A program made the translations under genes and the position numbers. A stretch of DNA of 64,000 nucleotides, taken from Heterodontus francisci. Its lineage: Eukaryota. A model generated the notes under the pieces. It ran no database searches, was not told the DNA's origin, and worked only from the letters and a program-made list of their open reading frames with translations. Location: positions 45,361,215 to 45,425,214 of the forward strand of contig NC_090402.1 in NCBI RefSeq assembly GCF_036365525.1. The letters are read 5' to 3'. This document shows positions 1 through 64,000 of the stretch, piece by piece; the first letter of the stretch is position 1, and the number at the start of each line of letters is the position of its first letter.

Positions 1-825
1 ACCGTAACAAGAGCCCTGAAATATAATTTTGGGCGTCTTGGAAAATTCCTGCCTCATCTCCCTTAGGATCCCAGGAAGTCGGACCCTGGTGTTTTGTATT
101 CCTTTAGCCTGACTAACTAACTGATCTAATATCATTGTTGAGTTATGGTTGTAGGAGTATGTGTAGACAAAGTGTAAGATACTAAGCTTACCCCTTGGCA
201 TCCCAGCACAAACTTTCCAGGCCTTTCCTGTTTTAGCAATGACCAGAGCTGATCTATGAAAATTCCAGCTTTCTTTCAGTTCACATATTAATGAATGTAT
301 AGTAAAAAGTATAGTATCACTGTTAGTAATTCTGCTCGTGGACTCTGTGTGGCTCTATAACTAATCCATGCAGCTACCTAGTGCTGCCATCATAAACTCA
401 CTGCTGAAGCCAAACTAGATTTTTAAAAAAATAGAAATATATAATAATAATATTCCTTTCAATCTACCTCCTCGCACACTTCAGCAGTCACACAGGTAAA
501 TCTATATTTATGCTTTCACTTCATTGGGTCAAATTTCAAAGTTCATCTTCATAAAACAGCACCAAACAATAACTGAATAGACAGGCATTCTAACATTGAG
601 TCCTCATTCAACATACATACTGACAGCTTCACATTCACACTCTTGCATTCATGCACACATTCACAGTCTCACATTCACACACCAAACATGCTTGTGCATA
701 CTCACTCACCTTCATTAACACACTTACACACACTCCAGTCGAACATCATTAGTTGGGGATCAGTGGGAGCCAGGGCTGATCTTTTTCTTTCTTCCTAACT
801 GTTACTATCTCAGAGAGATCGTTAA

Positions 826-1761
826 TGTGAAAAATACGAGATATGAACCCCCAGATCAATTTAACGAACTAAACGACACGATATAAAATTTTCAGATTTT
901 TATGATAACAACTAAACTAAAAGAAATCCCAATTAACTAAATAGTACTTTGTAAGAAACTGACATCCCCTATTACAAACAAAGGTATTTTCTTTACTTCT
1001 TCAAACACTCACACCACACTTACATGATGCACAGTCCTTTTTGATGATAAAATCCTTTGTGGTTAAAAGTCCCAAATTCCTCCCAGTGTCAATGGGTTGG
1101 ATCTCCCAGACTTTTCAAAAATCAGTATTCTCTTTGCTCACTTCTCCAAGCACTTCCAACCTAGACATTGGTGAATAGTGTGTTTTCCGGACGATTCCGT
1201 GGGTCCTTTTCTCCTTCGCAAGCTTCGGCTCTCAAAACAAGTTCAAATCATCACAGCCTTTTGCTGTATGTCTTCAGAGAACAGGCGTGCCCTCTCTCTC
1301 TCTCCCTCACTCTCTCTCCATCTGCTACCACTGTATTCTTCTCTTACAGCTTGCCTTGAGGCTGCACCCCAATGGGTTTTTTTCTTACAGCCCGTTTGCC
1401 TTCAGAAAGTCTGTTAAATTTATCTTGACTCAAAAGTCAATAGCTTATTGTTCTATTACAAAATGCAGGCACCATAAGTCTAGGCTCACAAAGCAACTCA
1501 AGACTTTCCAGTGTCCCCAGGAGTTAACACCTGCCTGGTTATTTGCAATTTCTCTGGAAGGGCGAAACCCATTATTCTTCAGGTGTTCGTGTTGTAATTT
1601 CTGTTTTTCAAAAGAAATTCTTTAATCTATGTTCCCTGTTGTCCTGGTAATCTTTCACAGAAAGGTGGTGAGGTCACCTGACCTACTGGACTCCATCCTG
1701 AACTTTTAAAAATCACAATCTTTAAGGCATAATCATGTTACAAGGTCCAGCGTTCATAACA
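826..1761 (-). mobile_element. Solo LTR (Gypsy-type)
   Basis: TG...CA ends (tgtgaaaa...tcataaca) flanked by a 4-bp TSD ttaa (822-825 / 1762-1765); no internal coding region; orientation is a guess. Confidence 0.75.
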
Positions 1762-1919
1762 TTAACCTAAGATTATTGTAGCCAAGTGCACCACCCTCCC
1801 AGCTGAGAAAAGTTGGCTTTGCACAGATATGGATCAGACCTCAGAATTTCCTTGCCTGTTCAGTAATGCATCAGATGCACATATGCTTACTGAATCATTG
1901 AGGAAGAAGTCCAAGTCAC

Positions 1920-2290
1920 TCTTATCCAAGTCCTGTCCACGCATCACCCCTGAGCTCACTAACCTACATTGGCTCCTGATCTAGCAATGCCTCGATTTTA
2001 AAATTCACATCCATGTTTCCAAATCACTCCATGGCCTTGCCCCTCCCTATCTTTGTAACCTCCTCCTGCCCTAAAGTCCACAGAGGTCTCTGCTGCTCTA
2101 ATTCTGGCCTGTTGTGCATCCCTGATTTTAATTGCTTCACCAATGGAGGCCAATGCCTTCAGCCGCCTATGTCTAAAGCTCTGGAATTCCCTGCCTATAC
2201 TTGTCTACCTCTCTAGCTTTCACTCTCCTCCTTTAAGATGCTCATTAAAACATACCTCTTTGACCAAGCTTTTGGCCACCTGTCCTAATT
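1920..2290 (+). repeat. L2-type LINE 3' fragment, continuing at about 5447-5545 after a Gypsy insertion
   Basis: L2-like end (catcacccct...ctacattggctc...ctctggaattccct...); the tail resumes after 5446. Confidence 0.65.
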
Positions 2291-2301
2291 TTAATATTAC
2301 T

Positions 2302-5300
2302 TGCCCTTTAGTGTGTGATCTGTTGTTAAGTGTCACAGCAATGCAAGTAATAGTCAAAATACAATAGTATAATAGGACTGCAACATATGTACACAATAGT
2401 CACTGCAGGAACTAGTCTTGAACACGTCTTACTACCTCGCGCTCCACTTACAACTAACTGTTCGCGTATGACACAACATCACTTCCTCTGATGTAGTCCC
2501 ACAGCATCACCCTTTTTTCTAAAGATAAAAACAAATGTACAAGAAACAACAATATTGCGGTTCAGCTTAACTATACATAATTGAACAAAATATTATTTAC
2601 AGATAAGCAAATTGTAGAGGAGGTTTGCTTATACGTCTGGATCTTTTTGTCATGAAGCTGTTCCCTCGTTTGGAAATCTTGGAGAAATGATTGGCAACGT
2701 AGCCAATCACTAGCAATTCGGGGAGACAGTGGCTTAGTGGTGATGTCACAACCCTAGTAATCCAGAGGCCCAGGCTAATGCCCTGGGGACACAGGTTCAA
2801 ATTCCACCACAGAAACTGGTGAAATTTAAATTCAATTAATTAGTAAATTCAATTAACTAATTGAAAAATCTGGAATTGAAAGCTAGTCTCAGTAATAGTG
2901 CCATGAAATTATCATTGATTGTCATAAAAACCCATCTGGTTCCCGAATGTCCTTTAGGGAAGGAAATCTGCTGTCCTTACCTGGTCTGGCCTACATGTGA
3001 CTCCAGACCCACAGCAATGTGGTTGACTCTTAAATGCCCTCTGAAATGGCCTAGCAAGCTCTCAGTTCAAGGACAATTGGGGATGGGCAACAAATGCTGG
3101 CCTTGCCAGTGATGCCCACATCCCATGAAAGAATAAAAGAAAAATCCTTCTGGCCTCTGGGAAATTGCTGCAACAAACTGAAGTCTGAGTAGAAACCTCG
3201 GGTCATACTGCCTCTTTGTACCAAGGCTGCCAACCTTTGTGTCATCCTTCACATGGACCAACCTGATTCGCTCAACCTGGACATGTTCTGCCATTTTGAT
3301 GCATTATTGAATTCTTTAATGGTAACAATTCGTAGTCCTTGGCATGCTGGAAGTCCTGCAACGGCTGGTCCAGTTGTGTCTACAATGTAAACCATTTGTG
3401 ATAGCCATTCAGAATTCCCATAGCTGCACTGTCAGGTTATTGTTCAAATGTACTTGATTGGAAAACCATTGTAGGCTGTTAGTTTAGCTGTAGTGAGTTG
3501 CACCATGGATTACCAGTTCTTGGAGCACATGTCCTTCATTATACAAATGGGCAAAATATTTGCACTTGCTCTGGTGTCAATTGTTCCTTTGAAATTGTGA
3601 TTGCCACTCTTCTGTGGACATACAATCCTGATCATGGTGAATGCTGTGTAATAGCATTGACATGCTGATTCAAATTGACTATGTGGCATGCTTGCTCGCT
3701 GTTCACATGAGTGCATTCTTCATCAGTGTCATCCTGTCTGTCTGCTGACTTGATGTACCTGCTTGGGCTTCTGTTGTGTGTTGGCATACTGCTTGTTGCA
3801 TTTGCCATCCCTTCTTGCAGACATTGTCTCTGCCTGTGATCTGCCACCATTCTTGTGTGCAGTATTTGAGCTTGGCCTTCTGCACTGCCTTGCCCAAAGC
3901 CCTCATATGCCATAAGCTTTGCATAGTTTCTAGTACACTGGGCAGCTGTGAGTTGGGTGAGTCAGGTCACATTTGCCACAAGGCTTAGCAAACTTCTGAG
4001 CTTTGGTTACGCTACCGATTGTTGTAGCTGCCCCAAACGCTTGTAACTGTTGGTGCCCAGTCATGATGGCTTCAAGTTTTTTTCTATAATGCAGCAGGGC
4101 ATCTATGGTGTGCCCTTTCCTCTTTTCTAGCAGGTCTTTTTGAAAGGCCTCTAGTGGGGTAGGCGTGATCGCCAGTTCTATAACTTGTTCTGACAATTCG
4201 TATCAGCGCAGTCAGAAATATTGAGCTTTGTCTCGGCTCCTTGCAAGAAACTGATCAATGGACTCATCTTGCCTTTGCCAGGAGATCGTAAGCTCAAGCC
4301 TATGTATGCAGAAATTTAGCTATACCTTCAGCTGCTGCTTCAGGAGTGTCCAGATCTTATTAGGATTCTTTAGATCTTCATCAGACAATCCTAAGGTATT
4401 GAGCTATTGCAAACCTTCGTTTCCCAGTGCAAAATTTAATTTTGGTAGCTTGTTTCACTGATCAGTGATTTCCAGTTCTAGGAAACATAGCTCACTTTTC
4501 TGTCGGAATAGTTTAAATGCAAACACAATGTCCGACACTTTCCAGTCCATTACTGCTTATCTGAAAGCCATTGTAATAATGATCCTTTTTAAAATAAACA
4601 TATGGCCTTTTGCAGGCATTTTCTCAGGAACAGTTCTTTTGTAAGTCTTTTAAGAGAAATCTGGTACCTGTCCCTTTCAAGAGAACTAGATGATTGTTTT
4701 GCACAGATAGACTGTTTACATAGCTGTCGGTTTTTTTAAACACAGTAAAGGAGAGCTTTTTTTTTAAACAGTTTTTTCAGTTTTTTTTAAAGGGCTGCTT
4801 GCAGTTGCTATCAGCTGCCAGTCAGTTTTTAACATCATCCGAGACCTCTCAGTGGCGCTGTCTATTTCTTCCCGCTCTTTTGGGCTTCGGCCCTGTCCAC
4901 GAAGGCAGGCGAAGCTGAAGCAGTAATGGCTGCAGCCACAGCCCTTAAAACTTTTCGACACACTGCCAGATTGATGAAAACTCTGCTCCCCTGACAAATT
5001 GCCTATTTTACTTACAGAGCTCCAACCTCTGGGGTCCTGGATGTGTCCTCAGTCCCTGCAGCATAGTGGGGTCTCTTGCTGGCTGCTCTCCCACTGGATC
5101 TTCAACCACTCATGTAGGCAGCTTGTTGTTCCTTGTTCTCTTTTTTGAAGTATTCTTCGGGAAAAATGAGAAGTTACCACAATGGTGTTCGGTGGTCTTC
5201 AGAAAAAATAAATAGATCCCGATGCTGCCAACTTGTCCCTTGGTGTGTGATCTGTTCTTAAGAGTCACAGGAATACAAGTAATATTCAAAATAAATGTTG

Positions 5301-5446
5301 GGTTTTATTATAATAAACTACAACATATATACACAGTAGTCACTGTAGGAGCTAGCTTTGAATTCGTCTCACTACCTCGGGCTCCAACCACAACTAACTG
5401 GTCACGTGTGGCTCGACATCACTTCCTCTGATGTAGTCCCACAACA
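2302..5446 (-). mobile_element. Internally deleted Gypsy LTR retrotransposon (Mag-like)
   Basis: Direct LTRs at about 2302-2506 and 5234-5446; PBS-like TGGCAGCATCGG (rc of 5219-5230); PPT AGAAAAAAGGGTGA (rc of 2507-2520); decayed gag with CGKC..H..C knuckle, protease IDTRASANILP, integrase tail KRSRRISKPP; no RT seen. Confidence 0.85.
2720..3144 (+). mobile_element. tRNA-headed SINE, an internal-deletion derivative of the LINE at 23350-26638
   Basis: First ~345 bp align with the LINE 5' end (23351-23667) and last ~75 bp with the LINE 3' end (26562-26638); A/B boxes present. Confidence 0.85.
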
Positions 5447-5699
5447 CTTAAAGCTCCTTGTGTGGCTCGCTGTCAAATGCTGTCTAATGATGCCTTGGGA
5501 CACTTTGCTACATTAAAGTTGCTATATAAATGCAAGCTGTCATTGTTGCTGCTATTGTATTTAGGTTTTTTTTATGGTAGCTGCCTGAAAAATCAAAGTG
5601 CTGTCACTCTTGTTACCCATTCAGTTTGCCTTTACCTAGATGTTTGTGAAAACCACACGGACGAGTTAGAAAGGAATTAACGAAAATAACTATTCAATT

Positions 5700-6015
5700 T
5701 TACAGTGCAGAAGGAGGCCATTTGGCCCATCGTGCCTGTGCCAGCTCTTTCAAAGAGCTAGCCAATTAGCCCATACCCACTACTCTTTCCCTGTAGAACT
5801 GCAGTAAGTATTTAACCAATTCCCTTTTGGCACTTACTACTGAATATGCTTCTACCATCCTTTCAAGTAGTGAATTCCAGATCATAATAGCTGGCTGAGT
5901 AAAAAAACTCTTCTCAGGTCCCATCTGGTTCTTTTGTTAATTACTTTAAACCTGTGTCCTCTGGTTAATGACCTTCCTGCCAGTGGAAACAGTTTCCCCT
6001 AATTTACTCTTATCA
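5700..6015 (-). repeat. CR1 LINE 3' fragment
   Basis: Reverse complement of the CR1 tail seen at 9900-10250. Confidence 0.7.
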
Positions 6016-6539
6016 GCAGAAACTAAAGATGCAGAAATCTCACACATGAGTGAGGATTCACTGAGCAACATTTTTTGTGCAGATTTAAAATTCTAATTTC
6101 AAAGAATGCAGAGACAAGGAAACCCAAATCAGGGAGCTTAACGCTATTGAGAACTGGGGCAGTACTACATTTCAGTGAGGGAAAGCTTCCAAAAGTGATC
6201 AATGATATTACAAATCACTAAGATAGCCTTGTATGAACATACCAAAGATGAATAAAAGTGTTATATTCAGCACACTGCAGTAGAACATTTATTCCACAGA
6301 GTTTGCTCAGGAGAACACCCCAGTAATTCTGCCCCATATTTAATCACTGCATATTTTTCAATTAGTCAGTAGTTACAACAATAATTACATTCAGGGATTA
6401 AATAAATCAAATTAGATCTGCAATTCAGTTAAACTTGGCAAGCCGTCAGTTATAAAACACGATTAATTCACTAGTCAGCACAGTACACCCGGTTAAGTAG
6501 TTTGAACAAAGTTAATGGTTGCGTGTTTTTCATTAAAAC

Positions 6540-6866
6540 AACAAAAACTTGCATTCATATTAAGCCTTTAACATAGCAAAACACCCCAAGGTGCTTCACA
6601 GGAGTGTTGTTAAACAAATTTGACGTTGAACCATATAAGGAGATATTAAGACGGGTAACTAAATGCGTGGTCAAACAGCGAGGTTTTAAGGAGCATCTTG
6701 AAGGAGGAAAGAGGTAGAAAGATAGAGAGGTTTAGGGAGTTTCCAAGTATAGGGTTGAGGCAGCTGAAAACATGGCCACCAGTGGTAGACTGATTGAAAT
6801 AGGGGATGCGCACGAAGCCAGAATTTAAGGAATGCAAAGATAGGGATGGACAAGACTATGGAGGGA
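6540..6866 (-). repeat. L2-type LINE 3' fragment
   Basis: Reverse complement similar to 2100-2290. Confidence 0.65.
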
Positions 6867-7067
6867 TTTGTCAAATCTATTTGTCATTGGCTTGTACACA
6901 GTTTCCTATTGCAGAATTCTGTACTCTCCTTTCTTAGCAGGCTGTGATATTGCCATTATCATGCACCAGTGGATGTCGCCTGCAAACTGTCAGCATCTGC
7001 AAAACTTGCACTGTGCGATAATAATAAAGAACATGTTGATGTGCCCGCTGCTTTATTGCAGAATAGA

Positions 7068-7780
7068 TTTGACAAAGGTATTTGTAAGATGATTAAGGGA
7101 TTTGATAGGGTGGATAGAGAGAAATTATCCAGAAATAATCATGAACAAAGTTGGGGGGGGGGTGGGTGGGTGGCTGCTGGCGGTGCAAACCTTAAAACTA
7201 GAACTAGGTCGTTCAGGGATAATGTCAGGGCGCACTTACTTTTTAGAATTAGAATATTACAGCGCAGTACAGGCCCTTCGGCCCTCGATGTTGCGCCGAC
7301 CTGTGAAACAATCTGACCGACACTATTCCATTTTCATCCATATGTCTATCCAATGACCACTTAAATGCCCTTAAAGTTGGCGAGTCTACTACTGCTGCAG
7401 GCAGGGCGTTCCACGCCCCTACTACTCTCTGAGTAAAGAAACTACCTCTGACATCTGTCCTATATCTATCACCTCTTACACAAAGAGCAGTGGAAACTTG
7501 GAACTGTCTCACCCAGAAAACTGTTGATTCTGACCGGGGGGTTGGGGAGGGGGGGTGTGGGGGGGGGTGGGGTGCGGGGGGGGGGTGTGTGGGTAGGGGA
7601 TTCAACTGAAAATTTCAAAACTGTGATTGATATATTTTGTTAGGTGAGGGTGTTAAGGGTTACGGAGCCAAGGCAGAGTTGCGATACAGATCTGGAACCA
7701 AGATGGAGTTGAGATACACACCTGCCATGAATGGTGAAACAGACTCGAGGGACTAAATAGCCTACTCCTGTTCTTATGTT
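7068..7780 (+). repeat. CR1 3' fragment interrupted by an antisense CR1 3' fragment (about 7245-7470)
   Basis: KMIKGFDRVD on + strand; FFTQRVVGAWNALP on - strand. Confidence 0.7.
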
Positions 7781-8159
7781 TAGTATGTTAGTGCATTGAC
7801 TGAAGCAGCACAGAGCCAGAAGATCTCAGTTTTGATCCCAGCCCATGCTGGGTTAGTTGCTTTCAGCCAGGGAGGCAGTTGAGGTGCTACAACTGGGCTC
7901 AATGGTGCCTCACTGCCAAAGGTGCCCACATGAGCAATTAAGGTGGAGGTTAAGTATCCTATTGAAGATGCCACATTGAAATAGTTATCAGGAGACATAC
8001 AGAAGTAAATAAACAGAAAAACAAAAGGAAAATACTGCCGATGCTGGAAATCTGAAATTAAATTAGAAAATGCTGGAAGACATTCAGTGGGTCAGGCAGC
8101 ACCTGTGAAGAGATGACCCTTCATCAGAACATGCAGAAGTAGCCACTGATGAAGAGAAA

Positions 8160-10440
8160 GACTTGCATTTATTTAGCACCTTTCATGATCTCAACATTCC
8201 AAAGCATTTTACTTTTGAAGTGTAGTCACTGTTGCAATGTATGAAACACAGCAGCCAGTTTTTGCACAGCAAGCTCTCACAACAGCAATGTGATATTGAC
8301 CAGATAATCTGTTTTTTATCAGGTTGATTGAAGGATACATATTGGCCAGGACACTGGGGATAACTCTCCTGCAAAATAATGTCATGATCTTTTACATCTA
8401 TGAAGTAAAAAAGGAAATTAGAAAAGCAAACAGAGGACATGAAAACATATTGGCAGGTAAAATCAAGGAATCCCCAACGATGTTTTATCAGTATATTAAG
8501 AGCAAGAGGGTAACTAAGGAAAGGGTAGGGCCTATCAGAGATCTGCAAGGGAACTTATACCTGGATGCAGATGATGTGGGCAGGGTTCTTAATGAGTTTT
8601 CTGCCTCTGTCTTCACAAAGGAGAGGGATGATGCAGACATTGTAGTAAAAGAGGAGTGTGAAATATCAGATACGATTAGCATAATGAGAGAGGAAGTACT
8701 GGAGGGTCTGATATCCTAGAAAGTGGAAAAATCACCAGGGCCGGATGGATTGCATCCCAGGTTGTTAAAGGAAGCCAGGGAGAAAATAGCAGATACGCTA
8801 AGGATCATCTTCAAATCCTCACTGGATACGGGCAAGGTAGCAGAGGATTGGAATATAATTGTTTAAAAAGGGTGTGAGGGATAGGCCAAAGAATTATAGG
8901 CCGGTCAGTCTGATCTCGGTGGTGAGTAAATTATTAGAATCAAGTCTGAGGGATAGGATAAATTGCCACTTAAGGGATAGTCAGCATGGATTTGTTAAGG
9001 GAAGGTCATGTCTTACTAACTTGATTGAATTCTTTGAGGAAGTAACAAGGAGGACTGATGAGGGTAGTGCAGTGGATATGGTCTACATGGATTTTAGTAA
9101 GGCATTTGACAAGGTCCTGCATGGCACATTGGTCAGTAAAATGAAAGCCCATGGGATACAGGGGAATATGGCAGGTTGAATCCAAAATTGGCTCAGTGAC
9201 AGGAAGCAAAGGGTAGTAGTCGACGAACGTTTTTGTGAATGGAAAGCGGTTTCCAGTGGCATTCCACAGGGTTCAGTGCTGGGTCCCTTGCTGTTTGTGG
9301 TATATATTAATGATTTGGACTTAAATGTCGGAGGCAGGATTGGGAAATTTGCAGATGACACAAAAATTGGCCGTGTAGTTGATAGTGAAGAGAATAGTTG
9401 TAGACTCCAGAGTGATATCAATGGTTTGGTTGAGTGGGGGGAAAAGTGGCAAATGGAATTCAATCCGGACAAGTGTGAGGTAATGCACTTGGGGGAGGGC
9501 AAATAAAGTGAGGGAAAACACAATGTGTGGGAGGATATTGAGACGGGTAGAAGAAGTGAGATACCTTGGAGTGCATGTCCACAGGTCCCAAAAGGTGGCA
9601 GGGCAGGTAGATAAAGTTGTGAAGAAGGCTTATGGAATGCTTTCCTTTATTGGCCAAGGTATAGAATACAAAAGCAGGGATATGATGCTGGAACTGTATA
9701 AAACGCTGGTTCGGCCACAGTTGGAATATTACGTATAGTTCTGGTCATCACATTATAGGAACAACATAGTTGCTCTGGAGAGAGTGCAGAGGAGATTTAC
9801 AAGAATGTTACTAGGGCTTGACAGTTGCAGCTATGAGGAAAGATTGGATAGGCTAGAGTTGTTTTCCTTAGAACAGAGGAGGCTTAATTGAGGTGTACAA
9901 AATTATAAGGGGCCTAGATTGAGTAGACAGGAAGGACCTATTTCCCCTAACAGAGAGGTCAGTTACCAGGGGGCACAAATTTAAGGTGACTGGTAGAAGG
10001 ATTAGAGGGGACATGAGGAGAAACTTTTTCACCCAGAGGGTGGTGGGTGTCTGGAATTCACTGCCAGGAATGGTGGTGGAGGCAGTAACCCTCAATTCTT
10101 TTAAAAGGTACCTGGACATGCACCTCAAGTGCTGTAACCTGCAAGGCTATGGACCAGATGCTGAAAGGTGGAATTGGATTGGGCAGCTAGTTTTTTCAGC
10201 CAGTATGGACACAAAGGCCTGAATGGCCTCCTTCTGTGCTGTAATTTTTCTGTGGTCTACCCAAGAGGGCAGTCAGGGCTTTGGTTTAGAATACCATCTA
10301 AAAGGCAGCACTGCCTCAGTATTGCACTGGGATGTCAACCTTGATCTTAGTGCTCAGGTCCTGGAGTTGGACTTGGCTCCAAAACCATCAAACCCAGAGA
10401 TGAGAGTGTTACCCACTAAGCCACTAGCTGACACCTAGGA
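8160..10440 (-). mobile_element. DeuSINE split by a CR1 insertion (pieces 8160-8400 and 10257-10440)
   Basis: Reverse complement matches the DeuSINE copies at 28055 and 58335; tcta at both junctions. Confidence 0.7.
8401..10256 (+). mobile_element. 5'-truncated CR1 LINE (decayed RT)
   Basis: KSPGPDGLHP, NYRPVSL, QHGFVKGRSCLTNL, DFSKAFDKV, KFADDTK; stops and frameshifts. Confidence 0.92.
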
Positions 10441-10919
10441 TGACTATCCTTCCAGTTTTCTCTTTCTCTCTATGCCTGCTCATTGTAGGGCGCCTTCTCA
10501 CAATGATGTGGCTGATACTGGGGCCTCAGAGGTGATGGGGATCAAATGTGTGACCTGAACTCCAGTGACTCGGCAATGTGTTGCTTCAAAATACTGGACC
10601 ACCCTGCTACTGAAGAAAATGCACATCCTGACATGTGAACCCTGTGAAGATGCAGACAGCAAATCAATGACAGTTAATTTATGCACCCAGATGGGATGGT
10701 GTGACTGAAACCACTGGAGCCTTTCATTGAAATTAATGTCTCCAGGGAGGCACCACTCTTCTCCACTATTTTTAGGAAAGGAATTGACCTGTTGAAAATA
10801 AAATTGATGGGTTAATGGCTACCTAAAAATAATGCAGAGAGTAATGCAATGCGAGCACCTTAGGCATTTGTACCTGCTATTTGTGGACTATAAAATGTAC
10901 TGTTACGCTTGGTCAGGCA

Positions 10920-11190
10920 ATATAATAAATCCAATAGGGAATTCAGGAGAAACTTCTTTACACAGAGCAGTTAGAATGTGAAACTCACAACCACAAGGAG
11001 TACTTGAGACGAATAATATAGATGAATTTAAGGGGAAGCTAGATAAGTACATGAGGGAGAAAGGAATAGAAGGACATGCTGATAGAGTGAGCTGAAGTAA
11101 GGTGGGAGGTGGCTCGTGTGGAGTGTAAACACCAGCATAGACCAGTTGGGTCAAATGGCCTGTTTCTGTGCTGCTATTTCTATGTAATTT
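10920..11190 (+). repeat. CR1 3' fragment
   Basis: ttctttacacagagcagtt...gggaagctagataag...ggcctgtttctgtgctg tail. Confidence 0.65.
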
Positions 11191-11309
11191 TATGCAATAG
11201 AGAGAGTGCTTTGGAGTTATTATATTGCAGTTGCAGTTTCTGATTTGACACTTCTGCAGTTAGTCATGTTTTCTATTAGGCCCCACAATGCACATCTGGG
11301 ACTGTAAAT

Positions 11310-12028
11310 TATATGGGGGCATGCACGTCACAGAGCCACTGCAATATGAAGTGCGGCGGCTCATTTAAACAGCCGGGGCGGACCGCTCACCCCAATGACA
11401 TGGAGGGGACAGACTGTCTGTCCCCGGCAATGGCCTCAGCCGCCTTTGCGAAGCCATTTTTAAAGGGCTTCAAGCCCTACATTCAATTTAAATATTTAAA
11501 GATGTAGTGATTTTTAAATATTAAATAAATTGATCCTGACTGTCTCCAAACCCTGCCAATAACCATAGAATTTAGTACCTGCACTCTCCCCCCACCAAAA
11601 ACACTTACGTTGTGCATCTGTCCATCCCCCCGAAAAGTTCATAAACTTTAAACTTTACCCCTTCCCACCATCCCCTACACCAATGAGATGACTCTGACGC
11701 GGCTCTTCCCCCTCCCACAGTGAAAAACTTACCTGCTCCCCCCTCCCCACCAGTGTTCAAGGCCCGGGTGTGCCGGCCAATATCGCACCAGGCCAGATGG
11801 AGGGAGTGGGAAGGTAATTTATTCCTTTCTTTACATCTATTTACATATTTAAATTTGGCGGCTATCGCTGAGCGGCGGAGGGGGCTGCCATGAGGCCTCG
11901 TCACCACCAGTGATATTGGGCCGTGCCTTGCCGACATGAAGGCTCGTGGCAGACCTCCGCGGAGGCATTTTCCGGCCCCCCCCCCCCACCAACTCCTGAC
12001 GTCGGGGGGGTCTGTAAAATTTGCCCCC
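11310..12028 (-). mobile_element. Harbinger-type MITE
   Basis: TIR-like gtaaaatttgcccc at 12015-12028; internal similarity to 36105-37274 and 47678-48124. Confidence 0.6.
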
Positions 12029-12760
12029 TGGTTCTTCTTTCAAGGACCCATCAAATTTTACCTACAATTTTGCAATATTACACAGTGCACGTGTAATAAT
12101 TCATCTGAAAAAATGCAACCTGTGCAGACGACACTACTGCAAACTGTATGCTAATTTGAATTGATACTTTCTGGTACTCACACATCAATGGTCTAAAGAG
12201 GACCAGAGGCAATAGGCGTGTTGACTGGTTGCATTTGACACAAGATGTCGCATTGACCTTGTTTACATAAAACCTTGCAGAGAGTTTCAACCTAGCGCTA
12301 AACAGGCTCTATCTCCTACTAATGTCTCACATGGTGGGAAAATTGCAGGTGGAAAATGCTTTCAGAAGAGAAACAAAAGCATTACTGAACAGATTATGGC
12401 AGATTTCTCATTAATTGCCAGGCAGGATTCTGCCATCACGATTGGCAACAGATTTGGCTGCTCCAAGCTCCTCCCAAAAGTATTTGGTTCTTCATCCTCT
12501 CAAACGGACAGTTTCCATTGTTACTTCCTAACTAAACTATCTGTCAGTGCTGAATTTGAACCTGGATGATGCAAGGGCTTCACTCAAACCCACATGGTCT
12601 TATGTTTTTTTAATACTGTTTTTATTCCTAGTTTACAATAAATACAAGGTACCAGATGACCCCATATCAAGTTATAAAGTAAAAATGAATATACTGCATA
12701 TGCTAACTTTTTACATGTGTTGAGGTACAGGGACAAGACAACCGGTTCAATCCCACACTG

Positions 12761-13560
12761 TCACATTGGGACAAACCTGGGCACTGACACTATCAGGTCT
12801 ATGTCAAGGAGGGCCCACGTGTAAGGGGTTTGTGATTCATCAAAGGCATTATCTCTGATCTGCATCAGGTCCTGCAACCAGACCTGCAGCGATGGAGCAA
12901 ACTTCTGTGCAACTGTATCTTTCCCACGCCATTTGGTAACAGCACCAGAAGCTATAAGTGTGCCGTTCATTTCTGCATCACAGAAAGAACAGCTGTACTC
13001 TTTCAGCTTGGCTTTGCATAGGTACAGATTGACAGGGCCAACCAGCAGTGATTTGGCCAGCAGAGGCACTATTTTCTGCTAGGCACCATTTCCAAGTACA
13101 AAGCAGCATGCTGTTTGTGTACTACACCACTGGTGTCCTCTTCTTCATTAATAGGAAGGATTTCTGCTCACATAATGCAGAGACTGCAAGTAGAAAATTC
13201 AGCCAGTAACTGTTGATTTTCTGAACAGTATTTATCATGCAAAGATGTTGATGAAAATAGGTTGGCCCCTGAATCAGCGCCTGCTCGAAATATTGCTGTT
13301 GGCAGATCCACAGATGCTTGCACTCTCCAAGACAAAACGTACAACGAGACACATTCCAGTGGAAGATATCTAGTGAAGCACAGTTTGAGACTATTGAGAT
13401 AATGCTCCCAGTGCTGAGACTGCACCAGGGGTGACTTACAACATGAGTCAGATATGTTGGTAAAATGATCGTGGCATGTAGCATTCTCTGCAATATTACC
13501 ACTGAGACAGCCATATGGATACTTGGCAAAAATAATCAACAGCCAGTAAACAGACCTAAG
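12761..13560 (-). pseudogene. Endogenous viral element: paramyxovirus HN-like attachment glycoprotein, C-terminal part (N-terminal remnant at about 22057-22135)
   Basis: IIFAKYPYGCLSGNIAENATC...YLNSL resembles HPIV3 HN IIFLGYGGLEHPINENVIC...MVNSI; GAD at the GSEG/GAEG position; terminal WALLDI..PRFVPM; frameshifted; by-eye comparison only. Confidence 0.55.
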
Positions 13561-13562
13561 AA

Positions 13563-14127
13563 GACCATGGGATCCAGGGAAATGCAGCAAGGTGGATACA
13601 AAATTGGCTCAGTGGCAGGAAACAAAGGGTAATTGTTGACGGGCGGTTTAGTGACTGGAGGGCTGTTTCCAGTCGCGTTCCGCAGGGCTCAGTACTGGGT
13701 CCCCTGCTTTTTGTGGTATATATTGACAATTTTGGCCTAAATGTAGGGGGCATGATCAAGAACTTTGCAGACGACACAAAGCTTGGCCGTGTAGTAGATA
13801 GCGAGGAGGATAGCTGTCGGCTACAGGAAGATATTGATGGTCTGGTCAGCTGGGCAGAAAAGTGGCAAATGGAATTCAACCTGGAGAAGTGTGAGGTGAT
13901 GCATTGGGGAAGGTCAAACAAGGCAAAGGAATACACGATAAATGGGAAAATACTGAGAAGTGTAGAGGAAGTGAGGGACCTTGGAGTGAATGTCCACAGA
14001 TCCCTGAAGGTAGCAGGACAGGTTGATAGGTGGTTAAGAAGGCATATGGAATTCTTTCCTTTATTAGCCAAGGTATGGAATATAAGAGCAGGGAGGTTAT
14101 GCTGGAAATGTATAACTCATTGGTTAG
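13563..14127 (+). mobile_element. CR1 LINE internal fragment, 3'-truncated at the foamy LTR
   Basis: VPQGSVLGP, NFADDTK, WAEKWQMEFN; ends abruptly at gttag. Confidence 0.9.
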
Positions 14128-15160
14128 ATGTGGTCCATACTGATAACTATATTCTTAATTAGTTGATAGTGTTAGTGATTTAGACAGACTGACTTAAGAG
14201 GATGGTACAAGGTACCATCAAAGGACCATCACAGATGATTAATCACAAAAATGGAATGGTACTTGCAAAAACAGATGCCATGTAAACCCATTACAAACAT
14301 TTTGACCAGATAAAAGCTCACAACTTCAAGAGAAGGGAATTCTCAGCAAATAAATTAAGTGGGAATGGGAGCAAATGATATTACCATATATGGATAACAA
14401 AAGCAGGAAAAACACACACAGAAAGGTAACACCTACATTCCAAAAGATGAGATAATGGATTAGAAACAGTATAAACGTGAGAGTTTTGAATCGAAAAACC
14501 AGATGTATTGAATTCCTCATTAATGCTTCTCAATCTATGGTAGGAACGGCTGACTGCATGACAAGAGAATTCTGCTCTTAACTGAGAGTGTTTTGTCTTG
14601 TTAAGTAGGAGGCTTACTTGGGGAATTTAAGGTAATAGTTTACTTTGAATTTTGATGGATATTCTAAGATATTTTGCTGTAACATTGTCAAGGTTGAACT
14701 TTTGGATTCTATTTTAGAAATAAGAGTATGTTTTATATCTCTTAGTAATCTTTGATATTGTAGTATACTTAGCCACTTAAAGTGTATTGCATGTTCAATT
14801 CTTTAACAAGTATCAAAGTTAATAAATCGTCTCATGTAGCATTTTGTATACAACTACAAGAAGACCCTCTCTGTGTCTCCTTAAGTGGGGAGATACTTAT
14901 TGAAGAGAGTTTCCCAAACCCTTATAATTTCTGGGAAATGTATGACTTAGCTATAATTATTTTTTTTAAATAGCCTATCCGAAAGGTAGTAATATTCTCT
15001 GTTAATTTTCTTTCTTTGAGGGAAGACTAGTTCAGTTCTTCAGACCAAAACAAGTGTCTGTAGGAATCTATCTAATTTGAACTTAATTAAAGGAGATTCA
15101 TAGGGATGTACACTTGATTGGTTTAGTCCCTGTATGGGGTTAAAGTCGTAAATCATTTCA
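14123..15160 (+). repeat. Foamy 5' LTR (lacks first ~258 bp)
   Basis: Aligns to 21027-22056 at about 95% identity; ends ttca; TATAAA at about 14470, AATAAA at 14821. Confidence 0.95.
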
Positions 15161-15162
15161 GT

Positions 15163-15172
15163 TGGTGCCCAA
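15163..15172 (+). promoter_or_regulatory. Primer-binding site, tRNA-Lys1,2-like
   Basis: CA-gt-TGGTGCCCAA directly after the LTR; foamy consensus is TGGCGCCCAA. Confidence 0.8.
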
Positions 15173-15454
15173 AACATGTCTTCTTGTCAACAGAATCCAG
15201 TACATATCTATTTGTATTAACATTTATTTTAGATTTTTAAGTACAGAAGGATTGTTTTACTGCCAGTGGTACTAAGACCCAGATTTAAGTATCTAGAGAT
15301 GGCAAACTCTTGATCAAGGTTTGTGCATCTTAAATCAGAACTCCCTCATTCTACTTTTGAGGTTTGGAAATTTTGTTTAAAATTCACTTTAAATCCTAGT
15401 TGCGTATAGGTCCTGACACATTTTAACTCCTAGTTCAGGTTCCGTTCAGACATA

Positions 15455-16460
15455 ATGGCTAATATTGAAGGGATTGGCTTAATTTTCCCGTTGGGTGATC
15501 CATCAACTTGTTTCAGCAGATTGCAGAATCCCATTCCACTGCCTCAGGCAGATCAGGTAGTTGTCTTTGAGATAGATAATTGTGATGCTGATGGTTCAGT
15601 TAAAGCTCATGATACTATTGTGGTTGACCCCCAGGTGGAAGGGATAGCACATATTCAGTGGGATAATCAGACTGATACCCCAGACCCACAATATTCTTTA
15701 ATGATAAAGTGCACGCCTGCACAATTGGGTGGCCTAATGATTGGTGCATGACTGGGCGGGGGTATCCATGGTAGAATTGTAGGTCCTGGGTCTCCCTACC
15801 TGCGTGGTTGCCATGGGTTTCAGATCAGATGGCTTCCTCACAATGAGGTTCGTGATCAGAATTTGCGAGAGGATTATAGACAGCTACTGATACATCACTT
15901 TCAAATGAAACAGGCCTATGTCTCTGGCTTTTGCTTATGATGGTGCTGCAGGATTTCCTCTGTCTGTGGGACAGCCAGTGCAGTCTCAAATTACACCCCT
16001 AGGCAATGTGAATCTTAACTCTATATATGCCATGTGTGGCAAGCCTGGTGTAAGCAACCAAGATAAAACATGAAGGATTTTAAACAACCTTGATAGACTT
16101 GACACTTGCTGTCAAGGCTGGAGTGCTGCACATTTACGGCAGCTCCTGTCCATGATGCTGAGTTCTGTTCTAGTCCTCCCAATCAATAGTTGCAACAACT
16201 GGATTCAAATTTATGCCCACCTCCTGATCATAACTCAGGGAGGGCATGTTATGGGCTCAATCAAAGAAATCCTTCAAATGGTTTGGTAGCTGCCTATCGA
16301 TTAGGTAAGGACCTTACACATAGAAACTGGGAAATTGGTCACAGTTGTCTGGCTAACCAGTATCAGAATTCTGCACTTAGATTAGCCTGTGAAGGTGCAT
16401 TGTCTGCTTATCCTGATGACTTGTAGAGGTGGGATAATGTTGAACGCATTATCCGCTCGA
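15455..16460 (+). pseudogene. gag: Foamy gag (C-terminus deleted)
   Basis: ATG at 15455; SCNNWIQIYAHLLIITQG and GLVAAYRLGKDLTHRNWEI resemble PFV Gag CA (DCLTWDSAVATLFIRTHG; GVATAYTLGMMLSGQNYQL); stops and frameshifts. Confidence 0.85.
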
Positions 16461-16550
16461 ACCATACCTTAGAACACTTGCAGGCTGTTGATACAGTTGT
16501 ATCCCAGCTCACTGCTGTTGGATACCTGATCAACATTATAAAGAGTCAGT

Positions 16551-16912
16551 GGGTGGCACAGTGGCGCAGTGGTTAGCACCGTAGCCTCACAGCTCCAGCG
16601 ACCCGGGTTCAATTCTGGGTACTGCCTGTGTGGAGTTTGCAAGTTCTCCCTGTGTCTGCGTGGGTTTCCTCCGGGTGCTCCGGTTTCCTCCCACAGCCAA
16701 ATGACTTGCAGGTTGATAGGTTAATTGGCCATCAGAAATTGCCCCATCGTATAGGTAGGTGGTAGGGAAATATAGGGACAGGTGGGGATGTGGTAGGAAT
16801 ATGGGATTAGTGTAGGATGAGTATAAATGGGTGGTTGATGGTTGGCACAGACTCGGTGGGCCGAAGGGCCTGTTTCAGTGCTGTATCTCTAAACTAAACT
16901 AAAAAAACTAAA
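16551..16912 (+). mobile_element. HE1-type V-SINE inserted in foamy RT
   Basis: tRNA head, V-domain (tgtgtggagtttgca...gggtttcctccgggtgctccgg), CR1-type tail, (aaact)n end. Confidence 0.88.
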
Positions 16913-19203
16913 TTTGAGAGGAAGTAGATGTCTTAGGCCTTCGTATAACTGGGAATTAATTCAGTCCTATAAAGAGAAACTAGACACAATTCAATATCCC
17001 CGAACTTTGAAAAGTCTACAGGCAAGTTTAGGACTCCTGAACTTTGCTAGATCATTTACATCGACCTTTGCTGAGCTCTCAGCACCTCTGTACGCTAGAG
17101 TAGGTGAGACAGTAAGAGGCCCATTCATTTTTTCCCCAGATAATTACTTGAAATTTCAACAACTGTGTCGGGATGTACAGAGGCTATAGATTTGGAGCAA
17201 AGGGACTTGCAGGTCCCACTTATTCTTCATGTTAAAATATCTCCTGGAGTAGCAGTTGCAGTTTTTTACAATGAAAATCGAATTGTGCCAGTTCAGTTTC
17301 ATTCTTATAATTTTTCCAATGTTGAAAGACGGTACAACAAAAAGGAAAGAGTTATGACGATGATAGTTCAGTGCCTCATTAAAGCATGACCCCTTCAAAG
17401 GATACACCCCCTTACAATTTATACTGAAATACCAGACTTGAGATCAGTTTTGTGAATGGCCTCTGATGAGAGAAGAGCCACTCAAATCCGCTACGACAAA
17501 TGGGCCTCCTTTTTGAATGATCCTACACTTATTTTTAAATTTCTATCCTCAGACGTGGGCTTAGAACACCTCCCTGTTAGGGAAGATGATGATAACGAGG
17601 AGAGAGTTAAACGAGTATCTCTGAAACCAAGTTATTTACTGTGATGGGTCATCAATGATGATTAAAAAAGAGACATCCCAACAATCCTCAGCTGGGATGG
17701 GGATAGTAATATGTATCTTTTAGGATTCTTATTCTTTCTATCCAGAAAGATTGCTGTCCATGCCCCTTGGCCAATGGACAGCACAGTATGCTGAAGCTGC
17801 AACATTATGGTATGCTTTAGAAAAGGTAGACCCTGTTAAGCCCACATTAATTTGTACAGATAGTGACTATTACAAACGGGCTTACAACCAAGACCTTGTG
17901 TTCTGGGAGCAAACAGGCTTTAGAATCACAAAGGTAAACCCATAAAACACAAATCATTGTGGGAAGATATTCTCCATTTACAAAAGGAGAAACGTAATTG
18001 TCAGGTAATTCATGTACCCGGGAATACCACTGGTTCAGTACATTCAAAGGGCAACAGTCTTGCAGATGGACAGGCAAAACATTAAGTCTGCATGACGACC
18101 CCTCGAGAGGGGACTGCCATAGTTAATGTAATCACTAGGGCAGAACGAGCAGCTAATCAGGATGAGGAACTGATTCAGCTATTGGACCTGACGAAAGAGA
18201 ATCCAAAAGAATATCCGTCAAAGTACTTCTATTCAGAGACGCTGATTGGTATTCTACTGGTTAAGTTGCCCAAGGGTGTCCGGAAAGTACCCCCGAGTCA
18301 CAAACAAGAACAGCTTGTAAAAGAAGCTCACGAGGGTATAGATCAGCCACATAGTGGTACCCGAACAAGATTCTGCAAATTGACTCCTTTATATTTGGTG
18401 GCCAGGCATGCTTAAAGCCTGTAAAACATATGTGGCAAATTGTGAGCCATGTAATTTAACCAACAAATCATCATTTATTAAACCACCACTGTTGGCTCCT
18501 GTGAAGCCGAATAAATCAATGGAGAAATTTTTTGTTGATTTCTTTGGACCACTTCCCCCATTAATGGGGTATAAACATGTTCTCGTTAGTGTTGATGGCA
18601 GCACTTCTTTCTGCTGGCTGGTCCCCACAAAAACTGTTTCGGAAACTGCACTTGTCATTGCTATTACTAACATTATTACTGTAGCTGGTGTACCCAAAAT
18701 CCTACACCTTGATCAAAGCGGAGCCTTTGTTTCCAAGGTTTTCAAAGACTATTGTGTGCAAAGGAGGATTGGGTTAGAGCACACAGCACATCATGTTATC
18801 CGCAGTCAGCGGGACTGGTGGAACGTAAAAACCAGGAAGTAAAAAAGCTATTGACCAAACTGTGAGAATCATAGGGACTAAGTGGGCCGCCATCATTCTG
18901 GAGGTGCAGCTATCACTAAATAATGTGCCCACGTGTGCATCAGGGACAGTGATCCCTAGAACCCCGTGTTATTTAATGTATGGTGTTGAAATGCAGACAC
19001 CACTTACTCGTGGTTCTTTTATTGCCTCTGTGCTTTCTTACTACTTGACCTGACGGCAACAATTAAATTTGAAACAAGAAATAACAGATCAAATTCATAA
19101 AATTGATCAGAGGATCAGAGAGAAGAATAGACAAAAACAGGTAACTAACAAAGCTTGGCAAGCTGTAACCGGAGAATGGATTCAGGAGAAAAAGTTTGAA
19201 CAG

Positions 19204-19340
19204 AATAAAAGCAAAATACTGCAGATGCTGGAAATCTGAAATAAAAACAAGAAATGTTGTAAATACTCAGCAGGTCTGGCAGCATCTGTGGAGAGAGAAG
19301 CAGAGTTAACGTTTCTGGTCAGTGACCCTTCATTAGAACT
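19204..19340 (-). mobile_element. Penelope-like fragment with a degenerate hammerhead, inserted in foamy IN
   Basis: Same repeat occurs at 8015, 55268 and 57977; rc agttCTAATGA..GAAACGTTaact. Confidence 0.65.
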
Positions 19341-19463
19341 ATTCTGTTTATTCTGTTATTAATGAAAGAACTGTCAAAATATTTGCTAACCAGCCGAATG
19401 GCCAGCAATCTCTTAAAATTGTCTCTGTTGACAACCTGAAGAGGTGACCTGAAAGGTACAGGA

Positions 19464-20258
19464 ATGGAGGATCAGTACAAGGTGCAGTCGTACACTGTCT
19501 TTCAGGACCCTGCCTGTAGGATGGCATCGGAAACGACACTAATTGAACTGCAACCAACTGCGTCAATAACTGTTCCTCCCCCACGCATGACCTCGCAACA
19601 CCTCAAAGGTTGGTTTCACTGGGAACCACACCCGATGCAACGAGCGATAGTCAAGCCACAACAACAAAAGATGGAAAAACTGTGGGAAAGGAACAAAGTA
19701 CTGAAGACTCTCAGTAATGGAACTTGCTCTCACGTAAAGAAAGGAACTGGTAAATTCTCTGTTAAAAGGTCTTCCGGATGCTCTGACTGTGGTCTGGATA
19801 TTGGCACCTGGATGATAACACCCTCTGAGGATGTTACTTGCTGTGGTCACACTTTCCAACATATTAAATCCTCTAGATCTCGAAATTCCTATGCTCCTCG
19901 TGTTATTTATATGACTGTTAAACTTAGTAAGCTTAGTACAGTACCTAGCCAGTCACAGGGCATAGATTTGATTCTTACCTATACCAATTCTTCAGTTGAG
20001 CAAACTATTAAAAGGGCACAACACTTGCTGTCGCAGGTTAAATGGACTAATATTTGGCAAGTTCCAGATTGGCTACAGGCTATTGGTCAAGGGGTTGTAG
20101 AGTCAATGCCAGGGTTAACTTCTGCTGCTAAATCTGCCATTTAATGGTTTACTGATGCTGTCACAGGAGTGTTTGGATGCACTTTTAGTCTATTCTCATA
20201 TCTCGTTCCAGTGCTCACTGTAATTGAGATTGTTATCCTCATTCTAGTTCTAAAGTGA
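19464..20258 (+). pseudogene. env: Foamy env with large internal deletion (226-aa open ORF, then stop-interrupted membrane anchor)
   Basis: QGIDLILTYTNSSVEQTIKRAQ..PDWLQAI..GVFGCTFSLFSYLVPVL resembles PFV TM KGIKIEVTSSGESIKEQIERAK..PAWIQQL..GIFGTAFSLLGYLKPIL. Confidence 0.88.
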
Positions 20259-20759
20259 TTTTTCCTTTCTCTTCCTTTTCAAATTATGTTCAGTGCTGTT
20301 GTTTTTGCAGGGTTTTTCTTTTTCCTCTTTTGTTGCTATAAGTTTTTTCTAGCTCTGCAAATAGAATCTCAGACCAGCGCTGAGCAGCCTTATAGTCCAT
20401 TTCATCGAAGACATGTCTACCTCGCTTACTCAGACTTTTCTACCTCATCACATGATTTCATCGATTGATCATTGATGTTCAACATGTCAAGATACAGTCA
20501 TCTCATTAAGCATTTTGTGACCTCAGATCGCTGACACTTTGCATAGTATTATTATGAACTTTGTGATAAAATTAAAAGATTCATTTTTGAAAAATTTAGT
20601 TGATCCATGTAAGAACACGAACTATGATTGTTGTGGATGTAGTCTTCTGTATTATTGCACTGTTTTAAAAAATAAGTGGCAACACTCTATTGCATGTTTA
20701 AATTTTAGACATTACTTAGTTAAAACAACCTATCTTTGCTGTTCGCCTTTATACTGGTC

Positions 20760-20768
20760 AAGAGAGGG
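20760..20768 (+). promoter_or_regulatory. Foamy 3' polypurine tract
   Basis: AAGAGAGGG followed by TG; the PFV PPT is AGGAGAGGG. Confidence 0.85.
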
Positions 20769-22056
20769 TGTAATGAAACATAGATAAAATAGGCTTAATT
20801 AGGTAGAATTTAGATATAATTAATACATTAATCCTTTTAGAATTAAAGATTGAATAAAAGGTAAGTTTTCAAGACTCACTGAAATTCCCTTTTAAGGGCA
20901 GAGTTAAAAATCCATAAACATCCCTGTTACAATAGAATGTGAACCAGAAACACCTTTTAAGTTAAACAAAATCCATTCCATGGTCCATGTTACAATGGAA
21001 TTAGAAGATGAAACACATTGAGACACGTTAGATGTAGTCCGTACTGATAACTATAATCTTAATTCGTTGACAGTGTTAGTGATATAGACAGACTGACTTA
21101 AGAGGATGGACAAGGTACCATCACAGATGATCAATCACAAAATGGAATGGTACTTGCAAAAACAGATGCCATGTAAACCCAATTACAAACATTTTGACCA
21201 GATAAAAGCTCATAACTTCAAGAGAAGGGAATTCTCAGCAAATAAATTAAGTGGGAATGGGAGCTAATGATATTAACATATATGGATAATAAAAGCGGGA
21301 AAAACACACACAGAAAGGTAACACTTACATTCCAAAAGATGAGATAATGGATTAGAAACAGTATAAACGTGAGAGTTTTGAATCAAAAACCAAAAGTATT
21401 GAATTCCTCATTAATGCTTCTCAACCTATGGTAAGAACGGCTGACTACATGACAAGAGAATTCTGCTCCTAACCGAGAGTGTTTTGTCTTGTTAAGTAGG
21501 AGGCTTACTTGGGGAATTTAAGGTAACAGTTTACTTTGAATTTTGATGGATATTCTAAGATATTTTGCTGTAACATTGTCAAGGTTGTACTTTTGGATTC
21601 TATTTTAGAAATAAGATTAGGTTTCACATCTCTTAATAATCTTTGATATTGTAGTATACTTAGCCACTTAAAGTGTATTGCATGTTCAATTCTTTAATAA
21701 ATATATAAAAGTTAATAAATCGTCTCATGTAGCATTTTGTATACAACTACAAGACCCCCCCCCCTCTCTGTGTCTCCTTAAGTGGGGAGATACTTATTGA
21801 AGAGAGTTTCCCAGACCCTTATAATATCTGGGAAATTTATGACTTAGCTATAATTATTATAAAAATAGCCTATCTGAAAGGTAGTAATATTCTCTGTTAG
21901 TTTTCTTTCTTTGAGGGAACACTAGTTCAGTTCTTCAGATTCAAACAAGTGTCTGTAGGAATCTGTCTAATTTAAATTTCATTAAAGGAGACTCATAGGG
22001 ATGTACACTTGATTTGATGTAGTCCCTATATGGGGTCAGAGTCATAAATCACTTCA
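20769..22056 (+). repeat. Foamy 3' LTR (1288 bp)
   Basis: TG after the PPT to ...acttCA; TATAAA at 21362, GGTAAG donor-like site at 21430, AATAAA at 21714. Confidence 0.93.
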
Positions 22057-22134
22057 GGATCTCAATACCCAGTATTTCAATTGAGACCTGTCCATAGGTT
22101 GTCCAGCAAACAAAAACACATAAATTGTTAATCC

Positions 22135-22490
22135 TACAAAATTACAAGGTAATGATGGATCAGAAAAACCATTTGGTCCATCTTAACTCATCCATCCAGA
22201 AGGATCCTAAAGACTTTCCACTACTGTACCTAATTATTTCCTAAATTATTCCAGAGTTCTTAACCTCCACTGTTCTATCGGGAGTCCATTCCATATGTTG
22301 ATCATACTTGGTTTGAAGAAGAACTTCCTGATATTAATCTTAAATTTACCTTATATCAGTTTCAACCTGTGTCCCCTTGATCTACTCTCACAGTCAATTT
22401 GAGGTAATTCTCCAGGTTTACCTTTTCCATTCTGTTAACTGTCATATACCATATAAGCCCATCGGTCAAATGCTTCCAGTCTTCTTCATT
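22135..22490 (-). repeat. Old CR1 3' fragment
   Basis: Reverse complement of a diverged CR1 tail (aagaagaacttcctgatatt...). Confidence 0.55.
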
Positions 22491-22796
22491 CATTCCTCAT
22501 AATTCAAAACTTTGACACTATTTTCCCTCTGGCTTAAATTTTGTTGTTCTGACCACACGGTTCAACATTTTACTGGTGTAGTTGGTTACATCCCTCCCTG
22601 CACTGGTTGGATATATTGGGGCAGAATTTCCATAGGCATTTCCCAATATTTGCCATAACTTCAGCGGAGGCCATGGAAAGATGTTCTAAAGTGGTCATGG
22701 ACATTTTTTGAGTTAGGTGAAAGAGTGTTCAGCAAAGATGACAGATGGGCAAGGTTGGCCACATTGATCTTTTTGCCTTTAGTAAATATGTTTGTG

Positions 22797-25700
22797 TTAT
22801 ATTCGTTCATGGGATGTTGGCATTGTTGGCAAGGCCAACACTTCTTGCCAATCCCTAATTGCCCTTGAAAGCTGGTGGTGAGCTGCCTTCTTGAACCGCT
22901 GCAGTCCACGTGGTGTAGGTACACCCACAGTGCTGTTAGGGAGGGAGTTCCAGGATTTTGACCTAGCAACAATGAAGGAGCGGTGACATAGTTCCAAGTC
23001 AGGACAGTGTGCAGCTTGGAGGGGAACTTGCAGGTGGTGGTGTTCTCATGCTTCTGCTGCCCTTGCCCTTATAGGTGGTAGAGGTCATGGGTTTGGAAGG
23101 TGTTGCCAAAGGAGCCTTGGCGAGTTACTGCAGTGCATCTTGTAGATGGTAGTGCTGCCACTGTGCACCGGTGGTGGAGAGAGTGAATGTTTAAGGTGGT
23201 GGATGGGGTGCCGATCAAGCAGGTGCCTTTGTCCTGAATAGTGTCAAGCTTCCTCAGTGCTGCACTCATTCAGGGAAGTGCAGAGTATTCTATTACACTC
23301 TTGACTTTTGGATGGTAGATGGTGGACAGGCTTTGGGGAGTCAGGAGGTAGGCAGTGGCCGAGTGATATTATCACTGGACTAGTAACCCAGAGACCCAGG
23401 GTATTTCTCTGGGGACATGGGTTCGAATCCCACCACAGCAGAAGGTGGAATTTGAATTGAATTAATAAATCTGGAATTAAAAGCTAGTCTAATGATGGCC
23501 ATGAAACCATTGTCGATTATTGTAAAAATCCATCTGGTTCACGAATGTCCTTTAGGGAAGGAAATCTGCTGTCCTTACCTGGTCTGACCTACATGTGACT
23601 CCAGACCCACAGCAATGTGGTTAACTCTTACATGCCATCTGAAATGGCCTAGCAAGCCACTCAGTTGTACCTAACCGCTGCGAAGTTAATAAAAAGGAAT
23701 GAAACCGGACGGACCACCTGGCATTGACCTAGGCACCGGAAATGACAACAGCAAACCCAGCCCTGTCGACCCTGCAAAGTCCTCCTTACTAACATCTGGG
23801 GGCTTGTGCCAAAGTTGGGAGAGCTGTCCCATAGACAAGTCAAGCAACAGCCTGACATAGTCATACTCATGGAATCATACCTGACAGACAATGTCCCGGA
23901 CACTGCAATCACTATCCCTGGGTATGTCCTGTCCCACCGGCAGGATAGACCCAGCAGAGGTGGTGGCACAGTGGGATACAGTAGGGAGGGAGTTGCCCTG
24001 GGAGTCCTCAACATCAACTCCGATCCCATGAAGTATCATGGCATCAGGTCAAACATGGGCAAGGTAACCTCCTACTGATTACCACCTACCGCCCTCCCTC
24101 AGCTGATGACTCATTACTCCACCATGTTGAACACCACTTGGAGGAAGCACTGAGGGTAGCAAGGGCACAAAATGTACTCTGGGTGGGGGACTTCAATGTC
24201 TATTCACCAAGAGTGGCTCGGTAGCACCACTACTGACTGAGCTGGCCGAGTCCTAAAGGACATAGCTACGAGACTGGGTCTGCGGTAGGTGGTGGGGGAA
24301 CCAACACGAGGGAAAAACATACTTGACCTCGTCCTCACCAATCTGCCTGCTGCAGATGCTTCTGTCCATGACTGTATTGGTAGGAGTGACCACCACACAG
24401 TCCTTGTGGAGACGAAGTCCCGCCTTCACATTGAGGATACCATCCATCATGTTGTGTGGCACTATCACCGTGCTAAATGGGATAGATTTCGAACAGATCT
24501 AGCAATGCAAAACTGGGCATCCATGAGGCGCTGTGGGCCATCAGCAGCAGCAGAATTGTACTCAACCACAATCTGTAACCTCATGGCCCAGCATTTCCCC
24601 CACTCTACCATTACCATCAAGACAGGAGACCAACCCTGGTTCAATGAAGAGTGCAGGAGGGCATGCCAGGAGCAGCACCAGGCATACCTCAAAATGAGGT
24701 GTCAACCTGGTGATACCACAACACAGGACGATGTGCGTGCCAAACTGCGTAAGCAGCATGCGATGGACAGAGCTAAGCGATCCCATAACCAACGGATCAG
24801 ATCTATGCTCTGCAGTCCTGCCACATCCAGTCGTGAATGGTGGTGGACAATTAAACAACTAACTGGAGGAGGTGGCTCCACAAATATCCCCATCCTCAAT
24901 GATGGGGGAGCCCAGCACATCAGTGCGAAAGATAAGGCTGAAGCATTTGCAACAATCTTCAGCCAGAAGTGCCGAGTTGATGATCCATCTCGGCTTCCTC
25001 CTGAAGTCCCCAGCATAACAAATGTCAGACTTCAGCCAATTCGATTCACTCCGCGTGATATCAAGAAACAACTGAAGGCACTGGGCACTGCAAAAGCTAT
25101 GGACCCTGACAATATTCCGGCAATACTACTGAAGACCTGTGCTCCAGAACTTGCCGCGCCCCAAGCCAAGCTGTTCCAGTACAGCTACAACACTGGCATT
25201 TACTCTGCAATGTGGAAAATTGCCCAGGTATGTCCTGTACACAAAAAGCAGGACAAATCCAACCTGGCCAATTACGGCCCCATCAGTCTACTCTCTATCA
25301 TCAGTAAAGTGATGGAAGATGTCATCAACAGTGCCATCAAGCAGCACTTGCTTAGCAATAACCTGCTCAGTGACGCTCAGTTTGGGTTTCGCCAGGGCCA
25401 CTCAGCTCCTGACCTCATTATAGCCTTGGTTCAAACATGGACAAAAGGGCTGAACTCAAGAGGTGAGGTGAGAGTGACTGCCCTTGACATCAAGGCAGCA
25501 TTTGACCGAGTATGGCATCAAGGATCCCTAGCAAAACTGGAGTCAATGGGAATCAGGGGGAAAACCCTCCGCTGGCTGGACTCATACCTAGCGCAAAGGA
25601 AGATGGTTGTGGTTGTTGGAGGTCAATCATCTGAGCTCCAGGACATCACTGCAGGATTTCCTCAGGGTAGTGACCTAGGCCCATCTTCAGCTGCTTCATC

Positions 25701-26873
25701 AATGACCTTCCTTCAATCATAAGGTCAGAAGTGGGGATGTTCACGGATGATTGCACAATGTTCAGCACCATTCGTGACTCCTCAGATACTGAAGCAGTCC
25801 GTGTAGAAATGCAGCAAGACCTGGACAATATCCAGGCTTGGGCTGATAAATGGCAAGTAACATTCGCGCCACACAAGTGCCAGGCAATGACCATATCCAA
25901 CAAGAGAGAATCTAACCATCTCCCCTTGACATTCAACAGCATTACCATCACTGAATCCCCCACTATCAACATCCTCGGGGTTACCATTGACCAGAAACTG
26001 AACTGGAGTAGCCATATAAATACCGCGGCTACAAGAGCAGGTCAAAGGCTAGGAATCCTGAGGCAAGTAACTCACCTCCTGACTCCCCAAAGCCTGTCCA
26101 CCATCTACAAGGCACAAGTCAGGAGTGTGATGGAATACTCTCCACTTGCCTGGATGGGTGCAGCTCCAACAACACTCAAGAAGCTCGACACCATCCAGGA
26201 CAAAGCAGTCTGCTTGATTGGCACTCCATCTACAAACATTCACTCCCTCCACCACCGACACACAGTGGCAGCAGTGTGTACCATCTACAAGATGCACTGC
26301 AGCAATGCACCAAGGCTCCTTAGGCAGCACCTTCCAAACCCGCGACCTCCACCAACTAGAAGGACAAGGGCAGCAAATACATGGGAACACCACCACCTGC
26401 AAGTTCCCCTCCAAGTCACACACCATCCTGACTTAGAACTGTATCGCCGTTCCTTCACTGTCGCTGGGTCAAAATCCTGGAACTCCCTTCCTAACAGCAC
26501 TGTGGGTGTACCTACCCCACATGGATTGCAGCAGTTCAAGAAGGCAGCTCACCACCACTTTCTCAAGGGCAATTAGGGATGGGCAATAAATGCTGGCCTG
26601 GCCAGCATCGCCCACATACCATGAATGAATAAAAAAAAAGGTGAGTTACTTGCTGGAGAAATCCCAGCCTCTGGCCTGCTCTTGTAGCCACAGTATTTAT
26701 GTGGCTGGTCCAGTTCAGTCTCTGATCAATGGTAATTCTCCAGGATGTTGATGATCGGAGATTTGGCAGCGATAATGTCATTGAACATGAAGGAGAGATG
26801 ATTAGATTCTCTCTTGTTGGAGATGGTCGTTGTCTGGCACTTGTGTGGTGAGAATGCCAATTGTCACTATCAG
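22797..26873 (-). mobile_element. Older antisense copy of the tRNA-headed LINE family (pieces 22797-23349 and 26639-26873)
   Basis: Reverse complement matches 25840-26638; contiguous across the insertion site. Confidence 0.85.
23350..26638 (+). mobile_element. Full-length single-ORF LINE (CR1/Jockey group, EN+RT) with a tRNA-derived 5' head
   Basis: A box at about 23356 and B box GGTTCGAATCC at 23420-23430; EN (PDIVILMESYL, GDFN, SDH) and RT (QFGFRQG, LDIKAAFD, FTDD); poly-A tail; TSD aggt; a few stops and frameshifts. Confidence 0.9.
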
Positions 26874-26924
26874 CCCAACAGTTCATTGCTGCCAAAACAG
26901 CATATGTGATGCTTGCATGGAAGG

Positions 26925-27130
26925 AACAACAACTTATATTTTTATGGTGCTTTAACATAAGAAAACTTTCCAAATCACTTCAGAGGAGCATTATAAAATA
27001 AAATATTATACTGAGCCACATAAGAAGATATTAGGTCAGATGACCAAAAGCTTGGTCAATGAGGTAGGTTGTAAGGAATGTCTTAAATAAGGAAAGCAGA
27101 GAGGCAGAGAGGTGTAGGAGAGGAAGGCCT
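26925..27130 (-). repeat. L2-type 3' fragment interrupting the F-like gene
   Basis: Similar to 6540-6730. Confidence 0.65.
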
Positions 27131-28054
27131 GAAACATTGCTTTTAACGAATTTCAAGCAGCAATCACAAAGTATGTGATTAATGTAGTATGATTCAGGAA
27201 CATTAAGATCCATACAAACGTCTGCATCACCCAGGTCACAAATTGTCCCCAAGATGATGAAATTTGTAATGGCATCCTCATGAGGGGTTCGGGGTTTGAC
27301 CCACTACCATTTGGCATCTGCTTTCACTAATTGAAAATCACCTTGTTCTGCAGAGAAATGAATGGTATAAATTGGATGGGATGAAATCTTACAGAGGCTG
27401 TGTCACATATCATTAGGTGCTAAGGAATTACCAAGTGAAATACCACTCCATCTGCAGATATGATTCAGAGACACTTGCAGATAATTGAAGAAAAAACTGA
27501 CTCAGCTACAACCTGACGTGTATTTTTAACAGCCTGTATTTATCTTATGCAATGTTCTCATTATCTCTCTTTCGTGCTGCACTTCCATCAATTCAAGGGT
27601 AATGCTGGGTGAGTAATACTGTTTGTGAAATTAGTCACCAACGCCCACATTTTCCTTGGATTGCAAATGGCATCAATGTGAAATAAATATGTGCAACCTC
27701 CATTTATGGTTTTATGAGATCATTGCAAATCAAAGCAAGATATTGCTAATGTAAGACACTTGTTATTCACACCCATGTATAATGGTGTAACATACTTGGC
27801 AGCTTTCCTTTTCACATTCTTTGACACTATTAAATCAGACAGTTTCTTCCTCACATCTTCCATGTGTAGTGAGGGTGCAAACTCACATTGGCATGGGAAG
27901 TAATTGACTCCCATATCTGATAGATCCGCTGCTTATTTGTTGGATGATCTTTTCATTTGTAAACAGGATTAGTTTTCTTCTTCACACCATGAACTATAAT
28001 CCATGAGGCTTTACCCGTAAACCTGGCCTTCTGCATCTAGACCATCTCTATTTA

Positions 28055-28432
28055 GGTATCATCTGTGGCTCAGTCGGAACATTTTGAATCAGTAGGTTGT
28101 GGGTTCAAGTCCCACTCCAGACACTCGACTATAATATTAACACTAACTCTTCAGTGCAATACTGAGGGAGTGATGTGCACTGCCAGAGTTGCCATCTTTT
28201 AGATAAGACACTCAACCGAGGCCCTGCCTTTCCTCTCAGATGGATGTAACAGATCCCATGGCACTATTGTGAAGAAGAGCAGGTAAGTTCTCCCTGGTGT
28301 CCTGACCAATATTTATCCCTCCAGCAACATCACTAGAACAGATTACACCAGTGACTACCCTTCAAAAGTACTTGATGGGCTGTTGATGATGGGCGCTTTA
28401 GATGACCTGAGGTTACGCAAGGCACTATATAA
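28055..28432 (+). mobile_element. DeuSINE (SacSINE1/AmnSINE-like)
   Basis: tRNA head plus Deu domain (gatcccatggcactatt..gaagaagagcagg..gtgtcctg..caatatttatccctc). Confidence 0.8.
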
Positions 28433-28610
28433 ATGTTAGATAGGTTTTTGATAAACAAGGCAGTCAAGGGTTAGGGGGGGCAGACAAGAAAGTGGAGTTG
28501 AGACCACAACCGAATCAGTCATGATCTCATTGAATGGCAAAGCAGGCTCAAGAGGCTGAATGGCCTACTCCTGCTCCTAAGTTCTATGTTCCTATGTCCT
28601 ATGTTCCTAT
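28433..28610 (+). repeat. CR1 3' end
   Basis: gaatggcctactcctgctcct..(tatgttcc)n tail. Confidence 0.7.
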
Positions 28611-28763
28611 AAGTCTTCCTTTTCTATCATTGATCTTCAAAGGTGCTAATTTGACTCACTTTGTGCTCTTTGTAGCCTAATGTGCCAAATTGTTCTGGTT
28701 AAAGAGTATCTAAATGGCTGTGATGTGATTTGATGCTCTATTCTCTGTTACTATTGATGGATC

Positions 28764-31700
28764 CGGCCGAAACTGAAGAGCACAGCTGTTGATACTTTAA
28801 TCTCCGATCCTGCTGTCTTCACCGCCCAGAGTGTCTGCAGCCACGGCGTGCGGTAAGTCCATTGAGGTGAAGAAGGAGCAGCGGGACCCTAGAGAAGTCT
28901 TGAGAAAAGGTGCCCTGATCACCCAAAAAATCCACGAACGGCCCCCCGGCCGCAACTTCAAAGCGCCCGTGGGAGATGGCTCGGAGAGCATCTGCAGCGC
29001 ACTGTCGGAAATGCTGCATGCCTTTATTTAAACCACTGCAAAAAAAAAACCCTTAGCGAATGTAATCACCTCTGTAAGTCTGCCAACAGATGCTTCACCT
29101 CCCGAAGGACGTGGATGAGCTTTCCGGACGTCGATGGTGGGCACTGAGGAAATGGCTTATTACCTGCACCAGCTTTCCCCCCCCTCCCCCTTCCCCCCCC
29201 CCTTTACCCCCCCTTTCCCCCATTCCACCCCCCCCGTCCCCTTCCCTGCTCCACCCTCTCAGCTCACCCCCTCACAACCCCGTCCCAGCCCGCCCCCCCC
29301 TCGCACCATCTTCCCCCCGCACCCCCTTCCCCTGCACCCCCCCCACCCCCTTACATCCCCCTTCTCAGCTCCCCCTCGCACCCCCCTCCCTCTACCCCTC
29401 CCCCTTGCATCCCCTCCTCCCACCGGCACCATCCTACACTTGTGTAGGGGCCCCAACAACCCCACTGCCTTGTGGGCGTCTCGGGAGAGACCAAGGCTAA
29501 GGGGGTAAACCCTAACAGATAATCCGGAGCGGAACCCTGTAGGCGGTCATGTGTCACCTTTGGCATGTTTCCGGCAGTTCCTGCAGCCATACTGGTGCCA
29601 AACGTCATGCCCTGCACTCCTTTGGACCCCACCAGAAAGGCCGAGAGGGGGGTTTTGACGACTGGGCAACTCTCAACCTCCATAAATTTGCCCAGGCATG
29701 CGCCATGGAGAGGTCACTCCATAGTTGCCTCACAGCGACTGACACAACACGGAAGGCAGCAGTTACGGGTTATAAGTCCAGATAAATTGGCGTAGAAACT
29801 GGGCGCCACGGGTTGCCTTTGTCGGTGGGAGAGGTCATTGCACCTCACTGGACAGCTACCGCCCGCCTCAAACCGGGCAGCCCCCGGTCAATAAGGTTCT
29901 GTCCCGCCACAGTCTATCTGCTTCAATGGGTGCTTGGAGCTCAGGGTCATTGCCCGAAAGGTGGACTGATACACCGCACCAAACAACACGAAAAAAGGAA
30001 AGAAGGTACCAGCCCTTCGCTTTGCATGCTGGAATGTCAGAACTATGTGTCCTGGCCTGTCGGAAGACCTTACACAAATCAACGATTCTCGGAAGACTGC
30101 CATCATTAGCAATGAGCTCAGTAGACTCAATGCAGACATTGCAGCACTTCAGGAGACTCGCCTCCCCGCGAGTGGCTCTCTAGCAGAGCAAGACTACACC
30201 TTCTTCTGGCAGGGCAGGGATCCTGAAGAACCAAGACAGCATGGAGTGGGCTTCGCCATCAGAAACTCCTTGCTCAGCATGATAGAGCCACCCTCAAATG
30301 GCTCGGAACGCATACTGTCCAACCGACTGCTCACCACCTCTGGTCCAGTACACCTACTCAGCATCTATGCTCCAACACTCTGCTCCCCACCTGAAGCTAA
30401 AGACCAGTTCTACGAGCAACTCCATAACATCATTAGCAGCATCCCCAACACCGAACACCTATTCCTGCTGGGGGACTTTAATGCCAGGGTTGGGGCCGAC
30501 CATGACTCATGGCCCTCCTGCCTTGGGCGCTATGGCGTTGGAAGGATGAATGAGAATGGGCAGAGACTGCTTGAGTTGTGTACCTATCATAACCTCTGCA
30601 TCACCAACTCGTTCTTTCACATTAAACCCTGTGACCAGGTTTCATGGAGGCACCCAAGATCGCGTCGTTGGCACCAGCTAGACCTCATTGTCACAAGGCG
30701 AGCCTCCTTAAACAGTGTTCAAATCACACGCAGCTTCCACAGTGCGGACTGCGACACCGACCACTCCCTGGTGTGCAGCAAGGTTAGACTCAGACCAAAG
30801 AAGTTGCATCATTCCAAGCAGAAGGGCCACCCGCACATCAACACGAGCAGAATTTCTCACCCACAGCTGTTACAAAAATTTCTAAATTCACTTGTAACAG
30901 CCCTTCAAAACATTCCCACAGGGGATGCTGAGACCAAGTGGGCCCACATCAGAGACGCCATCTATGAGTCAGCTTTGACCACCTACGGCAAAAGTGCGAA
31001 GAGAAATGCAGACTGGTTTCAATCTCATAATGAAGAGCTGGAACCTGTCATAGCCGCTAAGCGCATTGCACTGTTGAACTACAAGAAAGCCCCCAGCGAT
31101 TTAACATCCGCAGCACTTAAAGCAGCCAGAAGCACTGCACAAAGAACAGCCAGGCGCTGCGCAAACGACTACTGGCAACACCTATGCAGTCATATTCAGC
31201 TGGCCTCAGACACCGGAAACATCAGAGGAATGTATGATGGCATGAAGAGAGCTCTTGGGCCAACCATCAAGAAGATCGCCCCCCTCAAATCTAAATCAGG
31301 GGTCATAATCACTGACCAACACAAACAAATGGACCGCTGGGTTGAGCACTACCTAGAACTGTACTCCAGGGAGAATGCTGTCACTGAGACTGCCCTCAAT
31401 GCAGCCCAGCCTCGACCAGTCATGGATGAGCTGGACATACAGCCAACCAAATCGGAACTCAGTGATGCCATTGATTCTCTAGCCAGCGGAAAAGCCCTTG
31501 GGAAGGACAGCATTACCCCTGAAATAATCAAGAGTGCCAAGCCTGCTATACTCTCAGCACTACAAGAACTGCTATGCCTGTGCTGGGACGAGGGAGCAGT
31601 ACCCCAGGACATGCGCGATGCCAATATCATCACCCCATATAAAAACAAAGGTGACTGCGGTGACTGCAACAACTACCGTGGAATCTCCCTGCTCAGCATA

Positions 31701-33243
31701 GTGGGGAAAGTCTTTGCTCGAGTCGCTCTGAACAGGCTCCAGAAGCTGGCCGAGCGCGTCTACCCTGAGGCACAGTGTGGCTTTTGTGCAGAGAGATCGA
31801 CCGTTGACATGCTGTTCTCCCTTCGTCAGATACAGGAGAAATGCCGTGAACAACAGATGCCCCTCTACATTGCTTTCATTGATCTCACCAAAGCCTTTGA
31901 CCTCGTCAGTAGACGTGGTCTCTTCAGACTACTAGAAAAGATTGGATGCCCACCAAAGCTACTAAGTATCATCACCTCATTCCATGACAATATGAAAGGC
32001 ACAATTCAACATGGTGGCTCCTCATCAGAGCCCTTTCCTATCCTGAGTGGTGTGAAACAGGACTGTGTTCTCGCACCCACACTTTTTGGGATTTTCTTCT
32101 CCCTGCTGCTTTCACATGCGTTCAAGTCCTCTGAAGAAGGAATTTTCCTCCACACAAGATCAGGGGGCAGGTTGTTCAACCTTGCCCGTCTAAGAGCGAA
32201 TTCCAAAGTACGGAAAGTCCTCATCAGGGAACTCCTCTTTGTTGACGATGCTGCTTTAACATCTCACACTGAAGAGTGCCTGCAGAGTCTCATCGACAGG
32301 TTTGCGGCTGCCTGCAATGAATTTGGCCTAAACATCAGCCTCAAGAAAACGAACATCATGGGGCAGGACATCAGAAATACTCCATCCATCAATATTGGCG
32401 ACCACGCTCTGGAAGTGGTTCAAGAGTTCACCTACCTAGGCTCAACTATCACCAGTAACCTGTCTCTAGATGCAGAAATCAACAAGCGCATGGGTAAGGC
32501 TTCCACTGCTATGTCCAGACTGGCGAAGAGAGTGTGGGAAAATGGCGCACTGACACGGAACACAAAGGTCCGAGTGTATCAGGCCTGTGTCCTCAGTACC
32601 TTGCTCGATGGCAGCGAGGCCTGGACAACGTATGCCAGCCAAGAGCGACGTCTCAATTCATTCCATCTTCGCTGCCTCTGGAGAATACTTGGCATCAGGT
32701 GGCAGGGCCGTCTCTCCAACACAGAAGTCCTCGAAGCGGCTAACATCCCCAGCTTGTACACACTACTGAGTCAGTGGCACTTGAGATGGCTTGGCCATGT
32801 GAGCCGCATGGAAGATGGCTGGATCCCCAAGGACACATTGTACAGCGAGCTCGCCACTGGTATCAGACCCACCGGCCGTCCATGTCTCCGCTATAAAGAC
32901 ATCTGCCAACGCGACATGAAATCCTGTGACATTGATCACAAGTCGTGGGAGTCAGTTGCCAGCGTTCGCCAGAGCTGGCGGGCAGCCATAAAGGCGGGGC
33001 TGAATTGTGGCGAGTCGAAGAGACTTAGTAGTTGGCAGGAAAAAAGACAGAGGCGCAAGGGGAGAGCCAACTGTGCAACAGCACCGACAAACAAATTTCT
33101 CTGCAGCACCTGTGGAAGAGCCTGTCACTCTAGAATTGGCCTTTATAGCCACTCCAGGCGCTGCTTCACAAACCACTGAACACCTCCAGGCGCGTATCCA
33201 TTGTCTCTCGAGATAAGGAGGCCCAAAAGAAAAGAAGAAAAGA
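28764..33243 (+). mobile_element. Full-length RTE-clade LINE
   Basis: 11-bp TSD attgatggatc (28753-28763 / 33244-33254); ~1.2-kb 5' region with a C-rich tract; (aaga)-type tail. Confidence 0.93.
30045..33179 (+). CDS. RTE ORF: APE endonuclease + reverse transcriptase + C2H2 finger (1044 aa, frame open from about 29970)
   Basis: WNVRTM, ALQETR, GDFNA, TDH, YRGISLL, FIDLTKAFD, GVKQDCVLAP, LLFVDD, CSTC..H..C; uninterrupted. Confidence 0.93.
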   Translation: MCPGLSEDLTQINDSRKTAIISNELSRLNADIAALQETRLPASGSLAEQDYTFFWQGRDPEEPRQHGVGFAIRNSLLSMIEPPSNGSERILSNRLLTTSGPVHLLSIYAPTLCSPPEAKDQFYEQLHNIISSIPNTEHLFLLGDFNARVGADHDSWPSCLGRYGVGRMNENGQRLLELCTYHNLCITNSFFHIKPCDQVSWRHPRSRRWHQLDLIVTRRASLNSVQITRSFHSADCDTDHSLVCSKVRLRPKKLHHSKQKGHPHINTSRISHPQLLQKFLNSLVTALQNIPTGDAETKWAHIRDAIYESALTTYGKSAKRNADWFQSHNEELEPVIAAKRIALLNYKKAPSDLTSAALKAARSTAQRTARRCANDYWQHLCSHIQLASDTGNIRGMYDGMKRALGPTIKKIAPLKSKSGVIITDQHKQMDRWVEHYLELYSRENAVTETALNAAQPRPVMDELDIQPTKSELSDAIDSLASGKALGKDSITPEIIKSAKPAILSALQELLCLCWDEGAVPQDMRDANIITPYKNKGDCGDCNNYRGISLLSIVGKVFARVALNRLQKLAERVYPEAQCGFCAERSTVDMLFSLRQIQEKCREQQMPLYIAFIDLTKAFDLVSRRGLFRLLEKIGCPPKLLSIITSFHDNMKGTIQHGGSSSEPFPILSGVKQDCVLAPTLFGIFFSLLLSHAFKSSEEGIFLHTRSGGRLFNLARLRANSKVRKVLIRELLFVDDAALTSHTEECLQSLIDRFAAACNEFGLNISLKKTNIMGQDIRNTPSINIGDHALEVVQEFTYLGSTITSNLSLDAEINKRMGKASTAMSRLAKRVWENGALTRNTKVRVYQACVLSTLLDGSEAWTTYASQERRLNSFHLRCLWRILGIRWQGRLSNTEVLEAANIPSLYTLLSQWHLRWLGHVSRMEDGWIPKDTLYSELATGIRPTGRPCLRYKDICQRDMKSCDIDHKSWESVASVRQSWRAAIKAGLNCGESKRLSSWQEKRQRRKGRANCATAPTNKFLCSTCGRACHSRIGLYSHSRRCFTNH

Positions 33244-33322
33244 ATTGATGGATCAAGCCTCAGTAAGAACACATTGAGTCAAGTTGCATGGAAATGACAG
33301 TGCACTTAAAATAAACTGGCAA

Positions 33323-34040
33323 TTAATTCTCATTTAATGCACTCTCATCATGCTTAAGAGTAAACTTAGGTTCGAGGAGACTCTCCCTCATGACTTGATT
33401 TCCCTTAGCAGCAACAATGGGCTGAACTTTTGCTACGGAGGCGGAAAACAGGAGCCGGGTCTGTTTTTGGGTCAGCATCCACCGTCTGGTGGGAAACTGA
33501 TCACAGTTCAGATTTTCATGGGGGTGAGTCCTTGATTGATATGGAGATGGGTTTCTTGTCCACTTGAAGCCAGTGAGGGTGGGAATGGTATAATTCAACA
33601 TGCTTTTACATTTTAATGTACAATCACTTTTTACTCATGTAACGGTTCCTTTATTTCTTTTGTATTAATGAATGTAGACCGGTTGTGGTAAAGTCCTGTG
33701 TGTGTCTCATGGTGGCAGCATGGAGCATCAAAGCACAACCAAAGACATCTAATCAACTGCATTGTGGGCCTGAAGGTGCCAGGCAAGATGGTCAATTTGG
33801 TCAGGACAGAGCCTTGCCAGAATCTCCGGCTCGCAGGGCTGCTAAGAACCAATATTATAGTGAGTATGTACTATTGTTTAGTGGTATAATAAAGTTGTAC
33901 CACATCTAGTTCAACAGTATCCAAGTTGTTATGTGCCATTGATACCCAGAGCAAAGGCTAGAACCTTTAGACCAGAGAGAGAGTCTTACATGGAAGTGGA
34001 TCAGATGAAGACTGAGAGTCAGTTAGACATCCCATGGCAT
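33323..34040 (-). pseudogene. Endogenous viral element: pneumovirus M-like matrix protein
   Basis: LWVSM, TKQ, LPGTF, APC, EPLHE, IPT, QPIV..GNQVMRESL, KFTLK match RSV M IWVPM, VKQ, MPSKF, TPC, NPTHD, IPT, QFIVDLGAYLEKESI, RFAIK with near-identical spacing; ~235 codons vs 256 aa. Confidence 0.75.
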
Positions 34041-36104
34041 CCATCACTGAGGCTGTCGGTTATCCTGAGGGAGAAATCTGCAGGTTGTGCCAAGGCCTTC
34101 CACTGCACCCCAGGGAAGCGAAATGTCACAAAGGAGCTAGAGGCCTGGCACTAGGGGCAGGGCAGACCCTTGCTTCAACGATGCTGACCTGGATTGAACG
34201 CTGAAGGCCATGAGGGAGATGAGGAAGGTCCTCTACCTTCGGGAGCTGAGAGAAGTCAGACCTGCGAGGAAGCATCTAGAATTTGAAGAGAATAAATACA
34301 GCGGCAGGTTCAGGGCCTTCACTTTCCTTCAGGAGCTGAGAGGAATCGGACCTGTGAGGAAGCACCTAGACAACTTCATGAGTCAGCGCACGCTGACTGA
34401 GTTTGAAAAAAATTAGTTGGTGAGTAACAGCTGTTAGGGAGTATTTGTAAATAGCTAGGTTAGTACACTGCTGTTATGGTGTGTGTATTAATAGTGTTAA
34501 TTACTGGAAACTAGAAAAACATAAAATAAAAATTTATGCAGCTACCTAATAATTAATTATAATTAATTAAGACAGGCAAGCAGAAGGGAAGTAAGCTGGT
34601 GGGTCGATTGTTCTGTTTTATTTTAAGTGGTAAGGTTTATCGGATTACCAAGGTTTAAATTAGAGCAGTTAGTGCTGGTGAGGAGAGGCATTAATTAAAA
34701 CATTAATTAAGTAATTAATTGATTACTTATTTAGAACACAAAAAGAATGACTGGGCAGGTGATGTGTTGCAGCTGCAGTATGTGGGAGCTCGTGGACACC
34801 AGTGTGATTCCACAGCAACCATGTCTGCAGTAAGTGTCTACAGTTCGAGGAGATTCGGCTCAGAGTCAGTGAGATGGAGGCCAAGCTACAGACACTGCGA
34901 TGCATCAGGGAGGGGGAAAGTTACCTGGACACTGTGTTCCAGAAAGCAGTCACACCACTTAAGATGGGGTCTTCTGATTTGGTCAGCAGTCAGGGACAGG
35001 AAGATGTGACTGCAAGGGAGGCAAGTAAGAGGATCGAGAAGGCAGAAAGTGGAGGAGGCTCAGCCCTTGCAATTGTCCAACAGGTTTGAGGTTCTTTCTG
35101 CTTGTCTGGATGAGAGCGGGGGCTGCAGGGTGGATGAGCAAACTGACCATGCCACCATTGTACAGGAGCCATTCAAGAGGGGGAAGTAAATAGGAATGTA
35201 ATGGTAGTAGGGGACAGTATAGTCAGGAGGATAGACACCATTCTCTGCAGCCAAGAGCGAAAGTCCAGAAGGTGTTTCCTGCCCAGTGTCAGGGTTCAGG
35301 ACATCTGCTGAGAGCTGGAGAGGAACTTGCAGTGGGAAGGGGAGGATCCAGATGTCGTGGTCCACAAAGGTATCAACGACATAGGTCAGAGTATGTAAGA
35401 GGTTCTGGGGAGTATGTACTAGGGAGTATGAGCAGCTAGGTGCTAAATTAAAAAGCAGAATCTCAAAGGTATTAATCTCGGGATTATTACCTGAGCCATG
35501 AGTAAATTGGAGTAGGGTACATAAGATTAGAGAATTAAATGTGTGACTCAAAGATTGGTGTGGGAGTAATGGGACACTGGCACCAGTACTGGGGAAAGTG
35601 GGAACTGTATGTTGGGGCAGTCTACACCTGAACCATGCTGGGACCAGTGTTCTGGTGAGTCGTATAGCTAGGGCAGCAGAGAGGGCTTTAGACTAAATAG
35701 TGGGGGTGAGGGATCAAGTGAAATAAGATACGATAAATTAAAGAGAGAGGACAAGGCAAAAGAGCAAGGTAGCAATAAGGGAAATAATAATCAGGGCATG
35801 GCAGGAAGGGACAGAATGTACAAAATCAAGAGTGTGCAATCAGCCAAGGCTAGAGGTTGTGTAAATAGTAAAAGCACAGAACTAAAGGCTTTGTATTTGA
35901 ATATGTGTAGCATTCGTAACATAACAAATAAATTGACAGCTCGAATAGAAATAAATATGTATGATCTGATAGCCATTACAGAGACATGGCTGCAAGATGA
36001 CAAAGGCTGGGAGCTGAATATTCAAGAGTAAACTCTGTTAATTAAGGATGACATTGGAACCATGGAGAGAGAGAGGTGACCTTAGTTCTAAAAATCAAAA
36101 TGTA

Positions 36105-37274
36105 GGGCTGAATTTTACAGCCCCCACCCCCCGACATCGGAGGTCGTGGTGGGGGAAGGGGGGCTGTAACATGCCGCCGGCAGAGGCCCACCACGGGCCA
36201 CGATGCCAAGAAGGCGCAACCCGATTTTGCCAGTAGTGACGAGGCCTTGTGGCAGCAACCCCCACCCCCCGCTCCACCTCCCGCCGCTCGACGATGGGAG
36301 CAAAATTTACAGATTTAAATAAATGCATTAATTATACTCTTGCCTCCGCCTTCAGTCCTGCTATGATATTTTATTTTATTTTATTTATTTAGAGATACAG
36401 CACTGAACAGGCCCTTCGGCCCACCGAGTCTGGGCCGACCATCAACCACCCATTTATACTAATCCTACATTAATCCCATATTCCTAACACATCCCCCCCT
36501 TCCCTCAATTTCCCTACCACCTACCTATACTAGGGGCAATTTTATAATGGCCAATTTACCTATCAACCTGCAAGTCTTTGGCGGTGGGAGGAAACCGGAG
36601 CACCCGGAGAAAACCCACGCGGTCACAGGGAGAACTTGCAAACTCCGCACAGGCAGTACCCAGAATTGAACCCGGGTCACTGGAGCTGTGAGGCTGCGGT
36701 GCTGACCACTGTGCCACTGTGCTGCCCTATTGATGCCAGTGGCAGGCACTCCCGCACCTTTGGGTCCCCGTCCGGGGATCCGAGTGGAACACTGGTGGGG
36801 AGGGGGAGCAGGTAGGTTTTTCAGTGTGGGGGAGCAGGTAGCGGGGTCAAACTAATCTCTTTTGTTTAGGGGATGATGGGAAGGGTTAGAGTTTAAAGTT
36901 TATATACTTGGGGGGTGGGGGGGGGGGAAGGTCAGGTGGACAAGGAAAGTGTTTTGGGCAGAAGAGGGCAAGAAATTAATTGTATGTTTATTGGGGGGTA
37001 GGAGAGGGGTAAATTAAATGTTTTTAAAAATTTTGTAACATCTCTCTTTAAAAATTTAAATTAAATGGAAGGACTCGAAGCCCTTTATAAATGGCATCAG
37101 CGCATGCACAATGGCTGCTGACACCGTTGCCAGGGATAGACATCATTTTGGGGGGCAGTCCACCCCGACCATTTAAATGAGCCTCAGTGTTTAATACTGC
37201 GGTGGCTCCATGATGTACAGTTCGCACGGGTGTTTACATCGGCGGCAGAAATGTTAACTGCAGCCCGTAAAATC
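36105..37274 (+). mobile_element. Harbinger-type MITE inside CR1 ORF2
   Basis: Left TIR gggctgaattttac, eroded right TIR cgtaaaatc; related to 11310-12028. Confidence 0.7.
36371..36727 (-). mobile_element. HE1-type V-SINE inside the MITE
   Basis: Reverse complement highly similar to 16551-16912. Confidence 0.88.
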
Positions 37275-39869
37275 AATTTAGGTAGATATAAGAAATAGGA
37301 AGTTACTTGTGGGAGTAGTTTATAGGCCCCCTAATAGTAACCACATTGTAGGACGGGGTATACAGGAAGAAATAATGGGGGCAATAATCATGGGTGATTT
37401 TAATCTACAAATAGATTGGACGAATCAGATTGGCAAAGGTAGCCTGGAAGATGAGTTCATGGAGTGTTTCAGGAAAGTTTCTAAGAGCAATACTTTCTAG
37501 AGCCAAACAGAGAGCAGGGTACTCTTGATCTGGTAATTTACAACGAAACAGGATTAATTAATGGCCTCATAGTAAAGGCGCAGTGATCACAACATGATTG
37601 AATTTCACATTCAGTTTGAGGGCGAGAGGAGTGGATCTAAGACTAGTGCTTTAAACTTAAATAGGGTAATTATGAGGGTTTGAGGACAGAGCTAGCTAAA
37701 GTAAACTGGGAAATTAGGTTAAGGGATAGATCATTAGGGTTGCAGTTGCAGACATTTAGGGAGATATTTCATAACACTCAGCAAAGATACATTCTAGTGA
37801 GAAAGAAAGACTCCAGGGGAAGGACACACCATCTGTGGCTAACTAAGGAAGTTAAAGATAGTATCGAATTGAAAGAAAACGCATACGATTCAGCAAAGAG
37901 TTGTGGCAGGTCAGAAGATTGGACAGAACATAAAAAAAGCAAAGAATAACTAAAAGAATAATAAGGAGAGAGAAATTAGAGTATGAGAGAAAGCTAGCTC
38001 GAAATATAAAAATGAATAGTAAGAGTTTCTAATGGTATTTAAAAAGGAAAAGAGTAAGTAAAATGAGTGTTGGTCCTCTAGAGAGTGAATCTGGGGTGGT
38101 AATAATGGAAAATAAGGAAATGGTGGAGGAATTGAACAGATGTTTTGCATCTGTCTTCACTGTAGAGGATACAAATAATATCCCAGAAATAATTATAAAT
38201 CAAGAGTTGAAAGTGAGGGAGGAGCTTAAAACAATCATCAAGGAAAGGGTACCAAAAAAATTAGTAGAACTAAAATCTGTCAAGTCCCCAGGTCCTGATG
38301 GACTTCATCCTAGGGTTTTAAAAGAAGTAGTTGCTGAGATAGTCGATGCATTGGTTTTAATTTTCCAAAATTCCTTAGATTCTGGAAAGGTTCCATCAGA
38401 TTGGAAGATAGCAAATGTAACTCTGCTATTCAAGAAAAGAGGAAGACAGAAACCAGGAAACTAAGACCAATTAACTTAACATCTGTCACAGGGAAAATGC
38501 TGGAATATAATTATAAAGGAGGTTATAGCAGGTCATTTAGAAAATCTCAATGCAATCAGGCAGATTCAACATGGTTTTGTGAAAGGGAAATCATGTTTAA
38601 CTAATTTATTAGAGTTCTTTGAGGAAGTAACAAGCAACGTGGATAAAGGGGAACCTGTGGATGCGGTGTACTTGGATTTTCAGAAAGCATTTGACAAGGT
38701 GCCACATCAAAGGTTACTAAACAAATTAAGAGCCCATGGTACAGGGAGTAACATATTAGCATGGAGAGAGGATTGGTTAGTTAACAGAAAATAGATAGTA
38801 GGCATAAATGGGTCATTTTCAGGTTGGCAAGCTGTAACTAGTGGAGTGCCACAGGGATCAGTGCTGGGGCCTCAACTATTTACAATCTATATCAATGACT
38901 TCAATGAAGGGACAGAATGTGTTGCTAAATTTGCTGATGACACAAAGATAGGTAGAAGAATACGTTGTGACGAGGACATAAGGAGTCTGCAAAGGGATAT
39001 AGAAAGATTAAATGAGTGGGTAAAGATTTGGCAGATGGAGTATAATGTGGGAAAGGGTGAACTTGTCCACTTTGGTCAGAAAAACAGAAAAGCAACATAC
39101 TATTTAAATGGGGAGAGATTGCAGAACTCTGAGATGCTGAGGGATCTGGATGCCCTACTACATGAAACACAAACAGTTAGCGTACAGGTATAGCAAGTGA
39201 TTAAGAAGGCAAATGCAATGTTGTTGTTTATTGCAAGGGGAATGGAATAAAAAAGTAGAGATATTTTGCTGAAGTTGTATAGGGTATAGAGTATTGTATG
39301 TGGCATTGTGTATAGTTTGGTCTCCTTACTTAAGAAAGGATATAATTTTCATTGGAAGCAGTTCAGAGAAGGTCCACTCGACTGATTCTTGGGATGAGCA
39401 AATTATCTTATGAGAAAAGGTTGGACAGGTTGAGTCTGTATTCATTGACGTTTAGAAGAATGAGAGGTGATCTTATTGAAACATATAAGATCCTGAGGGG
39501 ATTTGACAGGTTGGATGTTGAAAAGATGTTTCACCTTGTGGAAGAGACTAAAACGAAGGGGCATAGTTTAAAATGAGGGTCTCCCATTTAAGACAGAGAT
39601 GAGGAGACTTTTTTTCTCCCAGAGGGTCGTGAGTACATGGAAGCCTCTTCTCCGGAGCGCAGTGGAGGCAGGGTAATTGAATGTTTTTAAGGCAGAGGTA
39701 GACCGATTCTTGACAAACAAGAGAGTCATAGGGTATCGGGGTAGGCAGGAAAGTGGAGTTGTGTCCACAAACAGATCAACCTTGATCTTACAGAATGGCG
39801 GAGCAGGCTCAAGGGGCTGAATAGCCTACTCAAGCTCTTAGTTTGTATGTTCGTATGATCATATGTAGG

Positions 39870-40540
39870 GTGGCAGGAGGAGGCCACTTCGTCGTTCGGC
39901 AGGGGCACCTCTCTATTCAGCATGATCTCCCTTTGCCTCCAATTCCTCCTCCTCCCTTACCTTCTGCTCCTGCTTCTCCCCCGATGAGCTGTTTCCTTCC
40001 AAGTCCTCACTGTCCTCCAGGTCCACATCGCTCTAGAGGGCCATATTATGGAAAGCGCAGCAGACCACCAGAATGACAGAGAACCTTGCAGGAGGATTTT
40101 GGAGGGTACCACCCGACTGGTCCAGGCACCGGAATCGCATCTTGAGAAGCCCGATGGTTGTCCTGCTGAGCAGGTGGCATTCATTGGATCGCCTTTGTGC
40201 CTCTCTGGGGCTCCCATAGAGGGGTCAGTCACCATCTCTTCAAGGGATTTCCCTTGTTCCGTCAAATCCATCTATACTCTTTGCGGTTTGGACTGAAGAT
40301 CTGAGGCAGCCTGGACTGGCAGAGGATGAACGAGTCATGGCAGCTGCTAGGAAAGAAAATGCACAGATGGAGGAAGCTCTTGTTGTGGTCACAGACCAGT
40401 TGGATGTTGAGGGAATAGAAGCCCTTCTTGTTGATAGATCTCACTGGCCGGTCATTGGGTGCCTTGATGGCTAAATGGGTGCAATTGATGATGCCCTGCA
40501 CCTGGAGGAATCCAGCAACGGAGGCAAAACCTAATGCTCT
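39870..40540 (-). pseudogene. Harbinger (HARBI1-like) DDE transposase fragment
   Basis: GIINCTHLAIKAP..INKKGFYSLNIQLVCDH..PSSCHDSFIL. Confidence 0.85.
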
Positions 40541-40570
40541 CTGTCCTTGCCACGGTCAAGTCTCCTTGCT

Positions 40571-40846
40571 CTAATATGTCCATCTATCAAAACCTCTGCC
40601 AGAATGAATCTCCTCCCACAATATTGGCCACAATGCAATGACTGTCAAATGAGATGATCCTCCAATTATGCTTGCTCGGGGGCTGGGGACAGGGTCCCTC
40701 ACCATTGCGGTCAGGGTTTCAGGTGCAGCAGAAAGCAAAGTCATTCTTTTGGTCTTTTCATTGCAATTTTTTGTGGGGTTTGTAAAAATTATCCTTATTG
40801 AGACAGGCTCAGCATTTTCTGTTTCTTCGAATGCATTTTTAATGCT
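40571..40846 (-). pseudogene. Candidate viral phosphoprotein (P)-like fragment
   Basis: 92-codon open frame; SIKNAF, NPT and DPVPS echo RSV P SIKGKF, NPT and DPTPS; lies upstream of the M-like gene; weak. Confidence 0.3.
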
Positions 40847-40904
40847 TCAATCACAATAAAACCATGGCTTGTGTTATTTTACATATAAAATATTTCTATA
40901 CCTC

Positions 40905-41908
40905 TGCCGTGCCCAGCAACGACATATCATAACCCACTTTTAAGATATGAACATTATTCAATGTGGAATCTTTGAAATTGACATTCCCGCTAAAAGGTGG
41001 AAATGTGCTGCAAAATGGCTGCCGAAGGTCAGATGATGTGCCCTGTGTATTCAGAAAATTGCCTTACGTCTCAGAAGGACAAAAGACACATTTCAAACTA
41101 AGGGATGCCAACTATACCCATCCTGAAACCATCAAGAGACATTCCTGAATTGAATGGATTTATTTTAAGACAAAAATGTGTAGTAGACACCTCATAACAG
41201 AATGATACTCATCCAGACATGAATAAATAACCATGAATTCCACATCCTGGTCCATTGTGTGGTCACACCAGGGGACAATGCCAAGTGCCAACTAACAGAG
41301 ACTCTAATTTGATGGGTTTTGACCTTAAAAGGTAAGCCTCTGGAGAGAGAGGAGAGATCACAGCAACATCACAAAAGAAGCCCAGCCAGGGGCTGTGGAA
41401 AGATCTAACTTGAACAAGAAGAAACCCTCCTGCTAATTCTACACTTCAACTTAGTGCAGCAGAGCACTGAAAGTGACCACCACCTCCAGTCTGAAATCTT
41501 AACCACCAGAAATCTACAACACTTCAACAAGTTCAAGACTACAAACACCCAGGCCTGTATCTTTAAAATAGACTGCCCTACTTAGAAGATTCAACATGTT
41601 TACCAGAAACCACAAACACCTATCACACTTTGAACTCGTACCCTTTACCTTCTATCTCTCTGCTCTTGAGAGTGCATGTGAGAGCGAACGTGTGTGTGAG
41701 AGGTGCTGGGAACATTTTAGGGAATGAATATTGTTCAATAAATAGTTAATCTTGTGTTTTAAACCTACAAGAAAACATGTCGCTATCAGTTTATTTGGCA
41801 AATAAAACACTCAGGAGATAACTGATCATTTTAAACAAAAAATTATTATGGTCAGTTGGAAGGAGAACAATGGAAACCGCCCACACCCCTTATCACCTGT
41901 CAGTAACA
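40905..41908 (+). mobile_element. Solo LTR
   Basis: TG...taaCA with 5-bp TSD acctc (40900-40904 / 41909-41913); related to 61721-62705. Confidence 0.8.
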
Positions 41909-42369
41909 ACCTCCCATAAATATTTAATTAAAAATTAATATTTGCTAATAATAAATGTTCAGGGCAAGACTGAGTTCAGTTTGGAAAGGAAGATTTTTTG
42001 AAAAGATAAAAATTACCTATTCATTCATCAAAATTTAAACCCTTCAAAAAATTAGCATTCAATGTGCCTGAGCTTTTTACGGGACAGGGAACAGGTCAAA
42101 AGAACACAAGGCAGCAGAGGGAAATAATTGAAGAGAAGGCACTGAGGAATAAACATGTGCATAGAAGGTGGCAAGTAGCTTTGTAGGCAGATCACCAATG
42201 TCAGGAAGAGCATGCAACCAGGACAGGACAGGTCAAGTGGAAAATCAGACTTCCTGAGTTACCCTCATGAATGGTTCCATAGTGCTGCTTTATCGACATC
42301 TATTCCCCCTTTTCTGTAGGCTTCCAGAAGACCCCTGCACACTTTCAGGGGAGCCAGTCTGCCATAGCT

Positions 42370-42660
42370 CTGAAAAATTAATTCCTTCAAGTATTATGCA
42401 ACTCCCTTTTGAAAATTACTATTGAATCTGCTTCCACCGCCTTTTAAGTAAATGCAATCTTGAGCATAATATTTTGCTGTGTAAAGCAACGTCTCCTCCC
42501 CTCACTACTGGCTCTTTGCCCATTAACTTAAATTTGTGTCCTCTGGTTACTGACATTTCTGCCATTGGAAAAGCTCCTCCTTATTTAATCATTCAAAACC
42601 CTTCATGATTTTGAATACATCTATTAAATATCCCTTTAACCTTCTTTGCCCTAAGGAATC
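42370..42660 (-). repeat. CR1 3' fragment
   Basis: Similar to 5800-6015. Confidence 0.65.
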
Positions 42661-43282
42661 AATCTTGACATCTATGCAATAAAACACCTTTCATGGCCTT
42701 AGGATGTCCCAAAGCACTTTACAGCCAATCAGTTAAAATACAATGTATCTGCTAGGAATACATAACATAATCTACTGAAAAGTCACCTCTAAACAATTTG
42801 CCAACACCTTTGAGAGATCAGAATAAGATCTTCATATTTTATCAAATTTTTTCTTCCTTGTAACACCACAAACTATAACTGTGTGGACAGTTCCTATTGT
42901 TCTCACATGATCAGAATGGGAATCAATTGCAGTAGCCTTTCTGTGAAGACGTCCTTCCTGACATTACTCCTGAACAATTCATGCCAAATGAATTGTGCCA
43001 TTTTCACATAAAAATATTTAAAAGAAGTAGATTGCAAGCCTATCTGAGCCTGGGGGGCTTTTTCCACAGTTCAGGGTAAATGCATCAATTTCTCTGAGAG
43101 AAAAGGTCCTACATTCCAATTCTCTTCATTTAAACTAGTTTGATTTTCCGTAATCTCATTTGTTCTTGAGCTCTCCATCATTTTTGTTTTCTCAATACAA
43201 TACCTCTGTTTTAATTCAGAATGATTAGTTTGCTTTCTCTCTCTCTTTGGGTTTCTGGTGCTGCTTTGATGTCATATTACCT

Positions 43283-43712
43283 CCGAGCCTGTATTCCCTT
43301 GCATATAGAAGATTAAGGGGTGATCTAATTGAGGTATTTAAGATGATTAAAGGAGTTGATAGGCTAAATGTAGAGAAATTATTCCCTTTGGTGGGGGAGT
43401 CCAGAGCAAACGGGCATAATTTTAAAATTAGTGCTAGGCTGTTCAGGAGTAATGTCAGGAAGGACGTCTTCACAGAAAGGCTACTGCAAATCTGGAACTT
43501 TCTCCTGCCCACCCACCCCCAGAAAAAAATTAGTGATGTTGGGTGTCAATTGAAAATTTCAAAATTGAGCTTCTTAGATTTTTATTGGGCTGTTGTTTTA
43601 AGGGTTAGAGAACCAGAGCAGGTATATGGAGTTGAGATACAGTTCAATTATGTCTAAATGAATGGCAGAACAGGCTCGAGGGGCTGAATGGCATACCTCT
43701 GTTCCTATATCC
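43283..43712 (+). repeat. CR1 3' fragment
   Basis: RRLRGDLIEVFKMIKG..FTERLLQIWN. Confidence 0.85.
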
Positions 43713-43949
43713 CTAATTTTTATTCTTTCTTGCCTGCAGGTGCAGATTCTGGTTGGATTATAATTTCAGCTGTGCCTTACCTAAGTGATTCAAATGCCCA
43801 GACAGTGAGTGTTGGTGGGCTATTTGGTCATGTAGGGCATCACAGCAAGGCCTGTTCCTGGCCAGAGTGCATGTTTTTCAGGAGTCACCAGAATGCAGCG
43901 AAGAACAGAAACTCAGGCTGATTCATTTTTTTTCAATTTTAACTCTTTT

Positions 43950-44310
43950 TGCCCAGAGTTATACTCAATTATACTCAACTGCTGTCCTATTTGGCAGATA
44001 TCAGAAGTGAAAATTTTGCTCGCCTGCTTAGAACATCAGTTAGCCAGCAAACCATCAGTGCGATTGTTGTCATATTCACCAATTCTCAACGATCTGCTTG
44101 CACCCAACTGTTCCACAATGACATCAGTTTGATACGCGCATTTTGTGGTTGCAGCTGCCCTCTCCTCCCTCATCATATAGGTTGTAGGCACCTGCCTACT
44201 GTATTGAAGTAACCACCTTACTGGATGGTATATAAAGATGTTTACGGCCATGGCCAAAGCATTCACGTCATCGCAGCTCATCAGACTGCTAATCAGCCTG
44301 CAAATCCTTC
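43950..44310 (-). pseudogene. Candidate viral nucleoprotein N-terminal fragment
   Basis: ~120 codons with one stop; ICRLISSLMSCDDVN loosely resembles RSV N INKLCGMLLITEDAN; position fits N-P-M-F order; weak. Confidence 0.25.
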
Positions 44311-45217
44311 CACTACTTCACTCGATTCTCCAAGGGGAAGAATGCAAAGATAAAAACAACAAGAACACAAAAACACCTCAGAAACATGGGTAGCATCTCT
44401 GCTCCTTGGTCTATTCTGCCATGAAATTAGATAATGGTTGATCTGTAATTTAACTGCATCTACTCACCTTGGTTCTAGAACCCTTAATACCCTTACCTAA
44501 CGAAAATCTATCAATCTCAGTTTCAAAATTTTCAATTGACCTTGCCTCATGAAAAAAGAATTTGCATTTAAGGATATCACTGTGTGCATTAAATAGTCTA
44601 GAGTGACATCTGCCCATGCAAGACTTTAGTTAAGTGGATATGGCATTCTACAATGAATGTATATCTGTTGAGGTTTCACTATCTCTATGGGAATTCTATT
44701 CGAGAAGTGCCAAGTAACTGTCCAAATAAGCATTAGCAAGCATTATTCTGTCATGTGGGAAATGATTGTGCACAATTCCCAAGAAGGACACGTTACAGGT
44801 GGAGGGACAGAGGAGGCAGAGGGACAGAAGGAGGCAGAGGGCCAAAAGGAGGGGGGGGGGGGTGCAAAAGCAAATCCTGTGAACCTATTCAGCTAATGTT
44901 GTGGGGAGTGGGAAGGTGGGAGTGCCTGTGCCCTCAGGCAGTTAGTGCTGACTAAGAGTCAATAGTTAAAGATTGAAAAGATATCTCTTTTCTGAGGCTC
45001 ATACTGTGAGGCGACCATTACATGAGAGATAAAAGTGAAACAGGAAGAAACTCAATACATTGCTCATTCTTATCTCTGTGGAAGTCAGAAGCTAGATAGA
45101 TACTGCACAGAGAGAGAAAGAAAGAGAAGAGCAAGCATGAGAGGAGAAACCAAAGGCAGAACCTTCACCAGCAGAAACTGGCCACTAGATTATGAACCTT
45201 ATGACTTAAAATGACTA

Positions 45218-46762
45218 GGTCAGATAGAGTAACTCAGGGTGATAGAAGGAACTGACATAGAGTGATTCACAATGCACAAGAAGCCAAAGGATGAGATATT
45301 GGAGGTGGAGCATGATGTGCCTGACAGGAAGCTTAGAAGATGTTTGACCCCGGCTGTTAAGTATTCAACTGATGATGTCAGGGATCCCACAATAAAAACA
45401 AATGTTTGCAGGATATCAGAAACATATGAAGGCACAGCAAAGTAAAGTCTCTTGGATAAAGTGTGGCACAGGGTAAGGATAGCGGCAGAGTTCAATGACA
45501 TCCTTTGTGGCATCATTAGAGAGGGCTTCTCTATAAGGCACAGTATGCTAGAGTAACTGGCAGGCTCAGGATTGTCTACATATGTCTTACAAAACACAGA
45601 GGCCCTCAGATACATAGCTCCACGGGTATAATAAGGAATGATCGTCTGGGGCGATACATCCTGCTGGCTAGCTATCTGGAGATTGGGGAGAGTCTGGCTC
45701 TCCTGTGTTCCTGCCTTATAAACCTGGCTTCCCAGATTACTTGATGTTTTCCCTTCTCTTCCTTCTCCTCTGCACGCTGCCAGCAGTCGTTAGGACTGTA
45801 CGCACAAACCCCTTAACCAAAATGTTCTCTGGCACATTCTGTCGGAAATGTGTGTGCACACCGTGGAATGAATGATAAGGATGGGAATCCCAATGCGGAA
45901 AAGCATTTTGCAGCCTTCCACCTCTGTTTAGAAAAAAGTCCCCAAAAAAGAAACAGCCTCAAAAGCCGTCTTCCAGATGAAAGGAGGAACCTCCAACATA
46001 AGGATTAAAAAATATATTTTGGCAAAAGACCAAAACAAAATTAAGTCGTGAGCCTCTAATAGTACAATGAAGCTCCTTTAAGATCCCAGCACCAGCCTTC
46101 CTCAGTGGGTGGTCTAAGTTACCCTTGTTTTATTATGGCACAAGTGGATCGATATATCCTAGGACGGAAATCTTGCAATTTAGGACTTATGATGTGGAGT
46201 TGGTCTAAACTCATAATTTGCAAGGATACATCTTAGGATGGCCACATCTTGAGCCCTCTCTTACTCCCAAGTATTTAAGGCATCTGAAGGGGAATGCCTG
46301 AAGAAACAAGGAACAAAACCAGAGACTGATTCTTTCACAAATGATTTTACTCGGGCAAGTGAGGCCTTGAACTTATAGGAGAATCCTGCAGTGAACTGGC
46401 TCAAGGGAAGTTAGTGATGGCAGACTTCACACACTCCTGTGATATGTTACTCTTTGCTTCACGTAAGTCACTGGTCATCCAGCTTGGCTGCTCAGTACCT
46501 AGAGCACGGCAATTAAAGGGACAGATGAGGTAACTTCCTCTGACTCTGCACATCCAATCAAACCAGTCAGCCCATCAAAATATTGAAGTGCCTGGTGATG
46601 GGAAATTACTGGCAGCAACTGTCTTTTCAGACCTGTCTCCAACTATAGCAGGAAAACTGTTGAGATTTCTCAGTCAGCTTTCAATCCCCAAAACACCAAG
46701 AACAATCCCAGAACACCATGTAATAAAAACAGAAGTTGACTCAGTCACTGTAAATCAGTAAC
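45218..46762 (+). pseudogene. Decayed non-TE coding island, possibly a mononegaviral VP35/P-like plus VP40/M-like pair
   Basis: Several long frames with few stops; weak by-eye motif resemblance to filovirus VP35 and VP40. Confidence 0.3.
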
Positions 46763-46844
46763 CCTGATGCCACATTACAATCCCACAGTTACAAAGCAGC
46801 ATACCCTATGACTCACCATGAGCTAAATTATGGGAGAGCTGCTT

Positions 46845-47007
46845 GTGCATGTGTGAGTGTGCATGTGTTTGAGAGAGACTGTGAGAGAATGAGAAAAAAA
46901 GTGAATGAGTGTGTGAGAGAGATTGTGAGAGGGAGAGAGAGTGAGAGGGTGAGAGTGAAAGCAAGCAGAGAGTAAGTGTGAGAGTGAATGAGAGTGTGAG
47001 AGAATGA
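46845..47007. repeat. (GA/GT)n low-complexity tract, continuing at 54674-54800
   Basis: Degenerate gagt/gtga repeats on both sides of the Harbinger. Confidence 0.8.
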
Positions 47008-47299
47008 GGGCCGGATTTTCACCCCAAGGTTGGGAATCCGATGTCCAGATCATTTCCGGGTCCCGACACCATGCCACGTCAGCATCAGTGATGCGATGCG
47101 ATTTTCATATGCAGAGTCCCTAATTGGTCTGAGGGCAAGCTCGGCACCCAATTAGAGGAGCTGGGAGTGACCTGGAGGCAAGACCTATTAACAGCGAATG
47201 ATTTTAAAAGGCAAACAGGAGCCATGACTGGGCTTGCCATTGCCTGAAAGTATGGGGTAACAGGGAGCTCAGAGGGTCAGCGCTGGCCTGGGCAGGCGT

Positions 47300-48380
47300 C
47301 CCTGGGTGGACCCACACTTTTCAGATGCCTCCCTTGCGGCTTTGATGGATGCCGTCTCTAAGAGGAGAGATGTACTCTTCCCTCCGTCTGTAAGAAGAAA
47401 TGCTCCATGAGAGACCAAGGGGGCATGGATGGAAGTGGGCAGGGAGGTTAGAAGCCAGGGAGTCACAAGGAGGACGTGGGTGCAGTTCAGAAACGTTTCA
47501 ATGATCTGATAAGTTCTAGAAAGGTGAGTGGCAAACAACATCTGGGTGACAGGCCTCTATCTCTGTATAAACCAGCATACACATGAGCTGAACAGACTGG
47601 ATGCCCATAGTTCTTCATAACATTGTCAGATCATGTGGCCAGTTGGATCACTGAGACATCAGCAACCCTTACACATGGGGCTGGGTTTTAATAAACCCTT
47701 CTCGTCATGATCGTGGTGGCCGGGGCCTGAAGGTGGCTCTGGATGAGGCTCGGCACGGACCTCAATGCCAGCAGGGCCCGGCCGGATCCTCCTGGTGGCA
47801 GTGCGGCTCCCTGGTGGCCCCCCTGCCGCTGGGCAATGGGACCACAATTTAAATACTCAAAATTAATAAAATTAATAAATTGAAATATCCATACTGCCAA
47901 TCTTGAGGGCCTGCCGAGACCTGTACACAGGCAGCTGATGCCATTGCCGGGGAGGGATAACCCGTCCTCTCCACGTGATTAGGGGTGGGCTGGGCCGCCC
48001 TGGCCATTTAAATGAGCGCCGCGTTTAAGATCACGGCGGTTCTTTGGCGTGAGGCCTGCACAGGTGGGCTGCCATTTTTTGAGTTCAGCACTGAGATCAG
48101 CGGCGGGCTCGTAAAATCCAGCCCATGGAGTGCAATCGAGCAGTGGCATCAATGAGCAGTGTAGGTCATGCTGGAATGGGTGAGGAATGGCAGGCTTCTC
48201 ATAAATCTGTCTCTCATTTTCTTGTAGAAGCGCATAATTCCAGAGAGATGTCTCGGACTGGTGGCGGTGTGCCGCAGGTACACAAATTGACCCTTGTGGA
48301 GGAGACAGCACTGGAGATAGTGATGGTGCCGCCATGGCAAGACGTGGGCGATGCCGAGATGGGAGATCGTCCAGAGCAGG
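47300..48380 (+). pseudogene. Harbinger Myb/SANT-like DNA-binding gene, exons 1-2
   Basis: FSDASLAALMDAV..RDVLFP..AWMEV..RTWVQ..KRFNDL, donor aag|gtgagt at about 47523; acceptor ttgtag then AHNSREMSRTGGG. Confidence 0.85.
47678..48124. mobile_element. Harbinger-type MITE in the Myb intron
   Basis: TIRs gggctgggtttta / taaaatccagccc; TSD atg. Confidence 0.8.
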
Positions 48381-48795
48381 GTCATTTGATAGCTCAATCT
48401 ACAAGTGAAGCGCATGGAGGGCTATACAACTGTTATCATCTTTAGGGTTGGTTGTGTTGAGGTACCTGCACAATAGGCCGAGTTCTCACTACCATCTTCT
48501 TGTGTTTCCCACAGGGCCAGTCATGGAGGGGGAGTGGAATGTACCAGCCCAGTCGTCACCAGCCTCCTTGGCGGGGAGAGATATCCCTAAGGCAGCACCA
48601 TCACATCATTCCTCTGCACCTTCCACTAGCACAGGCACACTCACTTCGATTAGGCCTCAATCAAGTTTAGAACGGGAAGCACTGGGTGAACTGTAGCCCA
48701 CGAGTGAGCAGGAGGAGGTGGGTGAGGCAGAGTCCGCTGTGGGGCAGAGGACGAACACAGCCATGCTCTGTGAAGCAAAAATACTGGGCCTCGGG

Positions 48796-49616
48796 TGTTA
48801 CAGACAGTAGTGATGAAATCCGTGGTTGCAAATCTTGTTTTTTTAAAAACCCTGAGAGGGAAACTAAGATTGAAACTGAAACGAAAACTAAAACAGAAAC
48901 AGAAACCAAAACTGAAACAAAAGCTGGAAAAACAACTTCAGTCTTCTGGAGAAACTGACACTAGTTCAAACAAGATAAAAGAAGACAGAGTCCTTCCCAG
49001 ATCAGGTAGATCAGGCAGGATTGGAGTGCCGGCAAGCAGAAGAAAGTGAAAACTGAATCCAGGAGCTGTTTCTGTTATTTCAAGTAGCCGACAAACCAGA
49101 CCAGGCCATACAGTGCATAGATTGCCACTGAAGGACTCGGATAAAGGGAAGACTGGTAAATCCATGCCATCAAGACTGTCATGAGCAGAGCTGAGGAGGT
49201 CTTGGAGAAGTGTGCCTTGTGGTGAAGACTGCACCCGTGGAGTTCGGATTGAGAGGTAACAGCTGTCGTAAGAAGAACAGCAGCTAAATCCTTGAAGAAA
49301 GAAGCTGAAAATCTACCTGTGGAACTTCAAAGTTGTGAAGAAATGTGTGACTGTAATTGTTGTCATATATGCTGGGTGGACTACCCAGTGAAACCCATCT
49401 CTGTTGTATCTGATAGTTAATGTGTAATTTGTAATATATATATTGACTGTTATCTGTCTGTTGTTTTATGTTTAATTTATGTTGGTTGTGGTTTGAGTGT
49501 TAAAGTAAAATTTGTAAAAGTGAAATCTTGTCTGTTTCGGTTGGTTTCCTAAATTGGGGTCACTCAATGGACTCGATTCTTTTCATTTGTTGGTGGGCTC
49601 CACGGGGATCATAACA
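48796..49616 (+). mobile_element. LTR (family B) without matching TSD
   Basis: tgttac...ataaca termini; flanks cggg and caat differ. Confidence 0.6.
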
Positions 49617-52164
49617 CAATGAACGTCTTCCTGGATAGTGATTCTCAGGGACACAGGGGCCACTAGTTCCCTTTTACTGGGAAAAGGCATGACCTTTCCC
49701 CCAGACAGTGCAGTGGCACTAAATGGTGGTGAACGGTATTGGAGGGCAGTGTATGCCTGTACCTGTACACCGGGTGCATCTAGAGTGCGACCTAGTTTTG
49801 GGACCGGTGCCCATAGGCATTGTCCCTAGTTTGCCTGTGGATGGGGTTGACCTGCTCCTAGTTAATGATCTGGTGGGGGTGAAGGTGATGGCCCCCCAGT
49901 AGTGAAAGAAAGAGCGCAGGAGGTTAGGGAGAGAAGGCCGTGACAGGAGACGATCCTCTGCAGTTTCCCTGAATGTGTAGTAGATCAGGCCATGATCAAA
50001 CCCCCAAAGGAGACTGCATTGGCATTGCAGACAGATGACCAGGTCTGTCTGACTGAGGCTTTCTTTGGAAAGTTAAGAGACCCAGGGAGTGAATTAAATG
50101 GATTTTCCCTAGCTGAGGCTCAGTGAGCCGACCCAGTATTGAGAGAGTTAGCACAGGCTGTCCAGTCTGAAAGTGAAGCAGAGGGAGTCCCTGATTGCTA
50201 ATATTTAAAGAATGGGGTACTGATGAGGAAATGGAGTTCCGCTCACAGACCTGGGAGCAAGGAGTGGACAGTAGTTCACCAGTTAGTGGTGCCGCAGGGG
50301 AACCGGAGAGAAATATTAAGTGTGGCCCATGGGATTACAGTGGCTGTACATGCTGGTGAAAGATCAAAGCCCGCTTAAAACAACAGTTTGACTGGCCAAA
50401 ACTCCACAAAGATATTGTGGAGTACTGCAGGAGTTGCCACATATGCCAGGTTGAGGGGAAACCCCAATCTACATTGAAACCTACACCCCTAAGTCCTATA
50501 CTGGTGTTATACCAGCAGAGGGCTGGTAAACTGTAAAGGACACCTGTCGAGAACAAAAGGGGACAGGTAGGCACATGGCTGGGAAAAGGTTAGACAGGGA
50601 AGGGGGAGAAAAGGAAGTCTGGGAGGAATTCCAGATGAAAACCCCTACTGTCTGGTCAGGTAATCGGGAAAAATGTGAAAAGTTAGACCCCACATCCTCC
50701 TATGTAAATGCAGACACTAGAAGCACCCCACCAGAGTTGCTAACAACATTTACAGGAACCTGCAGAGACAAGGAAAGACCTCTAGGGGGCAGAGTAACTG
50801 CAAGAGTGATGCCTCACATAGTCGAAGTGCCACAGGGGAGGGCAGTAGAATCTGCACAAATACCTGCAGGCAGGAGTGTCCTCTGGGACAAAGGGGAGAT
50901 TAGCAAAGAATCCTCCTCCACAGTCAGAACCAAAGAGAAACCACGCATCCCCCTTTTCAGACCTCAACAGGAACAAAGACCCTCGACATTGAAAATGAGC
51001 AAATGGAAGAGAAACTTCACAAAAACAAAAAAGAACTACATGTTTGTTGGGATGCCAAAAAGGAGGCAATTAAAGCTGCTCTGGCACCAAGAGAAGACAG
51101 ACTGTAATAAGTTTTAGGATTTATGAATGAATCAGAATGAATGAGAAAAATGCATGTTTTCTTTTCTGTATCTTACATTTTTCTCTCGTCCCTTTTAATG
51201 AAAAGCACCTTTTCTCAAATCGTATTTCATTCCTCTGGGTGTGGAGGTGTCATGCTAGGCCCCACCTGCCAAGAATGAGGCACATTAATTTTGTCATGAA
51301 CATTGATTTTAAACTGTTACTGGAGTGAAGAAAGGACTTGTTAAACAGGTCAGCCATGGCTGGAAAAGACTTGTGCATATTAACAGACAGTGGAAGGACA
51401 AACCAGCCATTCCCTTGACACATTCAACCCACAATGGACTTTTGATCACCAGGCGTTGAAGGTGGGGGAGCTCGCATTCCAGGTTGACGACTAAGATGGC
51501 CGAATACACAAATGGACATGGTCAAACTAGCTAATCACATGATTAACCTGCTGGGCAACTTGAGTTTTTTGAATTTGTACAAACAGTTTGGGTAGAAAGC
51601 AGAATGCTCCTGGAATGAGAAGATCTTTCCTGACTGGCTCTCCATAGCCTCTCCTATCTGCCTACTCCCATCTCTTTCTCACAAGCCTCTGAATCCACTG
51701 AAGATACATGAACCCCAAGACAGAAAAGTCTCCTACAGCGAACAAGGTTTCAGCAGAATACTGGGCCCCAATGAAATGCAAGATCTGCCTACAATCAACG
51801 ACTCTACAGTGAACTCGAAGAACCATAACATAAAACTCTTCAGATATTGCTCAAACATTTCCACTTTATTTTTCTTCTGCTCTTTTCTGTCTCTATTTGC
51901 ATGTGTGTATCGTGTATGCATACTAGCGTAGGCATCAACCGAATTAGAGTTTACGTTCAAGTTTTACAAATTTCAACTTTTCTTCTTTAAACCTAAAAAA
52001 TGCTGTTTGTGCTGGTTTCTTTGCCTTATAATTGGAAAGTGGTGAACAAGGATTCACCAAAGGGGAGCTAAAAACACGGGGCATTTAAAATTAAACCCTG
52101 TTACAGTAAAATCAGGTGAAGGCTGCAAGGGAACTCAAGACCTCTTTCTCACCTGGATGTAACA
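49617..52164 (+). mobile_element. Gypsy remnant: protease/IN fragments, PPT and 3' LTR (51248-52164)
   Basis: ILRDTGATSSLL; H..WPKL..YCRSCHICQ; the LTR matches the solo LTR at 63051-63935. Confidence 0.85.
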
Positions 52165-53149
52165 CATTGCAGAGCCATTGGCAGACAATTGAGGATTCTA
52201 CACAGTGCTTGTGCTTTGTGATGACTCAAGGTTTTGAGCACGAGCTCCTCCATTGAGAGAGTGATTAACATCTTGGAGAGTCATATGCAGCACCACTCTG
52301 AGTGGGTGCAAGAGCAGCACACTGACATACACAGAATAAGTGAGACTCTCTGTAGCATTGACTGATCAGTGTCATTGATGGTGCAGAGATGCTTGGAGTG
52401 GATGCCAGCTGTCTCCCAACCCGTGGCCTCGTCCAGCATGCAAAGGTACCATGAAAGGGCTGAGGCAGTTGAAGAGACCGATGAGTTGCCCACCCGTCAG
52501 TGGACATTGGCATCATCCCTCACCTCCATGGCCCCTCTAACTGAGGAACCACCCATGCAGCAGGGCCTTGTGTCAAAGGCTGCCCTTGCAATGACCCAGG
52601 AGCAGGCAAAGCAGCCTGTGGAGAAGCCCCCATGAGACACCTCCATGATGAGGACAGAAACCACAGGCCACTCAGCTGTGAGCAGAGACAAGGGAACAGG
52701 CTGCCTCCACCTCATCCTCAGTCACAAGGGGAGCACCCCATAGAAGTGGACGGGAATGGAAGGCACCAACTCATTAGATACATTTTATGAGTCAGTTGGG
52801 TGATGTTTTCTCAGTTTGTATGTCCATTGAATTCTCATTTATTATATTTTTTACTATGCCTGCAAACAGACTTGTGTGTTATCATTGCTTGTTGTCAGAA
52901 GGGACATTGAGTTCAGGGCCGGTGGCGGAAGGAAGGGCTGAGGTTCATGCTGTGCCATGGTGTGAGTTGAGGGAGACTGTTGGCAATGGAGACCCCAGTA
53001 TCAATCAATGTGGGTGGCCCTTGCGGCCATGCCAGCCTGCCGATCACCGTGAGCCCTGGGATGGCCTTGGCAGACTTCCTCCAATGCCTGGGCACTGGGC
53101 TCCTCTAGAGTGCCCCCTTCCTCCTCCTCTTCCTCCTTCCTGTCCTCCT

Positions 53150-54100
53150 CTGAGGAAAAGCGGCATTCCAGGTCCTTCTCTTCATCCAGCGCCAGAATCC
53201 TTTGAATTGTCATGTTGTGCAGCGTGCAGTGAATGACCACAATATGAGACACCCTGGCTGGCTTGTACTGGAGGACACCACCTTACTGGTCAAGGCAATG
53301 GAAGTGCATCTTCCAGATGCCAATAGTCTGTTCAATGCAGTTTCATGTTATTAGATGGCTTTAGTTGTAGAGCCTTTCAGCTTCTGTGACTGGGTACCAG
53401 ACGGGCATCAGAAGCCACCTCTTCAGGGGATAACCCTTATCCCCCAGCATCCACCCAGGGAGTCTGGATCTTGGCCTGAAGAGGTGCAGCACCTGGGACT
53501 CTCCAAGGATAAAGGCATCATGTCATCTGCCCAGGAACCGAGCGCAGACCTGCAAGATCCACTTCCTGTGGTCACAGACCAGTGGACATTCAACAAGTGG
53601 AAGCCTTTTCTGTTCAGGAATCTGACTGGCTGGTCTGTCGGTGCCTTGATGGCTACATCGGTGTAATGATGACTCCCTGGACCTGAGGGAAACCATCAAT
53701 GGCAGCAAAGCCCAATGCCCTCTGTGCCTGTTCTGGCCCATCTGTCTCAAAATGGATGTAGTTCCCCACCTTCTGGAATAGGGCATCTGTGACCTGCCTG
53801 ATGGTGTGATGAGCTGCGAACTGCAAGATGCCACCCAGGTCTGCAGCTGATCCCTGGAACGACCCAGATACATAGAAATTCAGGGCAACAGTAACCTTAC
53901 TGACTGCAGGTAGGGAACTTCCATGGGGGCCGAGAGGCATCAGGTCATTTTGGACCAGAGCACAAATGTCTGAGCCCAACTGCCTGGATAGGTGCCGTCT
54001 CCTATGGTTCTGATGCTCTGACATTTGCAGGTAGCTGACACTTGAGCGGTACACCCAATGTCTTCAGTAGCACCTCCTTCCCCTTACAGCCCCCCACTGT
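53150..54100 (-). pseudogene. Harbinger DDE transposase
   Basis: VTVALNFYVSGSFQ, GFPQVQGVI, FLNRKGFH, HDAFIL, LLGDKGYPL, IEQTIG, CTLHN. Confidence 0.9.
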
Positions 54101-55267
54101 GCTTCTCTGGCCTTCTTTTGACCAGGTGGATGCATCTGCTGACGCTCCTCCTCGCTACTCTGTCCAATGTCAGGGTAGCCTACTCCCATCCCAACTCCTT
54201 CACCTGCCCCTCGGTTCACCTGGCTTCCTCTGCCCACACCTGATGCCCAAGTGATGCCAGCAGCTTCAACCATTCAATCAAGACTCCAACCATTCACGGT
54301 TCACAAATACAAGCCTCTCATTCTGCAATGGCAGCTCAATGAGACTGGTCGAGGAGCTGAGTTTATCTCCCAACTCTCACAACTGTTGACCATTAGCACT
54401 CATGGCTTCCTGCTGTGCTCCTGACAGCTGCTCCCTAACGTGACCCAGACCCTCCGTTTTTCCTGTGCCTCTGGATTGAAAACCTAAACTACTGCTCTAA
54501 AATAAGCTGTTAATTGGAGGCTTGTGGTTTGCCGGCTCCTCCCCTCTTGCCCTCCCTTTGAAAATTGCATTGTGTTCGGTGGCGTCGGGAGCTAGTGACG
54601 CCATCCGAGATCGCGATTTTCAAAGCGCGCCTGCACATAATCTTGTCCTGATGGGCTTTTGAAAATCCGGCCCTGAGAGTGAGAATGAGTGAGAGAGAAT
54701 GAGTGAATGTGAGAGATTGAAGGTGTACGAGAAAAAATGAAAGTGTGTGTGAGGGAGAGAGGGTGAGAGTCAGTGAGTAAGAATGAGAGAGAGTAGACAT
54801 ACATGTATATATAGCTTGTGGTGGATATTTTACTCCATTTTAATTATTCTTTGCCAGAAGGGAAGTCATGACAATGTTAGACAACAGTATGACTGAATTA
54901 AATAATCTGAACTAATGTGCTTTGGGGCCTATTTCTTGACTGGGAGCTTTAAGGCCTTTCAATCATAAGTATGTGGTAATCCAACTCATTTACGATTGAT
55001 TCAAAAATTATATAATTTTCAAATCAATCTCATTAAACATACCTGCAGCAGTACATTAAGCAGTTGAGTAGCGAATTTGTTAAAATTATGTCAATTTAAC
55101 CTCTCCACCAGTAATAAGCTTCTAAACCTTTGCAACTAGCTCATGAAATGTGTCTGTAAAAGGACAGAAAATATAAATCGATCAAGTAGCATTTTTCAAC
55201 ATTATGAATTATGGATTTATAAAGCAGATCCATGCAATTGTTCACTGTGGTAGAGGGTGTGGGAGAA

Positions 55268-55600
55268 AAGACAAAAGCAAAATATTGCGGATGCTGGAAA
55301 TCTGAGATATAAATAGAAAATGCTGGAAACACTCAGCAGGTCTGGCAGCATGTGTGGAGAGAGAAATAGAGTTAATGTTTCAGGTCGATGAACTTTCATC
55401 AGAACAGGAAGATGTTAGAGATGAGCAGCTTTTAAGCAAGTACAGAGCCAGGGAAAGGGGAAAGCGGAAAGGGGGAGGCAGCGAAAGAGCAACATCTGTG
55501 ATAGGATGAAGGGCAGGAGTGATTCAATGGCAAAAAGGATGATGATGCAAAGCAAAATGGAGGTTAATGGGATAATATAACTACAAAAGATGCATTCAGA
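55268..55600 (-). repeat. Penelope-like fragment (related copies at 8015-8130 and 57977-58258)
   Basis: Shared repeat containing a hammerhead-like CTGATGA..GAAAC. Confidence 0.6.
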
Positions 55601-55959
55601 AACAGAAATTGCAGTTGTTTGTTTCAAACCATAAAAGTCTCTATAGAGGCAATTTTCCTTAGCTTCTTGTCCCATGTGCACCTACTCTGCTCTGATGGTT
55701 CTGTGCACTGACCTCTCTCCATGATGTACGGCAGTTCCAAAAGATCCTTCACTCATTACTGTGGAGAACTTAGAGAAGCACTGCTGCACATTCTCCAACA
55801 ATTCTTGTAGGGTGGATAACTCTATCCCAAAGGGTATCATGAAGGCCCTTCCAAAGACAGGTCCAGTAGGATACCAATCCCTTGTCCACACAACAGGGGG
55901 ATGGCTCAGGCTGGACTCCTGGACAGCTGTTTGGAGCCCATCACCACCATCAATATTAT

Positions 55960-56340
55960 AGGGATCCCATTTGGCATATCTTTACATCAGGTATATTTGG
56001 AGGAAGAGGAAGATAAACATGAGGAACGTTTTGGATGCCAGGGAAGTGAGGCATCAGAGGAGGAGGAGGGAAGCTATCCACTGTCACAAGTCTTCTGTCA
56101 ATCTTAATGAAGGAGCAGTATCTTCAGAGGCTTCACTTCACTAGGGAGGGGGTCCAAGACCTTTGCAACCTGTTGCAGGAGGACGTGCAGCCACACGGAA
56201 GGGCAGGCATGGTGCTGCACTGCCACTGGGAATCAAGGTCTCCATGGTCTTGAGCTTTTTTGCCTCACATTCTTTTCAGGAGGTATTGGTGACAATGTTA
56301 ACACCAGTCCGTCAATAGCACACCATTTCATACAATAAAT
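55960..56340 (+). pseudogene. Harbinger transposase N-terminal fragment
   Basis: EQYLQRLHFTREGVQDLCNLLQ..LPLGIKVSMVLSFFASHSFQ. Confidence 0.7.
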
Positions 56341-56924
56341 AGCTGATTTCATTTAATAAATGGGCAATTTACCCATTTATATGGGTGCCTAAAAATTGCA
56401 TTCTTGTACACTTAATACATTGTAGATTTATACACTGTATTTAAAAATTGGGGTATTTTGTCAAATTATTAGACAATGTCAAAACTCTTCCAATACAGGG
56501 ACTGCTGTAGGTCAGAGGAGTACAGCTGTGATGAACTCCATGGTTAATAGCTTGCTGACATTTATCTTCTACTGGGGAGGTATCAAAGGGCAGCTAGTGC
56601 ACATGGTAGTATATCTCAGCAGGGCAGTCCTTAGGAGAGGGGAGAGAATGCTTGGATAGCATTCTGTATATGTGTTGTGAAAGAAAAGTAGGTTGATCCA
56701 GTTGTATAAATTGTTCGAGTCAGTTTCTAAGGTAATACTCAGTTTAAACTTAGACATGTTTTATAATAAACTCAATCTGTCATTATTTGTCCATTGATAT
56801 TGATGAAGACACATGGAATATTATCTCATTTTTGCTGACTGACTGATGAGACCTATTTTGCCTCAAAATGGTCAGGTACAAAAAGTAATTAAAAAGGAAA
56901 ATGGAATGTTGGTCTTTGTTAGAG

Positions 56925-57198
56925 CTAGGCAGTGAAAGGATGAATTTATGAAGCATTTCTTCACACAAAGGCTGGTGCAAAACTGGAACTCTCTCCACCA
57001 AAAAACTGTTGAGGTTAGGGCAATTGAAAATGTCAAAACTGAGATTGATAGGTTTTTGATAGGTAAGGGTCTTAAAGATTATGGAACCAAGGTGGGTAAA
57101 TGAAATTAAGAGACAGGTCAGCTATCATCTAATTAAATGACAGAAAAGGTTCAAGGGGGTGAATGGGCTACTCCTGTTCCCAAATTCCTATGTTCCTA
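56925..57198 (+). repeat. CR1 3' fragment
   Basis: ttcttcacacaaaggctggtg..ggaactctct..tatgttcct tail. Confidence 0.7.
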
Positions 57199-57239
57199 AT
57201 GAGTGTCCACAGATTGATCAGCGAATGCCAGATACACTA

Positions 57240-57800
57240 GGTTGAGGATCTTGGTTTTTCAGGTGAACCTTTCTCAGCTGTTGTTTACATTTAGCACCAG
57301 CAATGCGACAGGTCTCGTAGTAGGAGATGACCTCGTGGATGGTTTCTTGCAATGCTGTCTTATCTTGTTGTCACTTACGGACATTTATTTGGCATTGTTT
57401 CAGAGTCACTTCTAAGCAGTTTTTTAAAAATCTTTTGCAGTCCACCACAAATCACTTCGCAGCTGTCAATGCATTATAAAAGGGCTTCTTCAGGATTTGT
57501 TCATCAGACATTCGCACCACATGATCAGAACATTCATGCTTAGCATGTCAACCTTTTTAAGAGCTTTGTTGTCAGGAATCATGTCTTGCCATCTTCGGTT
57601 CCATTTCTTAATGTGTCGTGAATATATTGTCCAAATTTTACACGCGGGTGATCAGAACGGCAGCCCCCTACACTTTTAACTTGGTCTGTAGGCTGATGTC
57701 TCTCTTATGCCAATGTAAACACCCCCAGCTATCAATATGTGTTGAATGCATCACTACAGAAAATAATATTCATCACAGTTCACGTGCGAGCCATTGAGGG
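57240..57800 (-). repeat. Old RTE-like LINE 3' fragment
   Basis: rc DISLQTKLKV..; HVIRMSDEQ.PEE. Confidence 0.5.
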
Positions 57801-58334
57801 TTGGGCAGGACCCACTTCACTGTCTTATCAGTTACTATGCAAAACTTGTGCTATTGATCAAAGAAAATCGTTTCAAATTACATTGTGTCTCAGTTCCAGT
57901 TGGAGTAAATAGTGAAGAGTACAAATTCCTGGTCAGGATTAGCATGGTATTAATCATGAATACTTGCTTTTCATTAACAAAAACAGAAAATGCTGGAAAT
58001 ACTCAGCAGGCCAGGTAGCATCTGTGGAGCGAGAAACAGAGTTAATGATTCTGGTCAATTACCTTTCATCAGAAATGGAAAAAGTTAGAGATGTAACAGT
58101 TTTTAAGCAGGTACAGAGACAGGGAAGAAGGGGGAGGGAGGAGAACAGAACAAAAGGGAAGGTCTGTGATAGGCTGAAAGGCTGGAGAGATTAAATGACA
58201 AAAAGGATGATAGTGCAAGGCAAAAGAAGGTGGTAATGGGACAAGTAAAGAAAACAAACTTGCTTCATTACCTTACTGTAGTGCTCTACAAAAGCCATTA
58301 GATACTTTCATCACAATGAATAATTCAACTTGTT

Positions 58335-58772
58335 TCAGTGGCATAATTTTTCCTTCTGAATCACAAGGTTGTAGGATCAAGCCCATGGACAGTTACCTGA
58401 GTATAAAATGTAGATGAACACTCTAACGCAGGACTGAAGGAATAGCTGCATTGTTGTAGATGCCATTTTTCAGATGAGATATTGTACTGAAGTCCCATTT
58501 GACTGTTCAGGTGGATGTAAAGTTCCCAAAGTGCCATTTGAAGAAGAGCAGGGAAGTTCCCCTGAGGTCGTGGCCAATATTTATTGCTCAACCAACACCA
58601 CCAAAAACATTATCCAGTCATTATGTGATTGCTGTTTATGGGAGCTTGCTACTCACAAACTGGCTGCCACTTTTCCAATATTACAACAGTTCCTACTCCT
58701 TCAATATAATGAATTTGCTGTGAAGTGCTTTGGGATGCCTTGTGGATGTGAAAGGTGCTATATAAATACAAA
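58335..58772 (+). mobile_element. DeuSINE
   Basis: Deu domain similar to 28055-28432. Confidence 0.75.
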
Positions 58773-59744
58773 TTATTTAATATAGACGCCCCCTTAAAGC
58801 CACCTTCAGCAAATCTGCAAGTTTTGTAAGACCGCAAATTTTGCTTCAGGCGATCTGAAGAAATGTTCTTTTCATTAAATGTCAAGTTGACTACCTAAAA
58901 CATGCTAAAATTAAAATTACAATTAACTTTTAAAACTTTTCAGCTGCACCAGTACAAAAATATCAACTTAAGCCCAACTATGGATGTGAATAGCGACTTG
59001 TTTCTTCCCCTTATCTGATTAAATGACTCCACTCAGCTGTAAATACCACCTGGCCTTACGTCATGATCATTTGAAGCTGACCTTATAATGAAGTATTTCC
59101 TATGGATTAGATTAGGCACACGCTTATCTGAGTCTGGTTTTCTGAGTTGCAATTTAGTAAGAACTGGCACACTCTCAATGAATCTTTTGAGTGAGTTATC
59201 TATTCCTATTCAAAGCTTGCCAAAGCTACCAGCTGAAAGGAGAAAATGTTTGTTACATGCTGGAGAATCGCTATGTTTTTTTAGCTTAGACCTATAGGGC
59301 AACTCCACTGGGCTTACTGCTGAATAGAATTTTGCACAAGACTTGTCCTTGACTTTTGGAAGCCAGGCTATTCCAACTCAGTGATGAAGAACAATGTGGA
59401 GGGATAAACATTTGACGTCTTGGTCATAGGGTAAAGTCCAGTGATTGCTTTGCTGGTGTCACAGTCATGAGAAATGGAGTGATGAAAACACAGAAACAAA
59501 CTGAAAAGTCATCAAAAATTCGAGCAATTTTTAAAAGCAGAGTGTTTCCTGACAACGCAAAGCATAGGCAGAGCAATTGCCGACATCATCAGTGCGTCCA
59601 AACGTTTGCCTGCTTGCCAGTATGGGTCTGTGTTTTTTTTTGCAGTACCTAGTAACCAAAGCCCTTGAACCCTGCTCAATATTGGCTGATGTGTGTTTAA
59701 TGGGACACTGTAGAAGGAGCTTTACTCTGTGCTGAGTAACTTTT

Positions 59745-60960
59745 TAAAAAAAAATTTTACTCTATATCGAACCCCGTTTTTTTTTATAAGGTGGCCTTTA
59801 TACCCCAGGCCCCTTTTATATATTTCATGTCGAGGGGGCCTTTATTCCTCAGGCCCCCTTTATATACATATTTATATTTTTAAAATAACTTTATTAAAAA
59901 CAGATAAATAAACCAAAAACTCAAATTAAAATGCCATTTTCGGCGTCAACAATGCACCCAAGTCCCTGTGGTGCCCACCAGTCGCGGAAGGCCTCAAGCA
60001 TACCGGCGGACACCACATGCTCCTTCTCCAGGGACACCTGGGCGCGAACGTAACCACGGAAGAGGGGCAGGCAATCAGGGAGAACGGATCGCCGGCGGCC
60101 GGCAGCCTGGACCTGTGAATTGCCACCTTGGCGAGGCCCAGGAGCAGACCGACGTGGAGATCCTCCTCCCGGCCCATGCCCCTCCGCACCGGGTGCCCAA
60201 AGATGAGGAGCGTGGGACTGAAGTGTGGCCAGAACTTGAGGAGCAGCCCCTTCAAATACTCAAAGAGGGGCTGCAACCTCGCACACTCCATATATACGTG
60301 AAACACGGACTCGTCCAGGCCGCAGAAAGTACAGGCAGCCTGGGAGTCCGTGAACCTGCTTAAAACTCTATTGCACGGGACTGCCCTGTGCAACACCCGC
60401 CACCCCAGGTCCCTGATGTGAAGGGGGAGGACTCCCGCGTAGAGAGACCTCCATCAGGGTTTCCTCTCGCCGCCAAATGGCAACGCGGACCGCCAGGGCG
60501 TGTCCGGCCGGCTGACGAGGGCGAGGAAGTGGAGAGTGTGCAGGAGCAGCCCGTACAGGAAACCCCTCCATGCCAATTGGAGAGGCGGCTTGGGTTGTGC
60601 GGGACCGGCTCCCAAGGAGGGTTTCGGGGCCTGGGTCCAATGAGCGCTCCCGGCCGGGCGGGAGTCAGCTCGGCCGGGAGTGCTCCGCTCTCCCGAGCCC
60701 CCTCGCCACCCGCAGTGAGGGGCGTCCCGGGGGCTTCAACTACTCCTCCGCCTGCCGGTCCATCCCCGGAGTCGGCCGCCCAGACAGCCAAGGCGCTCTC
60801 CTCCGCCGGCGGGGGAGCGCCCTGACTGGAGGCGACCATGTTCCAGACTCGGAATAGACCCTGGTAAAAGACAGGCAACTCCCTTAGAGAGGCGCGGCTA
60901 ACGGTCTCCGCGGGAGCTGCGTGTCGTCTTGAAGGCAGTGACACCGGCGAAAAAAATACG
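59745..60960 (-). mobile_element. Tx1-type LINE 3' fragment
   Basis: zf-RVT motif LHRAVPCN..CTFCGLDESVFHVYMEC; LPVFYQGLFRVW. Confidence 0.85.
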
Positions 60961-61720
60961 TCGCCAGCGCATATGGGTCTGTGTATGCGTGCATCAATGA
61001 AATGATGTCAGCTGTAATGATGTCCATGTGCTGCTTCACTCTTCAATGACCACGATCGCCTCCATCCCCTCCAACAATACCCCACTCCTGCCTGCAATTG
61101 GCACAGCAATCAGTGCTTCTCTTCCCCACTCCCTCCCGTGGTTCTCTCTCGCGCCCGCCTGCTGGAGACTGCTCCCGCCTGGTCGCCACTCCGTTTCACT
61201 GATCCCGACTGCTCGCCACTCCATCCCACTACTTGCTTCCCGCCTCACCGCTAACACCCCGCTCGCTCCCCCCCCAAAACCTCCGCTACTGTGGGCGACG
61301 AGGTGAGAAGAGTGTGGCGGGTTGGAGTGGCGAGCAGTCGGGAGTTGCAAGAAGGCAGGTGAGCGAGGGAGTGGGGAGGAGAAGCGGCAATCACAGGCGG
61401 GAGCAGGAAACAATGCAGCGGTTGAGGCGGCGATTGCAGGAAGGAGTGGGGAACAGAAGCAACGATCGCAAGAGGAAGTGGGTTACTGTTGGGGTCTGTG
61501 GAGGTGGCAATCACAGCTATTGAGGGATGAGGGGGCTCGAGTTCAATTTGTTTTCTGTGTCAAATTGAGCAGCGCCATTTTTATTACTGGCAGCTGCTTG
61601 AGATGTTGTAGACGGTGACGTTTCTGTCCATGAGGCTGCATCTGCACATATGCCAGTACTGCACCACCTAGTGGTTGCATTGTTAGCAAATGTCACCTTT
61701 TAAAAAACTGGTACATTTGC

Positions 61721-62705
61721 TGTCAACAAAATGGAGGACATATCACATGACCGATACAAACTCCTACCCTAAAATACACATTCATGTCTACCAGAACTAA
61801 AATCAATTAATCCCGTCTGCATGGAAATGAGACAGCCTATCACACATGGATGTGAGCTATACATAAAATGAGCTAAAACTAAGGTAGTCCTAGACTACAT
61901 GTCACCAGCTACCCTTCACCACATTAGAGTGTGAACAGCTTTCACATTATCAAAATGGGGCCATCAAAAGCTATTGTATGAGCCCATCAAGAACTGAAAC
62001 CTAAAGTCACATGGGTGAAAATAACACTTATGAGCTTATCTTTAAAGGTAATTGTTTTGAAGAACAAAGGTGTCTTTCCAATTCAGAACATCAGTCATCT
62101 ACATCAGCCTGGTCTCTCCAGCCACATGGTCAACATCAAATAGCATCTTTAACTCCAGCACCAGAGAGAGAGCGAAAGATCAATTGCAGTCAAGATGTTT
62201 GGACACTGCTGAGATAAGTTGAAAGTCAACTACAGCAGAGAAAAGAGAGTGCCTTTTAAAACCACTCCTCCAACTGTGAAAACTGAACTAAGAATATCAG
62301 CACCCTCTTCAAACTGAAGTGAGCCAGCAGAAGCCTTCAGCAACCTAGCAAAATACAAGACAACCAGCAAACAGGCCTGCAACTTTAAAACTTACCTTCA
62401 AAGGTGATCCCACAGGTTTTTCCTGAAAACAGCAGACTTTACACATTGAACTCTCAATGCCTTGTGCCTTTTACCTTCTATCTATCTTCTCTTGTGTGTG
62501 CCTGTGAAAGTGAATGTGGGCATGGGTGGTATTGCGAACATTTTGGGTGATGAATATTGTTCAACAAATATTTAATCTTTTTTAAATGTATGAGAAAACC
62601 TGTCACTGTCTGTTTATTTGGCCAATGAGATACAGCTGCTGAAACACTAATTTAAACAAAAACACAGTGGAAGCCAGCCATGCTATCACCCATCCATCCA
62701 TAACA
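61721..62705 (+). mobile_element. Old solo LTR related to 40905-41908
   Basis: Shared blocks (gacatatc.., gaacatttt..gaatattgttcaa); ends taaca; no TSD seen. Confidence 0.6.
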
Positions 62706-63050
62706 CTAGTGACATTTCAGATATAGGCATCACTTGGCTGTTCCTGCCTTTTGATTCTTTAATCACTGGATAAGTTTATATTAAAAAGCACAACCTTGAG
62801 GTGTGTTAGCATCAGATGTACCTAAAGGAGGAAGATTCCGGCTAGTTCAAACCATTGTCTATACTTAATTGACAACATGCAATGCCAGGTGAGTTGACTC
62901 TCAGAACAACATAGGAAAATTAGGAACAGGAATAGGCCATTCAGCCCCTCAGGCCTGCTCCACCATTCAATTAGACTGTGACTGATCTGTCCAACAACTC
63001 CAAATCCTTTGATACCCTCGCCCAACAAAAATCTATCTCAGTCTTGACAG

Positions 63051-63935
63051 TGTTACGACCAGGTGAGAAAGAGGTCTAGGGTTCCCTCTCAGCCTTCACC
63101 TGATCTTGCTGTAACAGGGTTTAATTTTAAACACACCATGTTTTTAGCTCCTCCTTGGTAAATCCTTGTTCACCACTTTCCAATTATAAGGCAAAGAAAC
63201 CAACAAAAACAGGCTTTCTTAGATTTAAAGAAGAAAAGTTTAAATTTTATTCAACGTAAACTTATTCGGTTAATTCAGTTAGCGCCAAGGATACATGACA
63301 CGCCCATGGTAGCATGCATACGCGATACATGCATGCAAATAGAGACAGAAAAAAGCAGAAGAAAAATAAAGTGGAAAAGTTTGAGGCAATGTCTGAAGAG
63401 TTGTTGTTACGAGTCTTTGAGCTCACTGTAGAGTCCTTGATTGTAGGCAGATCTTGCTTTTCGTTGGAGCCCAGTATTCTTCTTAAACCTTGTTCGCTGT
63501 AGGAGACTTTTCTCTCTTGGGGTTCATGTGTCTTCAGTGGATTCAGAGGCTTGTAAGACAGAGATGTGAGCAGACAGGAGAGATCTTCTCAGTCCAGGAG
63601 CAAACAGACCTTCTGCCCAAATGTTTGCACAAATTCAAAAAGCTCAGGTAGCCCAGCAGATTAGTCATGTGAATAGCTGGTTTGACCATGTCCATTTGTG
63701 TATTTGGCCATCATAGCAGTCAACCTGGAATGTGAGCTTTGATCTGGTGATCAAAAGTCCATTGTGAGTTGAATGTCAGGGAATGGCTGCTTTGTCCTTC
63801 CAAAACAGCATCTGTTAATATGCAAATGTCTTTTCCAGCCACGGCTGGTCCTCTCACTCCAGTAACAATTTAAAATCAATGTTCATGACAAAATTAGTGT
63901 GCCTCATTCTTGGCAGGTGGTGGCGTAGCACGACA
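63051..63935 (-). mobile_element. Solo LTR inside an antisense CR1 tail
   Basis: Reverse complement of 51248-52164; 4-bp TSD acag (63047-63050 / 63936-63939). Confidence 0.9.
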
Positions 63936-64000
63936 ACAGCTCCAGTTGTCCCAGCATCCACAGCAATTTGGGGGAAGAGAGTGCTAAATTTCTACTATCC

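Follow-up and report, generated by a model that had tools for sequence, protein, structure and literature searches.

A defunct endogenous foamy provirus in Heterodontus francisci that may branch near the base of the foamy family

Retrovirus dating is calibrated chiefly on foamy viruses, of which cartilaginous fish have yielded few elements of canonical type. A 64,000-nt stretch of Heterodontus francisci DNA (NC_090402.1, positions 45,361,215 to 45,425,214; hereafter the window, with positions counted from its first letter) raises the question of whether such an element lies at 14123-22056, in what state it has survived, and to which of the known foamy groups it belongs. The original prediction was an endogenous foamy-like provirus with both LTRs. 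Judged on sequence grounds, the region is a genuine but defunct endogenous foamy provirus, and that claim is borne out beyond its original terms by a Pol that falls in the foamy clade, by Env homology to foamy viruses and by cis-signals of foamy type.

The element is framed by a direct repeat (14123-15161 and 21027-22057; 92% identity over 1047 columns), of which no third copy was found in the 64-kb window. The terminal features are the following.

13560-14122, + strand: reverse transcriptase (RT) fragment of a LINE, which we take to be of CR1 type, ending where the 5′ LTR remnant starts
14123-15160, + strand: 5′ LTR remnant of 1038 bp, without the first ~258 bp of U3, with a CA end
14470-14475 (5′ LTR) and 21362-21367 (3′ LTR), + strand: candidate TATA box by sequence, with presumed function
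15163-15180, + strand: primer-binding site (PBS) of tRNA-Lys type, its second half decayed
20760-20768, + strand: 3′ polypurine tract (PPT) AAGAGAGGG, its sole occurrence in the 64 kb, with the LTR TG directly 3′
20769-22056, + strand: complete 3′ LTR of 1288 bp, TG..CA
21430, + strand: donor-like sequence motif GGTAAG in the 3′ LTR
21696 and 21714, + strand: poly(A) signal sequences AATAAA in the 3′ LTR

The predicted LTR length of 1.29 kb holds for the 3′ copy, which is inside the range of 950-1700 nt quoted for foamy LTRs (PMC6955096). A 5′ LTR of that length is ruled out, since this copy ends at 15160 and is only a remnant adjoining the truncated LINE; within the window, the 3′ LTR's first ~258 bp are unique. 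The LINE fragment (RVT_1, E 7.7e-14) shares 80% identity with another LINE copy (9145-9701) up to the junction and not past it. Presumably, the 5′ LTR lost its start along with adjacent LINE DNA.

As predicted, a Lys-type PBS starts two bases past the CA, the same spacing as in the stork endogenous foamy virus, with whose published Lys PBS it shares the first 10 nt before the later bases diverge. The predicted PPT stands immediately before the LTR TG and gives a GGG|TG border, which is common to all foamy viruses and to the foamy-like endogenous retroviruses (FLERVs) of fish (PMC5210030); a Lys PBS likewise occurs in both canonical foamy viruses and ray-finned-fish FLERVs. No copy of the 3′ PPT was found within the integrase. 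A GGTAAG between the TATA box and AATAAA, also predicted, is present in the 3′ LTR, whereas the 5′ copy is one base off. The motif arose by chance in 6.6% of 5000 shuffles of the 347-nt TATA-AATAAA stretch, and is only weakly suggestive of a candidate R-region splice donor; in prototype foamy virus (PFV), the major splice donor sits within R, ahead of the poly(A) signal (PMC3694450).

Between the LTRs, the order is LTR-gag-pol-env-(accessory)-LTR, with no additional ORF in the pol-env gap.

15455-16450, + strand: gag remnant with the N-terminal region and the central domain in a broken frame, C-terminal part absent
16451-16549, + strand: RT segment just past YxDD, continuing the frame of the gag central domain
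16551-16912, + strand: SINE within RT, inserted after integration
16913-19456, + strand: pol remnant with RT thumb, connection, RNase H and integrase, carrying several stops and frameshifts
19204-19339, + strand: second host repeat, in the integrase C-terminal region, beyond which the profile match picks up again
19587-20258, + strand: env remnant in which the start of the leader peptide runs without a frame change into the C-terminal TM part, with a presumed start codon
20259-20759, + strand: env-PPT region of ~500 nt, at the position of the foamy accessory genes

The internal part measures 5.6 kb, or 5.1 kb minus the insertions, and two large deletions leave the provirus far from whole. With stops and frameshifts in each of gag, pol and env, the present copy, as it reads, cannot replicate or supply a working RT or a working Env. 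The two large internal deletions and the two repeat insertions in pol are absent from the earlier description of the locus.

Foamy Gag carries GR boxes in place of Cys-His motifs. As to the predicted foamy Gag motifs, the central domain gives a weak match to Gag_FV_central (E 0.0048; 16.9 bits, under the cut-off of 30), and the N-terminal part, from the ATG at 15455, has no Pfam match and is assigned by position only. Gag had no PDB match and no usable Atlas match, and its single-sequence fold reached a pLDDT of 34. A ‘YPDD’ near 16410, which one BLAST alignment offered as an RT motif, was set aside as Gag because the match to the Gag central domain spans it and the RT piece with profile support comes after it.

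The first deletion, whose gag/RT junction near 16450 is placed to within ~40 nt, removes the Gag C-terminus, the protease and the RT fingers/palm catalytic core, and the gag-pol border is gone with them; foamy viruses make Pol from spliced RNA, apart from Gag. The RT segment beyond it aligns to positions 316-349 of the foamy Pol profile (E 0.0075 when the entire window is scanned) and to feline foamy Pol 322-346, and is collinear with what follows the SINE; it is RT-like, but its foamy and non-foamy scores are nearly the same (13.6 vs 13.3 bits). Pol homology flanks the SINE on both sides, and a second, inverted copy at 36370-36722 is 91% identical; it presumably resembles an HE1-type V-SINE. 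HE1 is listed for sharks and rays in a source that does not give its sequence (PMC3747384).

The pol remnant aligns collinearly to feline foamy Pol over 367-1098 and to the foamy profile over positions 368-1129, and 7 stops interrupt 778 sampled Pol codons. The integrase retains its N-terminal extension, which aligns to feline foamy virus Pol as predicted, together with HHCC, core and SH3 parts, and the core matches PFV integrase at E 1e-34. Other copies of the second host repeat lie at 55273-55405 (85%), 57976-58074 and 8020-8113.

In a search that returned 7395 matches (E≤0.001) from 1.84 billion representatives, the top match was the Pol of feline foamy virus, at E 1.5e-24 and 40%, followed by amphibian proteins, the second-best being a spadefoot-toad protein. 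No relative above 40% identity was found among the best 150 of the 7395 matches; a word-indexed search of the integrase core against longer proteins, which is weak evidence, gave 0 of 184 candidates at E≤1e-8. Several arachnid gypsy-like proteins are among the 20 named of 150 integrase matches, and an integrase N-terminal extension is generally known to occur beyond foamy viruses. It is nevertheless hardly credible that the element is a gypsy-type LTR retrotransposon or a retrovirus of another class with foamy-like motifs by chance, given that, of eight Pol pieces, seven clearly favour a set of 12 foamy references over one of 12 non-foamy ones and the eighth scores equally on both, that the connection and RNase H arrangement is retroviral, that the Foamy_virus_ENV score described below is more than twice its cut-off, and that Pol falls within the foamy clade with support of 99/97 and 100/100 in two trees.

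These trees, of 24 and 25 rows, cover the RT thumb to integrase, the RT catalytic core being missing; the first has a heavily trimmed gypsy row beside the foamy group, and the second was built without that row. With mammalian, amphibian and one teleost row as foamy representatives, and no CFEFV (the cartilaginous-fish endogenous foamy virus discussed below), chimaera, coelacanth, reptile or bird sequences, they place Pol inside rather than outside the foamy clade, in line with the original prediction. Identity is 33-38% to mammalian foamy Pol and 20-26% to other retroviral and gypsy rows. Pol stands outside the group of mammal, toad and newt with support of 93/91 in the second tree and 81/71 in the first, and a placement as sister to mammal and toad within the newt branch is not rejected by the AU test (p 0.14). 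A position near the base of the foamy family, outside the tetrapod foamy group, is therefore suggested, not decisively, by these trees.

The question then arises whether the element belongs to the ray-finned-fish type of FLERV rather than to the canonical foamy viruses. A catshark element of such a type, ERV-Spuma.0-Sca of Scyliorhinus canicula, has been published, grouping with cichlid and killifish FLERVs and without a Gag domain match (PMC10699275), and the Lys PBS and GGGTG border found here occur in both groups. We consider this reading very improbable. The AU test rejects a grouping with the single teleost foamy-like row (p 0.023), which is one very long branch of presumed FLERV status, and identity to that row is 20% against 33-37% to mammalian foamy Pol. 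Moreover, teleost elements have an env without detectable foamy homology (PMC5210030), and ray-finned-fish FLERVs carry extra ORF(s) between pol and env (PMC5210030, PMC5512871); the provirus is the opposite on both counts, with an Env homologous to mammalian foamy Env and no accessory ORF between pol and env.

This env begins ~130 nt or less past pol, has a WxxW at 19611 and a single internal stop at 20142, and has lost SU and most of the TM ectodomain to the second deletion, whose junction falls in 19690-19780. The foamy TM motifs that had been predicted are confirmed by a match to Foamy_virus_ENV (PF03408; 813-969/982, E 1.5e-18, 66 bits vs a cut-off of 27). A further TM match (E 1.7e-13) covers residues 818-975 of 8ozh, an envelope glycoprotein of 988 aa that we take to be that of PFV.

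In foamy viruses, accessory genes precede the 3′ LTR and an internal promoter is located close to the 3′ end of env. A search of 19300-20760 for such a promoter gave no TATAAAA, and the accessory region had no significant Pfam match and no Atlas match. A frame at 20521-21270 is poor in stops (11 in 250 codons vs 20.5 expected, P 0.027), as is one at 20260-20760 (4 in 167 codons, P 0.065), which is suggestive of a decayed accessory frame in the env-PPT region that may extend into U3. Decay can mask both the internal promoter and the accessory genes, as reported for the chevrotain endogenous foamy virus.

What the two deletions left behind bears on when they occurred. The retained 5′ leader, 3′ half of pol, PPT and LTRs are signals required in cis, and the lost Gag end, protease, RT core and Env SU could be supplied in trans, so that the retained parts may be likened, by analogy, to a helper-dependent foamy vector. 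Foamy packaging uses CAS I in the 5′ UTR and CAS II with the Pol-encapsidation sequences in 3′ pol (PMC3705302), regions that are kept here; both deletion junctions are in frame, and trans complementation has been proposed as possible for fish FLERVs (PMC5512871). Both deletions might then pre-date integration, in a non-autonomous genome packaged and copied by a helper, akin to a natural foamy vector. We regard this as unlikely. A single copy is seen in the window, and the locus is deletion-prone, because a clear post-integration deletion took the 5′ LTR end and its LINE flank; two in-frame junctions arise by chance in 1 of 9 cases and are blurred further by later frameshifts, and part of pol often survives in randomly deleted proviruses. 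It is, in our estimate, quite unlikely that a foamy lineage of sharks, branching deeply, multiplied in the germ line as such a helper-dependent, doubly deleted genome. If true, it would be a natural counterpart to engineered foamy vectors, with enzymes and receptor-binding domain lost, and would place the split CAS I/CAS II packaging signal already at the base of jawed-vertebrate foamy viruses. The locus would carry greater weight if other copies had the same two deletion junctions, or if it were distinct from published lineages.

The reading that we prefer, and consider probable, is that 14123-22056 is a deep-branching foamy germ-line insertion that decayed neutrally and is likely a member or close relative of CFEFV. 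Some tens of millions of years ago, a deep-branching virus of Spumaretrovirinae type, basal to the tetrapod foamy viruses or outside them, would have entered the germ line of a fish-like vertebrate host, in all probability a shark, and inserted at this locus. By analogy with foamy biology, this ancestor would have primed reverse transcription with tRNA-Lys, translated Pol from a spliced RNA, restrained 5′ polyadenylation through a splice donor in R, and bound capsids through the WxxW of its Env leader peptide. Neutral decay after integration would then have brought stops and frameshifts into all genes and two repeats into pol, and the simplest view is that the two internal deletions also followed integration.

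The LTRs differ by 57 substitutions in 1022 aligned columns (5.6%; K2P 0.058) and by 9 indels. With the rate of 0.5e-9 per site per year applied to catshark (PMC10699275), this distance gives 58 Myr, and with 2.2e-10, as in PMC4422223, it gives about 130 Myr by arithmetic, so that the provirus would set the minimum age in the tens of millions of years. With the left provirus end deleted, there is no 4-bp target-site duplication of the foamy kind, and the LTR pair could stem from two recombined proviruses, in which case the LTR date would be void.

The original prediction of an undescribed shark foamy lineage is unsupported and was probably pre-empted; since cartilaginous-fish foamy viruses are already in print, no new category is opened. 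The CFEFV of Wang, Chen & Cui reportedly comes from sharks and rays, about 11 genomes. By its title, that paper has the cartilaginous-fish virus rooting to vertebrate foamy viruses (J Virol 97:e01816-22, 2023, PMC9972966), the same position as suggested for the provirus. Most likely, the provirus is a member or relative of CFEFV. FLERVs are also reported from Callorhinchus (PMC5512871) and Scyliorhinus canicula (PMC10699275), the former (CmiFLERV of C. milii) with only pol detected. Among the literature matches listed, none dealt with foamy ERVs in more recently sequenced sharks, and none of those listed under shark genus names contained the word ‘foamy’. Rfam gave no match within the window, motifs of the SINE were matched in no paper, and 0 of 10 ORFs from the window had an identical entry in the protein collection.

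The whole LTR, PBS, PPT, Env leader and TM, and accessory region that this provirus keeps provide data on ancestral foamy hallmarks. The salamander NviFLERV-1 has foamy-type gag, pol and env and a pre-LTR accessory region of 492 nt (PMC5512871), close to the ~500 nt here, but an Asn PBS instead of a Lys-type one; the newt and toad rows form branches separate from the provirus, at 27-35% identity. With the mammalian foamy viruses (feline, equine, bovine, simian/prototype) the provirus shares a collinear Pol, Env TM homology, a WxxW near the Env start, the Lys-type PBS, the GGGTG border and a long LTR, together with a candidate donor-like motif, intact in its 3′ LTR, ahead of the poly(A) signal. 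It is far more diverged from them than they are among themselves, every gene is broken, and its ~500 nt between env and LTR have neither Tas/Bet homology nor an internal promoter that could be found. The poly(A) signal lies ~350 nt past the TATA box, whereas that of PFV is nearer, at +168 from the RNA start.

The integrase core of the provirus at 14123–22056 matched eight PDB sequences at E ≤ 0.01 (best E 1e-34); four are named PFV integrase, and the four named integrase only are presumably PFV as well. Among 1.84 billion representative proteins, feline foamy virus Pol was the top match of 7395, at 40% and E 1.5e-24, followed by a spadefoot-toad protein, names having been assigned to 20 of 150 among the matches listed. 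Feline foamy Pol is collinear with the element, with the RT thumb, RNase H and integrase in order. A profile built from 17 foamy Pol proteins located two further pieces, and pol carries two repeats:

16451–16549, RT piece directly past the YxDD motif (profile E 0.0075)
16551–16912, repeat with other copies in the window
19204–19339, repeat with other copies in the window
19337–19456, SH3 end of integrase (profile match)

Since the repeats interrupt a collinear pol and recur in the window, they are plain insertions. The SINE inserted in pol is presumably an HE1-type V-SINE of sharks and rays. HE1 is listed for these animals in a table that shows no sequence (PMC3747384). Direct checks on the host yielded nothing, and a shark, though plausible and quite probable, is a putative host. 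Seven stops were found in 778 sampled Pol codons, together with about seven frame changes; seven of eight Pol segments favour foamy references, and the eighth ties.

The foamy affinity proposed from the sequence alone was upheld by Pol phylogeny. The element fell within the foamy group in tree 1 (24 rows, 820 columns, with the database protein P0007 omitted) at 99/97, a trimmed gypsy row being misplaced there, and at 100/100 in tree 2 (25 rows, 812 columns; six rows dropped and seven added). In tree 2, it sits in a branch that shuts out the single teleost row (94/96), presumed foamy-like from a 27% match to feline foamy Pol, and the mammal, toad and newt rows form a group that leaves it out (93/91). 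In this final run the element was 33–37% identical to mammalian foamy Pol and 27–34% to amphibian rows, against 20–25% for the remaining rows, retroviral and gypsy. A clade uniting the element and the teleost row is rejected by the AU test (p 0.023); the element as sister to the mammal and toad group is not (p 0.14). On these results foamy membership is firm, and a basal position is likely in trees without CFEFV (cartilaginous fish endogenous foamy virus), chimaera, coelacanth, reptile or bird sequences. Pairing with P0113, a foamy-like protein from the representative search, received 74/53, and the AU test neither supports nor rejects it.

P0113 itself, which branches near the element without firm support, has 1687 residues and 34% identity to feline foamy Pol; a single open frame encodes its Gag, protease, RT, RNase H and integrase. 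Foamy viruses express Pol from spliced RNA, so this Gag-Pol fusion is unexpected.

A single long direct repeat, 14123–15161 against 21027–22057 (92% identity), emerged from self-comparison of the window, which held no third copy. The right end of the provirus comprises:

20760–20768, purine tract (PPT) AAGAGAGGG, unique in the window, the TG of the 3′ LTR directly after it
20769–22056, 3′ LTR, 1288 bp, TG start and CA end, extending leftward beyond the start of the repeat at 21027
21362, TATA box in the 3′ LTR
21430, GGTAAG donor-like motif in the 3′ LTR
21696 and 21714, AATAAA in the 3′ LTR

Foamy LTRs usually measure 950–1700 nt (PMC6955096). The original prediction of two LTRs holds in full for the 3′ LTR, whereas the 5′ LTR is a remnant: nothing at the left end corresponds to the first ~258 bp of the 3′ LTR, and the remnant there adjoins a LINE reverse-transcriptase fragment that stops at the junction (overlap of 3–5 nt, judged against one LINE paralogue). 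With the LINE broken there and ~258 bp missing, the left end was therefore lost by deletion after integration.

The predicted Lys-type PBS does lie two bases past the CA of the 5′ LTR, and over its first 10 nt it is identical to the Lys PBS reported from the stork endogenous foamy virus, where the gap to the LTR is also 2 nt (PMC6955096). The noted PPT is likewise present, and its border with the LTR reads GGGTG, which all foamy viruses and the fish foamy-like ERVs are described as sharing (PMC5210030). TATA, GGTAAG and AATAAA follow the order in PFV, whose major donor, within R, precedes the poly(A) signal (PMC3694450). The splice-donor point, although GGTAAG is present in the 3′ LTR as predicted, is weak, because one base of the motif is changed in the 5′ LTR and the motif occurs in 6.6% of 5000 shuffles of the same stretch. 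An internal TATAAAA promoter was not found in 19300–20760, nor was a copy of the 3′ PPT among the seven purine runs of the integrase region; an internal PPT has been described (PMC5294762). On the features tested, the element both works like an endogenous foamy virus and is one, of canonical and not teleost type.

Upstream of 16450, the frame of the RT piece matches the foamy Gag central domain only weakly (E 0.0048, below the cut-off), so a single deletion took the RT catalytic core, the protease and the gag 3′ part. The env remnant has a WxxW motif, the Gag-interacting motif of foamy Env (PMC5210030), at 19611, and no more than about 50 codons past it begins a match to residues 818–975 of a 988-residue foamy Env, in agreement with the predicted TM. 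A second deletion therefore removed roughly 750 codons, SU among them. The provirus was thus real and rightly recognised, but is more damaged than described, with two deletions and a 5′ LTR remnant. Its internal region measures 5608 nt (5111 nt without insertions), against about 8.9 kb given for the stork element. Between env and the LTR lie ~500 nt, close in size to the 492-nt accessory region of newt NviFLERV-1, a foamy-like endogenous retrovirus (PMC5512871); this region has one stop-poor frame (two overlapping tests gave P 0.027 and 0.065), and no significant family match was found for it.

These features are best read, with considerable confidence, as follows: a foamy virus of deep-branching position infected the germ line, and its integrated copy would then have decayed neutrally. 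It is improbable that the deletions are older than integration and that a helper virus copied the genome: the retained parts do match the places where foamy viruses carry their packaging signals (CAS I, 5′ UTR; CAS II/PES, 3′ pol; PMC3705302), through which such copying could have occurred, but one copy is seen, at a locus with a known later deletion. For the favoured infection and decay, the shared LTR parts (57 of 1022 columns differing, K2P 0.058, 9 indels) would give 58 Myr at an assumed rate of 0.5e-9 (PMC10699275), or by arithmetic about 130 Myr at an assumed 2.2e-10 (PMC4422223). The LTRs may derive from two recombined proviruses, which bears on this age.

By its title, the CFEFV report reportedly concerns an endogenous foamy virus of cartilaginous fish. 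The element is likely a CFEFV, its very family may be listed in the supplements of that report, and its novelty is confined to a probably new copy or host. Foamy-like ERVs have been reported from Callorhinchus (PMC5512871), with pol as the only part detected, and from the small-spotted catshark, where the element groups with teleost ones (PMC10699275).

The window is LINE-rich, and no host gene was found among its ORFs of at least 130 codons. An unbroken 1069-codon LINE ORF at 29970–33179 (+), with endonuclease and RT domains, suggests a young retrotransposon, which we take to be RTE-type. Long LINE ORF pieces of 477 and 300 codons lie at 24289–26576 (+), and their 3′ end has an inverted copy nearby (arms 22797–23349 and 26074–26634, 83–88% complementary). 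A Harbinger/PIF-type DNA transposon of ~7.7 kb occupies 47007–54673 inside a GA-rich microsatellite; its terminal inverted repeats start GGGCCGGATTTT, TGA stands on both flanks, and a decayed DDE_Tnp_4 transposase lies on the minus strand at ~53200–54060 (E 2e-20). Nested in it at 50366–50473 (+) is an isolated integrase zinc-finger fragment of another LTR element (Integrase_H2C2, E 7e-10). A second decayed Harbinger-like transposase, seen by eye in translations at 55400–58000 (+) and without a Pfam match at E ≤ 0.01, has on either side a copy of the short repeat found in the foamy integrase as an interruption. Finally, at 42927–43489, two perfectly matching 50-nt inverted repeats stand 463 nt from each other, possibly a young miniature transposon.
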